From a phage, in sequence record PQ400055.1: a DNA stretch of 64,000 nt. One strand, given 5' to 3'. Positions 1-64,000 of the stretch are shown in pieces (positions within the stretch are counted from its first letter, which is position 1; every line of letters starts with the position of its first letter). Both the position numbers and the translations under genes were made by a program. The notes under the pieces are model-generated. The model was not told where the DNA came from. It worked only from the letters and a program-made list of their open reading frames with translations, and searched no databases.

Positions 1-21
1 ATTATAACAGGAGACCCAATA

Positions 22-3000
22 ATGGCAGATTTTTCTCAACATTTCAAGGCCACATTTGGCTTTGACGCTGGTAATGAAAAGGTCGTCAATGTAGCATACG
101 CAGATAAAAACACATCAACGGATGCGGTCAACGTTGAATTTTTCAATTACCATAATGGCATTACTCAGTATGACACAACTCGCGGTTATGATCAATACGG
201 AACTACAATCTATCAAAACCGTCCGTATTATGCAAAAGAAGATATCACAAAGCCAGCAGGTGATTTTGACCCGACTAAATGGCAAGCACTGCGCACGGAC
301 CCACGTTGGGATTATATTGCAGCAACTTCCGGTGATACTCCTTTACAGTCTGGTGATTATATCGCAGCAGATGGTCAATTTGCAAACTTGACTTTCTCTA
401 TGCCAACTAAGCCAGCAGAGGGAGACACTATAACAGTAAAAGATATCGGTGGCAAGTGTGGTGTTAACGAATTATCGTTCTTGAGTACAGGACATGAGTT
501 TTACCATAACGGTAATGTGTATAACCGAAAATGGTATTGCACTACCCCGTATGCAATGAACTATTTCATCTTTGTTCGTAATCGTTGGCATGTTTATCAG
601 ACAGGAACAGAGCCACGCGGTGTGTACGCACAGCCAGCGATTGATGCTATTCAAATGCAGAATGGTGACCAGGTATTTCGTCGTAGTTCGTTGGGTAATA
701 TTACCTTAGTGCTTCCTAAGTTTGCCAACAATGGCGACATGATCCAGACTACAGACCTTGACGGATTAACCGCAACCAACCACGTTACGGTTAAAGTTCA
801 TGAGCACGCAGAAGAACAATCAATTGGCACGTCCGGTCTAAAAGAGATTATCGGTAAGCGTAGCGGTCATGGTGTATTCATCTTTGACAAGACGGAAAAC
901 TTATGGCGTTTGTGGGATGGTGATCAGTCTGTTCGTCTTAAACCGATCATCGATGACACTCGCTTGCAACCTAATAGCTATGTTGCTGTATTTGGTGATC
1001 GTGATGTTACTCTGACGCTGCCGACCAATGTCGAGCCGGGTGATCGTATTCAAGTTTCTATGCAGTATATGAACGGAAACCAGAATTGCCGTATTATCAC
1101 CGCCACAGAGGATACAAAAATCCTTATGCAGAAAAACATGGTTCAGTTTCCTAAGCGTAGCGAGTACCCATTCAATGGGACCGATACATGGACGGGAGTA
1201 TCTGAATTGTCTTTCAACGCTGCAAATGATTATGTACCTTATCTGGAGTTCTCTTATTCAGAAGGTGATGATGGTAAGAAATACTGGTTGGTGGCACATG
1301 CTCACCCGATTGTAGAACGAGTAGATCCGACTCGTAAAGATCGTGTTGGTGTAATTGCACTGGCTACCCAAACTGAAACGAATAAAAACCATGAAGAGAA
1401 TCCTAGCGACGAAGTTGCAGTAACACCAAAAATGCTGGCTAATAAAACCGCCAACGAAACTCGACGCGGTATTGCTCGCATTGCGACTCAAGCGGAAACG
1501 CATCAAGATACTGGTTCCAACTTCCTGGATGATGTTATCGTTACGCCTAAAAAGTTAAATGACTGTGTTGCTACCGAAGCCCGTCGTGGTGTGATGGAAA
1601 TTGCAACCCAGCACGAAACCAATGAAGGTTTAGACGATACCCGCGCTATTACTCCTAAGAAATTAGAAGAACGTCGCGCTTCCGAAGATCTCGCTGGTAT
1701 TGCTGAAATTGTTCAGGCTGGCGGCAGTGCTGCCGCTCGACGTGGCGAAGCTGGTACAGGGATCTATAACATCAATGACCATGCTAAAATTGTTACGCCA
1801 AAAAACATCAACGAAGTCAAGGCGACCGAAACTTCCCGTGGTGTTGGCTATCTGGCAACTGACGCGGAAGTGCAAGGGGCTACAGAATCAACCCCGCAAG
1901 ATGCTTTACTAATCACGACTCGCACGCTAACGAAACGTACTGCTACCGAATCGCGCACTGGTATCGCTGAAATTGCAACTCAGGAAGAAACAAACTTAGG
2001 TCAAAGTGATAACCATATCATCACGCCTAAAAAGTTGCATACTCGCCGCGCAACGGAAACTTTACACGGTTTAGCAGAAATTGCAACTCAACCGGAGTTT
2101 GACGCAGGTCGTGACGATTCTCGCATTTCTACCCCATTGAAGATTAAAACCTTCTTTGAGAATGCACAGCGTTTGAAAGTAGATCCGACTCAGGGGCTTA
2201 ACCTTACTGGTGATTTGTGGCAAGGTATCATGATCAGCGGTCTGGATGCAACCGAAGACACAAAAGGTGTCGCTAAAGTTGCGACTACTCAGCTTACTGA
2301 CGCTGGTCAAGATGATACTACAATCATCACGCCTAAAAAGCTGCAAGGCAAGAAGGCCACCGAAGGTAAAGAAGGCATTATCCGAGTTGGTACTCAAGCC
2401 GAAACCGTGGCTGGTATTATGGACAATGTAGCAATTTCTCCGAAGAACTTCAAATATGTTGTTCAGACAGAGGATACATGGAAAGCAACCGAAGCGCGTC
2501 GTGGATTCTTGAAAGTTGCTACTCAGGAAAACTGTTTTGTTGGTGATAATCTGCAAGGTTCTACTCAAGAACTAGGAAACTACCAGCATGACGGAATTGC
2601 TGTTACCCCTAAAGGATTAAACTACGCACTTGCTAATTTCTTACCTAAGATGGCAACCGCTCAGAATAGTTTGAAATTGGGTAACGTAGAGGCCTCTAAA
2701 TGGGCGCGTAGAGACATTGATCAGACCATAGAGAGCAATTACACGTTTAATAAAAACGTTAACGTGAAGGGCGATTTAGAGTGCTTAAAATCAGGTTCCT
2801 TTGAAACTCTGTCTGTGACTAAGAACTCGACCGATGTTCCGAGTAATGGTCATCTGGTGTTGGGTGATCGTGGAGTTGACGGTCACACCGGAATTACTCT
2901 GCATGGCACAACCGCATCGGAAGGAATGAAAAACTCTTGGTCTATTATCGTTGGTGGTACTGGAACAGCGCAAGTTGTTGATAGTGATGCTATCTCTTTC

Positions 3001-3762
3001 GGTAAAATCAATGATGGTGGAGTCGTTGAGCATTACGCCTTTGCTATGAAACACAATGGCGACGCGACAGCATATAGAGACTTTATTGCAGGTCGTAACC
3101 TGTATGCGAAACAAGGCGGTTTATACATTGTTGACCAGTCTAATCCGGCAATGACTCGTTCCCCAGATGGTACGCTGAATATCGGTCACGGTGGAAGTGT
3201 TAACATCAAGGCAGGGCATCAAACGTTAACTACAGAGATCGCCGGACAGAAGTATCAGATCGTACACGCAGGAAACGCCGACGAAGTTCTTAACCGTCAG
3301 TTTGTTAAGAATGCTGGCGATACAATGGTCGGTAAGCTGACTATGGATAATGCGCCTATTGTTTCTGTTAAGCATGAAGCTAGCGCGGCAACCGCTCCGG
3401 CAATCGGTAACATCGGTTTCTGGAATATGCGAGTTACTACCCAGAACATCAAAGAAACTTATCCAGAGAAGAAAAACGGTACTCTGATGCAATGGGGTAC
3501 TGACGCGGACGGGCTTACCCAGCTTTGGTCCCCTGATGGTACTCATAAACATTATATCCGTTCCGGTACTGGTGGTCAATGGACCGCATGGGGTGAAATT
3601 TACACCAAACAGAACAAGCCTACCGCTCAGGAAATTGGGGCAGTGGTTGCCGAAGGTGGTTTGATGAACTCTATGACGGTTCGTGATTGGATCAAAGTTG
3701 GTAATGTTAAAATCATCGCCAATAATCTGACTCGTACCGTAGACTTTATCTGGGAAGACTAA
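22..3762 (+). CDS. 34: long tail fiber proximal subunit (gp34)
   Basis: 1246 aa ORF (T4 gp34 1289 aa); first of four colinear tail-fibre genes; internal array of ~32-aa repeats (ITPKKL..ATE..RG.AEIATQ.ET); RBS aggag before ATG. Confidence 0.88.
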   Translation: MADFSQHFKATFGFDAGNEKVVNVAYADKNTSTDAVNVEFFNYHNGITQYDTTRGYDQYGTTIYQNRPYYAKEDITKPAGDFDPTKWQALRTDPRWDYIAATSGDTPLQSGDYIAADGQFANLTFSMPTKPAEGDTITVKDIGGKCGVNELSFLSTGHEFYHNGNVYNRKWYCTTPYAMNYFIFVRNRWHVYQTGTEPRGVYAQPAIDAIQMQNGDQVFRRSSLGNITLVLPKFANNGDMIQTTDLDGLTATNHVTVKVHEHAEEQSIGTSGLKEIIGKRSGHGVFIFDKTENLWRLWDGDQSVRLKPIIDDTRLQPNSYVAVFGDRDVTLTLPTNVEPGDRIQVSMQYMNGNQNCRIITATEDTKILMQKNMVQFPKRSEYPFNGTDTWTGVSELSFNAANDYVPYLEFSYSEGDDGKKYWLVAHAHPIVERVDPTRKDRVGVIALATQTETNKNHEENPSDEVAVTPKMLANKTANETRRGIARIATQAETHQDTGSNFLDDVIVTPKKLNDCVATEARRGVMEIATQHETNEGLDDTRAITPKKLEERRASEDLAGIAEIVQAGGSAAARRGEAGTGIYNINDHAKIVTPKNINEVKATETSRGVGYLATDAEVQGATESTPQDALLITTRTLTKRTATESRTGIAEIATQEETNLGQSDNHIITPKKLHTRRATETLHGLAEIATQPEFDAGRDDSRISTPLKIKTFFENAQRLKVDPTQGLNLTGDLWQGIMISGLDATEDTKGVAKVATTQLTDAGQDDTTIITPKKLQGKKATEGKEGIIRVGTQAETVAGIMDNVAISPKNFKYVVQTEDTWKATEARRGFLKVATQENCFVGDNLQGSTQELGNYQHDGIAVTPKGLNYALANFLPKMATAQNSLKLGNVEASKWARRDIDQTIESNYTFNKNVNVKGDLECLKSGSFETLSVTKNSTDVPSNGHLVLGDRGVDGHTGITLHGTTASEGMKNSWSIIVGGTGTAQVVDSDAISFGKINDGGVVEHYAFAMKHNGDATAYRDFIAGRNLYAKQGGLYIVDQSNPAMTRSPDGTLNIGHGGSVNIKAGHQTLTTEIAGQKYQIVHAGNADEVLNRQFVKNAGDTMVGKLTMDNAPIVSVKHEASAATAPAIGNIGFWNMRVTTQNIKETYPEKKNGTLMQWGTDADGLTQLWSPDGTHKHYIRSGTGGQWTAWGEIYTKQNKPTAQEIGAVVAEGGLMNSMTVRDWIKVGNVKIIANNLTRTVDFIWED

Positions 3763-3766
3763 TTAA

Positions 3767-3784
3767 AGGGGGCGAAAGCCCCCT
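3767..3784 (+). other. GC-rich stem-loop between genes 34 and 35 (no T-tract)
   Basis: gggggc-gaaa-gccccc, followed by the gp35 RBS. Confidence 0.4.
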
Positions 3785-3795
3785 ATGGGGTTATT

Positions 3796-4935
3796 ATGAC
3801 ACAAGATATAGAATTACGCAATACTGGAATTAGGTTTGCGCATTTCGACGAAGACTCTGCGACATTTACCAGCATTTCAGAAAATAACTCTGTGATGTAT
3901 AAGCTGGAAGTGCGCGGATCTAATGCGGATTCTACCAAACCAGCAAGGATTAGATTTAATGGAGTGGAGATCGTTGGCACTGGCTATGAAAATGGCCTAA
4001 ATTTTAAAGTTCTTACTCCAACTGGACAACTACACGAAGAAAAGGTATTCTATGGTCGCGGTGCTGTTTTGGCAATGCGTGATTATCTTTCTTTGCTGAA
4101 AGGTGACTATATCATTGCGATGGCAACGCATGGAGAATTGTTTGCAGATCCGATCAGTGATGGTGTATTCTCTAAGCTGGGATCTGTATCATTCCCGAAT
4201 CACATTTTGCTACAGCAAATGCCTCGTGTATCATATGCAGCAATTTATTCTACTAAAATGGGTAAAATTGTGTGCGAAGGGATGCAAGCAACTCACGGGG
4301 AAGGACAAGATTCATCTATACAAATTGAGAAAGTCTATGATACTATAGATGATCTTGCTATAACAGGAACACCACAACGATTTTTAGATTATCCGGTTGA
4401 GTATGTTAGCGAAGATGCCGAACATTTCGAGCTAATACAATGGCCTCATGATGAGACCAGCGCCCCACTTGAGGATTTTAACATAAAGGCAGGTGACAAA
4501 CTATCAATATCCTTTGAATTGTTCCGTGATAGTGCCGCAGCCGCAGCCAACGTAACAGCGCGTTTCTATCACAACTACTTCACCGATGGACAATATCAAA
4601 CTGGTGTTCGATACAATGCCAGCAAAAAAGACCAATGGGAAAAGTTTGAAGCCGTCTATACCGTACCGGAAGGAGTTGATAGTGTAGTAACTGGTTGTAT
4701 CAGATATCCAACCAACTCCAATGAAGGTATTGTTAAAATTAGAAACATACTAATAACGCCGATCAGTGGAGTCGTCAAAACTACTGGTCCTACTTCATTT
4801 GGTGTTAATGGTGTTAGAACAACTCATATTCAGGATAACGGTGATTTTACTAACCCTGTAATGAGTCTTCTTAAACTACCCAGAGATAATAAACACATCA
4901 CATCCAACAACTTTAAAGAGTTCGATGTTGATTAA
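3796..4935 (+). CDS. 35: long tail fiber hinge connector (gp35)
   Basis: 379 aa (T4 gp35 372 aa); position between gp34 and gp36; sequence not compared directly. Confidence 0.7.
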   Translation: MTQDIELRNTGIRFAHFDEDSATFTSISENNSVMYKLEVRGSNADSTKPARIRFNGVEIVGTGYENGLNFKVLTPTGQLHEEKVFYGRGAVLAMRDYLSLLKGDYIIAMATHGELFADPISDGVFSKLGSVSFPNHILLQQMPRVSYAAIYSTKMGKIVCEGMQATHGEGQDSSIQIEKVYDTIDDLAITGTPQRFLDYPVEYVSEDAEHFELIQWPHDETSAPLEDFNIKAGDKLSISFELFRDSAAAAANVTARFYHNYFTDGQYQTGVRYNASKKDQWEKFEAVYTVPEGVDSVVTGCIRYPTNSNEGIVKIRNILITPISGVVKTTGPTSFGVNGVRTTHIQDNGDFTNPVMSLLKLPRDNKHITSNNFKEFDVD

Positions 4936-4945
4936 CATTTTTAAC

Positions 4946-4977
4946 AAGCCGATCCATGTGGTCGGCTTTATTTTTAT
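4946..4977 (+). terminator. rho-independent terminator after gene 35
   Basis: aagccga-tccatgtgg-tcggctt followed by tttattttt. Confidence 0.7.
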
Positions 4978-5096
4978 ACAGTTGGTTAAATTGTAACCAA
5001 AACGAAGAAAGATCTTTAGAATAATAGAAAATTTGTTTCGGTTAAAAAATAGCCAGTGCCTACGGCACGTCGCGAAGCGATATTTTGTTAACATTC

Positions 5097-5104
5097 TATA
5101 AATA
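5097..5104 (+). promoter_or_regulatory. T4-type late promoter (TATAAATA) upstream of gene 36
   Basis: Exact tataaata ~35 nt upstream of the gene 36 ATG. Confidence 0.6.
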
Positions 5105-5137
5105 CTCGGAACTATAACTAATTTTTGAGGTTACTTT

Positions 5138-6628
5138 ATGGCAGATTTGAAATATGGATCTACTGTAGGTGGATCTCCCATTTGGACGCAAGGAAACTTG
5201 ACGATCCAGCCAGCGGGGGATCAGCTTTTCTACAAAGGTCATAAAATCTATACCGCTTTTGATAGACCTTCGGCTACCGATTTTGATGCTGTTAGTGCAT
5301 CCGAAGGTGGCACATTTCAAAAGCAAGTTCATTTCGAGGAAGGTTTAAGCGTAGGTAGCGCATCGGCTGGAGAAACCAAAAAGAATGGTATCTTTAAAGG
5401 TCAGAGCGACGCTGCTAATTTTGACGGCGTAAGCTGGGGTTTGCATTCATGGAAGTCAATCGGCTTTGTTAATGCCCGTGATGGCGTTATTATGGCGTAT
5501 ATTGACACCACAACGGGCGAATTTAAGTCTAAAGGGACTATCGAAGGGACAACCATTAAAGACACAGGTCAACGTGTCTATAGCCCTGTTAATAAACCAA
5601 CGAATAATGATTTGGATTTAGTTTCCCGTCGCGGTGATACTCTCTCAGGAACGTATAATTTAAACACTGTCACTGTTAAACTATCGGTTGATTCGAAATT
5701 AATTGCAAGGGAACGTGATTTAATTAATTTTGATGCGACTAAGATCTATTATGGTAACGTTCTTGATACGTTGGTCTTCCGAAGTAAAGATGAGCCTACC
5801 ATTTTTGTTAATGGCAGAGAAGGTCGTTTTTATCACACCAACAATAAACCAACTAAAGCCGATGTTGGGCTAGGCAATGTCACCAATGATGCACAGGTTA
5901 AACGTGCTGGTGATATTATGGAAGGTAACTTGCAAGCGCCTAGAATGTTGGCGACAAACGATCCCGCTGGTCCTAATGAATTGGTTCGTTTGAGCTACTT
6001 TGAGCGAAAATCAATGGTAGCAAATCCAACCATCATTGGAAACGTTGATTGGAACACTCTTATTAATCGCGGTATCTATCGTGTGGAAAATGCTGGGTCA
6101 GGTACTAATAAACCGTCTGATAGCTATTATAACGGCGTTTTGATGGTATATCGACCAGAAGATGCGGTCGGTACTCGTCGAATTGTTCAGGTGTATTATC
6201 CTGAATCTATTGACCATCCGATGTGCTGGCGTTCGTGTTCTAATGAATCATGGACTGCATGGAACTATGTAGATCACCGTAAATTAGCCGATATTCGCTA
6301 TGTTAACGTAACTGGCGATACCATGACAGGACCGTTAACTGTTCCGGCTGCAAATGGCGTTAGAACAGCTAAAACTAACTATAACGGGGATAACTGTTAT
6401 GCGGCGTTAAGCGGTGCTGATGGTACTGCTATGATTCACCGCATTAGTGATATTAAAGGGACCGAAAAGCTGGGGATCACCCACGACTCAAAGGTCGTGT
6501 TTTTCCGTTCTCGAAACAATACTCAAACCGTGGACCGCTATCAGCTTTATCATGAAGGTAATAAACCTACTCCGGCTGATGTTGGAGCGGTTCCACTTAA
6601 TGCGGTGATTGATTTTGGTACTTTCTAA
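5138..6628 (+). CDS. 36: long tail fiber distal connector (gp36), extended relative to T4
   Basis: N-terminus MADLKYGSTVGGSPIWTQGNL matches T4 gp36 MADLKVGSTTGGSVIWHQGNF; 496 aa vs 221 aa in T4; late promoter TATAAATA upstream. Confidence 0.82.
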   Translation: MADLKYGSTVGGSPIWTQGNLTIQPAGDQLFYKGHKIYTAFDRPSATDFDAVSASEGGTFQKQVHFEEGLSVGSASAGETKKNGIFKGQSDAANFDGVSWGLHSWKSIGFVNARDGVIMAYIDTTTGEFKSKGTIEGTTIKDTGQRVYSPVNKPTNNDLDLVSRRGDTLSGTYNLNTVTVKLSVDSKLIARERDLINFDATKIYYGNVLDTLVFRSKDEPTIFVNGREGRFYHTNNKPTKADVGLGNVTNDAQVKRAGDIMEGNLQAPRMLATNDPAGPNELVRLSYFERKSMVANPTIIGNVDWNTLINRGIYRVENAGSGTNKPSDSYYNGVLMVYRPEDAVGTRRIVQVYYPESIDHPMCWRSCSNESWTAWNYVDHRKLADIRYVNVTGDTMTGPLTVPAANGVRTAKTNYNGDNCYAALSGADGTAMIHRISDIKGTEKLGITHDSKVVFFRSRNNTQTVDRYQLYHEGNKPTPADVGAVPLNAVIDFGTF

Positions 6629-6632
6629 TTTT

Positions 6633-6657
6633 AGCGGGGATTATCTCCCCGCTTTTC
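6633..6657 (+). terminator. rho-independent terminator after gene 36
   Basis: agcgggga-ttatc-tccccgct followed by tttt. Confidence 0.65.
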
Positions 6658-6698
6658 TAAATAATATTATTCTAATAACCGTTTAAGGATTTTATAAA

Positions 6699-9629
6699 AT
6701 GGCAGATTTAAGCAGAATCCAATTTAAACGCACTAGCACTAAAGGTCGTAAACCGGATGCTAGTACGATGAATCCGGGGGAATTGGCAATCAACCTTGCG
6801 GATCAATATCTTCTTACTAAAAATGATTCCGGTGATATTATCAATTTAAGTTGTCCTCCGGTGTATGACCGCGATGTTACAATGGCGGGTAAGGTTAAAG
6901 GTAATAATTATATCTTAAGTAAAACCGCTAACTATCTGGAAGATCAGACAGCGAGAGATCTTAACTACTTTGGTGCTTTCCGTACCAATGGTCTTGATGG
7001 TCTTCTCGAACTCACGCTAAACGTTCCTCACTCTTCCGGTGTCCAATATGGTCGAGGATTTACTTTCCAGTATGGACATACTGGATCACGAGTAGAAACC
7101 TATGGCTATAATAGAGAAGGTCAAAAAGCATTTAGCTATAAAATGTATCACGAAGGTGATAAACCAACTCCAGGAGAATTGAACGTCTATAGCAAACAAG
7201 AAGTTGACCGTATGTTTGTTAAGAACGTTAAACTTGCTACATCTCCTCGTGATATCGTTGAAGGCTATTTTAAATTAGCAACTGCAATGATTCCACAAAA
7301 CGGTCTTAGCGTATTTTTCCGTATTCATGGCGGTAACGGATATAACGTTACTGCATACGATCAAGTTGATATTGTAGAAATTGTTATTCGCAGTGGAAAT
7401 GGTCGCCCTAAAGGTGTTAACGTTATTGCATATCGCCGAAATACAAACAAATCATTTGATGTTTTGGCTGTTAATACTTCTGGTGATAACTATGATATCT
7501 ATGTGAAATATCAGCGTTACACTGATAACGTTATTGTTGAATTTGGTAAAAGTGTTGGTGTTAATCTGGTAGTTCATGACGTTCCAGATTTTGTTGCTGA
7601 ACGTCCTGCTGGTGATAATGTTATTGGCGGTCGTGCTGTAACTCTTTTCAACACCGAAAATAAACGTGGTGTGTTAAGTTTTGATGATAACACACAAAAC
7701 AGCTATGACATTGTTCATCTAAGTAATGATAAAGGTACTGGACGGAAATATATTCGTAAATTCCGTAGCAATTATAACGAAATGGTTTGGCATGAAACCG
7801 TTCAGGGTGCTGTATATCGTCTTGCTACTGGTGCTACAGATTCTACAGAAGTTATTAGAATTGATTCTAATAGTGCAATACCGGGTAATTATAAAGGATA
7901 TGTAATTACTGGTAAAATGGAATTGCACGGTGGTGGTAATGCGATGACTTTACATCGACAGACTGGTCAAGCTGCATATATGGCGTGGTGGGATCGTCGT
8001 GATGGTAAAAACCAACGTAGTGGTTATATCGGTCATGCGGATGGTACTAGTGATGGTTTTGTGTGGCGTAATGATGTTGGTGCTAACTCATTTGATTTGG
8101 AAGGTAGTGGACAAGTAAATTTGACTACAGGAAAAACAAAAATTGTATATACCAATGGTCAATATTATTCCGCTAACGCTGATGCATTCCGTATGATTTA
8201 CGGTAAGTATGGTGCATTCTGGCGAAATGATGGTGGTAAAGTTTATCTGTTGTCTACTGCCGAAAATGATAGATTTGGTGGTTGGAATACATATCGACCT
8301 TTTATCTACGATCTTACTTCCGGTAACGTTCAATTAGGTGGTGATGGAAACGAAGATGTATTAACTCTAGAACGCGCAAGCAAGGCCGCTCGATTCTCTG
8401 GCAACGCTTACATCAAAGGTCAACATTTAACATTTGATGCTGGTGCTGGACAATCCCGCGATTACTTCCGGTTTAACCATTGGGGCGATAGTAATAACGC
8501 TCGCGATAACATCCTACAGATTGAAGACAGTCAGGGTGCACACTTTACCACTGAACGCGCTATGGGTACTGGCAATATCACAGCACGTTTTAAAGGCTTT
8601 GTGCGTGTAGAATCCGGTGAGATTGCCTTTGATGCTAATCGTGGATCTGCGTCTCAATTTACCTTACATACATGGGGTAACGAGCAACGCAAACAGGTTT
8701 TTGAATGTAAGGATGCTACTAGTTATCATTGGTATACCGAACGTACAAACGGTGGAACTGGTCCTATCCTGTTCTCTGTTGCTGGTACATTAAAAACTGC
8801 GAGCAATATACAGGTTGGCGGTGCTGATATTGAGTTTCGTCGCAGTGGTAATAAGCATTTATGGTTTAGAGATCCGAACGGTTTAGAATTAGGTTTGATG
8901 TACTGCGATGATGCTGGTGTTATCCGCTTCCGTGGTCAGAAACAAGGTCAAACTTGGAAACTTGCTGATAAAATGATTCATCTTGAGGCGGGGACTGTCG
9001 GCGGGTCTGATAAAGGTTTGATTCGTGGTAATGTTGCTGGTGGTAGCTGGGCTAGCTGGCGTGATCGTTCTGCCGGAATCCTCGTAGACTGTCCGAACTC
9101 AACCGATTCCGCTCATAACATCTGGAAAGCGACTCATTGGGGAAAATATCATATTGCGGCAATGGGTGTGCATGTTCCTAGGGGTACTATTACCAATGCT
9201 TTAGCTCGCCTAAACGTTCACGACGCCAACTTTGACTTTAACGCTGCGGGTGATTTTAGCGCAGGTCGTAACGGTAGCTTTAACGATGTTTATATTCGTT
9301 CTGATACTCGCCTTAAAATCAATAAGGAAGAGTATAAGGAGAATGCCACCGATAAAGTTAATCGCTTGACGGTATACACCTATGACAAGGTTAAATCTTT
9401 AACCGACCGTACTGTCATTGCTCATGAAGTTGGTATTATTGCTCAGGATCTTGAAAAAGAATTGCCGGAAGCCGTAACAACTTCTAAGATCGGCGATCCA
9501 GATAATCCAGAAGAGATCTTAACAATTTCTAACTCCGCTATCAACGCTCTTTTAATTAAGGCGTTTCAGGAAATGAGCGAAGAATTGAAAGCCGTTAAAG
9601 CTGAACTAGCGGAACTTAAAAAGAATTAA
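6699..9629 (+). CDS. 37: long tail fiber distal subunit (gp37) with C-terminal intramolecular chaperone-like domain
   Basis: N-terminus [29 protein letters not shown] matches T4 gp37 [29 protein letters not shown]; C-terminal ~110 aa ([14 protein letters not shown]...AELKKN) resembles peptidase S74 auto-cleaving chaperone. Confidence 0.88.
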   Translation: [976 protein letters not shown]

Positions 9630-9669
9630 GGAAACTCCCAGGGAAGGGAACTACTAAGGAGAAACGGCT

Positions 9670-9909
9670 ATGGTCTATAATATCGTCATTGGTGCTTTGT
9701 CTAATTTCGGAATGAAATTATTGTCAAAGTTAATTAGTGAAAAGATGCTCACTAAAATTTTCTTCTATTGCGCTCGTCGTCTTGCGGCCTATACCAATAC
9801 GCCAATTGATGATCGTTTCGTGGAAGAACTTTATAAGGAGTTTAATAAAGATCAGTCAGAAGATAGTAACGAGCAAGATAAACCTAGTGATAGTCAAGTA
9901 CCTAAATAA
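9670..9909 (+). CDS. hypothetical small protein with hydrophobic N-terminus, in the position of T4 gene 38
   Basis: 79 aa ORF with strong RBS aaggag 8 nt upstream; hydrophobic N-terminus, acidic C-terminus; no recognisable gp38 similarity. Confidence 0.5.
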   Translation: MVYNIVIGALSNFGMKLLSKLISEKMLTKIFFYCARRLAAYTNTPIDDRFVEELYKEFNKDQSEDSNEQDKPSDSQVPK

Positions 9910-9942
9910 GAGTACACTGTCATAGTTATCTTAGGGCATTAT

Positions 9943-10599
9943 ATGCAAGTTTCTGAAAAAGGGAAAGACTTTGCTATCTCAAATGTCCTGCGCGCTATTT
10001 TCACAACTAAAAGCACGGAGTTGCTCGTACTTCGTGTTTTTGCTGCCGTCGTGTTGTCCATATTAGCATTTGTCGTTTATAGTAAAAACGAGTTATTTGC
10101 GCTTTATAAAGAGACTCGTTATGAGACTTATGCTCACATTCTCCAGGTAGAGAAAGACCGCAATTTTGATAATGCAGCACAGGAGCAGTTACAGATAGTT
10201 CATGTGTCGGCTGATGCCGATTTTTCTGCTGTTTTTAGTTTTCGTCCGAAAAACCTAAACTATTTTGTTGATTTGGTGGCATATGAAGGAAAGCTACCGC
10301 ATACAATCGATGAAAAAAATTTAGGCGGATTCCCTATCAATAAAACGAGTGAAGAATATCGTAGGCATCTTTTAGGTAAATCATATTTTACCGATAAAGA
10401 TTTCCAGTATATTCCATCAAGAGAAAAGAAATTAGAGAATATCGATATAGGTTTCATGTATTCTTGTCCTATATTCAATCTCGATAATGTCTATTCTGGT
10501 AGTATCGCCATTTCATGGAAGAATAAACCGGATATTGACATTGAGAATTTAGATACTCTTTGCAATCAATCTGCCAGAATCCTCGGAAGGATTAGATAA
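9943..10599 (+). CDS. t: holin
   Basis: 218 aa, same length as T4 holin t; motifs YKETRYETYAHILQVEKDR, QLQIVHVSADADFSAVFSFRPKNLNYFVDLVAYEGKLP and MYSCPIFNLDNVYSG match T4 t. Confidence 0.92.
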   Translation: MQVSEKGKDFAISNVLRAIFTTKSTELLVLRVFAAVVLSILAFVVYSKNELFALYKETRYETYAHILQVEKDRNFDNAAQEQLQIVHVSADADFSAVFSFRPKNLNYFVDLVAYEGKLPHTIDEKNLGGFPINKTSEEYRRHLLGKSYFTDKDFQYIPSREKKLENIDIGFMYSCPIFNLDNVYSGSIAISWKNKPDIDIENLDTLCNQSARILGRIR

Positions 10600-10604
10600 C
10601 TTAA

Positions 10605-10638
10605 AGGGGAAGCCTTTCGGCCTCCCCTTCTTTTTTAT
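10605..10638 (+). terminator. terminator after holin t, at the convergence with minus-strand genes
   Basis: aggggaagcc-tttc-ggcctcccct followed by tcttttttatt. Confidence 0.75.
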
Positions 10639-10883
10639 TGGCGCATAGAAGCCCCTGAATCACATTTTGACGCTGTATGATGAAAACAGGTAGCGTACCA
10701 GTCATCGGCTTGTTTGTCTTCGTCAGAAAACGCGTAATTGCGTTGTATGCCGTTTTCTACTTTGACCAGTGCAATAGCTGTTTCTGGAAGATCAATCAAT
10801 CGGACAAAATCGCCATCTTCCCATTCTACACGAGCAATATCATAACCCATCTCAAAATAAACAATCGCTTGTTCTAATTTCAT
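10635..10883 (-). CDS. hypothetical protein
   Basis: 82 aa ORF convergent with t; no recognisable similarity. Confidence 0.45.
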   Translation of the reverse strand: MKLEQAIVYFEMGYDIARVEWEDGDFVRLIDLPETAIALVKVENGIQRNYAFSDEDKQADDWYATCFHHTASKCDSGASMRQ

Positions 10884-11212
10884 TCTGGAAACTTCCCGTA
10901 AATGTTCTCTGCTAACATACGCGCATCGCTAATGATATCTTTCATGCTATGACCGTAGTGTTCAGCCATTGAGTTGACACAATCAACAAAGAAATTATAA
11001 CGGCGACGGTTTAAGATTTCTTCTCTGCTATAGTTTTCATATTTGACGGTCGAGTGTGCTTTCTCGATTGCCTTGATTGCTATATTGACTTCATTGATAA
11101 TGGTTTTAGCATTGTATGCGCCACGACGGATCAGGATATTTGTCAATTCTCTTGCAATATCTTGCAATTCTTCATATTCATGTTCAAACATAATCAACCT
11201 CTCAAAATACAA
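10880..11212 (-). CDS. hypothetical protein
   Basis: 110 aa ORF, 4-nt overlap with downstream ORF; no recognisable similarity (not asiA by direct comparison). Confidence 0.5.
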   Translation of the reverse strand: MYFERLIMFEHEYEELQDIARELTNILIRRGAYNAKTIINEVNIAIKAIEKAHSTVKYENYSREEILNRRRYNFFVDCVNSMAEHYGHSMKDIISDARMLAENIYGKFPE

Positions 11213-11215
11213 TCC

Positions 11216-11548
11216 TTACAGATGAAAACCTGTTACGATCACCGCATCGATCTTACCGCTAGGAATAAACGGTTCGCCCTCTTTTATTTCAACTTTGAAT
11301 TGATGCCATTTCGCTAATACTTCTTCCGGTACACCCAGCGATTCGGCGTCTGCTTTAGTTTCATCCATAATCCAACTAGGCTGCATGAGAGCATAGTTTA
11401 CATAGTCCATTTCTGGGGTCATGTCATCAATGTTAATATATTTGCAGTTGACGCGTTTCAGAATTTCAAATTCTTTATTGTCAACCTGTACCATGTATAA
11501 TTCAGTAGTTTCTGGAATCAGTTCCCACACAATCAGTACATTTTTCAT
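11216..11548 (-). CDS. hypothetical protein
   Basis: 110 aa ORF in tightly packed minus-strand gene array. Confidence 0.5.
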   Translation of the reverse strand: MKNVLIVWELIPETTELYMVQVDNKEFEILKRVNCKYINIDDMTPEMDYVNYALMQPSWIMDETKADAESLGVPEEVLAKWHQFKVEIKEGEPFIPSGKIDAVIVTGFHL

Positions 11549-11556
11549 AGTTCACC

Positions 11557-11925
11557 TCACTTAACAAAGATTTTCTTTAATGCTTTCAAGATCGTTGCTT
11601 CCGGCGCTTCTTCCGGTGGAGGAAGCAATTCTACCACTTCCTCTTCCAACTCGATATAGTCTACCAGATATTCTACATAGAATGCAAGTGCTTCCATGAA
11701 ATTAGATGCTACATCCGATTCGCCACACGCGCCCACATGCATTGTATAAACATCACTGCGATCAAGTTTGTGGATGCTTCCCAGATAGTTCCGGTTATAC
11801 CAGACTTCCCACACTTTCAGCTTTCCGGTTTTGGTTGCTGTTTTATAATCGGTTTCGTAATGATGCAATTGACGTTGCAAATCATTGATAATAACACATT
11901 TTTCGTAATTGTTTTGAATTTCCAT
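11557..11925 (-). CDS. hypothetical protein
   Basis: 122 aa ORF with acidic C-terminal tail. Confidence 0.5.
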   Translation of the reverse strand: MEIQNNYEKCVIINDLQRQLHHYETDYKTATKTGKLKVWEVWYNRNYLGSIHKLDRSDVYTMHVGACGESDVASNFMEALAFYVEYLVDYIELEEEVVELLPPPEEAPEATILKALKKIFVK

Positions 11926-11935
11926 GATGTAATCC

Positions 11936-12127
11936 TCACTTATCGTTAAGAAGTTCTAAAACTTTCTGTCGTACTTTGTCAATATTAGTTGATTCAAAAA
12001 CTGTACGGTATCCCCAGCTTTGACCGTATGAGCGGTTGCAATCTCCATATCCCCATTGTTCAACCTGATAGTATTCAAGGAATGGATGCTGCCGAACTAT
12101 GATACCATCGCGATTAAAAATTACCAT
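11936..12127 (-). CDS. hypothetical protein
   Basis: 63 aa ORF; RBS gaggat upstream. Confidence 0.4.
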   Translation of the reverse strand: MVIFNRDGIIVRQHPFLEYYQVEQWGYGDCNRSYGQSWGYRTVFESTNIDKVRQKVLELLNDK

Positions 12128-12150
12128 AATATAATCCTCACGTCAACAAC

Positions 12151-12438
12151 TTATTTTCGGTTGTGGTCACGATATGTTTTAAAATATCCCTCGTACCACG
12201 GTAAAACATCTGGATTTTTACCACTATACAGACCTTTAACCATCATGTCAATAAGGCCATCTGGTGTTTGATAGTTTCCAGCTTTTATAAGCTCTCTGAT
12301 TAAAATCTCTCTGTATATGTCTTTCGGATCTTCGTAATCAACTTGTATTGTGGTTGTGGTCTCATTCAATTTGGTTTCTGGAGTATCTCGCATTGCATCC
12401 CACCAATCTTTTGTGACCTTCATGTTATTGAATTGCAT
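12151..12438 (-). CDS. hypothetical protein
   Basis: 95 aa ORF. Confidence 0.45.
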   Translation of the reverse strand: MQFNNMKVTKDWWDAMRDTPETKLNETTTTIQVDYEDPKDIYREILIRELIKAGNYQTPDGLIDMMVKGLYSGKNPDVLPWYEGYFKTYRDHNRK

Positions 12439-12449
12439 AATTTAACCTC

Positions 12450-13208
12450 TTACTTGCAAACGTATTGATCTACATCAATTGCGCCACCGAATGTGGGATG
12501 ACGTTTTTCAAATCGAATAGTTCCGTCGTTTGGTTCGAAAACGGAGTATTCATATAGATCTTTCTTGCCAACATTCTTATAAAACCCGCCTTTCGTCATA
12601 ACGGTTTCTTGTACGTTTGCTTTGTGTACGTTGTATTCATCAATGTATACAAAATCAACCATCTTCCCATTTTTAATGGTTACTTTAAGATCCCCTGGCT
12701 GGTTTCCATATTTTGCATACAGTGGAGCCTCTTTAATTTTTGTGGAAATTCCATCTTTCATACTCCACTCATAACGAACGGTGCATTGATAGGTAAAAGT
12801 TTCGACCTTCGGTTCTTCTACCACTTTTGCTTCCTGTTTCGGTTGTTCTTCTTCAACCTTCGCAGAAGTCTCTGAATCGCTTTCTGACGCGGTTTCTTCT
12901 TTAGGTAATACATTCATCAAGTTTTGGATTTGAGCGTTATATACAGCCTCCAGTGGCTGAATCTGCCCGATATTGATCATTGTATCACGAACAGTTTTAT
13001 TCCAGTTTCGTTGCTCTTGTTTCAGAGACGGATCAATCTTAACAGCCTTAACATACACCTCATGAAGTTTAGAGTCCAGTGCGGAGATAGACTCATTAGC
13101 ACAAATAAACTTCTCTGATTTGGTAGTAGCTTTAGCGCAATCAAAGGACGCAGCGTTAGCACCGAAAGCAGTAGCAGAAAGAACGATAGCAGCGATAATG
13201 TTTTTCAT
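12450..13208 (-). CDS. secreted protein with LprI/DUF1311-like (lysozyme-inhibitor-type) N-terminal domain
   Basis: 252 aa; signal peptide MKNIIAAIVLSATAFGANAAS; motif FDCAKATTKSEKFICANESISALDSKLHEVY...EQRNWNKTVRD fits the DUF1311 pattern; preceded by promoter cassette at 13237-13271. Confidence 0.6.
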   Translation of the reverse strand: MKNIIAAIVLSATAFGANAASFDCAKATTKSEKFICANESISALDSKLHEVYVKAVKIDPSLKQEQRNWNKTVRDTMINIGQIQPLEAVYNAQIQNLMNVLPKEETASESDSETSAKVEEEQPKQEAKVVEEPKVETFTYQCTVRYEWSMKDGISTKIKEAPLYAKYGNQPGDLKVTIKNGKMVDFVYIDEYNVHKANVQETVMTKGGFYKNVGKKDLYEYSVFEPNDGTIRFEKRHPTFGGAIDVDQYVCK

Positions 13209-13236
13209 AATATATTCCTCAGTGTTTTGTCTTGAT

Positions 13237-13271
13237 GGGAGTATCTTACTACTCCCTTAATCCGGTGTCAA
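13237..13271 (-). promoter_or_regulatory. sigma70-type early promoter cassette with palindrome around the -10
   Basis: Minus strand TTGACA-17-TAAGAT; inverted repeat GGGAGTA/TACTCCC brackets the -10. Confidence 0.6.
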
Positions 13272-13282
13272 CTACTTTTAAA

Positions 13283-13603
13283 TTATTTTCGCCATTCACC
13301 GGAAACAATAAAGTTTGTAAAGTGATCGTGGTCCATGATAACGTCATTAAGTACCATATGTGGATACACTTTAGTGATAATTTTACTAAGTACCATATGC
13401 GGATATGCTTTAGTGTAATCACGTTTACGATCAGTCATCCAGCCAACGAAAGTTGGTGCAAAGTACGGTACACCGTCAGACGATGCCATATTAAACCCTT
13501 TATCAACCATAAATGCAGCCGCCCTAAGATTTTTAATTGAAGTAGTGCGACTAATTTCAAAAACTTTATCGGTAAAATTCATTTTAAGCCCCCGCTCGTG
13601 CAT
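13283..13603 (-). CDS. hypothetical protein containing a 13-aa tandem duplication
   Basis: 106 aa ORF; in-frame 39-bp tandem repeat at 13348-13422 (KAYPHMVLSKIIT / KVYPHMVLNDVIM). Confidence 0.45.
   Translation of the reverse strand: MHERGLKMNFTDKVFEISRTTSIKNLRAAAFMVDKGFNMASSDGVPYFAPTFVGWMTDRKRDYTKAYPHMVLSKIITKVYPHMVLNDVIMDHDHFTNFIVSGEWRK
13348..13422. repeat. 39-bp tandem direct repeat (2 copies) inside a coding region
   Basis: taagtaccatatgtggatacactttagtgataattt / taagtaccatatgcggatatgctttagtgtaatcac. Confidence 0.6.
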
Positions 13604-13793
13604 TAATACGCATTTTCTGTATAGCCATGATCTGGTTTACTGCTTCTTCTTTACGTTCTTGCGTGATAATGTGACCAGATTCCGCAAACTCTCCAGCAAC
13701 TTCTTCTACGATCTCGCGAACTTGAGAACGTCCAAAGATGCGGTTTCCTTCGTAGCTCATAAACTCTGTTACTACTTGCTCGATAGATTTCAT
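13584..13793 (-). CDS. hypothetical protein
   Basis: 69 aa ORF preceded by promoter cassette and RBS aggag. Confidence 0.5.
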   Translation of the reverse strand: MKSIEQVVTEFMSYEGNRIFGRSQVREIVEEVAGEFAESGHIITQERKEEAVNQIMAIQKMRINARAGA

Positions 13794-13815
13794 GTGATTC
13801 TCCTTTCGTTTGGTA

Positions 13816-13850
13816 TGGGAGTATGTTACTACTCCCTTATCTTTACGTCA
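13816..13850 (-). promoter_or_regulatory. sigma70-type early promoter cassette with palindrome
   Basis: Minus strand TTGACG-17-TAACAT; GGGAGTAgtaacaTACTCCC; then conserved leader and AAGGAG. Confidence 0.6.
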
Positions 13851-13858
13851 ACTAGTTT

Positions 13859-14101
13859 TTAGAAATTTTTCGCTTCTTCTTCGGTCATCATAACCGCGCA
13901 TTCGTGCATAACTTTGAAAACCGGATCAATCATGTCGAATGCTTCGCGGGACAGTTTACGAGAAGCGATTTTGATTGCTTCTACGTCTTCTACTACAGGA
14001 ACAAAAACAGTTTTCAGTTCGTCGAGGACGGCAGCTTCTTTTTCATTCAGGAAGATCCCAGCGTCGTACAGTGCAACTTCGATAACATTAACTTTAACCA
14101 T
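13859..14101 (-). CDS. hypothetical protein (start moved to internal ATG)
   Basis: ORF track gives 13859..14164, but that start overlaps the -35 of a promoter cassette; internal ATG at 14101 has RBS ggagg. Confidence 0.5.
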   Translation of the reverse strand: MVKVNVIEVALYDAGIFLNEKEAAVLDELKTVFVPVVEDVEAIKIASRKLSREAFDMIDPVFKVMHECAVMMTEEEAKNF

Positions 14102-14128
14102 TTTTATTTCCTCCAGTTCGTTTCGGTA

Positions 14129-14165
14129 TGGGAGTATAATACTACCGATGACCTTTGGCGTCAAC
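14129..14165 (-). promoter_or_regulatory. sigma70-type early promoter cassette
   Basis: Minus strand TTGACG-18-TATTAT followed by ACTCCCATACC. Confidence 0.5.
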
Positions 14166-14365
14166 TAGTTTTTTGTTATTTTCGTGAAATTTTTCGTCGC
14201 CTCATGTGCTTTTCGCTGGGCTTCTTGTTGTGCTTGCTGGCGTGCTGCCTCTTGCGATGTCATAACAGACGCATTTGCAGCAGTTACAGCCGCGACCATC
14301 GCTGCGGTATTAGCATTTACCGTACATGCACTAGCCAGCAAAGCAATCGCAATCATTTTCTTCAT
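14165..14365 (-). CDS. small secreted protein
   Basis: 66 aa; N-terminal signal peptide MKKMIAIALLASACTVNA; Ala/Gln-rich mature part. Confidence 0.5.
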   Translation of the reverse strand: MKKMIAIALLASACTVNANTAAMVAAVTAANASVMTSQEAARQQAQQEAQRKAHEATKNFTKITKN

Positions 14366-14601
14366 AGTTTCCCCTTTAGGTTATCTTCGACCTTCACCCA
14401 TTCCGCGTATTCTTGCGCGGCTACTTTCGGATTTAAGCCGTCTTCGTACATTGCTTCAAGTAATTCTTCGTCGGTGGGCTTATACCCTAGATAAGCCTCC
14501 ACCTGATTTTTCCAAATTTTATACCAGTTCATATTATCACCAATCAAGAGCGCGTGTCTCTGCGTCTTCCCATGCTTGATCCATAACAGCCTTGAAAACA
14601 T
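14362..14601 (-). CDS. hypothetical protein
   Basis: 79 aa ORF; 4-nt overlap with downstream ORF. Confidence 0.45.
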   Translation of the reverse strand: MFSRLLWIKHGKTQRHALLIGDNMNWYKIWKNQVEAYLGYKPTDEELLEAMYEDGLNPKVAAQEYAEWVKVEDNLKGKL

Positions 14602-14808
14602 ATTCTAGAGTATCATCTTTAGAGAATCCGAAGACCTTAGACGGAATATCTTCAATTGCTACTCCCGCAACTTCTGCATTACGCGCTTGGCAATAATGCA
14701 ACTCTAAGTTATCGAGATAGCGACCGCCTAATTTCTCCATATCATCCCAGCATTTCCAGTAACCTACTTTATCTGCAATTGCCAACACTTTGCTGTTTTC
14801 GTTGTTCA
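14537..14808 (-). CDS. hypothetical protein (start moved to internal ATG)
   Basis: Internal ATG at 14808 preceded by ggagaatcaaag RBS and promoter cassette; track start 14872 lies inside the promoter. Confidence 0.5.
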
Positions 14809-14834
14809 TCTTTGATTCTCCTTTTGTTTGGTAT

Positions 14835-14869
14835 GGGTGTATTATGCAATGTTGGATTCTGTAAGTCAA
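14835..14869 (-). promoter_or_regulatory. sigma70-type early promoter cassette
   Basis: Minus strand TTGACT-17-CATAAT then ACACCCATACCAAAC...AAGGAG...ATG. Confidence 0.55.
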
Positions 14870-14882
14870 CAACTTTTTAAAA

Positions 14883-14910
14883 TAAAAAAGCCGACCACAA
14901 GGATCGGCTT
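14883..14910 (-). terminator. rho-independent terminator (minus strand)
   Basis: Minus-strand aagccga-tccttgtgg-tcggctt followed by ttttttatttt; same stem as the gene 35 terminator. Confidence 0.7.
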
Positions 14911-14919
14911 AATAATCAG

Positions 14920-15315
14920 TTACTTACTAAATTTCTTTTTGGCTTCGTCTACTGCATGAGATGCCAGCACCGCTGCCGCATGTGCACTTTTATCTGTGTT
15001 GCAGAGAACACCCAGATAAACATCACGCCAAAGTTTAATCATCTCGTAGATCATATCAATATCATTTTCTTGTTTGTTGGCGATGCTATTCGTCGTTATC
15101 TGGTAAGGCAACGGCTTGATCTGTACTGGTTCAGCCATCGGGCTAATCGGTTTCGGATCAGTCATAATAGGTGCTGTTGTTGGTGGTGTTTTCCATACAC
15201 CATTATTCCACGGTTTAATCGTTGTGTCGTAAAGTTTATAAGGATTTTTGTCTGGGTCAACCATCCATGCATGATGAGTACCCAAACCATTTGAAGTGAT
15301 GCGTCGTTCAGTCAT
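14920..15315 (-). CDS. hypothetical protein
   Basis: 131 aa ORF followed by a rho-independent terminator. Confidence 0.5.
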   Translation of the reverse strand: MTERRITSNGLGTHHAWMVDPDKNPYKLYDTTIKPWNNGVWKTPPTTAPIMTDPKPISPMAEPVQIKPLPYQITTNSIANKQENDIDMIYEMIKLWRDVYLGVLCNTDKSAHAAAVLASHAVDEAKKKFSK

Positions 15316-15318
15316 AAT

Positions 15319-15522
15319 TTATTTCCTCTCTGAAAATTCTTTCATCAAGCTGTCGATCTTTGCTCTGTGTTCTGGTGTGTTTGTCATCTCTGCTAATTTG
15401 CTCAGAGATTCAATAGTGATCCGGTTGGCTTCTTCCATAGTCTCAACGACCATTGGCACAATCTTTTTATTGTTGTACACAAATGCAATATAACCGCCTT
15501 CTGGATATTCTTTCATAATCAA
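15319..15522 (-). CDS. hypothetical protein
   Basis: 67 aa ORF directly downstream of gp52. Confidence 0.45.
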   Translation of the reverse strand: MIMKEYPEGGYIAFVYNNKKIVPMVVETMEEANRITIESLSKLAEMTNTPEHRAKIDSLMKEFSERK

Positions 15523-16865
15523 CCCTTCTTAAGTTCTTTAAGATCTTTCTTATATTCCTTCATTGCGGTCGTCTTTGTCCAATACTCATATTCACTATGA
15601 TGTTTATCGGCATCTTTGACCAGTCGATCATACTCTTCTTGAGTAACGCTATACAATGGCATAGAAACTAGCTTATCGGCGTATGGACGCAGTTTTTCAT
15701 GTCCATTGATGGATTGCATTACCTCGGCCTTTTTCTTGCCCTGTAGCTCGATTTCGCCCTTAATTACGCGGTCGATAAATTCGGCTTTAGCCATTGCATA
15801 ATTGTATGCTTCCAGCGTTTCCGCTTGCATCAATTCAATGCGTTTATCGACATACCCTAATCGGATTTCGACGAATCGACGGATCAGATCGCTCGCTTTC
15901 TCGAATACTTCTACTAAACCACGTTCATTAACCACTACGATATTCTGGGCTACTAACTGTGTTAGTTTAAAATCCTTCATGATTTGCTCATGTCGAGCGG
16001 ATTCATCTTCGCTTTTGAAATAATCGCGTTTCAGTGTTACTTCAAATCTGAATCCGTCCTTAGAGCAACGGTCATTATACGATACAATCAGATCTTTTTC
16101 TTCCAGTGCATCCAGTACCGCTACATATTCTTCACGGTCGAACTTATAAGGAACTTCTGATATTGTCAGTTTAGTCTTGCCGTTTAGTTCATATGTACCC
16201 TCAAGAATCACACCATCGCGATCATCTCGCGGGATAACTTTACCCGTGAATTTCGGGAATTGAACATTAGGTTCTTTATCCAGTTTTCCGGCAAGTGCTA
16301 GCTCTGTGCATTCAATAAGGCTTTCCAGTGAATGCGGTAAAATGTCAGTTTTATACCCTGAAGCAATACCACTAATACCATTAGCCAATACCATTGGCAC
16401 AACTGGCAAGTAGAACGCTGGCGGGATGTGTTCCAGATCTTCGTGCTTAGGTGCGCAATTCATATCTTTATAGATTTTAAAGAAGTTTTCATGCACACGA
16501 GCAAAGATATAACGTGCCGCTCCTGCTTTCTGGACTAAACGCGATCCGAAGTTACCTTGACCGTCAAGCAGTGGAGTATTATTGCTCCATGTATTCGCCA
16601 TGAGTGATCCGGCTTCTACGGCATTAGTTTCGCCGTGGTGATACCCCAACTCAGCGACACCAGATCCAATATCTGCCATCTTACGGAATTTCTTACGGTC
16701 GCCTTTACTCTTTTGCAAAGCACATTCCATAACAAAGCGTTGCACTGGTTTAAGCCCATCCACTAATTGAGGAATCCCGCGTTCCTCGGCAGAATAGATC
16801 GCATATTCCTTAGCTTCATTATGTACAATGCTTTCAAGGCTGCGGTAAGTAACTGATTTATTCAT
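15519..16865 (-). CDS. 52: DNA topoisomerase II medium subunit (gp52)
   Basis: GyrA-like motif GLKPVQRFVM as in T4 gp52 (GFKPVQRFVIA); about 448 aa from the ATG at 16865, which has RBS gaggtg (track start 16880). Confidence 0.88.
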   Translation of the reverse strand: MNKSVTYRSLESIVHNEAKEYAIYSAEERGIPQLVDGLKPVQRFVMECALQKSKGDRKKFRKMADIGSGVAELGYHHGETNAVEAGSLMANTWSNNTPLLDGQGNFGSRLVQKAGAARYIFARVHENFFKIYKDMNCAPKHEDLEHIPPAFYLPVVPMVLANGISGIASGYKTDILPHSLESLIECTELALAGKLDKEPNVQFPKFTGKVIPRDDRDGVILEGTYELNGKTKLTISEVPYKFDREEYVAVLDALEEKDLIVSYNDRCSKDGFRFEVTLKRDYFKSEDESARHEQIMKDFKLTQLVAQNIVVVNERGLVEVFEKASDLIRRFVEIRLGYVDKRIELMQAETLEAYNYAMAKAEFIDRVIKGEIELQGKKKAEVMQSINGHEKLRPYADKLVSMPLYSVTQEEYDRLVKDADKHHSEYEYWTKTTAMKEYKKDLKELKKG

Positions 16866-16872
16866 CTTCACC

Positions 16873-17235
16873 TCATACACGCTTACAAATCACATTCTTT
16901 ACTTTATCAGATTTATCAGCCCAATCCAATAGCCATTTTAACGGAAGGATTGACACAATAAACGGGGCAGCAATCAAAGCAAACATGATACACCTGATAA
17001 TCAGGAAAACGCAAGTGACAAAACTAGCGATAGTGATCCCGACAAAACAAAATACCATAGAAAACAGAGTAATGATATAGAAAGGCCAGAATACCCACTC
17101 CCGCATCTTAACGCCTTTGTATTCTCTGAATTGCTTAAAATCTACAAACAACTCTCGGATAGACGCGTACAGGACCGAAAAATCATCTTTCATTGCTCTG
17201 AATGAGCAATCTTCTATTTTAGAATGACCTAGCAT
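16873..17235 (-). CDS. hypothetical membrane protein
   Basis: 120 aa with multiple hydrophobic segments. Confidence 0.5.
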   Translation of the reverse strand: MLGHSKIEDCSFRAMKDDFSVLYASIRELFVDFKQFREYKGVKMREWVFWPFYIITLFSMVFCFVGITIASFVTCVFLIIRCIMFALIAAPFIVSILPLKWLLDWADKSDKVKNVICKRV

Positions 17236-17237
17236 TA

Positions 17238-17531
17238 TTAACCGCCTTTAACCATTGATACAGGAATTGTTTTCTGATTTGTGTATAAGTGGCCTACTTC
17301 AATTTTTTCTTGAATCACCACGACGTTACAATATCCACTGTCTTTAAGTTTTCTGATAATGACTCGCTTTTGTTCGTCGGTGATAGGATTGACTGTTCTC
17401 ACCAATTCACCGCAAATAATAGCACCATCTTTACAATTACCAGTAACTTTCATGCTACGACCGTGAACAACAACCACGTCACCGTAAATCACATTTTCGT
17501 CGTCGTATTTGGTAATAACCGTGACCGTCAT
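17238..17531 (-). CDS. hypothetical protein
   Basis: 97 aa ORF; RBS agaggg upstream. Confidence 0.5.
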   Translation of the reverse strand: MTVTVITKYDDENVIYGDVVVVHGRSMKVTGNCKDGAIICGELVRTVNPITDEQKRVIIRKLKDSGYCNVVVIQEKIEVGHLYTNQKTIPVSMVKGG

Positions 17532-17576
17532 AATATATTCCCTCTAAGAAAGGCCGCGCAAAGCGGCCTATGTTGA

Positions 17577-17903
17577 TTATTGTTCTACAGTATAACCGTT
17601 GTTTTCAAGCCATGCAATAACAATCTTTTCGCCAATTTCATCGAGCATTTCATCAGAGCCATATTCTTTGATGAAAGTCGATGGATCATTATTGCTTACT
17701 ACGTGCTGGATCACAACATGTTCAGGAATTGCGTCTAGTAGTTCGCTATGATCATACTCATTAACGATATCTTCAACACTAACATTATTAACCAAATCAA
17801 CATCATCCATAGTCACAGTAACGCGACCGGACGGACGCAATGAATATTGGCTACTTTCAACTTCAACATGTGCACTTTCGCAAGTAACTTTCATATCAAC
17901 CAT
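17577..17903 (-). CDS. hypothetical acidic protein
   Basis: 108 aa ORF; RBS agagg upstream. Confidence 0.5.
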   Translation of the reverse strand: MVDMKVTCESAHVEVESSQYSLRPSGRVTVTMDDVDLVNNVSVEDIVNEYDHSELLDAIPEHVVIQHVVSNNDPSTFIKEYGSDEMLDEIGEKIVIAWLENNGYTVEQ

Positions 17904-17917
17904 AATTAATTCCTCTG

Positions 17918-18920
17918 TTAGTAATGGCTAAAACCTTCGGTTACATCTTCAACCACATAGTAACGATGACAGCGCATTTTGGCATTCGCATAATCTTTCG
18001 GGATACTTACAACGTGACGCGGATCAACTTTACATTTAATGATTCGGCCTCGTCCACCGCCATAGTGCGGAATATAGTGTTTAGCTGCAACGTGGAGGCC
18101 ATTAGAGCAAGTGCGATCATCATCTGGGTCCACGTCTTTACGCTTCATTTTAACCGTGCGACCTGGGCTATTATCAAACGTATGCGTAAAGAAATCTTTA
18201 TAATCAACATCAACACGTTTCCATGCATAGAAACAACCATCTTCCACGATCTCAATGTCGTTGTGCTCTAAGAAGTCAAATAGACGATCTACGGCCTTAC
18301 GGCTAGGGTTTTTCTTGCACTTCTCAAAGAAGTTAAGATAGTGCGTATATGGCTTATTCTCTTTAATCGACTCCACAACTCGACGAGTCAGATTATTATC
18401 AAGAACAATATTATGATAATACACAATACCATTTTCGATACGGAAAGCGCCGTGATAATATACTTCAACCGCTTTCTTAATGTCAATCAGCGTAATAGCT
18501 TTGATGAAATCATTATGTTTAATCGCTTCCAGTGCTTCCTTAAAGTTAACATGTGATGGATCAGCAGTATAAACAATGTCACCACATGTAATAGTAATAA
18601 ACTTAGTTGAGGCTATGGCTACGATTTTTGAGGAAGTAGTTACGGGCTTTTTTTGCGCGTTCACCGCCTTTTCCTTTACTGGTTTTACGGCGTGCTTTAC
18701 GTTTTTCTAGTGCCTTGCGACCTTCCGCTACTGCGTCTTTCTGAATCAGTAATACACGGGAGGCAGTGCGACGAGATACACCAAATGCTGCCGCAAGTGC
18801 TTCGCGGGTAGTAAACTTACCTTCGCCCCACTGTTTAGCCAGTTTGATTTGTTTCGCAGAATCCAGACATTGAACGTTACGGTCAGAGACGGTGATTTTT
18901 GCTTTAGTCATAGTATTCAT
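17918..18920 (-). pseudogene. rIIB: rIIB split across two frames at an A7 run (frameshift mutation, homopolymer sequencing error, or recoding)
   Basis: N-terminal ORF 18603..18920 has the rIIB-like HTH (REALAAAFGVSRRTASRVL vs T4 QELADWQGVSVDTIRRVL); C-terminal ORF 17918..18664 matches T4 rIIB (RLFDFL..DIEI.EDG.FYAWK, FDN.PG..VKMKR.DVDPDD, DYA.AKMR); removing one A at 18648-18654 joins them as ...ERAKKPVTTSS..., ~333 aa. Confidence 0.8.
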
Positions 18921-18973
18921 TCCTCTATTAGTTGGGCGACTATTGCCGCCCGATTCACATCATTATACCAGAA

Positions 18974-19105
18974 TTATTTTGCTTCGACAACCTTGCGGAT
19001 TGTGCGGTCTGATACATTATAGATTCGTGCCAGTTCGCCTTTAGTCAAACCGCGAGCGTATTGTTTACGGATGGTTTCTTTCTGGATGGCGGTCAGTTTA
19101 GTCAT
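18974..19105 (-). CDS. small HTH protein resembling the rIIB N-terminus (not in ORF track)
   Basis: 43 aa, MTKLTAIQKETIRKQYARGLTKGELARIYNVSDRTIRKVVEAK; RBS aagaggtg; resembles T4 rIIB LTKNEQAEIVKLYSSGNYTQQELADWQGVSVDTIRRVL. Confidence 0.45.
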   Translation of the reverse strand: MTKLTAIQKETIRKQYARGLTKGELARIYNVSDRTIRKVVEAK

Positions 19106-19116
19106 AATATCACCTC

Positions 19117-21231
19117 TTAAAATTTAACATTCTTAACCAGTTTCATAAAGTCTTGTGCGCGTTTGTCATTATGCAGAATACGATACCAGTTATCGACAAT
19201 ATCATACAGTAACGGGCTATTCTCTTTAAACTTCGCACAAACTGCTTTAATTCGTTCGTTTGCTACCGTGAATTTTTCATCACAAATCTTTTTAGTTTCT
19301 TCGTCCATAATCCAACGAGTACGAAGGAGTAACTTGGAAACCTCTTTATTATAATGACGACCGTACAGTCTGTCAATAAATTCTGGAACACAGCGTTCTA
19401 GTTCATCGTCATGAAACAACATAGTGATCACACCCAGATATTCGCCATACCCCAGATGATTGGTCTTAACCTTCTTAGCCAGACCAGCCAGCTTACCGCG
19501 AACAAATTCTAGCGCACATTCCAATTGTTCGTCAACGAGATATTTTTGTGTCTCGTTTCGAGTAATAATATACTTTGTTACCCCGAAGTAGTCAAGCGCC
19601 GTGTGTAATGTATTTTCACTATGGATCGATTTACGACTACGGCTTTCGAATGCATCACCTACGCGGAACATGTGCAAGCCTGATAACTCGCGAATCTCTG
19701 CCGCTTTCATGTGATGGCTGGTTTTATGCCAACTGTCACCAATCTTTTCCATGATATACACGTTAGGCAGCTTAGGAGTCGCTTCACGTTGTGTACGTGT
19801 ACGCTCGGTCTTCTCCGGTTTAACTGCTTTAGCACGCAGATCATCGGCCTCAGAAACTTTAATCACGGTCATTTCAGAATCATCATAATACTGTTTGATG
19901 TACTCGAAAGTTTCCATATGTTTTTCGTTGCGCTGACGGAACACCAGTACCTTTTTATTGATGCCGTATTCCTGGACCATACCGTTAAGAGTCAGTGCGC
20001 GTAGTTTCGGTTTATCGGTATCATCAATAAGACACATAATATCTTCTTTATGCATCCATACAAAATGCGTAATGTTGTATTGACTGCTAACGAAAGCAGG
20101 GCGCAATTTACTGATTGTGTGACGAGTACGATACAGAGTATACACCTGACCTTCTACGTCATTAGGCGAATCTTTACCCGCATTCACAAACTTATTATAG
20201 ATTGCTACCGGATCATCCCACTGCCCGATCTTACCCATCTTGCTAATAATATTGCGTTGAGTCGATGAATACTCGCTCATAAATTGCGCAAGTTTACGCT
20301 CTGTTTTAATGTTGGCGATCTTCTCTTTGACCTTTTCCAACATCATTTCATTGATTTCTGCAATGCGTTTTTCGATGTTCGCTTTAGTCTCAATTGACAA
20401 GTGAACTTCTTCACGCGATGGCATCAGGTCCAGATCACCCAACTCAAAATTAATGTAAATGGTCTGGTGCTGGCGGTTTACAGCTTCTAACCATGTTCCG
20501 CGAACATATTCATACGGGATCGGATACTGGATCTTACCCATGATTGCATATACTACATAGGAATCGTTATCACGCCCATTACAAACATAATAATTATCAA
20601 AGCTAGGGAAATAATTAATTTCGATTGCATTGATATTAGGTTTGTGTTCCCCAAAATGACGCAGTACAAATTGCGCTTCTCGATGCCATGTCTGAATATC
20701 TTTTTCTTTCACCGGAATAGTGATTTTCAGACCATTGTCTTCATAGGTCGGTTCGTCGAAAATCTGCACCATTTTCGGCATAGAGTTTTGCACAAATGCC
20801 GTAAAGCCATAAGCGCGACCATTGTAATAGTTTACGATTGTAAAGGTGTCAGTGTAGCTATAAGCAGATTTCGCACCTAAACCAAAAGACCCGATATAGT
20901 CATTAGTCTGGTCTTTTGTTGATTCAAAGTAAACCGTAAACAGTTGTTCTAATTCTTTCTTAGACGGAATACCAGTACCATAATCACGCACAGAGAAATA
21001 CGGTTCGATTGCAGTCGGTAAATGAATATCAAACGGACGATCTAAGGTTCCGGCTTCTTTGTGAGTGTCGGTAGCATTGCACGAATACTCACGGACGCAA
21101 GCACGCTCACAATATTGATAAGTGTTCTTAGAAAGCACCATAAAAGCCTTGCTACTTGCTTTCAGTGAAAAATCAACCGCACCGCTCAGGTCACTGCCAA
21201 ATACTTCTTCATTATCAATATGCATTTTCAT
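19117..21231 (-). CDS. rIIA: rIIA protector from prophage-induced early lysis
   Basis: 704 aa (T4 725 aa); N-terminal block DYGTGIPSKKE...YIGSFGLGAKSAYSYTDTFTIVNYYNGRAYGF matches T4 rIIA DFGPGMS...[32 protein letters not shown]. Confidence 0.9.
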   Translation of the reverse strand: MKMHIDNEEVFGSDLSGAVDFSLKASSKAFMVLSKNTYQYCERACVREYSCNATDTHKEAGTLDRPFDIHLPTAIEPYFSVRDYGTGIPSKKELEQLFTVYFESTKDQTNDYIGSFGLGAKSAYSYTDTFTIVNYYNGRAYGFTAFVQNSMPKMVQIFDEPTYEDNGLKITIPVKEKDIQTWHREAQFVLRHFGEHKPNINAIEINYFPSFDNYYVCNGRDNDSYVVYAIMGKIQYPIPYEYVRGTWLEAVNRQHQTIYINFELGDLDLMPSREEVHLSIETKANIEKRIAEINEMMLEKVKEKIANIKTERKLAQFMSEYSSTQRNIISKMGKIGQWDDPVAIYNKFVNAGKDSPNDVEGQVYTLYRTRHTISKLRPAFVSSQYNITHFVWMHKEDIMCLIDDTDKPKLRALTLNGMVQEYGINKKVLVFRQRNEKHMETFEYIKQYYDDSEMTVIKVSEADDLRAKAVKPEKTERTRTQREATPKLPNVYIMEKIGDSWHKTSHHMKAAEIRELSGLHMFRVGDAFESRSRKSIHSENTLHTALDYFGVTKYIITRNETQKYLVDEQLECALEFVRGKLAGLAKKVKTNHLGYGEYLGVITMLFHDDELERCVPEFIDRLYGRHYNKEVSKLLLRTRWIMDEETKKICDEKFTVANERIKAVCAKFKENSPLLYDIVDNWYRILHNDKRAQDFMKLVKNVKF

Positions 21232-21245
21232 AATATAATCCTCAC

Positions 21246-21503
21246 TTAATTAAAATCTTCTTTGTCCATCTCTGCGTAGATTACATCCCACGCCCATAAA
21301 TCAATAAACGCATTATATGTCACGGTGCAATCGTTGTCAATCACTTCTTTCGCATATTTCTTGATGTTTTCGTAGGAAACTTGCGGGTCAATTTTGTGTT
21401 TACGAAGGTGCGCATATTCATATCTCAGACATTTCATAAACAGGTCCATCGATTTCTTTTCTCGATGACACTTGGCGATCATAAAATCAAAACTTCGACT
21501 CAT
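21246..21503 (-). CDS. hypothetical protein (rIIA.1 position)
   Basis: 85 aa ORF immediately upstream of rIIA. Confidence 0.5.
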   Translation of the reverse strand: MSRSFDFMIAKCHREKKSMDLFMKCLRYEYAHLRKHKIDPQVSYENIKKYAKEVIDNDCTVTYNAFIDLWAWDVIYAEMDKEDFN

Positions 21504-21514
21504 TTTTCTACTCC

Positions 21515-21709
21515 TTATACATTTTCAATTACCCATTGCAGATGGGCTTCTGCGTCAACCAGTTCAGCGCGGCTTTTCTCTAAGCACTTGCTGTATTCTT
21601 TACGTTCCCACTCGGCAATTTCGTTTTTCAGGACTTCTTCATAGTAAGCAATTACGCCTTTCAGGTCTGAAACTTTACGGCTTGCCAATTCGATGTAATG
21701 GTTACGCAT
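21515..21709 (-). CDS. hypothetical protein
   Basis: 64 aa ORF, predicted helical. Confidence 0.45.
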   Translation of the reverse strand: MRNHYIELASRKVSDLKGVIAYYEEVLKNEIAEWERKEYSKCLEKSRAELVDAEAHLQWVIENV

Positions 21710-21896
21710 TTTGATTCTCCTTTGTTACTAGATAACGAATTTGGTCTTGCATTGCGATCAGTTCCCAGCGTGCTACTTTCATCATGGAAACTGACTCTTT
21801 GAACATAATATTAGCTTTTTCCTTCTCCCCTGTCAAGTAGATTTCTGCAATTTTTTCACAAAATTTTTGAGTTTCTTCATTCTTAAACGGTTTCAT
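21702..21896 (-). CDS. hypothetical protein (start at ATG 21896)
   Basis: Track start 21905 is TTG; ATG three codons downstream, preceded by promoter cassette. Confidence 0.45.
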   Translation of the reverse strand: MKPFKNEETQKFCEKIAEIYLTGEKEKANIMFKESVSMMKVARWELIAMQDQIRYLVTKENQNA

Positions 21897-21920
21897 ATAA
21901 GTCAACCTTTTGTTTTCGAT

Positions 21921-21955
21921 GGGGACATTATGATATATCCCCGATCCAGTGTCAA
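21921..21955 (-). promoter_or_regulatory. sigma70-type early promoter cassette with palindrome
   Basis: Minus strand TTGACA-17-CATAAT; GGGGA...TCCCC brackets the -10. Confidence 0.55.
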
Positions 21956-21962
21956 CAGATTT

Positions 21963-22262
21963 TTAATCTTTTTTCAATGCATCCATTACTCGCTCTGCGA
22001 TCAGTTCTCGTAAGCACTGATAACCATGATATTTGATGGCAATGTCACGCAGATCATTAACCAGTTCCCGTACTTCATGGTCTTTCAGATCGTCTCTGTA
22101 TTTCGATTTAACCGTGTCTTTAGGTGGATTGTGGATAACCTGAAAACCTTGTTCTGCAATCACTGCGGCTTCTCGCTGGCGTTCATGTTGTACTGTATTT
22201 TTTATCAGGTCTACTTCCATGAACTTTGTCATACTCATCATCATGTTATTCTTTTTGCTCAT
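21963..22262 (-). CDS. hypothetical protein (start moved to internal ATG)
   Basis: ATG at 22262 with RBS gaggat; longer track ORF would run through the promoter cassette and the end of gp39. Confidence 0.5.
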   Translation of the reverse strand: MSKKNNMMMSMTKFMEVDLIKNTVQHERQREAAVIAEQGFQVIHNPPKDTVKSKYRDDLKDHEVRELVNDLRDIAIKYHGYQCLRELIAERVMDALKKD

Positions 22263-22284
22263 TATTAAATCCTCATAAACGAAA

Positions 22285-22324
22285 AGGGAGACTCCCATTA
22301 TAGAGAATCTCCCTTGTATGTCAA
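22285..22324 (-). promoter_or_regulatory. sigma70-type early promoter cassette with palindrome, downstream of gp39
   Basis: Minus strand TTGACA-16-TATAAT; GGGAGA...TCTCCC inverted repeat. Confidence 0.55.
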
Positions 22325-22327
22325 GTG

Positions 22328-24151
22328 TTATGATTGCATCCAAATTTTGCGGCGGTCTGAATCTTCGCTATAGAGCAAATCGAATAGCTCTTTATAGTTT
22401 TCCGGTAACGTGATGATTTCCATTACAGGATCGTTGATCACGCGATGATAATCTGATTCTGTAAGAGATGCTAACCCTTTGATATATCGAATGCTATAAC
22501 CTTTGATATTATCTCGGTCGTTCTCGAAATCTTCTAGGTCATAATACCATCGAACATCATCACCTTTCTTTGGTTCCGCAATGATAATAGGTGTTTTGAT
22601 AAACCGGATTCGTCCATCTTCGAACAATTCAGGCCAACGTGCAAAGAAAGAGATCAGACTAGGTTTAATAGACCCGATCCCGTCAGTATCAGCGTCTGTC
22701 ATAATCGCAATATTTTTGTATTGCATAACTTCCAATGCATCAACACCAAATTGCAAACCAGTGATCGCCATGATGTTAAAAATTTCGGCGTTCTTAACGA
22801 TCTTTGCCTCCGGTTGTTCCCACGTTGTAAGAGTTTTGCCTCGCAACGGGAAACCTCCATGTAAATCTGGATCACGTACAGAGACCAGATAGTTGATCGC
22901 GGAATCACCTTCCGTCAAAAACAGGGTAGTTTCTGCGTCAGTTCCAATAAGGTTAGCTTTAACGTGTTTTGCTACCTTAGCCCGTTTCGCTGCTTTGGCT
23001 GCCTTAGTCGCTGCCGCTTTATCTGCTGCCTCTTTGCGTGCCAGGACTACAGCAATAATAGGCATGATAATGTTTTCTTTCTTCGCAATGACTTTAGCCA
23101 GCTTTTTAAAATCAAGATCAATATGACGCTTGATATCACCAGTTGGATTAGTCAATCGTTCTTTTGTCTGTGAATCAAAACGAAGGTTAGGCAATTCACG
23201 AACAATAAGAATACAGGTCAATCCAGACTTAACCGCAGCTTTAGTAACATCAACCTTATGTTCTTTCTTGATTCGTTTTACAATCTCTTCACAAAGATCA
23301 TCTGTCACGTAGTCTACGTGTGTTCCCCCGTTTTTGGTAAACAGACCATTAGCAAAGGATACTGATTTAAAACCTTCTCCCTCGACCGCAGGAACTAGGG
23401 CAAGTGAAAAGTTTTTATCTTCAATGACAAACGGATCATCATTGTATAGTTTAGCATAATCCTTGAACTTACTAACAATACGTTTACCATTAAACTTAAA
23501 CGTGATCTTAGGAAAGATTACGCTCAATGATTGCAGACGATCATGAACAATATCTAAAACAGAGTTGTCCATCATATAACCTTCGAAGTGGTCGAAGTCT
23601 GGACAAAATGTAACCTTTGTTCCCTTCAATTTTGATGGTTTCGATGACCATGTGATATTTTCAGCACCGTTTGTACATTGAACGGTCATTTCTGTTTCTC
23701 CGTCACAGGTCACACCAGTAAACCAATCGCTAAAGAAATTTGACAACGACGACCCCACACCGTTCATCCCTTGCGTTAATCGATTGGTATCATCAAAGTT
23801 AGACCCTGCTTTTGTTCGTGTCCATGCGGCTACAGGTTGCGGAATCTGCGTGCCCTCTGGGGTAGTAACCATATGTTGAGGAATACCGCGACCGTTGTCT
23901 GTTACCGTAACAATATTGTTTTGGATATCGACGCTAATCACATTGGCAAATTCAAAATTAGTGCGAATCGCCTCGTCTACAGAGTTGTCGATGATCTCAT
24001 CAATGATTTTAACCAGTCCTGGAACATATGAAATTTTTGTCCATTTACCGAACAGGAAACGTTGGTGTTCTTCGTAAGTTGTTGATCCTATATACATTCC
24101 TGCACGCTTAAGGACATGTTCACGATCAGATAAAATGCGAAACTCACTCAT
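22328..24151 (-). CDS. 39: DNA topoisomerase II large subunit (gp39 with fused gp60 portion)
   Basis: 607 aa; N-terminus LSDREHVLKRAGMYIGSTTYEEHQRFLFGKW...GLVKIIDEIIDNSVDE matches T4 gp39; C-terminal TOPRIM-like IAIMTDADTDG; one continuous ORF. Confidence 0.9.
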   Translation of the reverse strand: MSEFRILSDREHVLKRAGMYIGSTTYEEHQRFLFGKWTKISYVPGLVKIIDEIIDNSVDEAIRTNFEFANVISVDIQNNIVTVTDNGRGIPQHMVTTPEGTQIPQPVAAWTRTKAGSNFDDTNRLTQGMNGVGSSLSNFFSDWFTGVTCDGETEMTVQCTNGAENITWSSKPSKLKGTKVTFCPDFDHFEGYMMDNSVLDIVHDRLQSLSVIFPKITFKFNGKRIVSKFKDYAKLYNDDPFVIEDKNFSLALVPAVEGEGFKSVSFANGLFTKNGGTHVDYVTDDLCEEIVKRIKKEHKVDVTKAAVKSGLTCILIVRELPNLRFDSQTKERLTNPTGDIKRHIDLDFKKLAKVIAKKENIIMPIIAVVLARKEAADKAAATKAAKAAKRAKVAKHVKANLIGTDAETTLFLTEGDSAINYLVSVRDPDLHGGFPLRGKTLTTWEQPEAKIVKNAEIFNIMAITGLQFGVDALEVMQYKNIAIMTDADTDGIGSIKPSLISFFARWPELFEDGRIRFIKTPIIIAEPKKGDDVRWYYDLEDFENDRDNIKGYSIRYIKGLASLTESDYHRVINDPVMEIITLPENYKELFDLLYSEDSDRRKIWMQS

Positions 24152-24250
24152 TATTAAACCTCTTCATAACATAACCATAACTTACTGCAACCGCCACAAA
24201 GACGGCTGCAACAATCATATTAAAAATTGAGTGATTGTCAAGTATATGAC

Positions 24251-24424
24251 TCATGACACGCGCACATTTTTATCGTAATACCCGCCATTAATCCCGCGCG
24301 GGGCAGTTAATCCCTGTTTACATTCTTTCCCACATTCAGGGCATTCTGCCTTTTCACGCTCGGAAATTTTGCGGATTTTCTGAAATTGACCGTGTTCTTC
24401 ACAAGAATAATCGTATAATGGCAT
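24251..24424 (-). CDS. FmdB-type zinc-ribbon protein
   Basis: MPLYDYSCEEHGQF...CPECGKEC fits the FmdB zinc-ribbon pattern; start assumed at the internal Met of the 84-aa track ORF. Confidence 0.5.
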   Translation of the reverse strand: MPLYDYSCEEHGQFQKIRKISEREKAECPECGKECKQGLTAPRGINGGYYDKNVRVS

Positions 24425-24425
24425 A

Positions 24426-25094
24426 TTATCCCCTTTGTTTCTTAACTGAATTTGGATCTGGATTTTCTGGTAGGTCTTCCAGACCCATAGCATAACGTTG
24501 TGCATAGATTAGCATAAGAATATCGCGAGCGCAATCATGAATTGCATCATGTGCGATAAAACCATCTAGCGTACCCATTGGTAACGGACACTCACACATC
24601 CCGCGATGCATCAATGTACGCTCAATGGCGGTGCGAACATCTCGGATATTCCAGAATCGCACAGGTTCAAGATTGAACGTCTCTCGTGTATTGTGTGCAC
24701 GGCGGATCATATCAACTAGTAACGGAATATCAAACGCATTACCGCGTGACCACAATACGGATTTAACCGGATCTACCCCTACGGCTTCACAGAATGCGTT
24801 AAAACGCGCTAAACCTTCTTTAGTTGATACTTCCGTACCATTTGTGATTAATTGCTTTCTCATGCCTTCTGAGGCGGTATTCTTCCACCATTCAACCACA
24901 CCATGATCAAACACCCTTACACCTTTCTGGGAAGGAATATCAAATTTTACCAGAAAGGAATTGTCAACCAGTTCTTTAAATGTAGGTGGGTTGTGCGGAT
25001 CTTCTTTAAATCCGATTGCCGCCATATTGATAACCGCCCCATCAGGCGGATAACCTAAACTTTCAAAGTCAATCATTAAATCCACTGGAAGCAT
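24426..25094 (-). CDS. dexA: exonuclease A (DEDD 3'-5' exonuclease)
   Basis: MLPVDLMIDFESLG exonuclease motif; ~222 aa from the ATG at 25094 with RBS ggagga (T4 DexA 227 aa); position between 39 and dda. Confidence 0.75.
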   Translation of the reverse strand: MLPVDLMIDFESLGYPPDGAVINMAAIGFKEDPHNPPTFKELVDNSFLVKFDIPSQKGVRVFDHGVVEWWKNTASEGMRKQLITNGTEVSTKEGLARFNAFCEAVGVDPVKSVLWSRGNAFDIPLLVDMIRRAHNTRETFNLEPVRFWNIRDVRTAIERTLMHRGMCECPLPMGTLDGFIAHDAIHDCARDILMLIYAQRYAMGLEDLPENPDPNSVKKQRG

Positions 25095-25095
25095 T

Positions 25096-25515
25096 TTAAA
25101 TATCCTCCGCGATATGCCGGAACAACTCCAGATCGTTTTTATCCAGAATGAAACCGCTACAATCAATAATCCCGTTACCGTAATTATCGGTTAACAGTCG
25201 TTCCGTTGCCATGTATGCGCGTACTTTGTTGTTAAAATTCATTACATGTTGTGCATAGTCACAATGAATCTTTTGACGGTTCCACGCGACAATTGATTGT
25301 AGATGTATTACATTAGCCACATTATTAATAACAACCATATCAAAACCCTCGCTTAGTGGAATGTTCTGACATTTTATTGATACATACAGCTTGGTAGTCA
25401 CGAGATTTTTTGACGAATTAAGAGCTACGGCCAAAAAATCCTGTAACTGTTCGTTTGTCATTGTTGGCTTACACCGCGTATCTAAACTCTTCTTTCTTCT
25501 AGCTTCATTAGCCAT
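25096..25515 (-). CDS. hypothetical protein containing an internal duplicate of its own RBS/start cassette
   Basis: 139 aa ORF; ~55-bp direct repeat at 25339-25395 and 25516-25575, each ending in gagggttttgatATGg. Confidence 0.45.
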   Translation of the reverse strand: MANEARRKKSLDTRCKPTMTNEQLQDFLAVALNSSKNLVTTKLYVSIKCQNIPLSEGFDMVVINNVANVIHLQSIVAWNRQKIHCDYAQHVMNFNNKVRAYMATERLLTDNYGNGIIDCSGFILDKNDLELFRHIAEDI

Positions 25516-25575
25516 ATCAAAACCCTCGCTTAGTGAAATATTCGATCATTTTATTGATACATTCAGCTTCACTGT
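25339..25575. repeat. ~55-bp direct repeat pair carrying RBS and start codon
   Basis: Copies at 25339-25395 and 25516-25575, ~85-90% identical by eye. Confidence 0.55.
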
Positions 25576-25694
25576 CGCCGGATACGTTCCATCCATAATG
25601 ACCCCAACTAAAACACATGGTAACAGTTCCATTGTGACGGCGTACCGTCACTTCGTCAAATTCGGGGATACTTCGCATAATCATAATAATTTCC

Positions 25695-27086
25695 TCAAAT
25701 ATAGTCTACTCGATACCTCGCACGGGTAACACCAACATATAATAACTGCATTGCCAATTCAAAGTCAACATTGTCTGTACACATGCAAGGAGTATACAGG
25801 AACACGCGGTCTACGCTGATCCCTTGTGACTTATGAATGGTGCAAGCTGGTAATGCTTTTACATTCAAGAACATACGCTTCATCGTCCAGAATGAATCCC
25901 AATCTGGTTTAAATTTTGGATTCTCTTTCTTCATTTCGCGATATTGTCCGGCAACCGTATTCAGATAGATAGAGAAAATGTTCTTCTGACGTTGTTCTGT
26001 CAGAATGTTGATTTCTACCAAATCCGGTTTATCTGTAGTGATTCCGACTGTATCTAAACCGACTTTCTGATTTAGGATTTCTTTGTCTTCGTCATCATCG
26101 ACGCTTTCCACTTTCAGAGTATAGCCTAAAACTGGTTGCGGATCTACCCCCGTGCAACGTAATGTAAATTCGCGCGGTATAACCTCTTTAACTCGGATCA
26201 TCTCACCATTGTTAAAAATAACATTGGGGATCTTCTTCCCGCGTTCATCTCGCAGATATTCGATCAATGGTTCCTGAGTAACCAGAATTTCATCTACAAT
26301 CACTGGTTCATCGGTGTTATAAACGCGCTTACGCACAATTTCATTGAGTTTTTCGACGCTCTTGTTAGTGTAGGCCAGAATACGGTTTTCTAGAAGGTCT
26401 TCCGGCGTTTTAACGGTTTCGAAATAATGCTTCATAAACTCCGGCAGAGTTGAGCTATGGAATACACCCTCGTTGCCGCACTGCTTTTCGAATACCCATT
26501 TACCATTACGGACAGCGGTCGCCACATCAATTATTGGCGCATTAGATCGTTTAATCTCTGTAAGTTCTACATTCTGAAACCTTTCATCGGTGAAGAAAGG
26601 AGAGATCGACGTTGCACCGCTCGGATCAACTGGTCGTAACTGGTACAGATCACCCACGGCAATAATAACAATTCGACCGTTGATACTCTTCATGAGAATA
26701 TCAAATAGTTTCTTATCGACCATACTCGCTTCATCAACAATGATGATCTGAACATCATCTAGCTTAGGAGTATCTTTTTGCTCAAATACTTGAGTATCTT
26801 CATAGTTGGTCGGGTTTAGTCGCAGTAGTGCATGTAAAGTAAATGCTTGACGACCTACCGCTTTACTCAAAACTTTTTTAGCCTGGTGGGTAGGCGTTGC
26901 CAAAACCACACCAGTTACACCACGGCGGACCATTTCCTGAACAATGAATTTCATCATTGCGGTTTTACCAGTACCCGCCGCACCACGGACAGTTGTATGC
27001 TTCTTTTGTTCAATACGTTTCATTAGAACATCAAAAGCATGTTTTTGCCCGTCTGTTAACATATCGAAAGTTAATACTCTGCTCAT
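25695..27086 (-). CDS. dda: Dda DNA helicase (SF1)
   Basis: N-terminus LTFDMLTDGQKHAFDVLMKRIEQKKHTTVRGAAGTGKTAMMKFIV matches T4 Dda MTFDDLTEGQKNAFNIVMKAIKEKKHHVTINGPAGTGKTTLTKFII; 463 aa. Confidence 0.9.
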   Translation of the reverse strand: MSRVLTFDMLTDGQKHAFDVLMKRIEQKKHTTVRGAAGTGKTAMMKFIVQEMVRRGVTGVVLATPTHQAKKVLSKAVGRQAFTLHALLRLNPTNYEDTQVFEQKDTPKLDDVQIIIVDEASMVDKKLFDILMKSINGRIVIIAVGDLYQLRPVDPSGATSISPFFTDERFQNVELTEIKRSNAPIIDVATAVRNGKWVFEKQCGNEGVFHSSTLPEFMKHYFETVKTPEDLLENRILAYTNKSVEKLNEIVRKRVYNTDEPVIVDEILVTQEPLIEYLRDERGKKIPNVIFNNGEMIRVKEVIPREFTLRCTGVDPQPVLGYTLKVESVDDDEDKEILNQKVGLDTVGITTDKPDLVEINILTEQRQKNIFSIYLNTVAGQYREMKKENPKFKPDWDSFWTMKRMFLNVKALPACTIHKSQGISVDRVFLYTPCMCTDNVDFELAMQLLYVGVTRARYRVDYI

Positions 27087-27400
27087 TATCCTAAAATCCT
27101 CACCTTGCGAACACAGATAGTATTGAGTTCTCGCCGTACCCGTTCTTTTTCATATTCAGGAATTTTATATTCGATACCATCCCGAACAATTTCAGAAGAC
27201 CGGATTATGCCAAATTTTCGTTTAGGTACAACCTTGTATTTCGGTTCACCAGCCAATAGACTCTCACAATAATCTATCTGATCACACATTGACGCTAACG
27301 CAGCATCATGTGTTTCGCAAGTTAGGACGCGACCTTTCGCGTCCACTGAGTATTGAAAGAATCCGTCTTTATCACGATAACATACAGCAAATACATGCAT
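27086..27400 (-). CDS. hypothetical protein (dda.1 position)
   Basis: 104 aa ORF. Confidence 0.5.
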   Translation of the reverse strand: MHVFAVCYRDKDGFFQYSVDAKGRVLTCETHDAALASMCDQIDYCESLLAGEPKYKVVPKRKFGIIRSSEIVRDGIEYKIPEYEKERVRRELNTICVRKVRILG

Positions 27401-28155
27401 TATAAACCTACCTTCGCTTTCATCAATTCAATCCACGACGCATCAATCGGAAGCCCGTATTTCACGCGTTCTTTTTGTGCTGGCGTTAAGTTCTCATACT
27501 TAGAAAGAGATTCAATCAAAACGCTGGTATATTTTAGCACGATTTCGGTATTGTTTGCAATAGCCTTAAGTTTTTCTTCTTTCTTGTTGATTTCGCTAAG
27601 GGCTTGCTTGAGATCTGCAATTTTCTGATAACGTTCTTCCATACGGAAGAGAGTATTTTTAATCGCTCGCTCGGCTGCCTCTGCTTTCTCCGGTTCGTTG
27701 TGCTTTTTATGGCGCTCGATTGCTAATTTCTTTTCTTCGATTGCCATTTCCTGATTTTTGATGCGATTCTCGTTAAGTTCGATCCACTCGATGTACTTCG
27801 CACGTAGGGCAATTTCATCATCAGAAAGTTTACCGTTAGTTCCTAGTTCCTGGATCTCTTTAAGAGATTCGATAGTGTGATTGCCACGGAAAGAATTGTA
27901 TTTCAGTTTAACCGGAATTACATTGCCATCAACATATCCCAGATTGCAATCAATGCGCTCTAAGGAGAGTCCGTCATCACCTTCACCGAAAGCCTCACCT
28001 GAATAGGCACAATGAGTCTGACGGTAAATGTTACGAACAGTGACTAAGCTCATAGAGAAGTCTTTGTTGCGACGTGAAGCACCAGCCATGATAGAGTTCA
28101 GCCGGAAAACAACCAGCGCCAATTCTTCGTTAGATTTAAAAGCAAACAGTTTCAT
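27400..28155 (-). CDS. hypothetical protein with coiled-coil C-terminal half (positional equivalent of T4 srd)
   Basis: 251 aa; positional inference only; preceded by promoter cassette. Confidence 0.5.
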   Translation of the reverse strand: MKLFAFKSNEELALVVFRLNSIMAGASRRNKDFSMSLVTVRNIYRQTHCAYSGEAFGEGDDGLSLERIDCNLGYVDGNVIPVKLKYNSFRGNHTIESLKEIQELGTNGKLSDDEIALRAKYIEWIELNENRIKNQEMAIEEKKLAIERHKKHNEPEKAEAAERAIKNTLFRMEERYQKIADLKQALSEINKKEEKLKAIANNTEIVLKYTSVLIESLSKYENLTPAQKERVKYGLPIDASWIELMKAKVGL

Positions 28156-28179
28156 AATTGATTCTCCTTAGTTGGTATG

Positions 28180-28213
28180 TGTGTATTATTGTCTATCTGG
28201 TTTGTGCTGTCAA
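28180..28213 (-). promoter_or_regulatory. sigma70-type early promoter cassette
   Basis: Minus strand TTGACA-17-AATAAT then ACACACATACCAACTAAGGAG...ATG. Confidence 0.5.
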
Positions 28214-28216
28214 CAC

Positions 28217-28720
28217 TTAAATTAAAGAAAATTTGTAAATCTCTATCAGATCGCCGTTACACGCGTAAACTTCCTCGATCTCATCAAGGATCATGGTCGT
28301 CCCTGTCTTGTATATGCACTCGCGCTCATCTGCCAACATAGCATACAAAGACAGTCGAGTAGTCGGATTGTCATACTCTTTAGACACCACTCGGTCAATA
28401 GCATGTTCGTAATAATTCATGCAAGGCTTGGTAGGTTTTATTGCAATAATCTTTCCTGTTGCATAAACATCGGTTGCAAAGTCCTCTGCTGTTGATTGTA
28501 GTGGCGTAAAGCTCATAGGACGCTCTACAACGAAAGAATCACCCACAATTAAGGTATCCAGCTTACGGCCTTCTCTTTTGCTCACACCGCGATACAAGGC
28601 TTCATGATGCACTAACCGCTCAGTCTTTTCAATCAATCCATTAAGGATCGACATATCGATATTTTCTTTAGAGTTCATCACTTCATCAATGATGTTAAGT
28701 TCTTCTGGTGTAAATTGCAT
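28217..28720 (-). CDS. putative mono-ADP-ribosyltransferase (ModA/ModB-like)
   Basis: 167 aa; candidate R-S-E triad in order (ALYRG ... MSFTP ... DERECIY); T4 modA/modB position. Confidence 0.5.
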   Translation of the reverse strand: MQFTPEELNIIDEVMNSKENIDMSILNGLIEKTERLVHHEALYRGVSKREGRKLDTLIVGDSFVVERPMSFTPLQSTAEDFATDVYATGKIIAIKPTKPCMNYYEHAIDRVVSKEYDNPTTRLSLYAMLADERECIYKTGTTMILDEIEEVYACNGDLIEIYKFSLI

Positions 28721-28727
28721 AATAAAA

Positions 28728-28781
28728 AAGCCTCCAATCTTTCGACGGGAGGCATAATAAAACCATTATAGAGTAGTGTCA
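28728..28781 (-). promoter_or_regulatory. promoter followed by a stem-loop that contains the RBS of the ModA-like gene
   Basis: Minus strand TTGACA-17-TATTAT, then gcctccc-gtcgaaagatt-ggaggc-ttttttatt-ATG; the GGAGG RBS is the 3' arm of the stem. Confidence 0.5.
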
Positions 28782-28789
28782 ACTAATTT

Positions 28790-29314
28790 TTAGTAGCCGC
28801 GTTCTTGACGGGCGAAGTTTTCAGCATTTTTCAGATAGTACAGAATAAAGAGTTCTTGAGCGTCAATACCCAGCGGGATCATCTTTGACAGAATGAAGTG
28901 GATCGCGTCCACAAATTCAAATTTCACTTCAAGCTGATCTTCCGGTGACAGTTCAGAGAATTTACGCGCTCGCGCTTCTCCGTGGTTCTTTTTCCACATT
29001 TTCCAGATTGCACTTGCATCTTTACCATTGGACATTCCACCCAGCGATGTGTAAAGCTCTCGTGTTTCGTCTGCGATAGCGTCATCCATCCGTTGCATCC
29101 AATCCAGCATTTCACCGCAAGTCTCTAGCTTAGTTGGATTTGGGACCCAATCAAATTTTTCGGATAATGCAACCTGCAAACCAGTTTGCATTTCGAGCAT
29201 CACCTGAAACGGATCTTTACCTTCTGCAATAGCGTGATGATATGCGGCGATAGCCGCGTTAATATCTTTTTCGTTAACCAGACCAGCACAAGAATTAAAT
29301 TCTGACATATTCAC
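28790..29314 (-). CDS. 56: dCTP pyrophosphatase (gp56, MazG-like)
   Basis: 174 aa (T4 171 aa); C-terminus ...YYLKNAENFARQERGY and EFVDAIHFIL as remembered for T4 gp56; position before gene 61. Confidence 0.75.
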   Translation of the reverse strand: MNMSEFNSCAGLVNEKDINAAIAAYHHAIAEGKDPFQVMLEMQTGLQVALSEKFDWVPNPTKLETCGEMLDWMQRMDDAIADETRELYTSLGGMSNGKDASAIWKMWKKNHGEARARKFSELSPEDQLEVKFEFVDAIHFILSKMIPLGIDAQELFILYYLKNAENFARQERGY

Positions 29315-29322
29315 CTCATTAA

Positions 29323-30351
29323 TTAAAATTTACAATATTTCATAAACCGCATTTTAGCCATCAGACCTTGTACGGTGTTCTCTTTGATGTATTCCATGAT
29401 CTGGTCGCGTGTAGCGCCCTCGTCCTGAATCATGGCGTTAACGTCTTTAGAATGCCACGGGCAGCGATCCCACAAAACAATCTTTTCCCCTGCATTGATA
29501 AACTTTTCCAGTCGGTGCATTGTATCGGCAGACCGTGGTTCCGCATCAAGTACAAACACTCGCTGGTCTGGGAAAGGGATTTCATCTAATCCCAACGTAC
29601 CGCCAGTAATTGCACACCCGTTATCAATAAACAATGAATCGATCGGACCTTCTAAGAAATACACTGGTTTACTCGGATCGGCGCGTTCAAGACCATAGAC
29701 CTTACTCGCTAACTCGTGAGTTTTAATCGTCATATATTTGGTCTTTCCGTAATCCTTTCTCAATGCTCGCCCCTGAACGGATTCTATCTTGTTCTCGCGG
29801 TTAAAGATAGGAATAACTAAACGCGGTTCAGGTTGTGGATTCTTGAAAGTATCAGCCTTAATGTGATTTGCTACCTTTTGCCATTCTCTCGTGAAATACA
29901 GAAGATCCCATTTATCGTGGGGAATGCAACGATCACTGACATACTTTATTATAGGATGATTAGCCGGAAGAGTATCTAATCTCTCGCAGAAAGGCAATGT
30001 TTGCACTTTCTTAATCTCCGGCTTTTCTACCTTTTTCAGTGGCTTGAACGTGGTGTTCTTGTGGTCGCCTTGTTCCTTCCGTCGTTCCATAAGCCATTCC
30101 CTGAATAGGTCCGGCTTATACTGTTTGAGAAATTCACCTAACGGCTGATTGTAGTTACAGTTGAAACAGCCGCAACGCAAACTATCTTTATAGGTATAGA
30201 TACGGAATCGCGCTTGAGTATGATTTTTCTTTGAGTCACCGCAGATCGGACAACTACAGACCAGCGTAAATGAGCTAGTATGCAACCGTTTAAAATTTCG
30301 TTCGCCGTATATGGCTTTTTCCGCTATTTCATAATCTGCGTAGTAAATCAT
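29323..30351 (-). CDS. 61: DNA primase (gp61)
   Basis: 342 aa, same as T4 gp61; N-terminal zinc finger CSCPICGDS...CGCFNC and TOPRIM-like core. Confidence 0.85.
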   Translation of the reverse strand: MIYYADYEIAEKAIYGERNFKRLHTSSFTLVCSCPICGDSKKNHTQARFRIYTYKDSLRCGCFNCNYNQPLGEFLKQYKPDLFREWLMERRKEQGDHKNTTFKPLKKVEKPEIKKVQTLPFCERLDTLPANHPIIKYVSDRCIPHDKWDLLYFTREWQKVANHIKADTFKNPQPEPRLVIPIFNRENKIESVQGRALRKDYGKTKYMTIKTHELASKVYGLERADPSKPVYFLEGPIDSLFIDNGCAITGGTLGLDEIPFPDQRVFVLDAEPRSADTMHRLEKFINAGEKIVLWDRCPWHSKDVNAMIQDEGATRDQIMEYIKENTVQGLMAKMRFMKYCKF

Positions 30352-30360
30352 AATAACCTC

Positions 30361-30564
30361 TTATAGCTCAAATTTCATGAAAGTTCCTACACTTTCATTT
30401 TCATTCTCTCCGTTTTCATCTAAGCCAAATTTGTATACACTACCATCTGGCGATGTGTAAGAGAATACACGAAAACGGCCTACCGAATCAAGTTCTGTAA
30501 ATTCATATTCTTTTCCGGCTTCAAAAAGTGCATATGTGCTTTTAAGACATTTCATCGTAATCAT
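30361..30564 (-). CDS. hypothetical protein
   Basis: 67 aa ORF; start overlaps stop of the upstream small ORF (ATGA). Confidence 0.45.
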   Translation of the reverse strand: MITMKCLKSTYALFEAGKEYEFTELDSVGRFRVFSYTSPDGSVYKFGLDENGENENESVGTFMKFEL

Positions 30565-30719
30565 TTAAGCGCCACCGACAACAGAATGAGAACTACACCA
30601 ACATACATTGTGATCTCGGATAACTTTTCTGTTTTTGTTTTGTGTCCAGATAATCCGAAAACAACAACACCGATAATAGCGGACAGCAAGCCAACGATAA
30701 ACATGATGATACTAAGCAC
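30561..30719 (-). CDS. small two-helix membrane peptide (not in ORF track)
   Basis: 52 aa from GTG with RBS aaggag: VLSIIMFIVGLLSAIIGVVVFGLSGHKTKTEKLSEITMYVGVVLILLSVALK; ATGA coupling to the next gene. Confidence 0.4.
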   Translation of the reverse strand: MLSIIMFIVGLLSAIIGVVVFGLSGHKTKTEKLSEITMYVGVVLILLSVALK

Positions 30720-30888
30720 CGTCTTTCTCCTTTTTGCGTTTTTCTTTACCCGCTACACTAGGTCCACGATTGGTAATAGATCCGCTCGTTTCCCCTGCTG
30801 CGATCTTCTCAGGATTGCCGCCAGCATCGCCAGCGGTCATATCTTCTTTGAGTTTATTTTCTTCAACAAACTGTTTAAATCCAATCAT
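30712..30888 (-). CDS. small Gly/Lys-rich protein (not in ORF track)
   Basis: 58 aa; ATG overlaps the stop of 30885..31262 (ATGA). Confidence 0.35.
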   Translation of the reverse strand: MIGFKQFVEENKLKEDMTAGDAGGNPEKIAAGETSGSITNRGPSVAGKEKRKKEKDGA

Positions 30889-31262
30889 AGAATAATCTCT
30901 TTCAGTAAGTCAACAATCTGGTCTTTCGTCAGTTTATCCTGATTCTCTACAATCTTGATAACACAAGCATTAACATCTTTTCGAGTCACGCGGGAGATCG
31001 TTTTAATACGATGAAACGGTTCGTAGAAATATACTGCTTCATTATAGAGCGCAGCAATTTTTCGACGCATTTGATCTTTATCTGACAAGAAAACAAGTGC
31101 TGTTTTATGACCTTCTACACCCGCCACGTTATATAGTTCAGCAACACCCCAGCGACCTTCCGGTTCAATCATTCCGGCGTGTTTACCGTCGATAAAAATA
31201 AGAATATCTCCGTTGAATGCGGTTTTGAATGCTACATCTTCCGGCGTAATCATATTTTTCAT
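30885..31262 (-). CDS. hypothetical protein
   Basis: 125 aa ORF. Confidence 0.5.
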   Translation of the reverse strand: MKNMITPEDVAFKTAFNGDILIFIDGKHAGMIEPEGRWGVAELYNVAGVEGHKTALVFLSDKDQMRRKIAALYNEAVYFYEPFHRIKTISRVTRKDVNACVIKIVENQDKLTKDQIVDLLKEIIL

Positions 31263-31292
31263 AATATCGTCTCCTTAGAGTTTCATTATAGA

Positions 31293-31928
31293 TCAAGCGA
31301 ATGTAGAAAGCAAACGTTTTGTTTCTTTCAGTTGTCGTTCAAGATCTTTGCGTTTCTCTTTAAGTTGCATTTTAGCATTATTTCGCTCTCTTGTAACCTC
31401 TTTATCAATGCTCTTATTCCAGTTATCAATATCAGAATAAGTTGGCATACCCAATTCTAGACCTAATGCGGTTGGATACAGGGTAACAGTCCATAAACCG
31501 CTAATCTTCTTAAATAGGTCGGGGTGTAGTGTACTATCTACATCTTCCGGTGTCAACTCTTTTTCTTCTTTCAGTGGTGGGATCTCGTCATATGGTTCCA
31601 GTGCATTTACTTTAATATCAGATACCTCATCAAAGAATCCGCGTACATCCGCAGGAAATACACAAGCAATTTCCCAACCGTGATCACGCAGAGAAGTAAT
31701 ATTTTTCACTCCCCCACCATGTGTGATGATTGATGTGACATTGCCATCAAGGTCCACCGAATTTACGAGAAATGGCTTATCGTCTGTCAGATCATTATAA
31801 AACTGTGCTTCGGCTGTAGTCATCTCCAGAAACAGATCTCGGATCGGACGACCATCAGGTGCGTTACCTTCCTTGAGAGTATAAAAGCGACTTACGATCC
31901 ATTTTGGCGGTAAAGCATTAGCGATCAT
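31293..31928 (-). CDS. hypothetical protein
   Basis: 211 aa ORF between gp41 and gp61. Confidence 0.5.
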   Translation of the reverse strand: MIANALPPKWIVSRFYTLKEGNAPDGRPIRDLFLEMTTAEAQFYNDLTDDKPFLVNSVDLDGNVTSIITHGGGVKNITSLRDHGWEIACVFPADVRGFFDEVSDIKVNALEPYDEIPPLKEEKELTPEDVDSTLHPDLFKKISGLWTVTLYPTALGLELGMPTYSDIDNWNKSIDKEVTRERNNAKMQLKEKRKDLERQLKETKRLLSTFA

Positions 31929-31978
31929 GTTATATCTCCTATCAAATCATTCACCAGCGCCCCGTAGGGCGCATTTTA

Positions 31979-33391
31979 TTAGAAAGTCATGTTATTTGCT
32001 AGCTCGTCGAGTTTTTCTCGTTTCTCGGCTTGCTGTGCGCTTTGTGGTTTAACTTGTGCATTCTCCTGATCTGCGATCTGGTTTGGGACTTCATACCAAC
32101 GCTGATTGCCTTTTTTCACACCAACGTTAAACCGTGAATAATAGTTCTTATCACCGTAACGAGACTTGATCTGCTTCATGAGTTGGACGCCCATTTTAGC
32201 CAGGTCTTCGGTTTCGATAACACCCAACATAAAGTCGGCAGTAGCCGGAAGACCTGCTGATTCAGCGGTATCACTCATGTTAAGGTCGGAAGCATCCCAA
32301 CCAGCACGGGTAGTTTGTGCCGCAGTCCAACCAACAACATCCCACTTAACAAAAAATCCGCGAAGTTCTTCCGCAATCGCTTTAACGAGAGTGTAGCTAT
32401 TCTCAGAGTATACACGCAAGCGAGACGATGCGCAAATCCCCAGATAGTCAACAATCACAACATCAGGTTTAAACTGTTTCTTGAGTCGCAATTCATTCAT
32501 TAACGCCTCAAAGTGATTGGAGTTCGCGCCACCAGTCGGATACTGCTTGATCATCAATTTTCCAACCGGACGATCTCCGATCTTCTTATTCTTAACACGC
32601 TTCATACGTGCGGAATATTCCGCAAAAGAAACATTACCATTATCCAATTCATCTAATGTAATGTCAAGCAAGTTTGCGTCGATACGTTTGGCTACGACAT
32701 GCTCTGCCATCTCCATTGAGATATACAATACATCATAACCACATTCCATATAATCCGCAGCAAGAGAACATAATCCAAGCGATTTACCAACATTTACACC
32801 AGCAAGCAACACATTTAGCGTTTTTCTTTCCGCACCTCCTTTCGTGATTTTATTCAACATCGGCAGCTTAAACGGGATCTTATTCGCCTTAGTCTGATAT
32901 AGCAAGAATCGTTTTTCAAAGTCATTAAACCAGTCATGACCTACATCAGAATCAAACGTAATGGATAGTGCTTCCTGCATGATCTCAGGAATAGCACCCT
33001 CACTCGGCAATTTCTTATTCTGTTTCTCTTTTGGTAGTTGTGCGTTCGCCTGAATCTCTAGCGCCCGTGACATTGCATTATACATGGCACGGTCACGAAT
33101 AAATTTTTCGGTTTCCTTCATTAACCAATCAAGGTCTTCCGGTGTATTCTCAAGCGAATCAAGAAGAGTTTTAGCCCCTTCATATGTTGTCTGATTGCCT
33201 CTCTCCTTGTCTAAAGCAATCTGTAATGCAGTTGGCGTAGGAATGTTGGAATATTCGTCTACGTGCTTTTTAATCAGCTTATAAATCAGTTTTTCTTCGT
33301 CTTCGGTGAAGTAGTCCGCTTTAAGGTGAGGCCATACATTCGTAAAGAATGCGCCATTGTAAATCAACTGTGAAAAGATAGTTTTAATCAT
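31979..33391 (-). CDS. 41: replicative DNA helicase (gp41, DnaB-like)
   Basis: 470 aa (T4 475 aa); Walker A GVNVGKS and DnaB-like C-terminal RecA fold; adjacent to gp61. Confidence 0.88.
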   Translation of the reverse strand: MIKTIFSQLIYNGAFFTNVWPHLKADYFTEDEEKLIYKLIKKHVDEYSNIPTPTALQIALDKERGNQTTYEGAKTLLDSLENTPEDLDWLMKETEKFIRDRAMYNAMSRALEIQANAQLPKEKQNKKLPSEGAIPEIMQEALSITFDSDVGHDWFNDFEKRFLLYQTKANKIPFKLPMLNKITKGGAERKTLNVLLAGVNVGKSLGLCSLAADYMECGYDVLYISMEMAEHVVAKRIDANLLDITLDELDNGNVSFAEYSARMKRVKNKKIGDRPVGKLMIKQYPTGGANSNHFEALMNELRLKKQFKPDVVIVDYLGICASSRLRVYSENSYTLVKAIAEELRGFFVKWDVVGWTAAQTTRAGWDASDLNMSDTAESAGLPATADFMLGVIETEDLAKMGVQLMKQIKSRYGDKNYYSRFNVGVKKGNQRWYEVPNQIADQENAQVKPQSAQQAEKREKLDELANNMTF

Positions 33392-33705
33392 ACATAGCCC
33401 CCAACTACACGCATAACAAAGGTCTTGAGTTTATACCAGAAAGTTTCTTTTTTCAACTTTTCTTCTGCTTCTTTGATCTGCGCGGTTAACGCCTTAATGA
33501 CGTGTGGATATACCACATCACGATCTGACGGCGTGGAGTAGTCGACCACAATACCTTTAGTGTCTGTATCGTATTCAACATTATGAATATAGACAATATG
33601 ATGTTCTCCCTCTTCATCAACAATTATCAGTTCCTGAATAACTGTCTTCATTGCTTCTTGAATCAAGCCGTGTGCTTCTTCTAAACTTGTTGGTTTCTTA
33701 TCCAT
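33388..33705 (-). CDS. 40: hypothetical protein at gene 40 position (head vertex assembly chaperone)
   Basis: 105 aa with hydrophobic C-terminus; positional inference. Confidence 0.5.
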   Translation of the reverse strand: MDKKPTSLEEAHGLIQEAMKTVIQELIIVDEEGEHHIVYIHNVEYDTDTKGIVVDYSTPSDRDVVYPHVIKALTAQIKEAEEKLKKETFWYKLKTFVMRVVGGYV

Positions 33706-33725
33706 AATATAATCCTCTCTAGATA

Positions 33726-33750
33726 TGAAAAAGGGGCACGTAGCCCCTTT
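33726..33750 (-). terminator. rho-independent terminator after uvsX
   Basis: Minus-strand aaaggggc-tacgt-gccccttt followed by tttc. Confidence 0.65.
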
Positions 33751-33760
33751 ACTACCATTG

Positions 33761-34831
33761 TTATGCTAACATATCTTCGATTTCTTTGTCAACTGCTTCG
33801 TCGCTGATCACTTGCCCCAGCTTATAATGATCGTTGATTGCTTCGTTAAACTTATCGTTTGTCAGAAGTGGTTTCCAGAACTCAATGCTATTGGTTTCTT
33901 TAGCACGGAACTTGCGTTCTTCGGTTTCCATCTCTCCGGTCTCGGTATTTAGGATTGAACGAGAATACCAGCCGTTTGACGGTTTCACTACCCAGCCTAA
34001 ATCTACAGCCAATTCCAGCAACCCGGAATAAGGATCGATACCACCGCTAAATGTTACGCTAATCGGGAACTTAGATTTTTCTTTAACGGTTCGTGATTTT
34101 TCCGCATTCAGGATAAAATCATAACCAGTAATTTCGGTTCCTTCTTTCTGCTGACGACGACCAATAATGAAAACTTCATTGGCTGAATACATCGCGCCCG
34201 TACCGCCGGACATAACGGTCTTACTAAACATTTCTTGCGTTTCGTAAGTGTGGTTAATAGCGATGCACGGGATATCATTCATAGTCAGATACGGCGTAAC
34301 CATACGGAACAAGCCTTTAAGTGCTTTAGCTCGCGTCATATCCTGCGCTGATTTCTCATTAATCGCGTCTTCAACTTCTTTTTTGCTTGCTAAGTTACCG
34401 ATTGAGTCAATAAAGATGATCACTTTATCTTCACGGGTAATTTGCTCAAGCTGGTTCATGATTTCAAATTTCAGTTCTTCGATGTTCTTGATTGGAACAT
34501 GCACCACGCGATCAGGATCTACACCCATAGATTCAAGATAAGCGGACGTAATACCAAACTCAGAATCAAAGAACAAGCACGCCGCATCAGGATTCTGTTT
34601 CATGTATGCACTAACGCAAGTTAATCCCATGTTTGATTTAAAGTGCTTAGACGGACCAGCAAAGAAAATCAGACCAGATTGAAAGCCTTTTTTAAGATCA
34701 CCTGAAAACGCAATATTCAGCATCGGGATCTTAGTGCGAGTATTTGTTTTTTCGTTAAAGAAGCTGGATTTAGACAGTACCGCAGTAGTTTTCAGGGTAG
34801 AGTTCTTTTTCAGTTTTTCCAGTACAGACAT
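33761..34831 (-). CDS. uvsX: UvsX recombinase (RecA-like)
   Basis: 356 aa; RecA-fold Walker A GPSKHFKS and overall RecA-like organisation; position between 41/40 and 43. Confidence 0.85.
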   Translation of the reverse strand: MSVLEKLKKNSTLKTTAVLSKSSFFNEKTNTRTKIPMLNIAFSGDLKKGFQSGLIFFAGPSKHFKSNMGLTCVSAYMKQNPDAACLFFDSEFGITSAYLESMGVDPDRVVHVPIKNIEELKFEIMNQLEQITREDKVIIFIDSIGNLASKKEVEDAINEKSAQDMTRAKALKGLFRMVTPYLTMNDIPCIAINHTYETQEMFSKTVMSGGTGAMYSANEVFIIGRRQQKEGTEITGYDFILNAEKSRTVKEKSKFPISVTFSGGIDPYSGLLELAVDLGWVVKPSNGWYSRSILNTETGEMETEERKFRAKETNSIEFWKPLLTNDKFNEAINDHYKLGQVISDEAVDKEIEDMLA

Positions 34832-34842
34832 TATTAATACCT

Positions 34843-35031
34843 CTATTCAGTTAATCCGTAATACTTTAATTGCTTCATTGTTATTCGATCTTTGTAGTGC
34901 TCTTGAATTAACTTTTTCATCGCATCAACATCGATCGTCACAAATACTTCGTTGCTGTGATTTCCGTGAACTTTCTTGAAATGCTCTATGCCTTCCTCAC
35001 GTTCACGTTTAATCTTTTCAATGTCTCTCAT
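34843..35031 (-). CDS. hypothetical small protein
   Basis: Only ORF between uvsX and gene 43; ATG at 35031 chosen over the GTG at 35070. Confidence 0.4.
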   Translation of the reverse strand: MRDIEKIKREREEGIEHFKKVHGNHSNEVFVTIDVDAMKKLIQEHYKDRITMKQLKYYGLTE

Positions 35032-35092
35032 CGTATATTTCTCACGTTGGCGGGTATCGTCACCCAACACCCGCCATTATACACACTTTATC

Positions 35093-37771
35093 TTAAATGT
35101 CAAACAGGTCAGTCAGAGAAGCAACTTTCTCATATTGCAGCTTTGCAGCCGTGGTAATGTTCTCCAGTGGTTTGACGAAAGTCTTATTAAACAACAAAGG
35201 CCAGTCTAACCACTTTAACACCTCTGATTCAATTTCTGGAGGAATACGAGTACCGGACAACCAACCAAAACAGATTTCTCCAAACGGATTTCGATCTTTC
35301 AGCGGTACAATCATAACCTTCTCGCCCTCACGAATTGGATCTAGTCCGAATTTTCGAGCATTACGATTATAACACAATACACTCTTAACCGCATACGGAC
35401 AACCCTTAATCGGATACCCGTTTGAATCGCTGTATTTCTGTAGGTTGTTTGCAGATGATACCGCAGCAACCTCAAGATAATCAAGTTTTCTAAATTCTTG
35501 CTCAAAAATACCGTAGTATTCCTGCAATGACTCTTCACCTTCCTGCAACATACGGCGAATACATTCTTTCAGTGATTTCTGACATGCTTTAGGGGTGGAG
35601 CTACGTTGCGTTTCCAAGCCCATGATTTTTAGCTTAGGTTCAGCAAAGCGCGTTCCTTCCATATCCCAAACATTAAGAGCATAACGCTTTTTGCCAGTCC
35701 AGAATCCACCGATACCCGCAGATTTCAACGGAGGACCAGCAATTGCCTCACGGTCCATAAACATCAAGTGCTCATAGTTGTTCATGTACTCGCATAACTC
35801 GCGATATCCCTTGTCGATAATAGGTTCCATTCGATGTTTACCGAAATTATCAAGGAAGTCAACAAGTTTTTCGGTATCGTCGAAACGGTCTTCCCCGCCA
35901 ACCTTATCAACAACATTGTTAACCAGCACATAAACGGAGTCAGTATCACAATAACGAACATATGCAAAATCGGTTGTTCCGCAAAGCTCGTTTAAGTATT
36001 CGTTAATCTTACGCTCAATCCACTGAATTGCAAGCTGACCAAACAAGGTGATCGCACTAGCGTTACGGAGATCATAAAAACGGAATTTAGGATTCCCCAA
36101 CGCACCATAAAGGGAGTTGATCAAAACTTTTCGAGAAAGCTGGTTTGTATTGCACAAGATCGACTCGTCTTTACATTCTTCCAGCAATTTCTCTAAGGCA
36201 TCTTTACTTAATTCAGAAAGCATCGATTTAAACGCTTCATCAAAGTCGTGACGTACTTCAACGCTATAGCTAATGGTTCCCCCATAAACATGATTTTCAT
36301 CGTGTAGAATCGCTTTACAGAGTTCAGCATTGCGATCACATGCCAACATCATGTTTTTGTACTGCTTACGCTGATCGAATACCTTTTTAATCTCAATCGG
36401 TACGATACCGTGAATATCTTTTCTATACATCCATCCGTTAGGAGAGCAAGAATACTCATCACTCGGACGTGGTGCAGTTTTATTGATATACTCGTGCATC
36501 GGTGCAGCATCAAAAGATCCGGCGATTGTTTCCGGCGAAATGTTAACCTGTCGAATAATAGATGGGTACAGACTTGTTAAGTCAAAGCTCATCATCCAAC
36601 GGTAAGCATTCGGCACAGGTTCTTTTACGAATGCGCCTGGATACGTCTGCTTAGGCTGTATCTTATTTTCCGGTACTACTTTACCCTCAGCTTTCAGAGA
36701 TCCGAAGATAATAGCATCCCATACTTTCATCGGGTTATAAACATGGTTAAATTTAATCTTTGCATAGAAACATAGACTATACACAAGATCGATAAATCCA
36801 CGCTTTTTATCAATCGCCAGCACACGATCAACGTCGCCGATGTTATAATCGATGTAAAGTTGATGGTTGTCATCACGCAATTTCTTTAACGGACCATCAT
36901 AATCAACCTTACCGATTCCTGTCTCATATTCAGCAACATAATCTAACGCATATGTTGGTTGAGTCGTAAAGCTAAATTTCTTGTACAGGTCAATATAATC
37001 AAGGCTTTCGATCCCCATGATCGTAAATGCTTCACGCTCGTTGCCAAAATCATCCTGTGAGATTCGGGATTTAATCTTACCGCACGGGCTTAGACGGTTA
37101 GCGGTTCTACTTCCGAACTTATTACTGATACGTTTAATGATATATGGAATATCGAATGTTTCTGTGTTCCAGCCAGTGAAACCAACGGGTCGGTTTTCCT
37201 CAAAGAATCGGATGTATTCTAACAGCAATTCATCTTCTGTGTCATAGACGTTATAAACAACGCGCTCTACAATATCAGGTCGAAGAATAGACTTGCTTGC
37301 TTCCCAGATTTCACCGTTTTTTCCCTTCAAATCAAATACAAAGAAACGATCATGTACTGAATCATAATGCGTAATTGCATCGATAGGATATTTCGCTTCT
37401 TCTGGTTTAGGAAATTCTGGGGCAGTGACCTCGATATCAACCCATGCTACACGGATTTTATTTCGGTCATATCGAATCTCTCCTTTATACGTATCAGACA
37501 GATAGGAGATGATAAAATCATCCATCCCTAGCGCCTCTTGCCCCATTTCTCCCATCTTTTTACGCCATTTGTTGGCCTCGTTCATAGAGGGGAATTTTTT
37601 AGCAATGCAAGGCTTGCCATAGATATCTTTATAATTCGTAACCATACCAGGCGCGGCATGATGAAATAAAGTTGGCGTATATTCAACGTAACGCTCTTGT
37701 TCTTGTCCAGCATCATCAATATAACGCTCGTAGATCTTATCACCTACTCGCTCACATGACAGAAAATACAT
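35093..37771 (-). CDS. 43: DNA polymerase (gp43, family B)
   Basis: N-terminus ...VGDKIYERYIDDAGQEQERYVEYTPTLFHH...KDIYGKPCIAKKFPSMNEANKW matches T4 gp43; ATG at 37771 has RBS ggag and a promoter cassette upstream (track start 37801 lies inside it). Confidence 0.92.
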   Translation of the reverse strand: MYFLSCERVGDKIYERYIDDAGQEQERYVEYTPTLFHHAAPGMVTNYKDIYGKPCIAKKFPSMNEANKWRKKMGEMGQEALGMDDFIISYLSDTYKGEIRYDRNKIRVAWVDIEVTAPEFPKPEEAKYPIDAITHYDSVHDRFFVFDLKGKNGEIWEASKSILRPDIVERVVYNVYDTEDELLLEYIRFFEENRPVGFTGWNTETFDIPYIIKRISNKFGSRTANRLSPCGKIKSRISQDDFGNEREAFTIMGIESLDYIDLYKKFSFTTQPTYALDYVAEYETGIGKVDYDGPLKKLRDDNHQLYIDYNIGDVDRVLAIDKKRGFIDLVYSLCFYAKIKFNHVYNPMKVWDAIIFGSLKAEGKVVPENKIQPKQTYPGAFVKEPVPNAYRWMMSFDLTSLYPSIIRQVNISPETIAGSFDAAPMHEYINKTAPRPSDEYSCSPNGWMYRKDIHGIVPIEIKKVFDQRKQYKNMMLACDRNAELCKAILHDENHVYGGTISYSVEVRHDFDEAFKSMLSELSKDALEKLLEECKDESILCNTNQLSRKVLINSLYGALGNPKFRFYDLRNASAITLFGQLAIQWIERKINEYLNELCGTTDFAYVRYCDTDSVYVLVNNVVDKVGGEDRFDDTEKLVDFLDNFGKHRMEPIIDKGYRELCEYMNNYEHLMFMDREAIAGPPLKSAGIGGFWTGKKRYALNVWDMEGTRFAEPKLKIMGLETQRSSTPKACQKSLKECIRRMLQEGEESLQEYYGIFEQEFRKLDYLEVAAVSSANNLQKYSDSNGYPIKGCPYAVKSVLCYNRNARKFGLDPIREGEKVMIVPLKDRNPFGEICFGWLSGTRIPPEIESEVLKWLDWPLLFNKTFVKPLENITTAAKLQYEKVASLTDLFDI

Positions 37772-37803
37772 AATATAAACTCCTTCACTTACGAAAGACA
37801 CTC

Positions 37804-37832
37804 ATTATAGGGGAATCGACTTAGTTTGTCAA
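37804..37832 (-). promoter_or_regulatory. sigma70-consensus promoter upstream of gene 43
   Basis: Minus strand TTGACA-17-TATAAT between regA stop and the gp43 start. Confidence 0.6.
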
Positions 37833-37853
37833 TACCCCTATCCCATCAGTATC

Positions 37854-38216
37854 TTATCGCCCGATCTGATATTTCTCGATCAGCGTCCACTCTTCTTTCT
37901 GTTTGAAAGACAATACACGGAAATTATTAACTTCGGTAGTTTCAAAATCACTATCAATCAGGGTACACAGATTCCACTGCGCCAGAAGTTTTGCAATGTT
38001 ATTACGGCGTAATTCATCTTCCCACGTCATTTTAACACTACGACCATCTAATTTCAACAACTCCTTGAAATGAACGATGTAATAGCGCCCTTTCTTCTGG
38101 AGAATATGACAAGACTGATACAGTGTCTTGTCTCGATTGTTGGCAATGCCGCAGCGGGTTAAAGTTTCCTTAATTTTAAGGAAGTTTTCAGGACTAATCA
38201 AATTAATTTCAATCAT
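37854..38216 (-). CDS. regA: RegA translational repressor
   Basis: 120 aa; MIEINLISPENFLKIKETLTRCGIANNRDKTLYQSCHILQKKGRYYIVHFKE nearly identical to T4 RegA. Confidence 0.95.
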   Translation of the reverse strand: MIEINLISPENFLKIKETLTRCGIANNRDKTLYQSCHILQKKGRYYIVHFKELLKLDGRSVKMTWEDELRRNNIAKLLAQWNLCTLIDSDFETTEVNNFRVLSFKQKEEWTLIEKYQIGR

Positions 38217-38217
38217 T

Positions 38218-38796
38218 TTACCACCTTTCTATAATCTTTTTAAGTCGTTTCCTTTCTGTCTGATTCTTAGTAACACCCGCCAAAAGTTCATCGGTCGCAT
38301 ACGGTTTAATGTGCTTCAATAACTTGTCCATATATCCCTTTTCATTAGCCAAATCGAGATAAAACCGGGCGTCATCCATATTTACACAATATGCTTTCGC
38401 CACTGCCATTAAAACCAATTTTTGGTCCAATTCTTCTGTTAGTTTAGCCCATTTACCGTATCGTTTCCCCTTAGAAATACTCTGTAAGAGATAATCAAAA
38501 TGCATTTGATCTGGGAGGCCATGACCGATTAAATTCATCACATACGCGCTATATAGGCAATCTGCGTGCTGGGAAAGAGCGGTGTTAATCCATCTCTGGT
38601 TATATGCAGAATTGTTTCCCACATTAACGCGCTGTTTATCTAAGGTGATATGATCCATCAGAGCAAATAATGCATTGTCGGTTTTCTCGGTGAATGTGTC
38701 CGCTAATTCAGACACCTTTTCCCAATCACGAGAGCGCCATGCAATTTCATGCTCGTTTAATTGTGTATCATCTTCACCGAAAAATTGACCTAACAT
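38218..38796 (-). CDS. 62: clamp loader small subunit (gp62)
   Basis: 192 aa (T4 187 aa); position between regA and 44. Confidence 0.75.
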   Translation of the reverse strand: MLGQFFGEDDTQLNEHEIAWRSRDWEKVSELADTFTEKTDNALFALMDHITLDKQRVNVGNNSAYNQRWINTALSQHADCLYSAYVMNLIGHGLPDQMHFDYLLQSISKGKRYGKWAKLTEELDQKLVLMAVAKAYCVNMDDARFYLDLANEKGYMDKLLKHIKPYATDELLAGVTKNQTERKRLKKIIERW

Positions 38797-39785
38797 TATA
38801 CGAACTCCAATTCAACCATTAATTGCATTAACAAAAAGACAATGTGAATCTCTTTATCAGCCGCGTGCGCAAACATCTGATTATTTTCACCAATAATCTC
38901 GGTCAGACGAATAATAGACGCTGGCTTAACTTGAGTATACAACTCATTATAAAGTTTCTTGACAAATTGAGCGTATGTATTGGTATAGCGTGGCGCGAGT
39001 TTACGCACATTAGCAAACTGTTTAGTTTTAAGTGCTTCCACCACATCGGTTACTTCGGTATTGCTACTTTCGATAACCATGCTCAATACGCCAGCATCAA
39101 TTTTACCATGTTTAGCGTAGCGGTCCAAAAGTTTCATTACGCGTCGGAAGTCTGGGAAGTTCTGCTTAACCAATTCCGCTAATACGCGCATTTCTTCTAC
39201 TGGTACACCTTCTTTATCAAGAATTGCTTTACACCGGACGATCATTTCTTTCATCATGCGAAGCTGATCATCTTTAGTCGGAGATCCAAACGTGATGGGG
39301 TCAAAACGAGATCGTAACGCTGGGATAATACCTTCTAGATCGTTTGCTGTGATAATGAATGTTACATTGTTTGAGTATGCCTCAGAGAAACTACGCAAGT
39401 GTCTTTGAGCATCAGCTAGCCCCGCTCGGTCATACTCATCGATAATAACAACTTTGCCTTTTTCTCGTTTTTCTTCATCGAGTGATACACTCTGCGCAAA
39501 GCGTGTAATCTCATCTCGGATAAAATCAATCTTACAATCTGCGCCGTTAACAAACAGATAATCAACACCCACATCTTCGCAAAGCGCCTTAGCAACGGTT
39601 GTTTTACCAGTACCCGGCGATGGGCTATGCAGAATCATTGAAGGGATTCGGCCTTGCTTAACAATCTGCGCGAAGATCTTTTTATCTGCTTCCGGCAGAA
39701 TACATTCAGAAATTGATTTCGGACGGTATTTCTGTTCCCACTGAAACTCATTTTCATTAACACTCAGCATATAATCACCTCTCAC
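38796..39785 (-). CDS. 44: clamp loader large subunit (gp44, AAA+)
   Basis: 329 aa; Walker A SPSPGTGKTT, Walker B IIDEYD; regA-62-44-45 order. Confidence 0.88.
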   Translation of the reverse strand: MRGDYMLSVNENEFQWEQKYRPKSISECILPEADKKIFAQIVKQGRIPSMILHSPSPGTGKTTVAKALCEDVGVDYLFVNGADCKIDFIRDEITRFAQSVSLDEEKREKGKVVIIDEYDRAGLADAQRHLRSFSEAYSNNVTFIITANDLEGIIPALRSRFDPITFGSPTKDDQLRMMKEMIVRCKAILDKEGVPVEEMRVLAELVKQNFPDFRRVMKLLDRYAKHGKIDAGVLSMVIESSNTEVTDVVEALKTKQFANVRKLAPRYTNTYAQFVKKLYNELYTQVKPASIIRLTEIIGENNQMFAHAADKEIHIVFLLMQLMVELEFV

Positions 39786-39798
39786 AAATTACATCATT

Positions 39799-39824
39799 AA
39801 AACGGGGAGTATTTTATACTCCCC
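39799..39824 (-). terminator. stem-loop with T-tract between genes 45 and 44
   Basis: Minus-strand ggggagtat-aaa-atactcccc followed by gtttt; just downstream of a -10 element. Confidence 0.55.
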
Positions 39825-39830
39825 ACAAAC

Positions 39831-39859
39831 ATTATATTAGTCGGTGTAGCTGGAGTCAA
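39831..39859 (-). promoter_or_regulatory. sigma70-type promoter at the 3' end of gene 45
   Basis: Minus strand TTGACT-17-TATAAT; followed by the GGGGAGTAT/ATACTCCCC stem-loop. Confidence 0.45.
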
Positions 39860-40526
39860 GGTCACACGCGATCATATAAGATACGGTTTCACTTGCCAGC
39901 CATACAGCCTTACGGCGAGTGAAGCTCAGTTTGTAATCGCCGAAGTCAGTAGCAACCAGTTTCATGTTATCTTTACGAATAAAGAAATGGAAGTCTGCGG
40001 TTCCGGTATATTCGCCCATATCAAGACAAAACATCTCATTAGGATTATTTTTGTCAATCTCTTCCCAACCTTTGATCATCAGACGACCATCAATCGGAAG
40101 AAATTCAAGGCGGTCCACTTTAAGCTGATTGCTCATTTTCATAAGCTGTTTCAGATCGTCGTTGCTCAGTTCGTAATCTACATCGCTTGCAGGTGGAGTA
40201 ACTCGGCCTTTCGGTGATACGATAGCAGCAGCACTAGCACCAGGATAATTAATTTTCAGACGATCATTAGACACACGAATGTTTCCGGTGCGGTCATCAA
40301 CCGTAATATCTGCTTCATCGCCTACCAGATTCAGAATACCCAGGAAAGAGTTAAGATCATAGATCCCAATTTCGTGTTCCAGTTCTTGATTCAGAGTCGC
40401 TTCACCATATACAACGTTTGTCATGTTTTTGGTGATTAGGACGTTTCCTTTTTTCAGGATGATACCTGGGTTAATAGCGGAAAAGTTTTTCAGGGTAGCA
40501 ATGGTTTCTTTAGTCAGTTTCATCAA
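39837..40526 (-). CDS. 45: sliding clamp (gp45)
   Basis: 229 aa; MMKLTKETIATLKNFSAINPGIILKKGN...IYDLNSFLGILNLVGDEADI matches T4 gp45. Confidence 0.92.
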   Translation of the reverse strand: MMKLTKETIATLKNFSAINPGIILKKGNVLITKNMTNVVYGEATLNQELEHEIGIYDLNSFLGILNLVGDEADITVDDRTGNIRVSNDRLKINYPGASAAAIVSPKGRVTPPASDVDYELSNDDLKQLMKMSNQLKVDRLEFLPIDGRLMIKGWEEIDKNNPNEMFCLDMGEYTGTADFHFFIRKDNMKLVATDFGDYKLSFTRRKAVWLASETVSYMIACDLDSSYTD

Positions 40527-40553
40527 ATCACCTTTATCATGTTAATCAATTAA

Positions 40554-40952
40554 TTACGGGTTTACTTCGTGCTCATTTTGAATCTTTAGCATTCTTTCGA
40601 TAAATTTTTTCTCGGCTTCCTTGTCGGATGAGTGAGTATACTTCAATCCAATGTAAGCTGTCAAGTATTGTTGCAGAGCATAGACAGTAACAGGATTCTT
40701 TGCGGTCTTTTTGCCGTCGAGATATACCAGATCACCACGAACATCAAACGCAAGTTTACGACGAATCACATCATCAACAAATTTATCTAGAACAAAATAC
40801 CACTCAATACACTCTATCCCGTGACGGTAGTTCATTACATCATTATCTTTGATATAGTCAAACGGAATATGACATAATTTACTATTTTGTAGGATGAATA
40901 GCATTTGTTCTTTTAAGCTCATACGTTTCATTCTATCACTTCCCATCAGCAA
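40554..40952 (-). CDS. hypothetical protein at rpbA position
   Basis: 132 aa (T4 RpbA 129 aa); positional inference only. Confidence 0.45.
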   Translation of the reverse strand: MLMGSDRMKRMSLKEQMLFILQNSKLCHIPFDYIKDNDVMNYRHGIECIEWYFVLDKFVDDVIRRKLAFDVRGDLVYLDGKKTAKNPVTVYALQQYLTAYIGLKYTHSSDKEAEKKFIERMLKIQNEHEVNP

Positions 40953-41328
40953 TTGCGATCAGACGAGTTACTACTACGCTAGCGGCTTCAATCAGCAGTT
41001 CATCAGTGTCAATCTGATAACCCTTTTCGAGAATATCTTTACCTCGAATAGTTTTAGCGCCTTTAGCAATTGAATCATCGTAATACTTGCGCATTGCCGC
41101 GATCCATTCTTTTTGCACCATATCATCAATATGCGCGTACAGTTCAAAGCGTGCTTGCTGCGGGATAACCTTCATTTTAGCTTTCTCGCTTTCCGGCATT
41201 TGTAGTACCCACGCTTTACGGATCTTGTTCATTGCTCGGTCAAATTCGAGACTGGTTTTCTTGTTCTGAATGTCTGCTACAGTAATTTTAGCCAGGTTTG
41301 CGGAAGTAGTCATAATATTAATCTCCAA
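40936..41328 (-). CDS. hypothetical protein
   Basis: 130 aa ORF between 45 and 46. Confidence 0.5.
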   Translation of the reverse strand: MEINIMTTSANLAKITVADIQNKKTSLEFDRAMNKIRKAWVLQMPESEKAKMKVIPQQARFELYAHIDDMVQKEWIAAMRKYYDDSIAKGAKTIRGKDILEKGYQIDTDELLIEAASVVVTRLIAIADGK

Positions 41329-41343
41329 AATAAAATCAGTATA

Positions 41344-41574
41344 TCACGTTCTAAAGTTTGTTGCAACCCCAGCATCAGGGTAATCGAGTTTATCAAAGTT
41401 GGGGACCAGCATAAACTCATGATGACGACAAGACAACATTTTTGTTATGTCTGCATCGCTGTATATGCTGTTTTTCATATCCCCCATACTAACTACATAT
41501 TCTTCACCGGAATATAGATTGATTAAGGTATACAATTCTAACTCCGGCTGCGTTACTCTGTCAAATGTTAACAT
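41344..41574 (-). CDS. hypothetical protein
   Basis: 76 aa ORF; overlaps gp46 start. Confidence 0.4.
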   Translation of the reverse strand: MLTFDRVTQPELELYTLINLYSGEEYVVSMGDMKNSIYSDADITKMLSCRHHEFMLVPNFDKLDYPDAGVATNFRT

Positions 41575-43258
41575 TCATTTCAGTGAATCGCCCACGTTTA
41601 ACCATCTTGAGATGACGGCTAAAATCATCAGGGTTATGGTCACGATGGCTGATAATATACACGTTATCATCTAACTTGTCAATGATGGAATCAAGTGCTT
41701 TTACGCCTTGAACGTCCGTAGCCCCATCATAAATTTCGTCGAGTACCAACAAAGAAATGTTAGTACCAGATACTTTACCAGCAACATCACGCCATGTAAA
41801 GAGCATCGCAAGGTCAATACGTGCTTTTTCGCCTTGACTGAACGATGTATACGAAAACGATTCACGCCCCCGTGATTTGATTGTTTCGTTAAACTCTTCA
41901 TCTAGCGTAAAGATATAATCCGCTTCCATGATATCAAGATAATACGCAATCCGATCATTGAAATATGGAATATATTTCTTGACGATAGACGCCTTAACAC
42001 CGGAATCCTTCAACATTTCTGTTACAAATCCACGGTGATATTTTTCAAGAACTAGCTTTGATTTTTCATTAGTAATCTCTACCAGTTCGTGTTCCAGTTT
42101 AGCAAGTTCTTCGGAATTGTCAACCCTTTCTTTTTGTAATTCCTGAATTGCTTTCTGGATCTGTTTAGCCCGACCTACAGATGCCGTTAAATTCGCTCTC
42201 TGTGACTCTATAGCGCGTTTAATTTCCAAGACCTTAGTTTGTGCTGTCTGGAAAGAATTGGCTTTCTCTGCGTATTCTACGCGTTTCTCGTCAATAAGAG
42301 ACAGTTTATGTTCGGCTTGTGCTTTTTGTTCGCGTACAGCCTGATCATTACCCTGAATGATCGGTTGTGTGCACGTAGGACAGATCCCGCCTTTCTCGTG
42401 CATATGGATAACACGGTCAAAGTTCTGGATCTGCGCACCAATCTGTGCGATAGCAGTATTAATTTTAGCCAATGCTGCGCTAGGATCTTCCGGCATAACA
42501 ACAGCCAATAGCTCATCGGTCAAGCGCGTTTCTTCGGCTTTAAACGCTTTAGCTGATTCTACTTCTTTCTCGTACATATTCTGCAAACGCTGTAGATTCT
42601 CGGCACTCGCCTTGCTAGCGTCTTCTATGTACTTTTTATGAGTGTTGATTTGTTGCTGAACGTGATTAGCTTTCATTTCCTGCATTTGGATATTCTGGGT
42701 AATCTCTCGCACATACGCTTTATTCAGTTTATCCATTTCGCCTAGCGTAGCAATATCAAGCAAATCCTCGACCAGTTTACGGCGACCCGCTGCCGGAAGA
42801 CTCATAAACGGAACATAACCAGCAGTGCCTAAAACAACGATCTGTTTAAAGCTGGCTAGGTTCATGCCTATGATACCTTCAAAATATTCCTGAAAGTCTT
42901 TGGTGCTTGCGCTCTCGTCGATCTTTTGACCGTCGCGATGCACTTCGAATACTTCCGGTTTTTGACCACGTTTGATATAAAACTCTTTCCCGTCCAGTTC
43001 AAACCAGACTTCGACTAACAGTTTCTTTTTGTTGACGCTGTTAATCAATTGGCCTTTCTTGATACTACGAAACGGTTTACCGAACAACACAAAGCAAAGC
43101 GCCTCGATCATTGTTGATTTACCAGCACCGTTAACACCAGTGATTAGTGTCTTTTTGAATCCGTCTAGCTGAATCTCTACAGGTTCAGCACCCACGCTCA
43201 TTATATTTTGATAGCGCAAGGTTTTAAAATTTAACTTTGCCATTAATCCACTCCGCAA
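41561..43258 (-). CDS. 46: recombination endonuclease subunit gp46 (Rad50/SbcC-like)
   Basis: 565 aa (T4 560 aa); Walker A GVNGAGKST, long coiled-coil with CPTC zinc hook, C-terminal LLVLDE. Confidence 0.88.
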   Translation of the reverse strand: MRSGLMAKLNFKTLRYQNIMSVGAEPVEIQLDGFKKTLITGVNGAGKSTMIEALCFVLFGKPFRSIKKGQLINSVNKKKLLVEVWFELDGKEFYIKRGQKPEVFEVHRDGQKIDESASTKDFQEYFEGIIGMNLASFKQIVVLGTAGYVPFMSLPAAGRRKLVEDLLDIATLGEMDKLNKAYVREITQNIQMQEMKANHVQQQINTHKKYIEDASKASAENLQRLQNMYEKEVESAKAFKAEETRLTDELLAVVMPEDPSAALAKINTAIAQIGAQIQNFDRVIHMHEKGGICPTCTQPIIQGNDQAVREQKAQAEHKLSLIDEKRVEYAEKANSFQTAQTKVLEIKRAIESQRANLTASVGRAKQIQKAIQELQKERVDNSEELAKLEHELVEITNEKSKLVLEKYHRGFVTEMLKDSGVKASIVKKYIPYFNDRIAYYLDIMEADYIFTLDEEFNETIKSRGRESFSYTSFSQGEKARIDLAMLFTWRDVAGKVSGTNISLLVLDEIYDGATDVQGVKALDSIIDKLDDNVYIISHRDHNPDDFSRHLKMVKRGRFTEMNVNI

Positions 43259-43487
43259 TCACACATTCCATAATATTAAATGCTAACACATCTTCATCAA
43301 TGTTGTAAACACTTGCCGCCTTCACTTTAACTAATGTGTCTCTGCGATCTGGCAACATGATCACATAATCCAGTGTCGCAGGATCATATGTCATAAAGGG
43401 ATCAACATAAATCCCTTTATTCAATGCCAGATATTCGTGAAGACCTTCTATAACCCTGTGTCTAAGGTAGGTCATCGATAGAATCAT
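43224..43487 (-). CDS. hypothetical protein
   Basis: 87 aa ORF. Confidence 0.45.
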   Translation of the reverse strand: MILSMTYLRHRVIEGLHEYLALNKGIYVDPFMTYDPATLDYVIMLPDRRDTLVKVKAASVYNIDEDVLAFNIMECVIAEWINGKVKF

Positions 43488-44080
43488 TTTAGTTTATGTT
43501 CCTCTAAAAATTCTTCAATTTCACCTTGCAGGTCTTCCGCTTGCTGTTCCAGAATATCGCGAAATTCACCTACAGTCAAGCGGTGATCACATTTCACCAG
43601 TCGATGCGGGAGAATATATCCCTTGTACATTGTCTCTGACGCTTCCAGGAATACACCGCTATGCATGACAGAGATCCAACCTGTTAGCGTCAATGGAGTA
43701 TTCGGAAAATAATACTTGCTGGATTGTATCCACTGGACGAAAGCACCATATACAATCGGATTATATTCACCAACCACACTCTTAATAATTGCTTCTACTT
43801 TGTCTTTTACAAAGTCGCCAATGTCCATAGTTACCATCAAATCCTGTGGATGAATAACTTTAAGGTAACGACGGTAGCCGTCATCATACCACATCTTAAC
43901 CACTGGCTGACCCCACATTTTAGCAATACGCGCTTTCAGATAGCCATAGATTGGATTCTTGTGATATGATTGTTTTATTGTGTATTTGTTCACCAATTCA
44001 ATAAAATGTTCAATTACCAGCGAATCAGAATCAGCCGCGACCATAGTCATATTCATAATATGTTCCTCGTTCAATCTCAT
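43484..44080 (-). CDS. hypothetical protein
   Basis: 198 aa ORF between 46 and 47. Confidence 0.5.
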   Translation of the reverse strand: MRLNEEHIMNMTMVAADSDSLVIEHFIELVNKYTIKQSYHKNPIYGYLKARIAKMWGQPVVKMWYDDGYRRYLKVIHPQDLMVTMDIGDFVKDKVEAIIKSVVGEYNPIVYGAFVQWIQSSKYYFPNTPLTLTGWISVMHSGVFLEASETMYKGYILPHRLVKCDHRLTVGEFRDILEQQAEDLQGEIEEFLEEHKLK

Positions 44081-44348
44081 ATTGTTTCAGGTCTTCTAAA
44101 AGTTCATCCATTGCTTGTTTCAGCACATGACGCAGCGTAAAGTAATAGCTTTCATCAAATTCTATCTCCTCGCGAGGAATAGAACGAATCTTACACTTAA
44201 CGGTAGTGTCAGTGAGTCGCTTTTCTAGCATCATCCGAACTTCTTCATGCTCTTTGGAATACCATACGTCAACGGAGATCCCCTTACGGCGAGCGAACAT
44301 CGGCAACGCTGCATTAAATTCCATTACTTTTTGTGTAAGTGTTTTCAT
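44031..44348 (-). CDS. hypothetical protein
   Basis: 105 aa ORF. Confidence 0.45.
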   Translation of the reverse strand: MKTLTQKVMEFNAALPMFARRKGISVDVWYSKEHEEVRMMLEKRLTDTTVKCKIRSIPREEIEFDESYYFTLRHVLKQAMDELLEDLKQYEIERGTYYEYDYGRG

Positions 44349-44596
44349 CGTACAGACTCCATAGATCCACGCGCAATAACATTCTGGGTAATATCAGCAA
44401 TCTTACGGGATACAATGGTTGCTAGTTCCAGTCTAGTGATATTGTCTCGGTCGAAAGGAATTTCGTCATGTGTCCACATCCCGTAGTTAGAACGGAAGGA
44501 TAGCATATGTTGACCATTCCGAACAACCTCAAAAACTCGGATCTTAGTAAACTTCTCTAAACTTGCGTTAAATTCTTTCAGTGCATCAGTAATCAT
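44345..44596 (-). CDS. hypothetical protein (start at second ATG)
   Basis: RBS ggagg overlaps the first ATG at 44608, so the ATG at 44596 is the likelier start. Confidence 0.45.
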   Translation of the reverse strand: MITDALKEFNASLEKFTKIRVFEVVRNGQHMLSFRSNYGMWTHDEIPFDRDNITRLELATIVSRKIADITQNVIARGSMESVR

Positions 44597-44621
44597 AATA
44601 ACCTCCAATCAATTTTTAATG

Positions 44622-44651
44622 AGTATAACGGGGATTTCTCCCCGCGTCAAC
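44622..44651 (-). promoter_or_regulatory. sigma70-type early promoter cassette with palindromic spacer
   Basis: Minus strand TTGACG-18-TATACT; CGGGGA-gaaa-TCCCCG palindrome in the spacer. Confidence 0.5.
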
Positions 44652-45676
44652 TAACTTTTTGCGCTATTTACTTCTGCTAAAAGTTCATCAGAGATACGCT
44701 TAACTGCCGCAAGTTCTTCCGGTTCTAGGTTTTGTTCTTCCAGATATTCATAGACCATCTGAATAGTGCTTTTAACTTCAATAACACCTGTTTCCTGTGA
44801 TGCGCTACTCTCCAGTTTATGGACCACTTTTAGCTTGTGTACAACGGCCTCTAACGCGCTTTCTAACTTAGTTAACCCATTATCAGCAACCGTTGCAATA
44901 AGACGCACACTAAGCCCCTTAAAGCGTTCTACATCGATTTTATCATCTGACGGGTAAGTGATACGCACATGATAAGTTTTGTCATTCTGGATAAACTCTT
45001 TTTTGTGTGTATCGGTATCGAATACCCAAAACCCACGCGGATCGTTTTCGTCACCCGCCGTTAGTGTGTATGGTGTACCGATATACGTTACATTACCGCC
45101 ATCGCTGATAGTATGAAAATGACCGGAAAACACTTCACGGTATTTCTTGAGGAAGTCCGCGCTATAACCTTCGGATTTTAGCCCTTTATAGAAATAGTAA
45201 CCGGACAATTCCCAATGGCCTACACAATATTCGCTGAATGAGTTTTGAATAAACTCTAAAATCTCTGATTTATTGTCATCACAAAACCACGGGAACAGAT
45301 CAAATGATACACCATCAAAGGTAACTGTTTCCGGTTTATCGATAACCTTAATGCAATCATACTGGCTTAACACTTCACGCGGTGCGTTAGGCTGGATCTT
45401 GTTTCGTTTAAACATATCATGGTTCCCGACCGTGATATAACAAGTAATTCCAGCCTCTTCCAGTAATGGGATGACCTTAGTACGGTTAAATTTCATGGTT
45501 TCATGGGTAATTGCTTTTCGGCAATCAAACCAATCCCCTGTTTGAATCCATGTCTTAATATTATGCTCTTTGGAGTATTCAACCGCCTTCTTGATGGTAT
45601 CAAGAATATACTCATGCACCCACGGATCATCGCCACCGATACCAGTATGCAGATCACCTAAAAGCAAAATTTTCAT
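44651..45676 (-). CDS. 47: recombination endonuclease subunit gp47 (Mre11/SbcD-like)
   Basis: 341 aa (T4 339 aa); calcineurin-like phosphoesterase motifs LGDLH, GNHD, GHFH. Confidence 0.88.
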   Translation of the reverse strand: MKILLLGDLHTGIGGDDPWVHEYILDTIKKAVEYSKEHNIKTWIQTGDWFDCRKAITHETMKFNRTKVIPLLEEAGITCYITVGNHDMFKRNKIQPNAPREVLSQYDCIKVIDKPETVTFDGVSFDLFPWFCDDNKSEILEFIQNSFSEYCVGHWELSGYYFYKGLKSEGYSADFLKKYREVFSGHFHTISDGGNVTYIGTPYTLTAGDENDPRGFWVFDTDTHKKEFIQNDKTYHVRITYPSDDKIDVERFKGLSVRLIATVADNGLTKLESALEAVVHKLKVVHKLESSASQETGVIEVKSTIQMVYEYLEEQNLEPEELAAVKRISDELLAEVNSAKS

Positions 45677-45721
45677 AGTCTCTTCCTCTCTTCGTTTTCG
45701 ATGCTCTCACTATATCACAGA

Positions 45722-45746
45722 AAAATAAAAAGGGAAACCCCTTTCA
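45722..45746 (-). terminator. weak terminator-like hairpin upstream of gene 47
   Basis: Minus-strand aaaggg-gttt-cccttt followed by ttatttttc. Confidence 0.4.
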
Positions 45747-45766
45747 GAGTCTCCCTTATAAAGCCA

Positions 45767-46054
45767 TTACAGCATACTTAATACCGTTTGCCGTGTACTA
45801 ATCCACATAGCAGAAAGCAGTTCTGGCGTGTGTGGCTGTTTGTAGATATCACGTAACTTTCCGATAGCGTAGATATACGCATCACGGTTATCATCGATGA
45901 TAGCTTGTTCAGCCCACCGCTTAAGGCGTGCAATCTCTCGCGAGTTCTTACGCAAGATCTTTTCCGCTTTCTTAGCGGCTTTAGCCTCTAGTTCTGCTTG
46001 TACTTTGTCTACTTCATTCACTGCAATCTGGTCATGCTGTTCATTGCAAGTCAT
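45767..46054 (-). CDS. hypothetical protein
   Basis: 95 aa, predicted helical. Confidence 0.45.
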   Translation of the reverse strand: MTCNEQHDQIAVNEVDKVQAELEAKAAKKAEKILRKNSREIARLKRWAEQAIIDDNRDAYIYAIGKLRDIYKQPHTPELLSAMWISTRQTVLSML

Positions 46055-46055
46055 A

Positions 46056-46289
46056 TTATTTTACCTCTGGGATATAATCAATTATTAAAGAAAATTCATC
46101 TTCTGATACATTATAGCTATGTGAGATTGTACCCGTAAAGACCTCAAGATCCGGTGATTTGATATTGCACGGATCGATAATCACCGGAACGCCGCAATCT
46201 CTCAAAAATAATTTGGCGAAATACGGCACAAGGTCAGTTTCAAACTCTGCTTCTTCCAGCAAACGGGAAATGTTAATTTTCAATCTCAT
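46056..46289 (-). CDS. hypothetical protein
   Basis: 77 aa ORF. Confidence 0.4.
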
Positions 46290-46806
46290 AAAATTGGTCC
46301 AAGCTAGGCAATTCCTCGGTCAATACATCTTCAACCTTTGGCGCTTTCGGTTTATTGACCGATTCCTCGTAGTTGTTGATTTTATCGTAAATGTCCTGTA
46401 TGAATGCCTCATCAGCAATCTGGCACATATCAGCGTCGCGTTCGTCATATACATGATGCACAAAATATTTGTATTTTGCGGCTGTCGCTGTTCTCTCTTT
46501 TTTAATGCGCTGTACAAAAGCATTAAAGCACGCTTGCGTGATGTAAGCATGAGGATTTTTATACTTTGTCTCGTCAAAATTAATCAAACCCTTGACCGCC
46601 GCTTCGATTCCGTCGTCGATCATTTCTTCGCGCCACGTTTGACTATAACCAGAAAAGTTAAAACGACGTGATAGATTTTTAGAGATTTGCATAATTGCTA
46701 GGCCGATTTGATCGCTCATTGGAACTTGCCGACCTTCTGCTGCAATTTGTTGTTTCCAACGGCAAATTTCTTCGTAAAGCTCTTTATTGTTTACATAATC
46801 AGACAC
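46273..46806 (-). CDS. 55: late-transcription sigma factor gp55
   Basis: YVNNKEL...[58 protein letters not shown] nearly identical to T4 gp55; GTG start with RBS gaggg. Confidence 0.95.
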
Positions 46807-46846
46807 TTCGCACCCTCGCTATTATTTAGGAAATAACCCTTTCGGG

Positions 46847-48316
46847 CTATTCCCCATTACCATTATACTTTCTTTGCTTAGTTATCCACACTCTAACCAT
46901 CTCTACAGATTCGCCGTCAGACGGATCAAGAGTTTTTCCTTTTTTCTTCATGCGGTACTTAAATCCGTTAAATCTTGCATTCTCTTGCTCGTTAAAGTCG
47001 AACATCTTTTTAAATGATTTTCGCCCTTTACGTTCACCACATTCTAGCGGAATCATTCGATCTGTTATTACATTGGCATTAGGCAGAAACGTTTTTAGAT
47101 AATCCACCAACGCCCAATCAGGAACATATAGATTAACATTCTCCTTGCTCTCGTTGTCTCTCAGGTTACAACGCAAACATAATTGAAATGCTGGTTCCAG
47201 ATAATCAGACACATGACGCGCTTTCAAAAACTCGTTTGTCGGGAGATCACAACTATTAGCAAGACCTTTTAAAATATCAATCTCCCATCGTTGAGGGTTA
47301 AAGCTGAACATCACAGCAACATTTTTATGATGAATGTAAGAGTTAAGACCATAAGACCCGTAAGGTATCCGCTCACCAATACCATTTGTACACGCTTCAC
47401 GGTCCCGATTCACGGTATAAATGAAGTCATCGCCACATTCATTTTTAACCATATCAACAAGACGTTCAAAGGTATTGTTTGTTTCTGACTGGTGACGCGA
47501 CCATCGTTCAGAGTCCGTCATAAGGATGATATTAACTCTATCTGTATTTTTATACTCTTTGAAATATAGTCTGGATTCTAGCGCACTCGGAACAAAATCG
47601 CAATTTGCATAGTATCGTAGATACTTCCCACTATATGTATCAAAGAGATTTGCACATGCTATCGTAACCTTTTTAAAGTCTCCCCACGTACCGTGTTTGT
47701 TATCGTTCAAGAAAACAATTTTCGACCCATTCTTCCGGTGTCCTTCGTTATGTTTTACCATAACGTTGATTTTCTTCTCTAATAACGCCTCATAAAGCCC
47801 TCTAAGAGAAGAATCGATCATATCAGTACCATCCTTCGCACTTTCTATCTTTTCTTTGATAGCGGCCTTCTCAGAGTCTTTTAGAACTAAGTTCTGTAGG
47901 CATTCCGATTCGTCGGCGATTGGTTCGCAATGCTTCGTGATAAGTTCAAGATTAGACTTAAACGGATACTCATTAAATTCAACCAGTTGAGGAACTTCAT
48001 CAATGTAAAGAGCATAATCACCAAACATTTTTGAACGTTCCATATTAGATAACGCTGTATGTGTAATGAATATCACATCAGCACCATCTTTAACTGATTG
48101 CATTATCGACGCTTGCACTGTCTTAAGGCTTCTTAGTCTTGTGCTATCAATCAAGACAGCACGACCGCCCATTCTTTTAAACTTATTGTAAGATTGTTCA
48201 CTTAAAACACGAGATGGCGAAGCAATAACCGCTTTTTCTTTTGTCTCTAGGACGTGGGAAAGTATAGCATCAGTTTTCCCCGCCGCTGGCAATGCGATTA
48301 ATGTTTCAATCTTCAT
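46847..48316 (-). CDS. P-loop NTPase, possible helicase-like N-domain, function unknown
   Basis: 489 aa; Walker A-like LPAAGKTDA and DEAD-like YIDEVP; C-terminal ~300 aa without recognisable motifs. Confidence 0.55.
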   Translation of the reverse strand: MKIETLIALPAAGKTDAILSHVLETKEKAVIASPSRVLSEQSYNKFKRMGGRAVLIDSTRLRSLKTVQASIMQSVKDGADVIFITHTALSNMERSKMFGDYALYIDEVPQLVEFNEYPFKSNLELITKHCEPIADESECLQNLVLKDSEKAAIKEKIESAKDGTDMIDSSLRGLYEALLEKKINVMVKHNEGHRKNGSKIVFLNDNKHGTWGDFKKVTIACANLFDTYSGKYLRYYANCDFVPSALESRLYFKEYKNTDRVNIILMTDSERWSRHQSETNNTFERLVDMVKNECGDDFIYTVNRDREACTNGIGERIPYGSYGLNSYIHHKNVAVMFSFNPQRWEIDILKGLANSCDLPTNEFLKARHVSDYLEPAFQLCLRCNLRDNESKENVNLYVPDWALVDYLKTFLPNANVITDRMIPLECGERKGRKSFKKMFDFNEQENARFNGFKYRMKKKGKTLDPSDGESVEMVRVWITKQRKYNGNGE

Positions 48317-48621
48317 TAGAAACCCTTACGTCGTGCTTTCTGGCATTTCTTGATCATTTTATCAGAAATTTCGCGCTTAGGTGCAATCTCTTTCACACCG
48401 AAAGCACTAATGCCAAATTCAGAGAGAATATATTCAACAAACAATTCACGCACACGCGCTTTACCGATATTCACGCCGTTATTTTTCAGATATGTCTGGC
48501 CTTCGACTTGCATCAGATCTAAATCTGCGTCGGTAATATTGATTTCTTCCATGCGCCCAAATCGAGAATAAACCATGTGTGCGATTGCATTGTGTACTAA
48601 CATAATATATTCCTCACTCAA
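48316..48621 (-). CDS. hypothetical protein
   Basis: 101 aa ORF. Confidence 0.5.
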   Translation of the reverse strand: MSEEYIMLVHNAIAHMVYSRFGRMEEINITDADLDLMQVEGQTYLKNNGVNIGKARVRELFVEYILSEFGISAFGVKEIAPKREISDKMIKKCQKARRKGF

Positions 48622-48624
48622 GAA

Positions 48625-48783
48625 TTACTTAATGATACTTACTTTACCAGATCCATGACAATGAGCGCAACACCCATCACCACGCAATCCTGTTCCGTTA
48701 CAGTGTTTACACTTCTTCAACGGTAAAGCCATTATAGCAAATAAAGCAATAATGAATACCGAAACTAAATTCTCAATAATCAT
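48625..48783 (-). CDS. small membrane-anchored zinc-finger peptide with two CxxCxGxG motifs (not in ORF track)
   Basis: 52 aa by manual translation: MIIENLVSVFIIALFAIMALPLKKCKHCNGTGLRGDGCCAHCHGSGKVSIIK; RBS gaggg 7 nt upstream. Confidence 0.5.
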   Translation of the reverse strand: MIIENLVSVFIIALFAIMALPLKKCKHCNGTGLRGDGCCAHCHGSGKVSIIK

Positions 48784-49042
48784 AAATCGCCCTCAGTTCT
48801 TTATAGCCTCCAATGTGCTCGTTGTCAATGAATATCTGGGGGTATACAAACCGGAGGCTCTTTGAGTTTAGCCTCCCCGCCAGTTCTTCAATCATATCAC
48901 GGTCGGGAATAATGTCAACCCCGACCTGCTTGAATACTGGTTTAAGTGTATACGGAATACCCAGATCATCCAGTAGCTTCATTGCACTAATACAACCATA
49001 ACAATGATAAGCCTCTTTCGGTATACCGTATATCTCGATCAT
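48773..49042 (-). CDS. glutaredoxin/thioredoxin-fold protein (NrdH-like)
   Basis: 89 aa; CxxC active site YHCYGCIS near the N-terminus. Confidence 0.65.
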   Translation of the reverse strand: MIEIYGIPKEAYHCYGCISAMKLLDDLGIPYTLKPVFKQVGVDIIPDRDMIEELAGRLNSKSLRFVYPQIFIDNEHIGGYKELRAIYDY

Positions 49043-49560
49043 TTCTCAGCCTTTAATCTTTCTAGTTCTTCTTCCAGTTCCTTGATCCGTTGGTCACGTT
49101 CAAAGTCACGCTGTAGCTTAGTGGCAAATACTCGCTTAAACTGATTGTAATCATCGATTTTAAACACTTCTTCTTCGCCATAGCGACGTACAGAAACTTC
49201 GTAGTTGTTGAAAAATTGTTCCAACATTGCATCAGTAGTCAGTTCTGACGACACCACTTTAAAATAACGTTCTTCTGATTGCAAAAACCAGTTGTGCGCG
49301 TATTCCCGTACATCATCAACATCTCGACAGGTGTATGTTTTTCCATCAATTTCAATCGCAGAAACATATTCGATATCTGACGCAATTTTTTCAAAAGCGA
49401 TAACTTTAAATGTACGGTCACCGATAAAGTCTGCTATTGCATCATTTGCAACACTGGTTGCAAATGCTTTCCGCGCTCGCTCGTTTTTCCACTGATAGGT
49501 CATACCAACAACAAACATATTACCATCAACAAACATATTACCAACCTCGCTCTTTACCAA
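49039..49560 (-). CDS. paralogous-family protein, member 1 (one repeat unit plus coiled-coil tail)
   Basis: 173 aa; motifs GMTYQWKN...FKV...IEIDGKTYT...WF..ERYFKVV; C-terminal RIKELEEELERLKAEK. Confidence 0.55.
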   Translation of the reverse strand: MVKSEVGNMFVDGNMFVVGMTYQWKNERARKAFATSVANDAIADFIGDRTFKVIAFEKIASDIEYVSAIEIDGKTYTCRDVDDVREYAHNWFLQSEERYFKVVSSELTTDAMLEQFFNNYEVSVRRYGEEEVFKIDDYNQFKRVFATKLQRDFERDQRIKELEEELERLKAEK

Positions 49561-50362
49561 TCAAAAATTCAACTTCACGACGTTTAATGTCTTCTTGAAG
49601 GTCTTTAATCTTCTGGCGATCTTGCATGATTTCATCCATCTTGTCAAGTGCCGCAATGAAATCATCGAAACGTTCAAAGGTTTTACCTTCATTTGCTTCG
49701 CCAAATTTAACCATTGTCAGGCCGTAACGACTACTAAACAGACGTTTCAACTGTCCAACGATCTTAGAATCAGTGGTTATAACTTCCAATTCTTCTACTT
49801 CACGAAAGAATTTTCTATCAGAATCAATAAACCAGCTAGTTCCTTTATGGTCTCTATCTTCGGTTGCGCTCATTAGAGTATGGTCTTTACCATCAATTTC
49901 AATTACATCAATTTGCCCACATGGACTAACATTTTTAACAGTAAAAGGTCTATAATTTATTGCTCGTGCAATAACATAATTAAGGTTAGATACGTTTTCA
50001 GCATAATGGCAGAAGTCGGTCATAGCATTCGCATCTTTCCAAGTATAAGTTTTACCAACTTCCCATTTCTGGGGAACTTCTTCAACTTCACGAAAGAATT
50101 TTCTATCGAATGGACTAAAGAAATATGTGGCAGTCCAAATGTCTTTTCCTGTAGCAGTTTTCGCCGTATGATAAACACCGTCTAGCTCTATTGCATCAAT
50201 CCAACCGTTACCATCGATCTCGATGATGGTAAATGGCTTGTCACCAATAGCTGCACTAATATCGCTGTTAAGTGGAGAAAGAACACCTTCTCCGTTAGTA
50301 ATAAACTCAGTTTTAGCGTTTTCATCTTTCCAGGTGTAGGTTTTACCAATTTCCCATTTCAT
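49538..50362 (-). CDS. paralogous-family protein, member 2 (two tandem repeat units plus coiled-coil tail)
   Basis: 274 aa; WEIGKTYTWKDENA...PFT..IEIDG...RKFFREVEE twice, then a coiled coil. Confidence 0.55.
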   Translation of the reverse strand: MKWEIGKTYTWKDENAKTEFITNGEGVLSPLNSDISAAIGDKPFTIIEIDGNGWIDAIELDGVYHTAKTATGKDIWTATYFFSPFDRKFFREVEEVPQKWEVGKTYTWKDANAMTDFCHYAENVSNLNYVIARAINYRPFTVKNVSPCGQIDVIEIDGKDHTLMSATEDRDHKGTSWFIDSDRKFFREVEELEVITTDSKIVGQLKRLFSSRYGLTMVKFGEANEGKTFERFDDFIAALDKMDEIMQDRQKIKDLQEDIKRREVEFLIGKERGW

Positions 50363-50374
50363 AATATATTCCCC

Positions 50375-50875
50375 TTAACCGATTTTATCAAGTTCGTTTA
50401 ATGCTTTCTCTGCTTCCTGTATAGCTTGCACTCTTTCCGGCATTTTGTCAAGAAAATCTTTCAACTCTTCAAAACTGGAGATATGACGCAAGGCATTAGC
50501 ACCGATAGCCGCATGTGATTTGCATTCAAAGCGAATTTTATAATTATCCATCGCCAATTTGAGAAGGTCTATTAGATCATATTCATGACCAGGCAATAAA
50601 ACTTCTTTGAAGCACGCTCGGTCGCCATCGGAAAACCATATATTATCACCAACATCGATAGAACTAATATAATCCCCTTCGTGATTATAGATTGAACGTA
50701 CATTACCCCAACGGTCTACCGTAGCGACAGTAAATGGTTTATCTAGATATGTAAACACACCATCAATATTAGGTTTTTGTTCGTAACGCCAACAATCACG
50801 CAAAATGCGCTTTTCGTCCTCACCAACCAACTTATATGTCTTCCCTTCTTCCCATTTCATAATATCATCTCTCAT
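50375..50875 (-). CDS. paralogous-family protein, member 3
   Basis: 166 aa; WEEGKTYK...PFTVATVD...WFSDGDRACFKEV plus C-terminal coiled coil. Confidence 0.55.
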   Translation of the reverse strand: MRDDIMKWEEGKTYKLVGEDEKRILRDCWRYEQKPNIDGVFTYLDKPFTVATVDRWGNVRSIYNHEGDYISSIDVGDNIWFSDGDRACFKEVLLPGHEYDLIDLLKLAMDNYKIRFECKSHAAIGANALRHISSFEELKDFLDKMPERVQAIQEAEKALNELDKIG

Positions 50876-51402
50876 TTTTTGATACGTGATTCTAATTGGA
50901 TCATACGGTCGCGCGTTTGCTTGTATTCGCGGATAGCACCGATCCGGCTAGGCATACCATCAAGCACGCTCTTAATCCCTTCTAGGGTAGTGATTTTAGC
51001 AATGCTATTATGTAACCCCATCTTATCGATCAACTGAATGTCGTAGGCTTCCATAAGCAGACCCAGACGTTCTAAAGTTAGGTCTTCTTCTTTTTCTTCC
51101 GATTCTGGAATCTTAGGTTCAATAATAACTTCGGTAAAGAAACGACGCTCACCCGACCAAAACCACACACCGGAACAGCCAATAGGGGATTCTTTTAACG
51201 TCATAGAGTCGAAATCACTACCGATAATAGTAATTTCTCTAACATCACCATCATCGTCAATGTCTTCTACCCTAAACGGGCGACCAGCCAACAAGTCAAC
51301 AATACATCTGTTAATAGACGACGAAAATTTAGTCAGTTCGGCTTTCGACGCTTCGCATTCAATCTTGTAAGTTTTACCAACTTCCCATTCCATAATAATC
51401 AC
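50872..51402 (-). CDS. paralogous-family protein, member 4
   Basis: 176 aa; WEVGKTYK...PFRVEDID...WFWSGERRFFTEV plus C-terminal coiled coil. Confidence 0.55.
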   Translation of the reverse strand: MIIMEWEVGKTYKIECEASKAELTKFSSSINRCIVDLLAGRPFRVEDIDDDGDVREITIIGSDFDSMTLKESPIGCSGVWFWSGERRFFTEVIIEPKIPESEEKEEDLTLERLGLLMEAYDIQLIDKMGLHNSIAKITTLEGIKSVLDGMPSRIGAIREYKQTRDRMIQLESRIKK

Positions 51403-51403
51403 C

Positions 51404-51913
51404 TCAAATAATTTTCACTGGAATACTATTAACAATCTTGTATTGTACTTGATTGTCAGACCCCCGCCACGGCTTCTTCGTTGGCATATCTTTAATATAA
51501 CGCCCATCGATGAACATGTCAACTGATTCTACAATTTTTCTTTGCTCATCATTCAATTGGTCAAGGGTATAACCGGACCATAGCCAAATATCTTTATTTG
51601 GCATCCATGATTTTACTTCATCGATGATCCGCTGTACACCCTTTAAATTGCGTTTATACAGTGGATCGCCACCTAAGAATGTTAGCCCCTGAATAAAATC
51701 AGGTCTAAGCAGGTCCAGAATCAATCCCATTGTATCATCGGTGAATGGTTCCCCGTTCTTAGGATTGAGTAGGCTAGCATTAAAGCAACCATCACATGCG
51801 TGTGAACATCCGGTAACGTAAAGGGAGACTCTCACTCCCTCACCGTTAACCATATCACAATCTTTAATATCGGCATAGCGTAGTTTGCCGTATGTATCAG
51901 AACTCATATTCAA
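51404..51913 (-). CDS. nrdG: anaerobic ribonucleotide reductase activating protein (radical SAM)
   Basis: 169 aa; CSHACDGC radical-SAM cysteine motif; adjacent to nrdD region. Confidence 0.85.
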   Translation of the reverse strand: MNMSSDTYGKLRYADIKDCDMVNGEGVRVSLYVTGCSHACDGCFNASLLNPKNGEPFTDDTMGLILDLLRPDFIQGLTFLGGDPLYKRNLKGVQRIIDEVKSWMPNKDIWLWSGYTLDQLNDEQRKIVESVDMFIDGRYIKDMPTKKPWRGSDNQVQYKIVNSIPVKII

Positions 51914-52047
51914 TTACCCCGAACTCGTTTACAATCTGCGCTTTATAGTAACCACCGCGAGATGCTAATAGATAAGCTGGGCTTAGGTATTCGTATTCAC
52001 GGATTTCTACTTGTGCGTTTTCAGTTTCCCAAATCAGTAAAGTCCAC
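51897..52047 (-). CDS. hypothetical small protein (start moved to internal ATG)
   Basis: Track start 52124 lies inside the promoter cassette; internal ATG at 52047 has RBS ggag. Confidence 0.35.
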
Positions 52048-52091
52048 ATATTTGATTCTCCTGTAAAGTTGTATCTCGTCTTGATGAATAT

Positions 52092-52120
52092 AGTATAGGG
52101 GATCTCGCGATCCCCGTCAA
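52092..52120 (-). promoter_or_regulatory. sigma70-type early promoter cassette with palindromic spacer
   Basis: Minus strand TTGACG-17-TATACT; spacer GGGGATC-gcga-GATCCCC. Confidence 0.55.
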
Positions 52121-52124
52121 GCAT

Positions 52125-52673
52125 TTATTTTAAATTTTTTCGAATGTAGTCAGACCATTCCTTCCCTGTCAGTTCGGTCCCATTCTGGAAACTGAAATAT
52201 TCATACGGCATCGAGTCAAGATAAAACAGGATCATACATCGCGCCATATAATACCAATCACGATTAAAGTAAACTACGTTATCGCCAGTACCATCAGCAC
52301 CTTTATCATAACCATCGCGGGTACGGGCGACCCATTGAATAGTATCATTTTTCTCACGGATCGTAACAGGTTCCCAATATCCAGCACATCCAGCATGACC
52401 ACACGAACAAGTAATGAAATATTGTCCTTTTGCTTTGTTGTCATCCCATTCACGATGGATTGGTTCGATCTCGTGAAACAGTGCTAAGCAATCATGATTA
52501 TGCAACACTGGCTTACCATCAATCAATGCATGGAATGTATACAAACGACCCGTAGACAAATAGCTATCCTCACGCTCAACCAGTTCAATAGCAATCTTTT
52601 TAGCTCGTTCTTTGTGTCGTTGTGCTTTACGCTTACGGTTTAATGATTTCATATTCACCTCACACATTATCAA
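52125..52673 (-). CDS. hypothetical Cys-rich protein
   Basis: 182 aa; basic N-terminus; CSCGHAGCAGYW cluster. Confidence 0.5.
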   Translation of the reverse strand: MIMCEVNMKSLNRKRKAQRHKERAKKIAIELVEREDSYLSTGRLYTFHALIDGKPVLHNHDCLALFHEIEPIHREWDDNKAKGQYFITCSCGHAGCAGYWEPVTIREKNDTIQWVARTRDGYDKGADGTGDNVVYFNRDWYYMARCMILFYLDSMPYEYFSFQNGTELTGKEWSDYIRKNLK

Positions 52674-53209
52674 AGGTCGCGATATAGTACATTATGAAAA
52701 TGAGAACTTGCATTACCAATATTGTAGATAATAAATTCTTCATCCGGCGCTTGCGCTACAAATTGAGTATGAGCAACCGCCACAACCTTAAAAATACGAT
52801 CCGTGATCTTGTGTTTAATTTCTGCCCCTACTTCCATAGGAACATATTCATTTGTTTCTGTTTCAGTCGCAAAACAGCCATCTTCTTCATAAGCACGAAC
52901 AAATCGATCGCAATCAGTACGCTTAACAAATTCAAGAGTATACAATTCTCGTGAATTGTCGGTATAGACCAATACAGAATTATTATGATAGCGAATCACA
53001 TACAGGTTATTATCATCGTCAATTACGCAAAAGCTACGGATTCCTTCGCCTTTACTCCAGCAGATATTAACCACCGTTCCTCTAATAAAAAAACTTTCCT
53101 TTAAATTAAAACTAGTCAATGTGCTAGCGTGCATTTTAACAACAACACCATCGCCAATTTCCAGTTTACGAAGTTTAACTTCTTTGTTCAGTACACAAAA
53201 CATCATCAT
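52670..53209 (-). CDS. hypothetical protein
   Basis: 179 aa ORF preceded by promoter cassette. Confidence 0.5.
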   Translation of the reverse strand: MMMFCVLNKEVKLRKLEIGDGVVVKMHASTLTSFNLKESFFIRGTVVNICWSKGEGIRSFCVIDDDNNLYVIRYHNNSVLVYTDNSRELYTLEFVKRTDCDRFVRAYEEDGCFATETETNEYVPMEVGAEIKHKITDRIFKVVAVAHTQFVAQAPDEEFIIYNIGNASSHFHNVLYRDL

Positions 53210-53238
53210 GTTGTCCTCTCGTTGTTTTCGATGTGAGC

Positions 53239-53266
53239 ATTATACATTAGCTAATCATGTTGTCAA
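53239..53266 (-). promoter_or_regulatory. sigma70-type early promoter cassette
   Basis: Minus strand TTGACA-16-TATAAT then ...CATCGAAAACAACGAGAGGA...ATG. Confidence 0.55.
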
Positions 53267-53278
53267 CACCCCAAAACG

Positions 53279-53303
53279 AAAAAGCCGACCCTTTCGGATC
53301 GGC
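53279..53303 (-). terminator. rho-independent terminator after nrdD
   Basis: Minus-strand agccga-tccgaaaggg-tcggct followed by ttttt. Confidence 0.65.
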
Positions 53304-53309
53304 TGAAAT

Positions 53310-55172
53310 TTACATGTGCTTAACGCGGTTTACCATCTCGGAGTGTTTCCCGTGGTTGAATGGACGCAGATCAACAGATCCAAGATATCCACTAACGCGA
53401 CGGATAACATTCATCTTTTCCAGATTGTCATTACCGCAATCAGGACAAACAAAACCAGACTCGGTCGCTCTCATTTCCTTAGTAGATCCGCATACATGAC
53501 ATACATCAGAAGGAGTATTAACACCGAAGTAGTGCAATTTATCCATTGCATAGTCTACTACAGTTTCAAGACCTTTCAGGTTGTTTTTCATGTCTGGGAA
53601 CTCAACATAAGAGATCATGCCACCGGACGCCAGCCAGTGATAATCTTTCTCAAAGTCAATTTTCTCAAATGGAGTGACTTTCCGGTCTACGTCAAGGTGG
53701 AATGAGTTGGTGTACCAGTCTTTATCGGTAGCACCCTTAACAATACCAAATTGCTCTCGGTCCAGTCGATTAAATCGATAGCAAAGGCTCTCGGCTGGAG
53801 TACCGTAAAGACTAAACCCAAGTCCGGTTTCGTCCTTCCATTTTTCAGTATAATGACGCAAGATCTTAAGAATATGTTTACCGTATCGCTGCGCATCTTC
53901 CGAATCAAACGGATGAACACCAAACAGGACGCTCAATACCTCATGTAAACCAATATATCCAAGAGAGATACTAGCGCGACCATCTTTCAACACTTCCAAA
54001 ATTTCATCGTTTTGATGAATACGGAAAAACGCACCTTCGGTATACAGCACCGGAGCAACATTGGCTTTAGCCCCTTTTAAAGCGTCTACGCGACTCATGA
54101 GCGCATCAAAGCAAATAGGCATACGATTGGCTAGCTCTTGTTCGAATAGCTCAATTCTGCGCATTACAGACGCTTTACCAGCACGACGCGCGGCAATAAG
54201 GGCAATACGCGGAAGATTCAGGGTCACAACACCCAAGTTATTACGTCCGTCTAATACTTCTTCTCCTTTCTCATTATGCCACACACCCAGGAAGCTACGA
54301 CAACCCATCGGGCTAACCGGAACACTAGATCCGGTGATACTACGGTTATTCTTCGCAGAGATATAATCAGGGTAAAGACGCTTACTAGAACATTCCAATG
54401 CAAGTTGCTTAATGTCGTAGTTCGGATCTTCCGGTTTAAGGTTTAATCCTTCTTCTAAGAACATCACCAGCTTAGGAAACACCGGAGTGATACCATCTTT
54501 ACCTAAACCTTTAGTTCGAACGTTCAGGATCGCTTTCTGAATCAGTTTTTCTTCCCAGCTAGTACCCATACCAAAGGTTAAAGTCACAAAAGGCGTTTGA
54601 CCGTTGGTGGAGAACAAAGTGTTGATTTCATATTCCAACGCCTGATATCCGTCTAACGTTTCTTTTTCTGTTTTCTCTTGTGCATAGAGAGTATCAGCTT
54701 TGATTCCGTAGGTTTCGGCATCAGCAAGGTGTTTATAATATGTTTTCTCAACATACGGTGCTAACACCTGATCGATGTTTGCGATTGTGGTCCCGCCATA
54801 TTGATGACTTGCCACCTGTGCGATAATTTGAGCGGTTACAGCACAAGCAACGCCGATTGATTTCGGACTTTCGATTTGTGCGCTACCCAATTTAAAACCA
54901 TTCTCTAACATGTCTTTGAGATTAACAAGACAGCAGTTAGTAAACGGCATAGCGGGTGCATAATCCATATCATGATAATGAATGTCACCGTCTACATGCG
55001 CTTTATAGATGTGCTCAGGTAACACGGTTTTAGCAATCTGTTTAGACACAGCACCAGCAATCAGATCTCGACGTGTCGGGAATGTTCGCGCGTCTTTGTT
55101 CGCGTTCTCTTTGCTTACTTCGTTTTCTTTACCCGTTGCGATCTCTGTAATGTCTTTGATTAGTTTTTCCAT
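53310..55172 (-). CDS. nrdD: anaerobic ribonucleoside-triphosphate reductase
   Basis: 620 aa; C-terminal zinc ribbon CHVCGS...CPDCG followed by glycyl-radical motif RVSGYLG; uninterrupted ORF. Confidence 0.9.
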   Translation of the reverse strand: MEKLIKDITEIATGKENEVSKENANKDARTFPTRRDLIAGAVSKQIAKTVLPEHIYKAHVDGDIHYHDMDYAPAMPFTNCCLVNLKDMLENGFKLGSAQIESPKSIGVACAVTAQIIAQVASHQYGGTTIANIDQVLAPYVEKTYYKHLADAETYGIKADTLYAQEKTEKETLDGYQALEYEINTLFSTNGQTPFVTLTFGMGTSWEEKLIQKAILNVRTKGLGKDGITPVFPKLVMFLEEGLNLKPEDPNYDIKQLALECSSKRLYPDYISAKNNRSITGSSVPVSPMGCRSFLGVWHNEKGEEVLDGRNNLGVVTLNLPRIALIAARRAGKASVMRRIELFEQELANRMPICFDALMSRVDALKGAKANVAPVLYTEGAFFRIHQNDEILEVLKDGRASISLGYIGLHEVLSVLFGVHPFDSEDAQRYGKHILKILRHYTEKWKDETGLGFSLYGTPAESLCYRFNRLDREQFGIVKGATDKDWYTNSFHLDVDRKVTPFEKIDFEKDYHWLASGGMISYVEFPDMKNNLKGLETVVDYAMDKLHYFGVNTPSDVCHVCGSTKEMRATESGFVCPDCGNDNLEKMNVIRRVSGYLGSVDLRPFNHGKHSEMVNRVKHM

Positions 55173-55185
55173 TGTATCACCTATG

Positions 55186-55207
55186 AAAAAGCGGGATTTC
55201 TCCCGCT
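55186..55207 (-). terminator. terminator-like hairpin directly upstream of the nrdD start
   Basis: Minus-strand agcggga-gaaa-tcccgct followed by ttttt, then RBS ggtga and the nrdD ATG. Confidence 0.55.
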
Positions 55208-55216
55208 CGTTGATAG

Positions 55217-55711
55217 TTATTTTACCAGTTCTGCTAATTCTTTTTCTTTAGCTTCTAGTTCAGCTTTAAGCTGTTTAATCTCTTGTCGCTTCTTATTAGC
55301 GGCTTCCTGCTTACTATTTCGGATAACCTGATCTAGATACAACTCCCAATCCTGAATATTTTTGATAATGTATCCGTCAACATTAATTGGTCGGAGATTC
55401 AGTACAGCTTCCAGTTTAGTCGCAAAAACTTTAATTGCTGGCGTGAAGTATTCATATTCGTTATCTTCAAACCAATAACCTAGACTTGCATTATCAATAC
55501 GAAGACGAAGTTCAAGATCAAGGTCTTTATCTTCGGTGTAAAGATCTTTCACCTGACCCAGCGAACTAACAACAACTTTAAAACGAATTTTATCTACACC
55601 ACCAAACACATCAGTAAGTATACCAGCAATTGAGCTATTAGCGCAAGATTGGTCGCTGAATGCGTCAAGGTTTTCTTTAGTTACAGTATACCAAACATCT
55701 TGTACCCACAT
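55217..55711 (-). CDS. paralogous-family-related protein with coiled-coil tail
   Basis: 164 aa; ...FKVV...WFEDNEYEYF... and C-terminal KQLKAELEAKEKELAELVK. Confidence 0.5.
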   Translation of the reverse strand: MWVQDVWYTVTKENLDAFSDQSCANSSIAGILTDVFGGVDKIRFKVVVSSLGQVKDLYTEDKDLDLELRLRIDNASLGYWFEDNEYEYFTPAIKVFATKLEAVLNLRPINVDGYIIKNIQDWELYLDQVIRNSKQEAANKKRQEIKQLKAELEAKEKELAELVK

Positions 55712-55735
55712 AATATAATCCTCTCGTTGTTAAGT

Positions 55736-55769
55736 GGGAGTATTATAGCATACTCCCTTCGCATGTCAA
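55736..55769 (-). promoter_or_regulatory. sigma70-type early promoter cassette with palindrome
   Basis: Minus strand TTGACA-16-TATAAT; GGGAGTAtgctataaTACTCCC; leader ...CAACGAGAGGATTATATTATG. Confidence 0.6.
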
Positions 55770-56944
55770 GCACTAACTTTTTTCTTTACTGCTTTCACCT
55801 TCTGGCGAATTGCTCGAATCTCTTCGATCTCTTTTTCAGTCTCTTTAACAATTTCTTTGCGATTCTGAATATCTGTATCTAGATTATCATCAAGTTTAGG
55901 CAGCATGTCAATCAAGAACTTTTTAAAGTCTTTCAGGTTTCGGATAACAGCACCTTCACCCATTACCGCCACGCCTACACCATCCGGCAGATCACCAAAC
56001 AGCTTAACCAGTTCAGACAGATGATCATGATCTTCTAGTGCTTCTTCCGGTTCAGATGGCAGTTCAACAAAGTTATAACGTTCATCATTGCTGATCAAGT
56101 GATACCAGCAAAGACCGAAAGATTTCGGTGTATATTCTACACCATCAATTTCAACCGCGTCAACACTTCCATAATCATCTACTTTAGTTACCTTAAATCC
56201 TTGTCCCAGCTTTTGAACAATTTCAACAACATGACTTGATACAGTTTCAGCGGTAAACCAATATGGCAAATTATGCTGATTTGGTTTGTAGCGTTCACCT
56301 ACTTTAAATCTCTGACCATCCGCTTGCATAGAATGAAATTGTTGTTTCGTGATTTCCGCGAAGTATTCAAATTCGCTACCGTCAAACAAGCAATTCCATT
56401 GATCACAAAAACGGTCCGCCTTGACGGTTTCACCTTTCGCGGTGATCATGGTAGCTGATCCGTGCAATTCTTCTTCAACTAAAAAGCCATATTCGACAAA
56501 ATCAACAAGTTTCATGGCTTCTTTGTGCTCTGGGTCATGCTCTCCCCAGAATCGCTTAAATTCTTGCAAACCTTCTGGGGTAAACGAATAACATTTACCT
56601 TTTTCAAAGTAAGTCGGCATTGCATCCTCTTTCTTGTTCATCGCTTCGTATGCCTCTTTTGAGATACGTTTAAAGTATTTGCGCTCATTGTGCATAATCA
56701 TAGTAGACCAATAATAAACGATATCCTCAGCGGAATAAACTACATCTCCAGCTTCAATAGTAATAACATGACCGTGGTCATCTTTTTCTAATACTTTAAA
56801 GCCCTTTTCTACGATTTCAGCAACCCGAATATGACCACGGCGCGAAGCATCGGTCAGAATAATTGAATAGCGAGAAAAGTCTAGAAACTCATCTTTACCG
56901 CCTTCACGGAATGCATAGTAATGACCTTCAAAGAATTTAGCCAT
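55766..56944 (-). CDS. paralogous-family protein (multi-repeat member)
   Basis: 392 aa; repeated ...YYAF...GFKVL...ERKYFKRISKE... units plus C-terminal coiled coil. Confidence 0.55.
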   Translation of the reverse strand: MAKFFEGHYYAFREGGKDEFLDFSRYSIILTDASRRGHIRVAEIVEKGFKVLEKDDHGHVITIEAGDVVYSAEDIVYYWSTMIMHNERKYFKRISKEAYEAMNKKEDAMPTYFEKGKCYSFTPEGLQEFKRFWGEHDPEHKEAMKLVDFVEYGFLVEEELHGSATMITAKGETVKADRFCDQWNCLFDGSEFEYFAEITKQQFHSMQADGQRFKVGERYKPNQHNLPYWFTAETVSSHVVEIVQKLGQGFKVTKVDDYGSVDAVEIDGVEYTPKSFGLCWYHLISNDERYNFVELPSEPEEALEDHDHLSELVKLFGDLPDGVGVAVMGEGAVIRNLKDFKKFLIDMLPKLDDNLDTDIQNRKEIVKETEKEIEEIRAIRQKVKAVKKKVSA

Positions 56945-56969
56945 AATATAATCCTCTCGTTGTTTAGAT

Positions 56970-57004
56970 GGGAGTATCTTACTACTCCCGTTTCATCATG
57001 TCAA
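56970..57004 (-). promoter_or_regulatory. sigma70-type early promoter cassette with palindrome
   Basis: Minus strand TTGACA-17-TAAGAT; GGGAGTAgtaagaTACTCCC; near-identical to the copy at 13237. Confidence 0.6.
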
Positions 57005-57585
57005 GCGTTAAATGACTTTTGGATCTCTTTCAGTTCTTCCACTTTCTCGGCGCTGAATTTAGCGTAGGTATCATGTCGAATAATTTCACTTTCAAGAAAG
57101 GTTTCCAGTCGAGATCTATTTTCAATAAGGAACTCTTTCAGGTCTTCCGCGTTCTTGATAAAGATTTTATTGTCGGTAATGTCATCTTCAATCGCAAAGG
57201 AGATAGAGCGAACTTTACCAAACAAGTTAATCAGATCTTCCAGAGATTCTTCTTTCTTAACTGGTTTCATTTCTTCAAACTGCTTTTTAGTGATGCGTTT
57301 AAAGTATTTGCGCTCGCTTGCATCAATCATGATTGACGCACCCTCATAATCATGAGTTTCTACCAAATACACTTTACCCATAACATTAACCGTAAGAACT
57401 TTAAAGCCCCTGTGAAGCACACCATACAGGAACTTGTTATGTTGTGGGTAGCGTTTAACAAATTCCTCTGCGGACTCAGCATTACGGAAAGTGTAATAAC
57501 GACCTCGTTCAAAAACAGCATCATTTGAAGACTTAGCCGGATACAATTTATACGTTTTCTGTACCATAATATAATCCTCTATCAT
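57001..57585 (-). CDS. paralogous-family protein
   Basis: 194 aa; GRYYTFRNAESAEEF...GFKVLTVN...ERKYFKRITKKQFEEM plus coiled coil. Confidence 0.55.
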   Translation of the reverse strand: MIEDYIMVQKTYKLYPAKSSNDAVFERGRYYTFRNAESAEEFVKRYPQHNKFLYGVLHRGFKVLTVNVMGKVYLVETHDYEGASIMIDASERKYFKRITKKQFEEMKPVKKEESLEDLINLFGKVRSISFAIEDDITDNKIFIKNAEDLKEFLIENRSRLETFLESEIIRHDTYAKFSAEKVEELKEIQKSFNA

Positions 57586-57854
57586 TTCACTAATTGAACA
57601 GCACGGAACAGAATGCGCTCACACGGAAGCAGCATAAATTCCCAACGCGGATCAAAGTCTTTAGCGGTGTACGTTTTCCCATCAACCGAGATTTCACTTA
57701 CATAACCAACAGGTGACACTTTAAGAACAGTAAACCCATTCTTGATGACTTCGTAGGTATCTTTCACCCCTTCGTATTCATCATCTAAGAAGTCTTTATG
57801 TGCTTGCTCAGATTTAAAAACATAGGCCACACCGGATTTAAACATCTTACGCAT
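57582..57854 (-). CDS. paralogous-family protein (single unit; start moved to internal ATG)
   Basis: MRKMFKSGVAYVFK...GFTVLKV...ISVDGKTYT; RBS aaggag; track start 57914 lies inside the promoter. Confidence 0.5.
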   Translation of the reverse strand: MRKMFKSGVAYVFKSEQAHKDFLDDEYEGVKDTYEVIKNGFTVLKVSPVGYVSEISVDGKTYTAKDFDPRWEFMLLPCERILFRAVQLVK

Positions 57855-57879
57855 TGTTGATTCTCCTTCTTGATTAGAT

Positions 57880-57914
57880 GGGAGTATTTTACTACTCCCA
57901 TTTCTTATTGTCAA
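57880..57914 (-). promoter_or_regulatory. sigma70-type early promoter cassette with palindrome
   Basis: Minus strand TTGACA-17-TAAAAT; GGGAGTAgtaaaaTACTCCC. Confidence 0.6.
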
Positions 57915-57917
57915 CTA

Positions 57918-58406
57918 CTATCTTAATCTTTGTATGAATTGTTTCTTATACTTCTTCGTGATCTCTTCTCTTGTATCAGCGTCGCAGTAATCGAAACCTT
58001 CTGCGTCCATAATAGCAACCATCTCCGCGCGTGTCAAGCGTGAAAATCGTTTTACTTTATCAACAGCATATTGAGGATGTAAATGATTGTTGGTGTAGTC
58101 TCCTTTGATGTAATTAACATAGTTTGTAGCCCAAACAACGAAATCAGCACCTAAAGCACCAACACCAAACCGTTTAAAGTCTCCGGTCAACGATCCTTCT
58201 AGGCGGTTGCAACACGAATGAAGCAATCCCCTTACGCGGCCTTGCCCTTTACCATCTAGATCGTGGTCGTGGTCAAGATGGTTTTTGCTCATATCCTCAA
58301 AAAGTGGCAATTGACAAAGGGGGCAAATGCCCCCCTGTTTTTCGAATAGTTCTTGTTTGTACTCTTTAGCACTCTTAGCAGTCAGTAACATAAATTCACC
58401 CTCCAA
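57918..58406 (-). CDS. 49: endonuclease VII (Holliday junction resolvase, gp49)
   Basis: HLDHDHDLDGKGQGRVRGLLHSCCN matches T4 gp49 HLDHDHELNGPKAGKVRGLLCNLCN; zinc-binding CPLCQ; 162 aa. Confidence 0.9.
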   Translation of the reverse strand: MEGEFMLLTAKSAKEYKQELFEKQGGICPLCQLPLFEDMSKNHLDHDHDLDGKGQGRVRGLLHSCCNRLEGSLTGDFKRFGVGALGADFVVWATNYVNYIKGDYTNNHLHPQYAVDKVKRFSRLTRAEMVAIMDAEGFDYCDADTREEITKKYKKQFIQRLR

Positions 58407-58415
58407 AGAAGGTAT

Positions 58416-58709
58416 TTAACCATTAATCTTGTTTTTGACTACAAAGGATCGGAACTCATCAAAACCACCGATATAATCACCATCATAGAAAATCTGCGGC
58501 ATGGTGGCAATAACTTCTACCCCTGCGCGATCCTGAATATCGGCAATGATAGAATCAATCTTTACCGGGCGACCGTTTTCGTCCACACCATCATTAACCG
58601 GAATGTAGATGTAAGGGATCTTACGCGCTTCACAAAGGCGCTTTGCATTCTGGCAATACTTACAGTTGTAACCTTCAAAACCAAAAATTTCTACCATGTT
58701 ATACCTCAA
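58416..58709 (-). CDS. nrdC: thioredoxin/glutaredoxin (NrdC-like)
   Basis: 97 aa; CKYCQNAKRL...MPQIFYDGDYIGGFDEF matches T4 NrdC CVYCDNAKRL...MPQVFAPDGSHIGGFDQL. Confidence 0.85.
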   Translation of the reverse strand: MRYNMVEIFGFEGYNCKYCQNAKRLCEARKIPYIYIPVNDGVDENGRPVKIDSIIADIQDRAGVEVIATMPQIFYDGDYIGGFDEFRSFVVKNKING

Positions 58710-59518
58710 TCTACGTTAGTTACATAAACTTCTTGCGTATCAGAAGACTTGCCACCTGAACGATCTAGGCAATAGGTCTTATTCAACAAGACGCAGTTTA
58801 AATCATTCCGCTTGATAAAGTCAAGAAGATGATCATTTGCCTTTCCCTTATGATGCGTGACATTACTTATACCAAACTGAAAACCACGCGCCATAATAGA
58901 TTCTACCCACTGATAGAATTTAATCTCTTCCTCGTCACTCCAGAACTTATTGTATTCCGCAGAAGTGATAAGGTACGGCGGGTCCAAATAAACGAAATCA
59001 CCTGGCAAGATCTCGATCTCGTCATAACGACCAGAAGTAAAACTGATTCGACCGTCTTTGTTTTCTTCCTTAAAATTCAGGACGCGCTCTACCGCGTTTT
59101 CGTTAAAAGTCCGTCGGCCAAAATTAGCATTAAATTCTCCCTTCCTGTTATGGCGGTTAATGTTGCTAAAACTGTGCTGAATCAACACAAACAGAGATAG
59201 AGGGTCTGGATTCTCGTTATACTTCTTACGGAATGTCATGTAAGCGTCTTTATCTTCGCGAGACAAACCATTTTCGGCAATAATACGCTTGATCGTAGAA
59301 ACCGGATCAGGACACTCATCAATGGCCTTGTAAGCGTCAATTAAGCGATGATCATAGTCATTAGCCAGTACATCACCTTCAACATACAGAGACACGCTCA
59401 AGCCACCACAAAAGGCATCAACAAAGCGGTTATAGTGCTTAGGGAAATATTTACTAACACCGGGCAATAACTTTTCCTTATTGCCCGTATAGGGAATTAA
59501 ACCTAATGCTTTCTTCAT
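58706..59518 (-). CDS. dam: DNA adenine methyltransferase (Dam)
   Basis: 270 aa; YTGNKEKLLP..YNRFVD.FCGGLSVSL...LANDYD and GDFVYLDPPYLITSAEYNKFWSDEEE match T4 Dam. Confidence 0.9.
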   Translation of the reverse strand: MKKALGLIPYTGNKEKLLPGVSKYFPKHYNRFVDAFCGGLSVSLYVEGDVLANDYDHRLIDAYKAIDECPDPVSTIKRIIAENGLSREDKDAYMTFRKKYNENPDPLSLFVLIQHSFSNINRHNRKGEFNANFGRRTFNENAVERVLNFKEENKDGRISFTSGRYDEIEILPGDFVYLDPPYLITSAEYNKFWSDEEEIKFYQWVESIMARGFQFGISNVTHHKGKANDHLLDFIKRNDLNCVLLNKTYCLDRSGGKSSDTQEVYVTNVD

Positions 59519-59949
59519 TATCCCTTCCTCAAATAAGTTCGCTCAATCTCTACCAGTTCGAAAAATTCATCCCAATCACACGGAAAGTTGCAGTTTCCGA
59601 AATGATCCTCTTTGTAAAGTTCTTTACCGGATGGCAGCTTAATATCTGTTACGCTGTAGTATCCACAACAATCGCAATCACCCTCTGTATATTCTGTTTT
59701 AGTCGGAATATCCATCATTGCCAGATACAAAGGTACATCGTCTTGCTCAAAGTTCATGTAACCTTCATGGTCAAACGAGACAAAATTGTCATCACCCAAA
59801 AAAGGGATATAATGGTCATAATCGGTTACAGGTTGACCGTGTAATTCCCATTCTACAATTTTAACATTACCACTAAATTTTATACCCATAATTTCAACAA
59901 GAAAATGAGTATCGTCAATGTAAATCTTACTAGGGGTTGGATAAACCAT
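59518..59949 (-). CDS. hypothetical Cys-rich protein
   Basis: 143 aa; CDCCGYY...CNFPCDWDEF. Confidence 0.5.
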   Translation of the reverse strand: MVYPTPSKIYIDDTHFLVEIMGIKFSGNVKIVEWELHGQPVTDYDHYIPFLGDDNFVSFDHEGYMNFEQDDVPLYLAMMDIPTKTEYTEGDCDCCGYYSVTDIKLPSGKELYKEDHFGNCNFPCDWDEFFELVEIERTYLRKG

Positions 59950-59959
59950 TATATAATCC

Positions 59960-60256
59960 TCATATATCAGAGAATAGAATCTCTGTTAGCTTCACTGACT
60001 GCTCTCTGAATGTTAGCGTATACTCGAAAGGAAAGTCAACACCTAATTTCAGAAGAGAATAGCCTACCGCCTCTTTATGCTTATCGGTTAGGGCGATCCT
60101 AACCAATTCCCGTTGAATCTCTTTAGGCGGTGAATGGATAGTAACACGGGTATCATGCAATGTCCAGTCACCATTTCGAATTAAGATTAACGGTTTATCA
60201 TCATTGAAGATCACCGACCCCTTTCCGGTCGGTGAGTGTTTTATACTAATCATCAA
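59960..60256 (-). CDS. hypothetical protein
   Basis: 98 aa ORF. Confidence 0.45.
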   Translation of the reverse strand: MMISIKHSPTGKGSVIFNDDKPLILIRNGDWTLHDTRVTIHSPPKEIQRELVRIALTDKHKEAVGYSLLKLGVDFPFEYTLTFREQSVKLTEILFSDI

Positions 60257-60467
60257 ATTCTAAGAAATATTCTGGAACGATATAACCGTTAAAGTCATTA
60301 CACTTATAAAAATGTGGTGCATTTAATGCTGGATGAGCATTAGTAAAGAGTTTACCCTCTAGAAACAGAATGTAATTAATAGGTCTAATACCTACAGAAT
60401 CAGGGTCTAAACCTTTTTCTTTCAGTTCAGCCAGCGTTAAAACTCGTCCAGATCGTAACTTAGCCAT
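60246..60467 (-). CDS. hypothetical protein
   Basis: 73 aa ORF. Confidence 0.4.
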   Translation of the reverse strand: MAKLRSGRVLTLAELKEKGLDPDSVGIRPINYILFLEGKLFTNAHPALNAPHFYKCNDFNGYIVPEYFLEFDD

Positions 60468-60753
60468 GATTTACCCCTAATTCATCAAGATTATGTCGCA
60501 GCATTTCAGAGTATTTTTCTACTTCCTTGATCTTAGTGTGGATCTCCACGATCTCATCTTCACTATCAGATAGTTTAATGGCAATAGCGAGCGTGCTTTT
60601 ACCAGCTTTCATAGTCTCTTTCCGTTCAACCAATAGATCCGCGTGTTTCAATAGCAATTCTTCACGTCGAACATAAGCGACGGTCAAAGCCTCATCAGCG
60701 ATTTCTAAAGCATTTTCAGCGACACCAACAACCATTTTACGAGTAGACAGCAT
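60460..60753 (-). CDS. hypothetical protein
   Basis: 97 aa, predicted helical. Confidence 0.45.
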   Translation of the reverse strand: MLSTRKMVVGVAENALEIADEALTVAYVRREELLLKHADLLVERKETMKAGKSTLAIAIKLSDSEDEIVEIHTKIKEVEKYSEMLRHNLDELGVNHG

Positions 60754-60767
60754 AAATTCACCTCACA

Positions 60768-61112
60768 TTATTTCACGTTAACGCCGTTATCAATCCAGCC
60801 GACGCTATTTGGTTTAACAGTTTTACCATAGGATGCATACTTAATCAAGCATGGTTTAACATCATTATCAAATCTTCCTAAACGTACTCCCAAATCAGGA
60901 ATATCCATGTATGCGGCTTTATATCCCCATGTACCGTATTCAGAATCAATCTCAACCGGACGGCCTTTAAAAGCATACACTACACCGTGACGGTCAACGA
61001 TAACATAGCGATAGCCAGCCGGAAGATACACAGTTTCGCCGTAAACTTTAACTGGAGTAGCAGAAGAGATAAACATAATATAATCCTCACATCGTTCATT
61101 TGATGCGGTCAT
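60768..61112 (-). CDS. hypothetical protein
   Basis: 114 aa ORF. Confidence 0.45.
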   Translation of the reverse strand: MTASNERCEDYIMFISSATPVKVYGETVYLPAGYRYVIVDRHGVVYAFKGRPVEIDSEYGTWGYKAAYMDIPDLGVRLGRFDNDVKPCLIKYASYGKTVKPNSVGWIDNGVNVK

Positions 61113-61146
61113 TATATGATAACCGCATTTTCATGTCAACAGTTTT

Positions 61147-61521
61147 TTAAAAATCTTCTTCCGGTTTATATCGACCGTCATCGACTGGTTTTGGACTGAA
61201 TCCTTTATGCGTGCGCGGCTTCGCTTCCGGTTTACCAGCAATCATCAAACCAAAACATTTCAGCCCCTTATAACACATAACAATATCAACCACGGTCCAC
61301 GTTATAGGCCAGACGATTGCAGCAATACAAAATGCTCCTGTATCGACCTCTTTGGTGTCCTTGTCGAATCTGGCATACAAGCAGAATACTAGATACGAGA
61401 TCATTGCACCAGTAATCCAGATATAAAGTACATTAACAATATCTTGTGTTGTCAAATTGTCCTCCTTACATGTCTTGCAGTGCATAAAAGCATTTTTCTT
61501 CGTAGTCATAGAAAATGTCAA
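61147..61521 (-). CDS. hypothetical membrane protein
   Basis: 124 aa with 2-3 hydrophobic helices. Confidence 0.5.
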   Translation of the reverse strand: MTFSMTTKKNAFMHCKTCKEDNLTTQDIVNVLYIWITGAMISYLVFCLYARFDKDTKEVDTGAFCIAAIVWPITWTVVDIVMCYKGLKCFGLMIAGKPEAKPRTHKGFSPKPVDDGRYKPEEDF

Positions 61522-61744
61522 AGTATGCTTTTTCTACATACTCGCCATTGATCCAAGCGGCAGTAACAATCAGAGTGGTCCAGGTAGATCCGCTCTCAAC
61601 GGTAAAGGTTTTAATACCCAGCTTCGCTGCCAAGTCGAACGCAAACCGGACGCAACCACGGCAGGAAGTGATATTGGAAGTTTTGATTTTAAAGCCACCG
61701 CGAGTTTTAGAAATTTCTACTTTAGCGAAAGACAGGTTGCTCAT
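61466..61744 (-). CDS. hypothetical protein (start moved to internal ATG)
   Basis: MSNLSFAKVEIS... with RBS aaggag; track start 61801 lies inside the promoter. Confidence 0.45.
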   Translation of the reverse strand: MSNLSFAKVEISKTRGGFKIKTSNITSCRGCVRFAFDLAAKLGIKTFTVESGSTWTTLIVTAAWINGEYVEKAYFDIFYDYEEKCFYALQDM

Positions 61745-61786
61745 TTTGATTCTCCTTAAGAAAGTGTGTTTCGTTTTGATGTGTGT

Positions 61787-61815
61787 AGTATAGGGGATCA
61801 CCGATCCCCTGTCAA
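61787..61815 (-). promoter_or_regulatory. sigma70-type early promoter cassette with palindromic spacer
   Basis: Minus strand TTGACA-17-TATACT; spacer GGGGATC-ggt-GATCCCC. Confidence 0.55.
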
Positions 61816-61831
61816 CAACTTTTTTATGATT

Positions 61832-62152
61832 TTAGTGAATTAACTCTACACCAAAATGAGGCACAGAGAACGCCTTACAAAACACATATTCATCATGTTT
61901 AGGAATCGCCCCTAACCGCTCTATTTCGCTCGCTAACACTATAAACTGTTTATCTGGTGCATATGCCTTGCGTGCTTCAACAACGCACGGAAAACGCGTT
62001 TTAGAGAGTTCTGGATAGTTTTCCGAATCCAACAGGACAATGAATACCCTGTTACATTGATTGTAGAATCCTGTTTTTGATTTCATCAAGTTTTCTTCTC
62101 TGTACAATTCGTGCAATCTTCCTTTCATGATTTCGTTGGTTCTTGTCTTCAC
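61832..62152 (-). CDS. hypothetical protein
   Basis: 106 aa; overlaps 62052..62369 by ~100 nt in another frame, so one start is probably mis-set. Confidence 0.35.
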   Translation of the reverse strand: MKTRTNEIMKGRLHELYREENLMKSKTGFYNQCNRVFIVLLDSENYPELSKTRFPCVVEARKAYAPDKQFIVLASEIERLGAIPKHDEYVFCKAFSVPHFGVELIH

Positions 62153-62369
62153 AGTTTACCCATTCAACAAGGTCTTTACCTAACTCGAAAGCCCATTCTC
62201 GGTCCTGCTTTACGTTTTGTAGGTATGGACTTTCTGACACTCTACGAAGTGATGTTGTCGTAACAAGAATGATCTCAGGAATGGTCGGATGTTCTTTTCC
62301 ATATACAATAGGACGCGAGTCACTATCAATACCTTGTAAGAAGGTGTATCCTGAATCACTTAGAATCAT
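62052..62369 (-). CDS. hypothetical protein
   Basis: 105 aa ORF; see overlap above. Confidence 0.4.
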   Translation of the reverse strand: MILSDSGYTFLQGIDSDSRPIVYGKEHPTIPEIILVTTTSLRRVSESPYLQNVKQDREWAFELGKDLVEWVNCEDKNQRNHERKIARIVQRRKLDEIKNRILQSM

Positions 62370-62388
62370 ATACTTTTCATTTCACACA

Positions 62389-62646
62389 TCACAGTTTCCT
62401 CAACCAGTTATTCAAGCGAGTAAACCATGATGCTTTTCGTGCTTCTTTTACTTTATGTGCACGTAAACCACTGAAACACCATTCATAATCATCACTGAAA
62501 CATGATTCAACAGGAACACCCGCATTTCGTAGTTCTCTGGTCTTTATCATGAATCCTTGACATAAGGGGCGACCTTCAACAATGATAGGAAGTTTAACTT
62601 TTTCCATGAAAGTATACCCAGCACGGTCAATAATTTCAATTTTCAT
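62389..62646 (-). CDS. hypothetical protein
   Basis: 85 aa ORF. Confidence 0.4.
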   Translation of the reverse strand: MKIEIIDRAGYTFMEKVKLPIIVEGRPLCQGFMIKTRELRNAGVPVESCFSDDYEWCFSGLRAHKVKEARKASWFTRLNNWLRKL

Positions 62647-62890
62647 TTACATTGTCTCCATAGATCTTTCCAGCAATATCAATTTCACCAGCGCGAACAT
62701 CTAGGATAAGATGCGGTAGGTGTATGCAGTTTTCCCACCCCACTCGCTTCATTTCTTCTACGGTAATATAAGCCCACCCGTTCGCTGTAATAAAGTCTAC
62801 TTCAACCTTGAGAGGAAAGCAAGACTTTTCTATGTCTTCGAATCCGATAATGTGTTTTGTCGTTGAATATGGAATATATCCGGTGATCAT
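62636..62890 (-). CDS. hypothetical protein
   Basis: 84 aa ORF. Confidence 0.4.
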   Translation of the reverse strand: MITGYIPYSTTKHIIGFEDIEKSCFPLKVEVDFITANGWAYITVEEMKRVGWENCIHLPHLILDVRAGEIDIAGKIYGDNVNEN

Positions 62891-63348
62891 TTTGTGATCT
62901 CCTTATACTCAACACACCATAAGCGGGTAGCCCATGATAAACACTCATAACGCTGGCAGAAATCGGACCATAGATATTGTGCACCGTTCGGCATAGTTGA
63001 AATATGCGTTTTCTCTCCAACTTTCACGAAAGAAGTATTCGATTTTGTGATCTCGACCGGAGTATATCCGAAAGCGGGTTCCAAGCCAACATCTGAACTA
63101 AATGCCAATTTAACAGAATTTGTTTTTCTGACCGCTGTCCGGTTTCCTTCTGGGTATAGTACAGCAGGTTTAGCGCCTAAGCGGATAAACTCAGTGTTTT
63201 TAATAAACAGAATATCATGATAACCGTCATATTCCGACACTTCCATAGTAACAGGAAAATCGACATGTGCTAAACCTGGTAGATCTCGCATATCATGAAA
63301 GGTCGCCATCAACTTTTTCATTCTATATTCCTCACTCTTCTGTTTCAT
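62887..63348 (-). CDS. hypothetical protein
   Basis: 153 aa ORF. Confidence 0.45.
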   Translation of the reverse strand: MKQKSEEYRMKKLMATFHDMRDLPGLAHVDFPVTMEVSEYDGYHDILFIKNTEFIRLGAKPAVLYPEGNRTAVRKTNSVKLAFSSDVGLEPAFGYTPVEITKSNTSFVKVGEKTHISTMPNGAQYLWSDFCQRYECLSWATRLWCVEYKEITK

Positions 63349-63568
63349 TTCTTTTATATGGTACTATAACAGGATTAATACAGCAAGCACCAATTACGTT
63401 ATGAGCACCACAATTTAAGCATTTATAATCATGGAACTTATTAAGGAATCGCCCGAACTCATAACCGACTAGCGCAGCATGTACTTGAGTCTCGATCTCA
63501 TCCATATCAGCCAATGTTTTAACCTTCATAATATAATCCTCAAATTGTAGTTTTGCGAAGATGGTCAT
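63332..63568 (-). CDS. hypothetical Cys-containing protein
   Basis: 78 aa; CLNCGAHNVIGACC. Confidence 0.4.
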   Translation of the reverse strand: MTIFAKLQFEDYIMKVKTLADMDEIETQVHAALVGYEFGRFLNKFHDYKCLNCGAHNVIGACCINPVIVPYKRNETEE

Positions 63569-63830
63569 TACATGCTTTTAATGCATCGGTCGCGGTGTCA
63601 TAGCGAGTATTATCATAGCACCAATAACCATCTGTCAACTGATAAATTAATCCATCCTTTTTAGCTTCGATGAAAGATAACTCTTTGAAAGTTTCTACTT
63701 TCTTTGCTGATAATCCACGGTCACGGCGTTTATAGAGTTTAGCTAAAATGCGTTCAGCTTGTTCCTCTTTATCGCCAGACAGATCCCAGATGATGTTTCT
63801 TATATGCTTGATTAATTGTTCAGTGGTCAT
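63540..63830 (-). CDS. hypothetical protein
   Basis: 96 aa ORF preceded by promoter cassette and RBS aaggag. Confidence 0.5.
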   Translation of the reverse strand: MTTEQLIKHIRNIIWDLSGDKEEQAERILAKLYKRRDRGLSAKKVETFKELSFIEAKKDGLIYQLTDGYWCYDNTRYDTATDALKACNDHLRKTTI

Positions 63831-63859
63831 CTTTGATTCTCCTTAGTTGGTATGCGTGC

Positions 63860-63887
63860 ATTATAGCATTGTGATTATCTTTGTCAA
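63860..63887 (-). promoter_or_regulatory. sigma70-type early promoter cassette
   Basis: Minus strand TTGACA-16-TATAAT then GCACGCATACCAACTAAGGAGAATCAAAGATG. Confidence 0.55.
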
Positions 63888-63898
63888 CACCCAAAAAC

Positions 63899-63924
63899 AA
63901 AAAAGGCTATCCCGAAGGATAGCC
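63899..63924 (-). terminator. rho-independent terminator (minus strand)
   Basis: Minus-strand ggctatcc-ttcg-ggatagcc followed by ttttttg. Confidence 0.65.
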
Positions 63925-64000
63925 CATAAAATTACACACGAGCGCCGTAGATCGTGCCTACTTTATCCCAGCGTGGGGCATTACCAGTAACAGCTTTACC

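Follow-up and report, generated by a model that had tools for sequence, protein, structure and literature searches.

The long-tail-fibre locus of the PQ400055.1 phage is an ordinary one of the RB49-like type and has already been described, its peptidase S74 chaperone, displaced gene 38 and small ORF all having been published for RB49. We consider it highly likely that this is a standard RB49-like fibre locus that works in the manner of the T2/S16 type, with gp37 capped by gp38, and that the small ORF is unrelated to the fibre and probably an accessory to lysis. The window analyzed, by which we mean the whole 64,000-nt stretch of DNA, comes from a Krischvirus, that is, an RB49-like T4-type coliphage (~90% nucleotide identity), and gene 37 is itself ~90% identical at the nucleotide level to its counterparts in RB49-like phages. 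ORF calling within the window gave the order gene 36, gene 37, 79-aa ORF and t on the + strand (Table 1). The motif upstream of gene 36, TATAAATA, may drive a late transcript 36-37-ORF79-t; its one exact match in the whole window is a count not above chance. The hairpin and U-run 3′ of t form a probable terminator between convergent genes, and were missed by a terminator consensus scan. NCBIfam gave zero matches for gp35, gp36, gp37 and the 79-aa ORF.

Table 1. Features of the fibre and holin genes and of the displaced gene 38, in window coordinates
Feature	Position	Strand	Remarks
T4-type late-promoter motif TATAAATA (putative)	5097..5104	+	34 nt 5′ of gene 36
Gene 37, long-tail-fibre distal subunit precursor	6699..9629	+	976 aa, 108.3 kDa; phrog_1699, E 2e-187
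Predicted mature gp37, aa 1-867	6699..9299	+	96.1 kDa; boundary placed by the S74 cleavage-site motif
C-terminal intramolecular chaperone (peptidase S74)	9300..9626	+	109 aa, 12.2 kDa; predicted release after trimer folding
Ser868 codon, predicted nucleophile/cleavage site	9300..9302	+	cut expected before Ser868
Lys873 codon, predicted general base (Ser+5)	9315..9317	+	spacing as in T5 pb1 Ser1264/Lys1269
Shine-Dalgarno AAGGAG	9656..9661	+	8 nt before ATG of the 79-aa ORF
79-aa ORF (RB49p252/dc5 homologue), PM2 gp l/P18 family	9670..9909	+	phrog_402, E 5e-20
Gene t, T-type holin	9943..10599	+	218 aa; PF11031, E 4.5e-61; phrog_860, E 5e-88
Hairpin then U-run, 3′ of t	10604..10639	+	folding energy -16.8 kcal/mol, z -2.4
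Gene 38 3′ end, last 22 codons and stop	63932..64000	-	cut by window end; translates to GKAVTGNAPRWDKVGTIYGARV followed by the stop

On the strength of its Pfam match, gp37 ends in a peptidase S74, or intramolecular-chaperone, domain. PF13884 (Peptidase_S74) aligned with residues 868-927 of gp37 at an E-value of 8.6e-11 and 42.4 bits; the curated cut-off of that family is 22 bits and the resemblance is therefore beyond chance, which bears out the proposal in an earlier note on this DNA that the last ~110 residues of gp37 are S74-like. A second Pfam domain, PF21446, lies at aa 426-537. The predicted catalytic pair, Ser868 and Lys873, sits within S-D-T-R-L-K, with base 9300 opening the Ser868 codon and a tail of 109 residues running from there to the terminal AELKKN, and the motif S-D-x-R-L-K is conserved in all homologues that span the site. 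PF13884 is also recorded for 19 of the 22 gp37 homologues found, and the domain agrees with the fold of solved chaperones, in which a mixed alpha-beta part is joined by a C-terminal coiled-coil helix. In T5 and K1F the catalytic site is completed by upstream residues, an Arg sensor contributed by a neighbouring chain and an Asp; in the gp37 sequence, Arg and Asp residues that are at most candidates for these roles occur no more than 30 residues upstream of Ser868. A tblastn search with the chaperone domain returned 1247 phage records, among them T2 gp37 and T5-like L-shaped fibres. In RB49, gp37 sheds its C-terminal chaperone and gp38 then attaches (Efimov 2022, PMC9569957), and autoproteolytic release of the chaperone has been stated for T2 and T6 (Trojet 2011, PMC3157838). 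We infer that gp37 of the PQ400055.1 phage would likewise be cleaved at Ser868.

The 79-aa ORF, judged by profile comparison, falls in the PM2 gp l/P18 family and is not a fibre gene. Its relatives at 92% identity, together with distant members, are recorded as PF26925 (Phage_PM2_Gpl), and hhalign matched its family profile to PM2 gp l with a probability of 95.9% (E 5e-9, 43 columns); pairwise BLASTP between the two proteins was not significant. There was no real Pfam match in a Pfam set that lacked PF26925, and PM2 gp l was itself matchless in that set. The AlphaFold2 model (pLDDT 80.7) has three predicted helices and an acidic tail, and Foldseek comparison of this model with BFVD returned uncharacterised small phage proteins only. 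A scan of viral contigs with a close alignment of the ORF found only two loci, and tblastn with PM2 gp l found 13 records; matches to the ORF were found in 392 phage records, and those annotated records that we sampled all read “hypothetical protein.” The N-terminus is amphipathic, basic and moderately hydrophobic, and is not a clear membrane helix, the maximum 19-residue Kyte-Doolittle mean being 1.31, compared to 1.10 in PM2 gp l and 2.86 in the membrane helix of holin t. The earlier note had described an ORF with a hydrophobic N-terminus, a strong ribosome-binding site and the holin gene next to it; its coordinates, the AAGGAG and the neighbouring holin hold, and the hydrophobicity had been overstated. 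We also considered that the ORF might encode a spanin and rejected this because the product has no membrane helix and, for a lipobox, no Cys among its first 33 residues.

What might a protein of this family do beside a holin gene? Most likely, the 79-aa ORF belongs with holin t as an accessory lysis protein, an assignment drawn from its family and its neighbours. It is upstream of t, and the 33 nt that separate the two contain no terminator. In the Ounavirinae its homologue is found immediately before the holin, with the neighbour family phrog_4038 likewise present in phiEa21-4, in two Vibrio phages it is found immediately after the lysozyme, and in PM2 the gene for gp l comes after that for the holin-like gp k. 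Lahexavirus, Grimontviridae and Bjornvirus phages have the homologue inside the structural module, and none of the genes adjoining it there is annotated for lysis. In a cyanophage and in phage Bjorn, the surrounding genes were either uninformative or structural. RB49 has been named among the phages with P18 homologues (Krupovic 2007), and PM2 P18 assists in breaking up the outer membrane at lysis, according to PMC1950889 and PMC6356626. It is tempting to propose that the PM2 gp l-like protein by holin t is a working third kind of lysis factor that disrupts the outer membrane, distinct from spanins and from cationic “disruptin” peptides, in a coliphage that has spanins as well, and we offer this proposal tentatively, as a possibility that falls somewhat short of being probable. 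Two-component spanins are already encoded by RB49-like and Felix O1-like phages, so that the need for a further outer-membrane factor is not obvious; the family of the 79-aa ORF co-occurs with spanins in both Krischvirus and Felix O1-like phages. If the proposal is true, Escherichia coli would become a genetically tractable system in which to examine a lysis step whose study has until now been limited to PM2, a marine phage.

Two other functions of the 79-aa ORF have to be weighed. It could be a factor in fibre or virion assembly, such as a small chaperone or a membrane-associated helper, rather than a lysis protein, and this we regard as unlikely although by no means far-fetched. The ORF is directly 3′ of the tail-fibre gene in both Krischvirus and Ounavirinae, the Lahexavirus, Grimontviridae and Bjornvirus homologues are near tail or fibre genes, and it has been suggested that the distant phage Aeh1 has, after gene 37, small ORFs that are possibly fibre chaperones (Trojet 2011, PMC3157838). 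However, the two Vibrio phages that place the homologue after the lysozyme have it far from their fibre genes, and PM2 is without tail fibres, its gp l being lysis-associated. The fibre upstream of the homologue in phage Mordin is annotated with the T7 Gp17 C-terminal domain and not with S74, and therefore S74 fibres are not a fixed partner of the family. Additionally, none of the 60 records that we sampled across the ranking of matches to the ORF was from a T2- or T4-type phage. That the product instead regulates holin T from the cytoplasm, as an antiholin or timing factor like RIII, and is not an outer-membrane disruptor, is considerably less probable still. The terminator-free gap to t would suit such a role, as would a small, helical product without a membrane helix, but PHROGs and Pfam gave no match to a lysis-inhibition family, homologues lie beside holins unrelated to T (phrog_4038 and PM2 gp k) and also next to an endolysin, and the PM2 defect is described at the outer-membrane step. 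An accessory role in lysis is the function that we prefer for the 79-aa ORF.

The earlier note had gene 38 replaced by the 79-aa ORF, and as far as position is concerned this was correct, including its remark that no gp38-like gene directly follows gene 37: the interval between gene 37 and t is without one. However, the 3′ end of gene 38 is present in the same window, on the opposite strand at its far end. The translation of 63935-64000 (-) is identical to residues 237-258 of RB49 gp38 and to the terminal residues of kaaroe gp38, and the full-length gp38 proteins of these two phages match PF05268 (GP38; E about 1e-71) and PF21721 (Gp38_N; E about 5e-18). The gp38 end of the window is covered at 80% or more in 58 Krischvirus records. 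In RB49, g38 (RB49p079) is annotated at 45367-46143, and it has been reported to have moved to a distant locus with a small ORF in its place (Trojet 2011, PMC3157838). To judge from the 22 codons that are visible, gene 38 is displaced in the PQ400055.1 phage and not lost; the remainder of the gene we infer from its relatives. In RB49, gp38 caps gp37 after the chaperone has been removed, and the host-range mutations E230K/Y231S map to gp38 (Efimov 2022, PMC9569957). The most distal block of mature gp37 (aa 751-867) is 86-96% identical to that of RB49, whereas identity in internal blocks is down to 46-78%, and conservation of these distal 117 residues would be expected of a docking platform, not of a receptor-binding tip.

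It is extremely improbable that the phage has no gp38 adhesin, with the S74 chaperone replacing gp38-assisted folding and the mature gp37 tip binding the receptor as T5 pb1 does: the interval after gene 37 speaks for it, as do the variability of the internal gp37 blocks relative to RB49 and the fact that T5 pb1 binds its receptor with a tip domain located just upstream of the same chaperone, but the end of gp38 is in the window, RB49 and kaaroe carry full gp38 genes, the RB49 host-range mutations are in gp38, the gp37 block that adjoins the chaperone is the conserved one, and T2 and S16 combine a chaperone with a gp38 adhesin, so that the two are not mutually exclusive. The folding of the fibre tip independently of gp38, which the earlier note had put forward, is contradicted by a gp38 end identical to that of RB49, a phage in which gp38 caps gp37, and its proposal that gp37 itself forms the receptor-binding tip finds no support in the RB49 mutations or in the conserved distal block.

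For the gp38-capped fibre that we favor, the following sequence of events can be proposed. The gp37 protein would be made as a 976-aa precursor whose last 109 residues act as a trimeric intramolecular chaperone, aiding the folding of the distal beta-helix of gp37 and then, with Lys873 serving as the base, excising itself at Ser868. The gp37 end exposed in this way would be capped by the adhesin gp38, the receptor-binding protein, expressed from a gene situated ~54 kb downstream of gene 37 on the opposite strand, and the 79-aa ORF, which occupies the position where gene 38 is normally found, would probably be expressed together with holin t and act as an accessory in lysis. The family and domain memberships, the gp38 3′ end and the order of the genes that enter this scheme were computed here, and the capping by gp38 and its role in host range are taken from the literature on RB49. 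There is no new finding in the locus, and its significance beyond correct annotation is small, although a wrong host-range prediction is averted: the host range of the PQ400055.1 phage is to be read from gp38 and not from the gp37 tip.

Comparison with known systems places each of these components. Like the 79-aa ORF product, PM2 gp l/P18 is small and helical, has no membrane helix, contains a conserved E...T-x-T-x-x-D-D core and is encoded next to a holin gene. The coliphage protein exceeds it by 28 residues and has an acidic tail, and the function of the family is known from PM2 only; the phage that carries the ORF has spanins of the T4 type, whereas PM2 is listed as spanin-less. The gp37 chaperone shares the S74 family, the Ser/Lys motif and the fold with those of K1F endosialidase (3GW6), T5 pb1 (4UW8), the GA-1 neck appendage (3GUD) and MyRF ICA (7DC3), and in these proteins, as in gp37, it is C-terminal on a trimeric fibre protein. 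However, receptor binding or degradation in T5 and K1F is the work of the mature protein itself, whereas here a separate adhesin would cap the cleaved end. With T4 the locus has in common the overall order 34-35-36-37 ... t, and no chain of the T4 gp37 tip was among the PDB sequence matches of gp37. In T4, gp38 is a folding chaperone and the gp37 needle binds the receptor, whereas here gp37 ends in an S74 domain and the gp38 of relatives is of the adhesin type.

The likeness to T2 and S16 is closer. The closest solved sequence to the chaperone is that of S16 gp37 (PDB 6F45; 6F45_A, E 8.7e-5), which is capped by gp38, and T2 gp37 has a homologous chaperone domain of 41% identity; the GP38 and Gp38_N domains found in the gp38 of relatives add to this resemblance. 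In a search of PDB sequences with gp37 aa 761-976, significant similarity to S16 gp37 was confined to the chaperone, with none upstream, the docking region included. In phages of the T2/S16 type gene 38 is usually next to gene 37, an arrangement on which the mechanism does not depend for its definition, whereas here gene 37 is followed by the 79-aa ORF and t. It is RB49 that has the same gene order (37, RB49p252/dc5 and t, with g38 distant) and a small ORF product identical at 76 of 79 residues. The differences from RB49 are of detail: gp37 has diverged in the internal blocks aa 151-350 and 551-750, and the small ORF starts with ATG in the PQ400055.1 phage, whereas in RB49 it is annotated with a GTG start and a second, shorter CDS, dc5.

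Gene 38 is present in this phage, and its 3′ end is visible in the window. RB49 gene 38 (RB49p079, 45367-46143, minus strand) is annotated "similar to T2 and RB69 gp38 adhesin", and synteny puts its position just beyond the window end. A tblastn search with RB49 gp38 aligned its residues 237-258 to 64000-63935 at 100% identity, and the minus strand of 63932-64000 translates to GKAVTGNAPRWDKVGTIYGARV plus a stop codon. The related phage kaaroe, 98.4% identical over the final 3 kb of the window, encodes a 261-aa "tail fiber/host adhesion protein" that ends with this stretch, and the gp38 proteins of RB49 and kaaroe both match PF05268 GP38 (E ~1e-71) and PF21721 Gp38_N. This gene end would escape a reader looking at the fibre locus alone.

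The earlier note had considered gene 38 replaced by the small ORF and proposed that the fibre tip folds independently of gp38 and that gp37 itself binds the receptor. The gene 38 end contradicts this model. Against gp37 as the receptor-binding tip stand the location of host-range mutations in RB49 gp38 (E230K/Y231S; PMC9569957) and the conservation of the distal gp37 block 751-867 (86-96% identity to RB49), which is more in keeping with docking of another protein than with receptor binding at the tip. The note's central inference is therefore unsupported and the gp38-independent model is wrong. Nor does having the chaperone domain imply gp38 independence: among solved sequences, the nearest to the gp37 tail is 6F45_A (E 8.7e-5), the gp37 chain of Salmonella phage S16, and the S16 fibre carries a gp38 adhesin as its cap (PMC6851490). 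By tblastn the domain occurs in 1247 phage records, T2 gp37 and T5-like L-shaped fibres among them.

The chaperone-like C-terminus of gp37 that the same note described is, by comparison, correctly assigned. PF13884 (Peptidase_S74, a C-terminal intramolecular chaperone) matches residues 868-927 with E 8.6e-11 and 42.4 bits, above the cut-off of 22. The interval given in the note starts, at base 9300, exactly with the codon of Ser868, the residue that opens both the motif S-D-T-R-L-K and a tail of 109 residues. The motif at this site (S-D-x-R-L-K) is conserved in all homologues spanning it. In T5 pb1, which is cut between Thr1263 and Ser1264, Lys1269 activates the scissile, catalytic Ser1264 five residues earlier (PMC4690869), and Ser868 and Lys873 of gp37 have equal spacing. 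Membership of the S74 family is therefore well supported. Cleavage at Ser868 would yield a mature protein of 96.1 kDa and a fragment of 12.2 kDa. Further upstream, residues 426-537 match the Gp34 trimerisation domain PF21446 (E 1.3e-38). Two variable internal blocks (aa 151-350 and 551-750) are 46-78% identical to RB49 and their flanking blocks 86-100%, a pattern suggestive of mosaic exchange along the shaft of the fibre.

By megablast, the locus falls in Krischvirus, the RB49-like T4-type coliphages, and several of these genomes have ~90% identity across the whole 3.9 kb with the same gene order. T4-type gp36 is listed at roughly 220 aa, and the gp36-like protein here is over twice as long; its only match to the Pfam family of T4 gp36, at the N-terminus, is weak and below threshold (E 3e-4). 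The late-promoter motif TATAAATA occurs once in the 64-kb window, at 5097-5104 (plus strand), 34 nt upstream of gene 36; since a shuffled sequence yields ~5 copies, the motif is depleted elsewhere. The hairpin 3′ of t lies between convergent genes, t and a minus-strand ORF ending at 10635, and was missed by a consensus terminator scan because of one stem mismatch. The 252-aa ORF matches RB49p262, annotated as a hypothetical protein in RB49, in position and length.

Features of the fibre locus and other parts of the window, with the RB49 counterpart of the small ORF
Feature	Position	Strand	Remarks
gp35-like gene	3796-4935	+	
gp36-like gene	5138-6628	+	496 aa
gp37	6699-9629	+	976 aa
Small ORF	9670-9909	+	79 aa
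Holin t	9943-10599	+	218 aa; T-type holin, PF11031, E 4.5e-61
Hairpin + U-run	10604-10639		3′ of t; -16.8 kcal/mol
252-aa ORF	12450-13208	-	early region; signal-peptide-like N-terminus MKNIIAAIVLSATAFGANAAS...
3′ end of gene 38	63932-64000	-	last 22 codons + stop; cut by window end
RB49 small ORF	8983-9222 of RB49 locus L001 (RB49 154699-154938)		

The small ORF between gene 37 and t has AAGGAG 8 nt before its ATG. The note's observations on the locus were accurate and the features real, except that the N-terminus of the small protein is amphipathic and only moderately hydrophobic, not a clear membrane helix; its predicted structure comprises three helices and an acidic tail. In RB49 this ORF is annotated twice, as RB49p252 from a GTG start and as dc5 from the internal Met15; the ATG at the longer start in the window favours the 79-aa form.

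PHROGs assigns the ORF to phrog_402 (function unknown). A word-based search returned close relatives only, all with a precomputed Pfam match to PF26925, and look-ups of distant members gave the family name, Phage_PM2_Gpl. At E ≤ 0.001, an exhaustive profile search gave representatives of 20 clusters; they have a T-x-T-x-x-D-D core and a conserved Glu in common and, with one exception, are 61-87 aa long. PM2 gp l (from NC_000867) aligned with the family profile at an hhalign probability of 95.9% (E 5e-9). This protein, P18, is lysis-associated, and Krupovic and Bamford had already named RB49 among phages encoding its homologues (PMC1950889).

With moderate confidence, we regard the small ORF as an accessory lysis gene that belongs with holin t. 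PM2 gp l follows the holin-like gp k, and in two Vibrio phages the homologue directly follows lysozyme, with no fibre gene nearby. In Ounavirinae (Mordin, phiEa21-4) it lies after a tail fibre/tail protein gene and directly before a phrog_4038 gene; in Lahexavirus, Grimontviridae and Bjornvirus it sits within structural modules. The phrog_4038 gene is always next in Ounavirinae and likewise in one metagenomic contig (L007), and the gp l-like stop overlaps or abuts its start (L009 3492-4060; L013 2492-3036; L007 160-725). It is termed holin only in the Mordin record and is of unknown function in PHROGs. Spanins are also encoded by RB49-like and Felix O1-like phages; the spanin-less list includes PM2, PaP3 and the cyanophages named by Krupovic. 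All substantive points about this locus have already been published for RB49, and the sole point beyond them is the function that the PM2 gp l-like ORF has in coliphages, where a role in lysis is putative.

Follow-up and report, generated by a model that had tools for sequence, protein, structure and literature searches.

In T4, the interval between the holin gene t and gene 52 holds asiA and motA, and we asked whether the corresponding interval of the phage isolate PQ400055.1 carries this MotA/AsiA middle-mode switch. The window analysed is a 64,000-nucleotide stretch of that record. It shows 96-98% identity to RB49-group coliphages; to RB49 itself it is 95-98% identical at the nucleotide level and colinear throughout. 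The 59 matching records are nearly all from Escherichia or Shigella phages, some of them annotated as or named Krischvirus RB49. By these sequence comparisons the source of the window is an RB49-group coliphage (Krischvirus). We consider it highly probable that this isolate has a hyperplastic t-52 interval, has no AsiA/MotA switch, and transcribes its prereplicative genes with unremodelled sigma70 holoenzyme.

Layout of the t-52 interval

The interval (window positions 10635-15522) lies between the genes for the t holin and gp52, and both boundaries were confirmed by Pfam (Table 1). It contains exactly 15 ORFs, all on the minus strand and 56-252 aa in size, where an earlier note on this DNA had put about 15 short ORFs. 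Five ORF starts were adjusted by using the upstream sequence and the annotations of kaaroe and RB49. The interval shares 96.9-98% nucleotide identity with phages Skers and kaaroe and with further RB49-like phages. Thirteen of the 15 ORFs match PHROG families (all of unknown function), 12 are conserved in RB49, and 11 of the encoded proteins have at least 94% identity to RB49p255-268. From the PHROG matches and the conservation in RB49, the ORFs look like real genes.

Table 1. Genes, promoters and terminator of the t-52 interval and its boundaries (window coordinates)
Feature	Coordinates	Strand	Evidence and remarks
t holin	9943..10599	+	Pfam Phage_holin_T 4.5e-61; RB49p254 't'; left boundary, convergent with interval
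ORF1, 82 aa, Tad2-like/DUF2829 domain	10635..10883	-	PF11195; phrog_1048; 100% identical to RB49p255
ORF2, 103 aa, ORFan	10880..11191 (TTG-start ORF reaches 11212)	-	phrog_9457
ORF3, 110 aa, ORFan	11216..11548	-	phrog_4658; 99% identical to RB49p258
ORF4, 122 aa, T4 Arn.4 homolog	11557..11925	-	phmmer; phrog_1594; RB49p259
ORF5, 63 aa, ORFan	11936..12127	-	phrog_6957
ORF6, 95 aa, ORFan	12151..12438	-	phrog_15915
ORF7, 252 aa, predicted secreted, N-terminal LprI/DUF1311 domain	12450..13208	-	PF07007 E 1.4e-5, above cut-off; phrog_14799
Early sigma70 promoter TTGACA-N17-TAAGAT, PeSL-type	13243..13271	-	hairpin 13237-13256 encloses -10 element, z-score -1.9
ORF8, 99 aa	13283..13582	-	phrog_19692; without RB49 homolog
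ORF9, 69 aa, ORFan	13584..13793	-	phrog_14966
Early sigma70 promoter TTGACG-N17-TAACAT	13823..13851	-	hairpin 13817-13836, z-score -2.5
ORF10, 80 aa, ORFan	13859..14101	-	annotated as kaaroe_181; no PHROG match; without RB49 homolog
Early sigma70 promoter TTGACG-N17-TATTAT	14136..14164	-	degraded hairpin
ORF11, 66 aa, signal peptide or possible lipoprotein	14165..14365	-	no PHROG match; without RB49 homolog
ORF12, 56 aa, ORFan	14362..14532	-	phrog_8655; 94% identical to RB49p265
ORF13, 90 aa, ORFan	14537..14809	-	phrog_7287
Early sigma70 promoter TTGACT-N17-CATAAT	14841..14869	-	follows canonical terminator
Intrinsic terminator, hairpin and T-run	14888..14910	-	directly precedes the 14869 promoter, with which it forms a terminator-promoter cassette
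ORF14, 131 aa, ORFan	14920..15315	-	phrog_15644
ORF15, 65 aa, ORFan	15319..15516	-	phrog_15105
gp52, topoisomerase II medium subunit	15519..16880	-	Pfam DNA_topoisoIV 2.3e-68; RB49p269; right boundary

Search for AsiA and MotA

AsiA is a small, all-helical anti-sigma70 protein that binds region 4 of sigma70 and so prevents recognition of the -35 element; MotA, the activator of middle transcription, consists of an N-terminal domain and a C-terminal double-wing domain. The 15 interval ORFs gave no match to AsiA (PF09010) or MotA (PF09114 and PF09158) in Pfam, and none to the corresponding PHROGs (phrog_1166 and phrog_1345), to which T4 AsiA and T4 MotA were assigned as positive controls at 1.3e-41 and 2.3e-98, respectively. 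Phmmer found no AsiA or MotA homolog among the interval ORFs, the six-frame translation of the window or the complete RB49 genome. HMMs were built for AsiA from 46 sequences (36 of them representatives at 50% identity, obtained by exhaustively searching 1.8 billion proteins) and for MotA from 7 sequences of 5 clades, and were searched against six-frame translations of the 64-kb window and of complete RB49, with best E-values of 0.44 for AsiA and 3 for MotA. Leave-one-out controls at the same database size recovered 46/46 AsiA family members at E ≤ 2.8e-10, and leave-clade-out controls recovered each MotA clade at E ≤ 6.9e-25. Alignment of the interval ORFs with hhalign gave probabilities of ≤ 0.8% for AsiA and ≤ 2.5% for MotA. 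These searches covered 64 kb of the isolate directly and the other ~100 kb of its genome by proxy via RB49, a reference phage at about 97% identity whose RefSeq annotation has neither asiA nor motA; among the close relatives examined, none has either gene annotated at the t-52 locus.

ORF2, the best AsiA candidate by size and helicity, was the only ORF modelled for the AsiA fold. Its AF2 model (pLDDT 75) is a predicted four-helix bundle, and Foldseek returned no AsiA from the PDB (designed helical proteins came first, at E 0.54) or from BFVD, where phage ECD7 supplies the sole significant match, an identical protein. Structures in the PDB include 1JR5 for AsiA and 1I1S and 1KAF for the two domains of MotA.

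None of asiA, asiA.1, arn, arn.1-3, motA and motA.1 was found in the interval, and on these comparisons it genuinely lacks asiA, motA, arn, asiA.1 and motA.1. The earlier note, which had recognised no asiA or motA there by direct comparison with T4 sequences, is borne out in the interval by all five methods, and the wider search of the window and RB49 yielded no divergent homolog.

Mot boxes and sigma70 promoters

Motifs were scanned for with regular expressions, which are not validated promoter models. With a Mot box defined as TGCTT near -30 in combination with a -10 element, 0 strict and 0 medium motifs were found in the 46 kb of the window syntenic with T4, whereas T4 positions 1-50000, used as control, gave 7 strict and 13 medium Mot boxes, where 0.3 and 1.5 would be expected, located upstream of 45, 45.2, 42, 56, uvsX and other genes. 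Counts were at chance level in the whole window (0-1 versus 0.2-1.3 expected) and in whole RB49 (1-3 versus 0.7-3.0 expected).

The strict sigma70 pattern TTGAC[AT]-N16-18-TA[TA][AT]AT occurred 15 times in the window versus 0.7 ± 0.8 in shuffles (0.3-0.7 expected overall), in every case on the minus (coding) strand, and a loose pattern occurred 46 times versus 9.4 ± 2.8 expected. The strict sites include the RB49-annotated early promoters of gene 43, the uvsX unit and gene 44. The syntenic region has 15 consensus sigma70 promoters here versus 1 in T4, and genes with Mot boxes in T4, 45 and uvsX among them, lie here behind near-perfect sigma70 promoters. The many consensus sigma70 promoters of the earlier note are thus real as an excess over shuffled sequence, and its reading of the isolate as a phage without the MotA/AsiA switch agrees with the lack of homologs, the chance-level Mot boxes, the sigma70 enrichment and the RB49 literature (PMC1524935). 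We infer the temporal classes of the genes from these motifs; no transcript data for any Krischvirus were found in the literature searched.

Promoter cassettes and variability

Of the promoters in the interval, just four lie strictly between genes, with -35 elements at 13271, 13851, 14164 and 14869. Each belongs to a cassette of the PeSL type, in which a sigma70 promoter close to consensus, preceded by an A/T-rich tract and next to a stem-loop, lies between ORFans. The cassettes at 13271 and 13851 carry 7-bp GGGAGTA/TACTCCC hairpins. The arrangement TTGAC-N17-TAnnAT followed by ACTCCCAT has 7 copies in the window, 3 of which fall in the interval; a fourth in the interval, at 14869, is a near-variant (CATAAT, ACACCCAT). 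The claim that this is the densest promoter-cassette region was not borne out, as the interval has 6 loose sigma70 matches and none of the 15 strict ones, while 7 loose matches were counted in other 4.9-kb stretches, located around 17.5-23 kb and 55-62 kb; a generic promoter scan of 9600-17600 gave 18 sites versus 23 ± 4.6 expected.

Relative to RB49, three segments inside the interval are replaced or inserted (10945-11214, 13284-13591 and 13872-14375), and RB49 lacks homologs of ORF8, ORF10 and ORF11. Two of the indel edges precede the -35 elements at 13271 and 13851 by 13-21 nt, so that indels and replacements between close relatives are associated with the cassettes, as in a hyperplastic region. 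PeSL cassettes and hyperplastic regions have been described in RB49 and phi1 (PMC2839356; PMC4122927), and hyperplastic regions swap cassettes between phages (PMC2839356).

Individual proteins of the interval

ORF1 occupies exactly the position of T4 asiA. It matches the Tad2/DUF2829 profile PF11195 at E 3.4e-6 (27.9 bits, gathering cut-off 25) over 71 of 73 profile positions; Tad2 is an anti-Thoeris sponge that binds gcADPR. A sequence search of the PDB with ORF1 gave no match, and its AF2 model, computed from a 3-sequence alignment, is too poor (pLDDT 60) to support the Tad2 fold; the matches that Foldseek returned for it carry no meaning.

ORF4 belongs to the Arn.4 family (phrog_1594) by sequence homology and by the position of the family in motA-bearing phages. 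Phmmer matched it to T4 arn.4 (L001:5631-5960(-); E 2.5e-6), to VR20_270, annotated as Arn.4-like (3e-5), and to the VP8 ORF directly after motA (0.03), and in T4, VR20 and VP8 alike the Arn.4 homolog directly follows motA. RB49p259 is itself annotated as 'similar to hypothetical T4 protein in AsiA-MotA region'.

The two signal-peptide proteins of the earlier note are matched by exactly two ORFs, ORF7 and ORF11, which in a hydrophobicity scan of the 15 ORFs were alone in having signal-peptide-like N-termini, with lysines and then a hydrophobic stretch (Kyte-Doolittle mean ≥ 2.4; the remaining 13 score ≤ 1.6). The N-terminus of ORF7 reads MKNIIAAIVLSATAFGANA followed by AS, and that of ORF11 reads MKKMIAIALLASAC. 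ORF8 holds a 39-nt tandem repeat at 13336-13413. The ORFans of the interval are probably accessory genes for host takeover or anti-defence, examples being the Tad2-like ORF1 and the putatively secreted LprI-like ORF7.

Comparison with related phages

The t-52 region of RB49 and phi1 (Desplats 2002; Nolan 2006; Arbiol 2010) resembles that of the isolate in its order (t, ORFans, 52), in its near-consensus sigma70 promoter and stem-loop cassettes, and in its published lack of motA and middle promoters. The isolate differs from RB49 in having a single ORF2-family gene where RB49 has two paralogs, RB49p256 (53% identity) and RB49p257 (32% identity), in having ORF8 where RB49 has p263, and in an additional ORF10-ORF11 cassette that carries a promoter of its own; in these differences it matches kaaroe and Skers more closely.

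The T4 arrangement t-asiA-arn-motA-52 is alike in its flanks (t convergent, 52 upstream), in strand and, comparably, in length (~3.0 kb versus 4.9 kb here). Both intervals carry small early accessory genes, and the Arn.4 homolog that they share marks the interval as orthologous to the asiA-motA region of T4, although it has none of the asiA, arn and motA genes listed above. Previous work found no motA ortholog or middle-promoter consensus in RB49, RB43 and Aeh1, and found AsiA without MotA in Aeh1 and KVP40; such partial systems in other T4-like phages place the middle-mode apparatus outside the T4-like core genome (PMC1524935). Whereas Aeh1 and KVP40 keep AsiA, the lineage of the isolate has neither protein.

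Alternative explanations and proposed transcription programme

That a true AsiA or MotA homolog is present but too divergent for profile searches is very improbable. AsiA is short (90 aa) and fast-diverging, and T4 AsiA finds its homologs in Pseudomonas and Aeromonas phages only at 29-38% identity; however, the profile that recovers left-out AsiA members at ≤ 2.8e-10 reaches no better than 0.44 in the window and RB49, left-out MotA clades are found by their profile at E ≤ 7e-25 while its best match here is 3, and the low hhalign probabilities and the absence of Mot boxes point the same way. The smallest weight goes to relocation of asiA and/or motA to a part of the genome outside the window. 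About 100 kb lies there and hyperplastic regions exchange cassettes (PMC2839356), but complete RB49, 95-98% identical and colinear over the window, has neither gene in any frame, the annotated t-52 loci of the close relatives examined have none, and since there are no Mot-box promoters, MotA would have no targets.

An analogue of AsiA and/or MotA that is not homologous to either, for example a small early binder of sigma70 or RNA polymerase among the ORFans of the interval or elsewhere, would give a middle-type switch made from different parts, which we regard as unlikely. Lack of homology does not amount to lack of function. Thirteen of the 15 interval proteins have no assignable function, the genes appear to be driven by early promoters at the place where T4 keeps asiA and motA, ORF2 is small, helical and roughly of AsiA size with a family duplicated in RB49, and the system is modular, as Aeh1 and KVP40 have AsiA but no MotA (PMC1524935). 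Against this, the promoters showed no novel conserved upstream element, relatives can do without several of the interval ORFs, the four-helix model of ORF2 has no structural match to AsiA in the PDB or BFVD, and the genes that carry Mot boxes in T4 have here the full sigma70 -35/-10 consensus, which a factor remodelling region 4 would silence and not activate. A more specific proposal, to which we attach a quite low probability, is that RB49-type phages run an ordered prereplicative programme without sigma appropriation, in which a conserved early ORFan in or near the t-52 interval would act as a non-homologous and hitherto unrecognised modulator of RNA polymerase or sigma70, shutting early transcription off or directing it elsewhere; the four-helix family of ORF2, p256 and p257 would be one candidate.

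Under the preferred reading, in which the isolate has no sigma-appropriation switch, the t-52 interval is one of the known hyperplastic regions of the lineage, and its 15 small genes, most of them orphans, form a run on the early (minus) strand. Its four host-type sigma70 cassettes with stem-loops or terminator (PeSL) would drive at least the downstream 13 genes, while ORF14 and ORF15, which have no intergenic promoter of their own, are presumably expressed on read-through transcripts from gene 52. Prereplicative transcription would be carried out by the unremodelled sigma70 holoenzyme through many strong early promoters and read-through, and late transcription would follow via gp55.

Significance

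The lack of AsiA and MotA in RB49 is already known, and because the absence of motA and middle promoters in RB49 has been in print since 2002-2006 (Desplats 2002; Nolan 2006), the finding is correct but ordinary. Modern profile searches together with a motif control confirm that it is the T-even branch, and not the T4-like core genome, to which the MotA/AsiA middle-mode switch belongs, and RB49-type coliphages share the host of T4 yet infect it without this switch. The result is of use for annotation and as a reminder that the regulatory model of T4 does not transfer to Krischvirus.

Layout and orthology of the interval between t and gene 52

The whole window is colinear with RB49 (NC_005066) at 95-98% identity and runs through gene 34, the tail-fibre genes, t, the interval (10635-15522), 52, rIIB, rIIA and the early region, ending at about RB49 45,400. 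In a megablast search of 10600-15560, 59 of 50,697 phage records matched, nearly all of them from Escherichia or Shigella phages and some bearing Krischvirus RB49 as name or annotation; the best were Skers, at 96.9% identity and 100% coverage, and kaaroe, at 98.0% identity. The earlier note had placed about 15 small hypothetical genes between t and 52; we counted exactly 15 ORFs, all on the minus strand and numbered here from the t side. Five starts were refined, the mechanical start lying upstream of the likely true start in each case, and two mechanical TTG starts proved to be -35 hexamers of promoters. PHROG families, every one of them of unknown function, were matched by 13 of the 15 ORFs, and 12 have RB49 counterparts.

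ORF4 is homologous to T4 Arn.4 (E-value 2.5e-6; 3e-5 to the Arn.4-like VR20_270). Since an arn.4-type gene lies directly after motA in T4, VR20 and VP8, the interval is orthologous to the T4 asiA-motA region, from which it differs in its contents.

Coordinates of features in and around the interval (window positions)
Feature	Position	Strand	Evidence or description
T holin	9943-10599	+	Pfam, 4.5e-61
ORF1	10635-10883	-	82 aa
ORF7	12450-13208	-	252 aa
ORF8, refined	13283-13582	-	
ORF10, refined	13859-14101	-	
ORF12, refined	14362-14532	-	
ORF13, refined	14537-14809	-	
ORF15, refined	15319-15516	-	
Intergenic promoter cassettes (-35 positions)	13271, 13851, 14164, 14869	-	A-rich upstream tract, TTGAC(A/G/T), 17-nt spacer, -10 element
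Canonical terminator	14888-14910		
gp52	15519-16880	-	DNA_topoisoIV (Pfam), 2.3e-68

Elsewhere in the window, at about 45673-45677, RB49p040 is missing, an HNH homing endonuclease gene that neighbours gene 47 in RB49 (26365-26931). A 58-nt direct repeat at 25335-25569 (90% identity, 177 nt apart) sits at a break in RB49 colinearity, and a local duplication near dexA/p009 is suggested because window positions 25392 and 25512 align to overlapping RB49 coordinates (6212-6269).

Searches for AsiA and MotA

T4 query proteins were taken from AF158101, and the target sets, drawn from the window and from complete RB49, were stop-to-stop six-frame translations no shorter than 30 aa. Single-sequence phmmer searches of both targets returned noise only (best E-value 2.4 for AsiA and 0.65 for MotA). 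The Pfam families PF09010, PF09114 and PF09158 were absent from the 15 interval ORFs, none of which matched phrog_1166 or phrog_1345, the PHROG families to which T4 AsiA and T4 MotA, respectively, were assigned as positive controls. As a homologue search with T4 AsiA yielded 10 close relatives, too few for a sensitive profile, an exhaustive representative search was used instead: the AsiA profile comprised 46 sequences, 36 of them 50%-identity representatives obtained by scanning 1.84 billion proteins exhaustively with HMMER, with the AsiA of phiAS4 left out because it appears frameshifted, in two pieces. The MotA profile was built from seven phages of five clades. At equal database size, each AsiA member omitted from the profile was found again at ≤ 2.8e-10 and each omitted MotA clade at ≤ 6.9e-25; the best E-values in the six-frame window and complete RB49 were 0.44 (AsiA) and 3 (MotA). 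Profile-to-sequence alignment with hhalign gave a probability of ≤ 2.5% in all 30 comparisons with the 15 ORFs. Pfam, PHROGs, phmmer, profile HMMs and hhalign thus all bear out the claim that the interval holds neither AsiA nor MotA, and the profile search, negative across the window and complete RB49, gives this result a wider scope. Counterparts of T4 arn, arn.1-3, asiA.1 and motA.1 were likewise found neither in the window nor in RB49.

A non-homologous functional analogue of AsiA or MotA in this phage seems to us very improbable. Within the interval the most AsiA-like candidate was ORF2, because it is helical, 103 aa long and the second gene from t. Its model is a four-helix bundle (pLDDT 75), for which Foldseek did not find AsiA in the PDB (best E-value 0.54) and found in BFVD only the identical ECD7 protein (TM-score 0.95); a sequence search of the PDB found nothing. 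As far as the predicted fold can tell, ORF2 was therefore rejected as a structural AsiA analogue. In RB49 tandem paralogs (p256 and p257; 155908-156678), also paired in kaaroe, correspond to a single copy at window 10880-11212 (-). ORF2 shares 53% identity with p256 and 32% with p257, and its allele is common to phages Brandy and ECD7.

Promoter motifs

Mot boxes were calibrated on T4 1-50000, T4 locus L001 alone being too short. This control gave 7 strict (0.3 expected) and 13 medium sites (1.5 expected), which were mainly in coding-strand orientation and immediately preceded 45, 45.2, 42, 56, uvsX and others. The T4-syntenic 46 kb of the window contained none at either threshold, and counts across all of RB49 were at chance level, which fits the proposal of a phage without the MotA/AsiA middle switch. 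The many consensus sigma70 promoters reported earlier were also recovered: the window gave 15 strict matches against an expectation of 0.7, every one on the minus strand, and the 50 kb of T4 gave 1. Alignment to RB49 places among them the early promoters annotated there for gene 43, the uvsX unit and gene 44, and so genes activated by MotA in T4 are served here by full sigma70 promoters. A strict site also lies at 58037 (-) inside gene 49 (endonuclease VII; RB49 position about 39253); in the T4 record, gene 49 is annotated with a product, 49', that starts internally and has a promoter of its own.

The interval is not, as the earlier note had it, the densest promoter-cassette region: it has 6 loose sigma70 matches and no strict ones, against 7 in other stretches of equal length. 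A generic promoter scan of 9600-17600 showed no enrichment (18 sites versus 23 +/- 4.6 expected), and only 3 of the 7 window copies of the ACTCCCAT cassette fall inside the interval, plus a near-variant at 14869.

Promoter cassettes and variable genes

The four intergenic cassettes match published promoter/stem-loop (PeSL) elements of RB49/phi1 hyperplastic regions (PMC2839356; PMC4122927). In two of the four the -10 element is enclosed by a 7-bp hairpin, GGGAGTA/TACTCCC, and the terminator is followed by the fourth cassette. Homologs of ORF8, ORF10 and ORF11 were found nowhere in RB49, and at two places the edge of an indel relative to RB49 sits 13-21 nt upstream of the -35 element of a cassette. 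One stretch of about 500 nt (13872-14375), holding ORF10, promoter 14164 and ORF11, is present in kaaroe and missing from RB49; it has an edge some 20 nt upstream of the 13851 cassette, as PeSL-mediated exchange predicts. ORF8, whose place in RB49 is taken by another ORF of 51 aa (p263), contains a 39-nt tandem direct repeat (13336-13413; 82% identity) coding for a repeated K-x-YPHMVL peptide, and the kaaroe record annotates a repeat_region at that position.

ORF1, at the exact position of T4 asiA, is 100% conserved in RB49 (p255) and scores above the gathering cut-off of Pfam Tad2-like/DUF2829 (E-value 3.4e-6); Tad2 proteins sequester gcADPR and inhibit Thoeris defence (bioRxiv 10.1101/2023.05.01.538930). 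Its model from a 3-sequence alignment (pLDDT 60) gave no informative match in a fold search, and a PDB sequence search found nothing for ORF1 or ORF7. An N-terminus of lysines followed by a hydrophobic stretch is confined to ORF7 and ORF11 (hydropathy at least 2.4; others ≤ 1.6), so the two predicted signal peptides are upheld at the level of sequence features. ORF7 combines a Sec-type signal peptide with an LprI/DUF1311 'lysozyme inhibitor' domain at its N-terminus (PF07007, E-value 1.4e-5), and phmmer found homologs of T4 spackle (sp) and imm in neither the window nor RB49; on these grounds we speculate that ORF7 is a putative periplasmic lysozyme-inhibitor analogue serving superinfection exclusion.

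Proposed transcription programme

Gp55 is present (E-value 2e-68). Among further T4 proteins that modify transcription or RNA polymerase, srd, modB and rpbA are kept and motB, modA, srh and mrh had no match in the window or RB49; pin was not found either. Prereplicative genes would be transcribed by an unremodelled sigma70 holoenzyme from many strong promoters, with units partitioned by hairpins and terminators, and late transcription would proceed via gp55. Neither the window nor RB49 gave a phmmer match to T4 gp42 (dCMP hydroxymethylase), a-gt or b-gt, which suggests unmodified cytosine in the phage DNA; gp56 is present.

No Krischvirus transcriptome paper or transcript data were found in the literature searched. 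Petrov 2010 (PMC2993671) does not mention MotA/AsiA. Nolan et al. (PMC1524935), citing Desplats 2002 alongside their own work, saw neither a motA ortholog nor a middle-promoter consensus in RB49, RB43 and Aeh1, and they list AsiA only for RB69, 44RR, Aeh1 and KVP40; the lack of AsiA and MotA in RB49 is therefore already published. To this the present analysis adds no new biology, but stronger negative controls and an arn.4 synteny anchor.

Follow-up and report, generated by a model that had tools for sequence, protein, structure and literature searches.

Minus-strand promoter and stem-loop cassettes in a Krischvirus genome segment and their correspondence to the PeSLs of coliphages RB49 and phi1

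The 64,000-nt stretch of phage DNA analyzed here (the window; sequence record PQ400055.1) contains, within 53 kb, 21 minus-strand cassettes located between genes or at gene ends, and these are very probably PeSLs (promoter-early stem-loops; a probability of about 0.88, judged from sequence), the composite regulatory units known from RB49 and phi1. PeSLs have been described for these two coliphages, with the stem-loop in five possible positions (Arbiol et al. 2010, Genome Biol Evol 2:140, PMC2839356), and as such cassettes are already published there is nothing new in their recognition. The window is a segment of a Krischvirus (an RB49-like, T4-type coliphage) with 96-99% identity to approximately 59 GenBank phages, and the isolate, a mosaic distinct from the published RB49 and phi1, has gene G but neither gene cassette I nor H. 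A preliminary description of this DNA had called the sites PeSL-like and of the RB49 type; the phage is indeed RB49-type, the sites have all of the published sequence-level features of PeSLs, and PeSL-bounded gene cassettes occur in relatives. The present analysis concerns sequence anatomy, excess over chance and junctions in relatives. Promoter activity and termination by a single stem-loop have been published for copies other than these 21: entire PeSLs (PeSL193/192 and 206/205) drive lacZ at approximately 13,000 Miller units, and the stem-loop of PeSL211/210, the sole stem-loop with published proof, is approximately as efficient a terminator as rrnB T1 (PMC2839356).

Matches to TTGACA-N16-18-TATAAT were counted on the sense strand of positions 10600-64000 and compared with Markov-1 and Markov-3 expectations, with the antisense strand as a control. 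At least 10 of the 12 consensus positions were matched by 61 sites where 15-17 were expected (Markov-1/Markov-3), at least 11 by 28 sites (approximately 0.9 expected) and all 12 by nine sites (approximately 0.02 expected), while the corresponding antisense counts were 11, 2 and 0. Chance or base composition as the source of the sites was rejected by both simulations and by the antisense control. A lax scan at 9 or more of 12 gave weak enrichment (62 vs. 52 and 72 vs. 56), from which it follows that the signal resides in the near-perfect class. With respect to location, 21 matches fell within 2,379 intergenic bases and 40 within 51,021 coding bases, a density 11-fold higher between genes; equal frequency in coding sequence, which the preliminary description had named as evidence against its reading, was therefore not observed. 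Inside genes, 15 sites matched at 11 or more positions vs. approximately 0.9 expected, a point against the PeSL reading; sites embedded in this way include 19376 and 21340. The top signals of de novo repeat and k-mer analyses were the cassette, its stem arms and the ribosome-binding-site word.

The 21 cassettes are listed in Table 1. Each has a near-consensus sigma70 promoter, as do PeSLs, with at least 9-10 of 12 consensus positions and a spacer of 16-17 nt, seven being perfect. All 18 of the minus-strand sites first listed exist, and three had been overlooked (18990, 35103 and 61139). The four placed in 13237-14869 have the first base of the -35 element at 13271, 13851, 14164 and 14869 of the minus strand; the positions originally given for the sites correspond to the low end of the cassette (-10 or leader) and are off by 0-26 bp. 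Taken literally, the pattern first proposed, TTGAC(A/G/T)-N16-18-TA(T/A)NAT, misses some sites, the off-pattern -10 elements being CATAAT, AATAAT and TATACT. Predicted promoter and terminator features in the independent annotation of GEC-3S coincide with the orthologous places of cassettes.

Table 1. Coordinates and predicted elements of the 21 minus-strand cassettes of the window.
Putative assignment (copy)	Span	Strand	Promoter	Hairpin	Leader, stop codon and other features	GEC-3S annotation
PeSL (13271)	13209..13285	-	TTGACA-17-TAAGAT	GGGAGTA-N6-TACTCCC over -10	SD GAGGA; ATG 13208; relatives have cassette H and a second PeSL	promoter at orthologous spot
PeSL (13851)	13794..13862	-	TTGACG-17-TAACAT	GGGAGTA-N6-TACTCCC over -10	leader CATACCAAACGAAAGGAGAATCAC; ATG 13793; de novo repeats D2, D13	
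PeSL (14164)	14102..14180	-	TTGACG-17-TATTAT	degenerate, 5' arm mutated; fold z = -0.96	TAG stop abuts -35; de novo repeat D2, 68%	
PeSL, upstream-terminator class (14869)	14810..14919	-	TTGACT-17-CATAAT	AAGCCGA..TCGGCTT + T-run	leader present	
Promoter before rIIB (18990)	18921..19000	-	weak -35 TTGTCG; -10 TATAAT	GGGCGGC..GTCGCCC within 5' UTR	-35 inside upstream small ORF	promoter
PeSL (21955)	21897..21966	-	TTGACA-17-CATAAT	GGGGA-N12-TCCCC over -10		promoter
PeSL (22324)	22275..22330	-	TTGACA-16-TATAAT, perfect	13-bp, AAGGGAGA..TCTCCCTT + T-run over -10; fold z = -4.4		promoter + terminator
Promoter cassette before srd (28213)	28156..28220	-	TTGACA-17-AATAAT	none (sole such copy)	leader CATACCAAC..AAGGAGAATCA	
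PeSL between gp56 and modB (28782)	28721..28792	-	TTGACA-17-TATTAT	GCCTCC-N12-GGAGGC + T6 right after -10	hairpin overlies modB Shine-Dalgarno sequence	
PeSL at gene 43 3' end (35103)	35032..35110	-	TTGACA-16-TATAAT, perfect	TGGCGGGT..ACCCGCCA, begins at -10 edge	-35 inside gene 43 end	promoter
PeSL upstream of gene 43 (37832)	37772..37853	-	TTGACA-17-TATAAT, perfect	ATAGGGG..CCCCTAT, encloses -35 and spacer		promoter
PeSL between gene 45 and gene 44 (39859)	39771..39866	-	TTGACT-17-TATAAT	GGGGAGTAT-aaa-ATACTCCCC + GTTTT, downstream of -10	-35 in gene 45 end	terminator
PeSL (44650)	44597..44655	-	-10 TATACT		TAG stop abuts -35	promoter
PeSL (52120)	52050..52128	-	-10 TATACT		78% identity over 96 nt to copy 61815	
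PeSL, upstream-terminator class, downstream of nrdD (53266)	53210..53309	-	TTGACA-16-TATAAT, perfect	AGCCGA..TCGGCT + T-run		promoter + terminator
PeSL (55769)	55712..55775	-	TTGACA-16-TATAAT, perfect	GGGAGTAT-N6-ATACTCCC over -10	upstream TGA stop inside -35 (cTTGACA)	
PeSL (57004)	56945..57010	-	TTGACA-17-TAAGAT	GGGAGTA-N6-TACTCCC	upstream TGA stop inside -35 (cTTGACA); leader ..AACAACGAGAGGATTATATTATG; de novo repeats D2, D3	
PeSL (57914)	57855..57920	-	TTGACA-17-TAAAAT	ATGGGAGTA-N6-TACTCCCAT over -10		
PeSL (61139)	61077..61150	-	TTGACA-17-TATAAT, perfect	ATGCGGT-N12-ACCGCAT over -10		
PeSL (61815)	61745..61831	-	-10 TATACT			
PeSL, upstream-terminator class (63887)	63831..63930	-	TTGACA-16-TATAAT, perfect	GGCTATCC-ttcg-GGATAGCC + T-run	leader CATACCAAC..AAGGAGAATCA	promoter + terminator

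Each unit spans the gap between two minus-strand genes, is 55-110 bp long (typically 65-85 bp), and comprises in order the upstream stop codon, an A-rich tract, the promoter (G)TTGACA-N16/17-TAnnAT, a hairpin, and a leader with Shine-Dalgarno (SD) sequence and start codon. The consensus preceding the -35 element is aAaaaA.t.G, the AT-rich upstream tract expected of a PeSL, and 13 intergenic copies have G at -36 (GTTGAC). In most copies the stop codon of the upstream gene lies 0-21 nt before the -35 element or inside it; in 14869 and 53266, which have a terminator hairpin between the two, the distance is 43-50 nt. The -10 element is 23-61 nt from the ATG (median 32). The conserved leader and ribosome-binding site first reported are present, with two leader types, ..CATACCAAAC.AAAGGAGAATCA..ATG and ..AACAACGAGAGGATTATATTATG; an SD motif was found in 17 of the 20 copies checked, copy 63887, which was unscored by the script, also has AAGGAG, and the SD and start codon stand at the 3' end as in PeSLs. 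The -35 element is TTGACA and not the GTTTAC of T4, as the preliminary description had stated, in agreement with the G at -33 of RB49 early promoters, whose consensus agrees with 5'-end mapping (Nolan et al. 2006). All 21 sites have a TTGAC-type -35, and the Mot box (a/t)(a/t)(a/t)TGCTTtA, which in T4-type MotA-dependent middle promoters replaces the -35 element, was absent at -30; in RB49 both the motA gene and the middle-promoter consensus are reported absent (Nolan et al. 2006). Overlap of cassettes with T4-type late promoters was also rejected, as TATAAATA occurs once in the window (5097, plus strand, before gene 36) and in none of the cassettes.

Near-identity over some 50 bp had been claimed for the copies at 13237, 56970 and 57880 (here 13271, 57004 and 57914). 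This was overstated: the three share 69-76% identity over 51 nt and are identical over a block of approximately 25 nt (GGGAGTAGTAAgATACTCCCATC) plus the -35 element. The family-wide mean is 42% identity over 51 nt vs. a background of 26%. Were the cassettes ordinary early promoters which had evolved independently beside neighboring terminators, their likeness would be convergence on -35, -10 and SD sequences and would imply no role in recombination. The mean pairwise identity of just 42%, with conserved columns mostly in the functional hexamers, is in keeping with such convergence, as are the sharing of cassette positions in 44-64 kb by nine genomes and the many indels unrelated to cassettes. 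We nevertheless regard this explanation as quite improbable, as subfamilies share sequence which has no consensus function. Five copies have both the stem GGGAGTA/TACTCCC and the identical core of approximately 25 nt, copies 61815 and 52120 share 78% identity over 96 nt, and hyperplastic region 1 of RB49 and Phi1 contains a PeSL which matches copy 61815 of the window, 48 kb away, at 27 of 29 positions, that is, between different loci in different genomes. The most intergenic-specific 6-mers, ACTCCC and GGAGTA, also argue against convergence, as do the chimeric single cassettes found exactly where relatives have a gene between two cassettes (see below) and the published mini-circle junctions, which lie between -10 and SD or in the AT-rich tract (PMC2839356).

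A hairpin with a G-arm and a C-arm is present in 20 of the 21 copies, with stems of 5-9 perfect pairs, and 16 of the 21 regions folded much better than dinucleotide shuffles (z below -1.5; mean z = -2.0). The hairpins occupy the five positions defined for PeSLs by Arbiol et al. 2010, all of which are represented, and have the G(N)-loop-C(N) form, the G-rich arm coming first in 19 of 20 (the exception is 28782, GCCTCC). No Rfam 15 family reached its gathering score on either strand of the entire window. The 5' arm precedes the predicted transcription start in 18 of 20 copies, so that the promoter's own mRNA would be unable to fold the hairpin and only read-through RNA could do so; this position fits an insulator role. 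The 3' arm of seven copies stops precisely at -1 or +1 relative to that start, a geometry in keeping with the PeSL reading. A canonical U-tract (at least 5 T in 8) accompanies six hairpins (14869, 22324, 28782, 39859, 53266 and 63887). The remaining 14, among them those at 13243-13262 and 56976-56995, are not canonical intrinsic terminators, and the label "terminator" is accordingly not established for most copies; we infer that these 14 may insulate. Among orthologues no compensatory stem changes were seen; the changes sit in loops or break the stem, as point mutations do in some relatives (ACTACC in GEC-3S and RB49). Structural support thus comes from paralogues with different stems and not from orthologues. 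On the plus strand two GGGAGTA hairpins are followed by a T-rich tail, but antisense terminators as a general rule were not supported, an antisense tail of at least 5 T in 8 being present in only 3 of 20. Enrichment of Dam sites, considered because two stems contain GATC twice, was rejected (12 GATC vs. 11.4 expected over all spans).

There is a small chance that the 14 hairpins without a U-tract, above all the seven with a 3' arm reaching just to -1 or +1, are a distinct device other than a terminator. This putative device could be a DNA palindrome to which a phage protein binds, shutting off early promoters or initiating the exchange of cassettes; alternatively it could work in RNA, as a 3'-end element or in antisense termination. 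Since RB49-like phages are without MotA it might belong to a different early-to-late switch. More broadly, the inverted repeats of the family might act as double-stranded DNA, either as operators for a dimeric early-shut-off regulator or as targets of recombination or structure-specific proteins. The missing U-tracts and the lack of MotA in RB49 agree with this, as do the recurring stems (GGGAGTA five times with a sixth stem, GGGGAGTAT, at 39859, and GGGGATC twice) and the perfect palindromes, which are identical on both strands; Arbiol et al. raised a DNA-binding protein of the recombination or structure-specific kind at the inverted repeats as a speculation (PMC2839356). Against it, the stems comprise at least nine distinct sequences and occupy five positions, among them 50-75 nt ahead of the start, as ordinary terminators; such diversity agrees more with selection on structure than on a single binding sequence. 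Cruciform extrusion requires stems longer than 5-9 bp, and no candidate regulator was found. One stem-loop is moreover known to terminate transcription (PMC2839356), and we consider a role of the repeats as DNA targets highly improbable.

Gene cassettes were compared in 11 relatives; six relatives were compared over the full minus-strand region and seven more in part (HPR1 or 44-64 kb). In LF73P4, Brandy and SSG23 the gene of cassette I has a PeSL on either side, and the single PeSL 14869 of the window is a chimera of the two, matching the left PeSL at 51-68 of 74 upstream positions and the right PeSL at 45-47 of 48 downstream positions. The gene of cassette H, present in RB49, Phi1, Brandy, SSG23, Skers and E26, is likewise flanked by PeSLs on both sides. 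Copy 13271, here again a single chimeric PeSL, matches the right PeSL of cassette H at 28-29 of 29 core positions (29/29 in Phi1 and E26, 28/29 in RB49 and Skers) and the left flank in Phi1 at 41 of 45. The traces of shuffling by recombination between PeSLs, namely indel ends in PeSLs and chimeric PeSLs, are seen at both I and H. In LF73P4 the start of a replaced block, and likewise of homology to the window, is located 18 bp upstream of the -35 element of 61815. Gene G (13283-13582) is bordered by a PeSL on a single side. Across 44-64 kb, cassette positions are conserved in nine genomes and changes in gene content are mostly HNH-endonuclease insertions or tandem duplications. In a rough post hoc tally which left out these two kinds of change, 7 of 13 breakpoints were at a PeSL vs. 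22% of gene junctions having one. The link between PeSLs and gene shuffling is thus partial. The earlier suggestion of a mobile or recombinogenic cassette holds insofar as PeSL-bounded gene cassettes and chimeric single PeSLs exist, with "mobile" applying within the genus Krischvirus only. When a 68-nt cassette was compared with 50,697 phage records, the matches were the 59 Krischvirus records only, and the exact cassette core was found in just three IMG/VR contigs, each Krischvirus-sized; spread outside the genus was therefore rejected.

Compared with the PeSLs of RB49 and phi1 (PMC2839356), no essential differences were found. The genus, the consensus TTGACA-N17-TATAAT, the AT-rich upstream tract, the G(N)-loop-C(N) stem-loop positions and the 3' SD and start codon are the same, and the comparison with the published consensus called for at the outset thus gave agreement, both in the promoter and in the five stem-loop positions. 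As in PeSLs, location is intergenic with enrichment in hyperplastic regions or beside ORFans: the ORFan-rich stretches (13.2-14.9 kb and 52-64 kb) hold 12 of the 21 cassettes. The borders of gene 43 and nrdD are likewise common to both; Arbiol et al. 2010 stated that gene 43 is bordered by PeSLs (PMC2839356), and here it is flanked by 35103 and 37832, with 53266 at nrdD and 55769 nearby. The tie to cassette indels, with crossovers in the AT-rich tract or between -10 and SD, is also shared. Approximately 51-52 PeSLs are present per whole genome in RB49 and phi1, compared with 21 in this 53-kb stretch. The PeSLs of T4/PST and KVP40/nt-1 (Comeau et al. 2014, PMC4122927) are similarly composites of promoter, stem-loop and SD between small variable genes, linked to indels and replacements, but have promoter consensus TTTACW..TAYWAT and TTGYVH..TAWWAT and stems AGNA-loop-TCNT and A3-4G3-loop-C3T3-4, mostly upstream of the promoter. 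T4 early promoters (GTTTAC) share the register, the G at -36, the A-rich upstream tract and immediate use after infection by the unmodified sigma70 polymerase of the host, whereas here G at -33 gives TTGACA, and a fused G/C hairpin is not a general feature of those of T4. Integron cassettes with attC offer an analogy only: in both, small promoter-proximal genes are exchanged between short imperfect inverted repeats and circular intermediates are reported, but here there is no known integrase or site-specific recombinase, each cassette carries its own promoter, and exchange is apparently by homologous recombination over patches of 15-25 nt.

If the cassettes are PeSLs, unmodified host RNA polymerase would read the near-consensus sigma70 promoter immediately after infection, and the hairpin, folding in read-through RNA from upstream, would insulate the cassette from upstream transcription. 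As units share patches of 15-25 identical nt, efficient phage homologous recombination could cross over between them; such crossovers would remove or add the small genes lying between two units or exchange them for others, and any gene so transferred would bring its promoter, insulator and ribosome-binding site along.

The preliminary description, made from raw sequence alone, was correct in recognizing an already published class of cassette for regulation and recombination. The analysis adds a per-copy map, clean chimeric junctions for two cassettes and the observation that most hairpins are not canonical terminators, points which leave the published picture of PeSLs unchanged. As probable PeSLs, the cassettes would account for the expression of dozens of small early genes of RB49-like phages from promoters of host type, with no need of the middle-mode machinery of T4, and for the gain and loss of such genes as self-contained units.

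Each of the window's three parts hit one and the same set of 59 Krischvirus (RB49-like, Straboviridae) records, at identities of 94-99.6%, and across 13100-15000 identity was 99.4% to FL37, 99.3% to kaaroe and approximately 97% to RB49 and GEC-3S. A gene map was built and then corrected using the GEC-3S annotation, and served as the basis for calling cassettes intergenic. All genes from 10635 to the window end lie on the minus strand, beginning with ORFans, gp52, rIIB, rIIA, gp39, dexA, dda and srd, continuing with modB, gp56, gp61, gp41, uvsX, gp43, regA and gp62/44/45, and ending with gp46/47, gp55, nrdD/G, gp49, dam and further ORFans. rIIB was present as two ORFs (17918-18664 and 18603-18920), broken by one added A in a homopolymer (~18640-18660, minus strand) that is A7 in the window vs A6 in GEC-3S, Phi1 and MIZ4; the split gene is either a true frameshift mutant or a sequencing error.

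On the minus strand of 13100-15000, four intergenic units were found, each consisting of TTGAC(A/G/T), a 17-nt spacer, a -10 hexamer, leader, SD and ATG. The preliminary description had proposed at least 18 such sigma70-consensus cassettes, and its literal pattern matched the minus strand of the window 23 times and the plus strand 0 times. On the corrected map there are 21 cassettes which are intergenic or have only the -35 within the end of the upstream gene. All 18 proposed sites are among them, their coordinates having been the low end of each unit (offset at most 26 bp), and the additional cassettes are 18990, 35103 and 61139 (cassettes are denoted by the first base of the -35). Chance occurrence was assessed by comparing matches to TTGACA-N16-18-TATAAT on the sense strand of 10600-64000 with Markov-1 and Markov-3 simulations and with the antisense strand. 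At least 10 of 12 positions matched at 61 sense sites (15-17 expected, 11 antisense), at least 11 at 28 sites (~0.9 expected, 2 antisense) and all 12 at nine (~0.02 expected, 0 antisense). The preliminary description had named equal frequency of the motif within coding sequence as an outcome against it, and this is not what is seen: its density is 11-fold greater in intergenic sequence (21 matches in 2,379 bases) than in coding sequence (40 in 51,021 bases). The cassette observation is real and far above chance.

Unbiased analyses agree with this: the promoter-plus-stem unit (D2, D3), the leader (D13) and the RBS word GAGGATTATATTATG (D1) form the window's largest direct-repeat families, and the 6-mers ACTCCC, CTCCCA, GGAGTA and GGGAGT rank highest for intergenic specificity, with SD words, TATAAT and GTTGAC next. 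Near identity over ~50 bp had been claimed for several copies, but the three given as examples, 13271, 57004 and 57914, proved only 69-76% identical across 51 nt; what they share is a block of ~25 nt, GGGAGTAGTAA(G/A)ATACTCCCATC, together with the -35, and their spacers diverge in the first half.

These cassettes match exactly the PeSLs of RB49 and phi1, of which there are ~51-52 per genome, each made up of a promoter with the exact sigma70 consensus, AT-rich sequence upstream of it, a stem-loop whose arms are polyG and polyC and which takes one of five positions, and an SD with start codon (Arbiol et al. 2010, PMC2839356). The formula TTGACA-N17-TATAAT with G(N)-loop-C(N) has been given for the PeSLs of both phages (Comeau et al. 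2014, PMC4122927). In RB49, early promoters carry a G at -33, in agreement with 5'-end mapping, and motA and middle promoters are absent (Nolan et al. 2006). For 19 of the 21 cassettes, the GEC-3S record carries a predicted promoter or terminator in the orthologous place. Each sequence-level defining feature of a PeSL is present in the window's cassettes, and the PeSL-like reading of the preliminary description was right for this RB49-type genome.

In most copies the upstream gene's stop codon lies 0-21 nt ahead of the -35 or within it (at 55769 and 57004 it is the TGA inside cTTGACA); it is 43-50 nt ahead where a terminator hairpin sits between, and in three copies the -35 is within the upstream gene. 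TTGACA is preceded by an A-rich tract and a G, and the ATG comes 23-61 nt (median 32) after the -10. The word GAGGATTATATTATG (families D1/D5) serves for translation initiation at no fewer than eight gene starts, some preceded by a promoter and others not, and is a ribosome-binding site preferred genome-wide rather than specific to the cassettes. At 12128-12150 (minus strand) a "half cassette" joins GTTGTTGAC straight to the RBS leader GTGAGGATTATATTATG without a -10; it is kept in relatives, and at this spot Phi1 carries a 27-bp unit, AAGTACAACCGAAAATAAGTTGTTGAC, three times in tandem.

An inverted repeat of 5-9 perfect pairs was found in 20 of 21 units, with the G-rich arm first in all of these except 28782 (19/20), and 16 units fold far more stably than dinucleotide shuffles (mean z = -2.0). 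Hairpin positions were sorted into six groups, five of which are given in the table. The predicted transcription start falls downstream of the 5' arm in 18 of 20 copies, and in seven the 3' arm ends at exactly -1 or +1, so that the cassette's own promoter yields RNA unable to fold the hairpin, which read-through RNA arriving from upstream can form. A canonical U-tract follows only six hairpins. The modB SD lies within the 3' arm of a terminator-like hairpin, GCCTCC-N12-GGAGGC then T6 (28725-28753, minus strand), whose 5' arm starts 6 nt ahead of the adjacent promoter's predicted start; by this layout read-through RNA would terminate and have its SD masked, and own-promoter RNA would do neither.

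Positions of cassettes and other features (cassettes by first base of the -35; HNH genes are insertions in the relatives named, at the corresponding window positions).
Feature	Position	Strand	Remark
Hairpin over -10	13271, 13851, 14164, 21955, 22324, 55769, 57004, 57914, 61139	minus	14164 degenerate
Hairpin around -35	37832	minus	enclosing
Hairpin immediately downstream of -10	18990, 28782, 35103, 39859	minus	
Terminator upstream of -35	14869, 53266, 63887	minus	with T-run
No hairpin	28213	minus	
Canonical U-tract	14869, 22324, 28782, 39859, 53266, 63887	minus	
GAGGATTATATTATG	12125, 21229, 33694, 55709, 56942, 57565, 61074, 63527		plus-strand coordinates
Perfect intragenic promoter match	19348-19376 (19376), 21312-21340 (21340)	minus	
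Other intragenic match	63638, 58037, 55911, 51522, 48918, 48828, 41682, 41564, 40664, 32667, 24241, 18486, 12251	minus	
HNH homing-endonuclease gene	58711		between nrdC and dam; GEC-3S, PHB13, pEJ01
HNH homing-endonuclease gene	45677		before gp47; MIZ4
HNH homing-endonuclease gene	36569		inside gp43, splitting it; PTE-Eco09, MIZ4
HNH homing-endonuclease gene	22324-22328		between gp39 and a cassette; LF73P4
Tail-fibre genes 34-37 and holin gene	22-10599	plus	

Within genes, 15 sense-strand matches at 11 or 12 of 12 positions were observed vs ~0.9 expected, ten of them in the last 30% of the gene, 17-170 nt ahead of the next start codon. One of the two perfect matches is at the end of rIIA and the other just before rIIA. 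These matches carry neither the hairpin nor the leader of the cassettes and look like intragenic, embedded promoters. Upstream of gp47 (between a-gt.4 and gene 47; 45677-45766, minus strand) there is a strong terminator, AAGGGAGACTC..GGGGTTTCCCTT with a T-run, followed by an extended -10-like TGATATAGT without a -35, which may represent another type of promoter. The T4-type late-promoter motif TATAAATA occurs once in 64 kb, at 5097 (plus strand), 41 nt upstream of gene 36.

The whole minus-strand region was compared with GEC-3S, RB49, LF73P4, Phi1, PTE-Eco09 and MIZ4, and parts of it with Brandy, SSG23, Skers, E26 and kaaroe (10-18 kb) and PHB13 and pEJ01 (44-64 kb). In transcription order the interval of the first four cassettes reads A-P-(I-P)-B-C-D-P-E-P-F-(G)-P-(H-P), where P is a cassette and parentheses mark variable items. 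Gene I (68 aa; LF73P4, Brandy, SSG23) and gene H (51 aa; RB49, Phi1, Brandy, SSG23, Skers, E26) have a cassette on each side, and the window, which is without both, has a single cassette at each spot. Up to the -10, cassette 14869 matches the left flank of I at 51-68 of 74 positions (66-68 for LF73P4 and Brandy) and the right flank at just 18-20 of 74, whereas its following 48 nt match the right flank at 45-47 and the left at just 29-36; this switch places a crossover between the -10 and SD. The core of 13271 matches the right flank of H at 28-29 of 29 positions vs 14 of 29 for the left, and the next 45 nt upstream match Phi1's left H flank at 41 of 45, this crossover lying in the A-rich tract or -35. 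In published work, mini-circles were detected whose junctions fell either within the AT-rich tract or between the -10 and SD (Arbiol et al. 2010, PMC2839356). The window's 61815 copy, 48 kb off, is identical at 27 of 29 positions to the cassette that RB49 and Phi1 have upstream of H, and 61815 and 52120 share 78% identity across 96 nt. In LF73P4 all that precedes the 61815 cassette is unrelated to window sequence, homology beginning 18 bp ahead of the -35; here (LF73P4 locus L007, 1-3230, vs window 61825-64000) six unrelated ORFs stand in place of seven genes.

PeSLs are reported to be dense in hyperplastic regions and to border gene 43 and nrdD too (Arbiol et al. 2010, PMC2839356). Gene G (13283-13582), missing in most relatives, is bordered by a cassette at one end only, and of the two ends of Phi1's D-P-E loss one is at a cassette. 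All other changes in gene content, namely insertions of HNH endonucleases, tandem duplications and a replacement at 11005-11213, are in no case cassette-bounded, and none of the relatives' HNH insertions listed in the table is present in the window. A small post hoc tally, in which endonucleases and tandem duplications were left out, placed 7 of 13 ends at a cassette vs 22% of gene junctions with one. A 58-nt direct repeat (25335-25392 and 25512-25569; 90% identical, 177 bp spacing) lies in an array of small paralogous genes (Phi1 ORF009/009.1/010), and copy number varies among relatives.

Among 50,697 phage records, the 68-nt cassette 56945-57012 was found only in the 59 Krischvirus records, at 404 places in total and typically 5-8 per genome among records listed; the exact core was found in only three IMG/VR contigs, all Krischvirus-sized. 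The cassettes had been suggested to be mobile or recombinogenic: recombination is well supported at I and H, and given this distribution "mobile" can only mean mobile within the genus.

The cassettes are PeSLs, a published class of element, found here in a new isolate of a genus already known. Whole PeSLs give strong lacZ expression and one PeSL stem-loop terminates comparably to rrnB T1 (Arbiol et al. 2010, PMC2839356). From their sequence and these tests on sister copies, the window's PeSL promoters are very likely used by host sigma70 polymerase. The six U-tract hairpins would likely insulate against read-through, and for the remaining 14, judged by geometry, the odds of insulation are roughly even. 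Exchange of cassettes via homologous recombination across 15-25 nt patches is a well supported model for I and H, and gene turnover probably takes several routes, cassette recombination being one of them.
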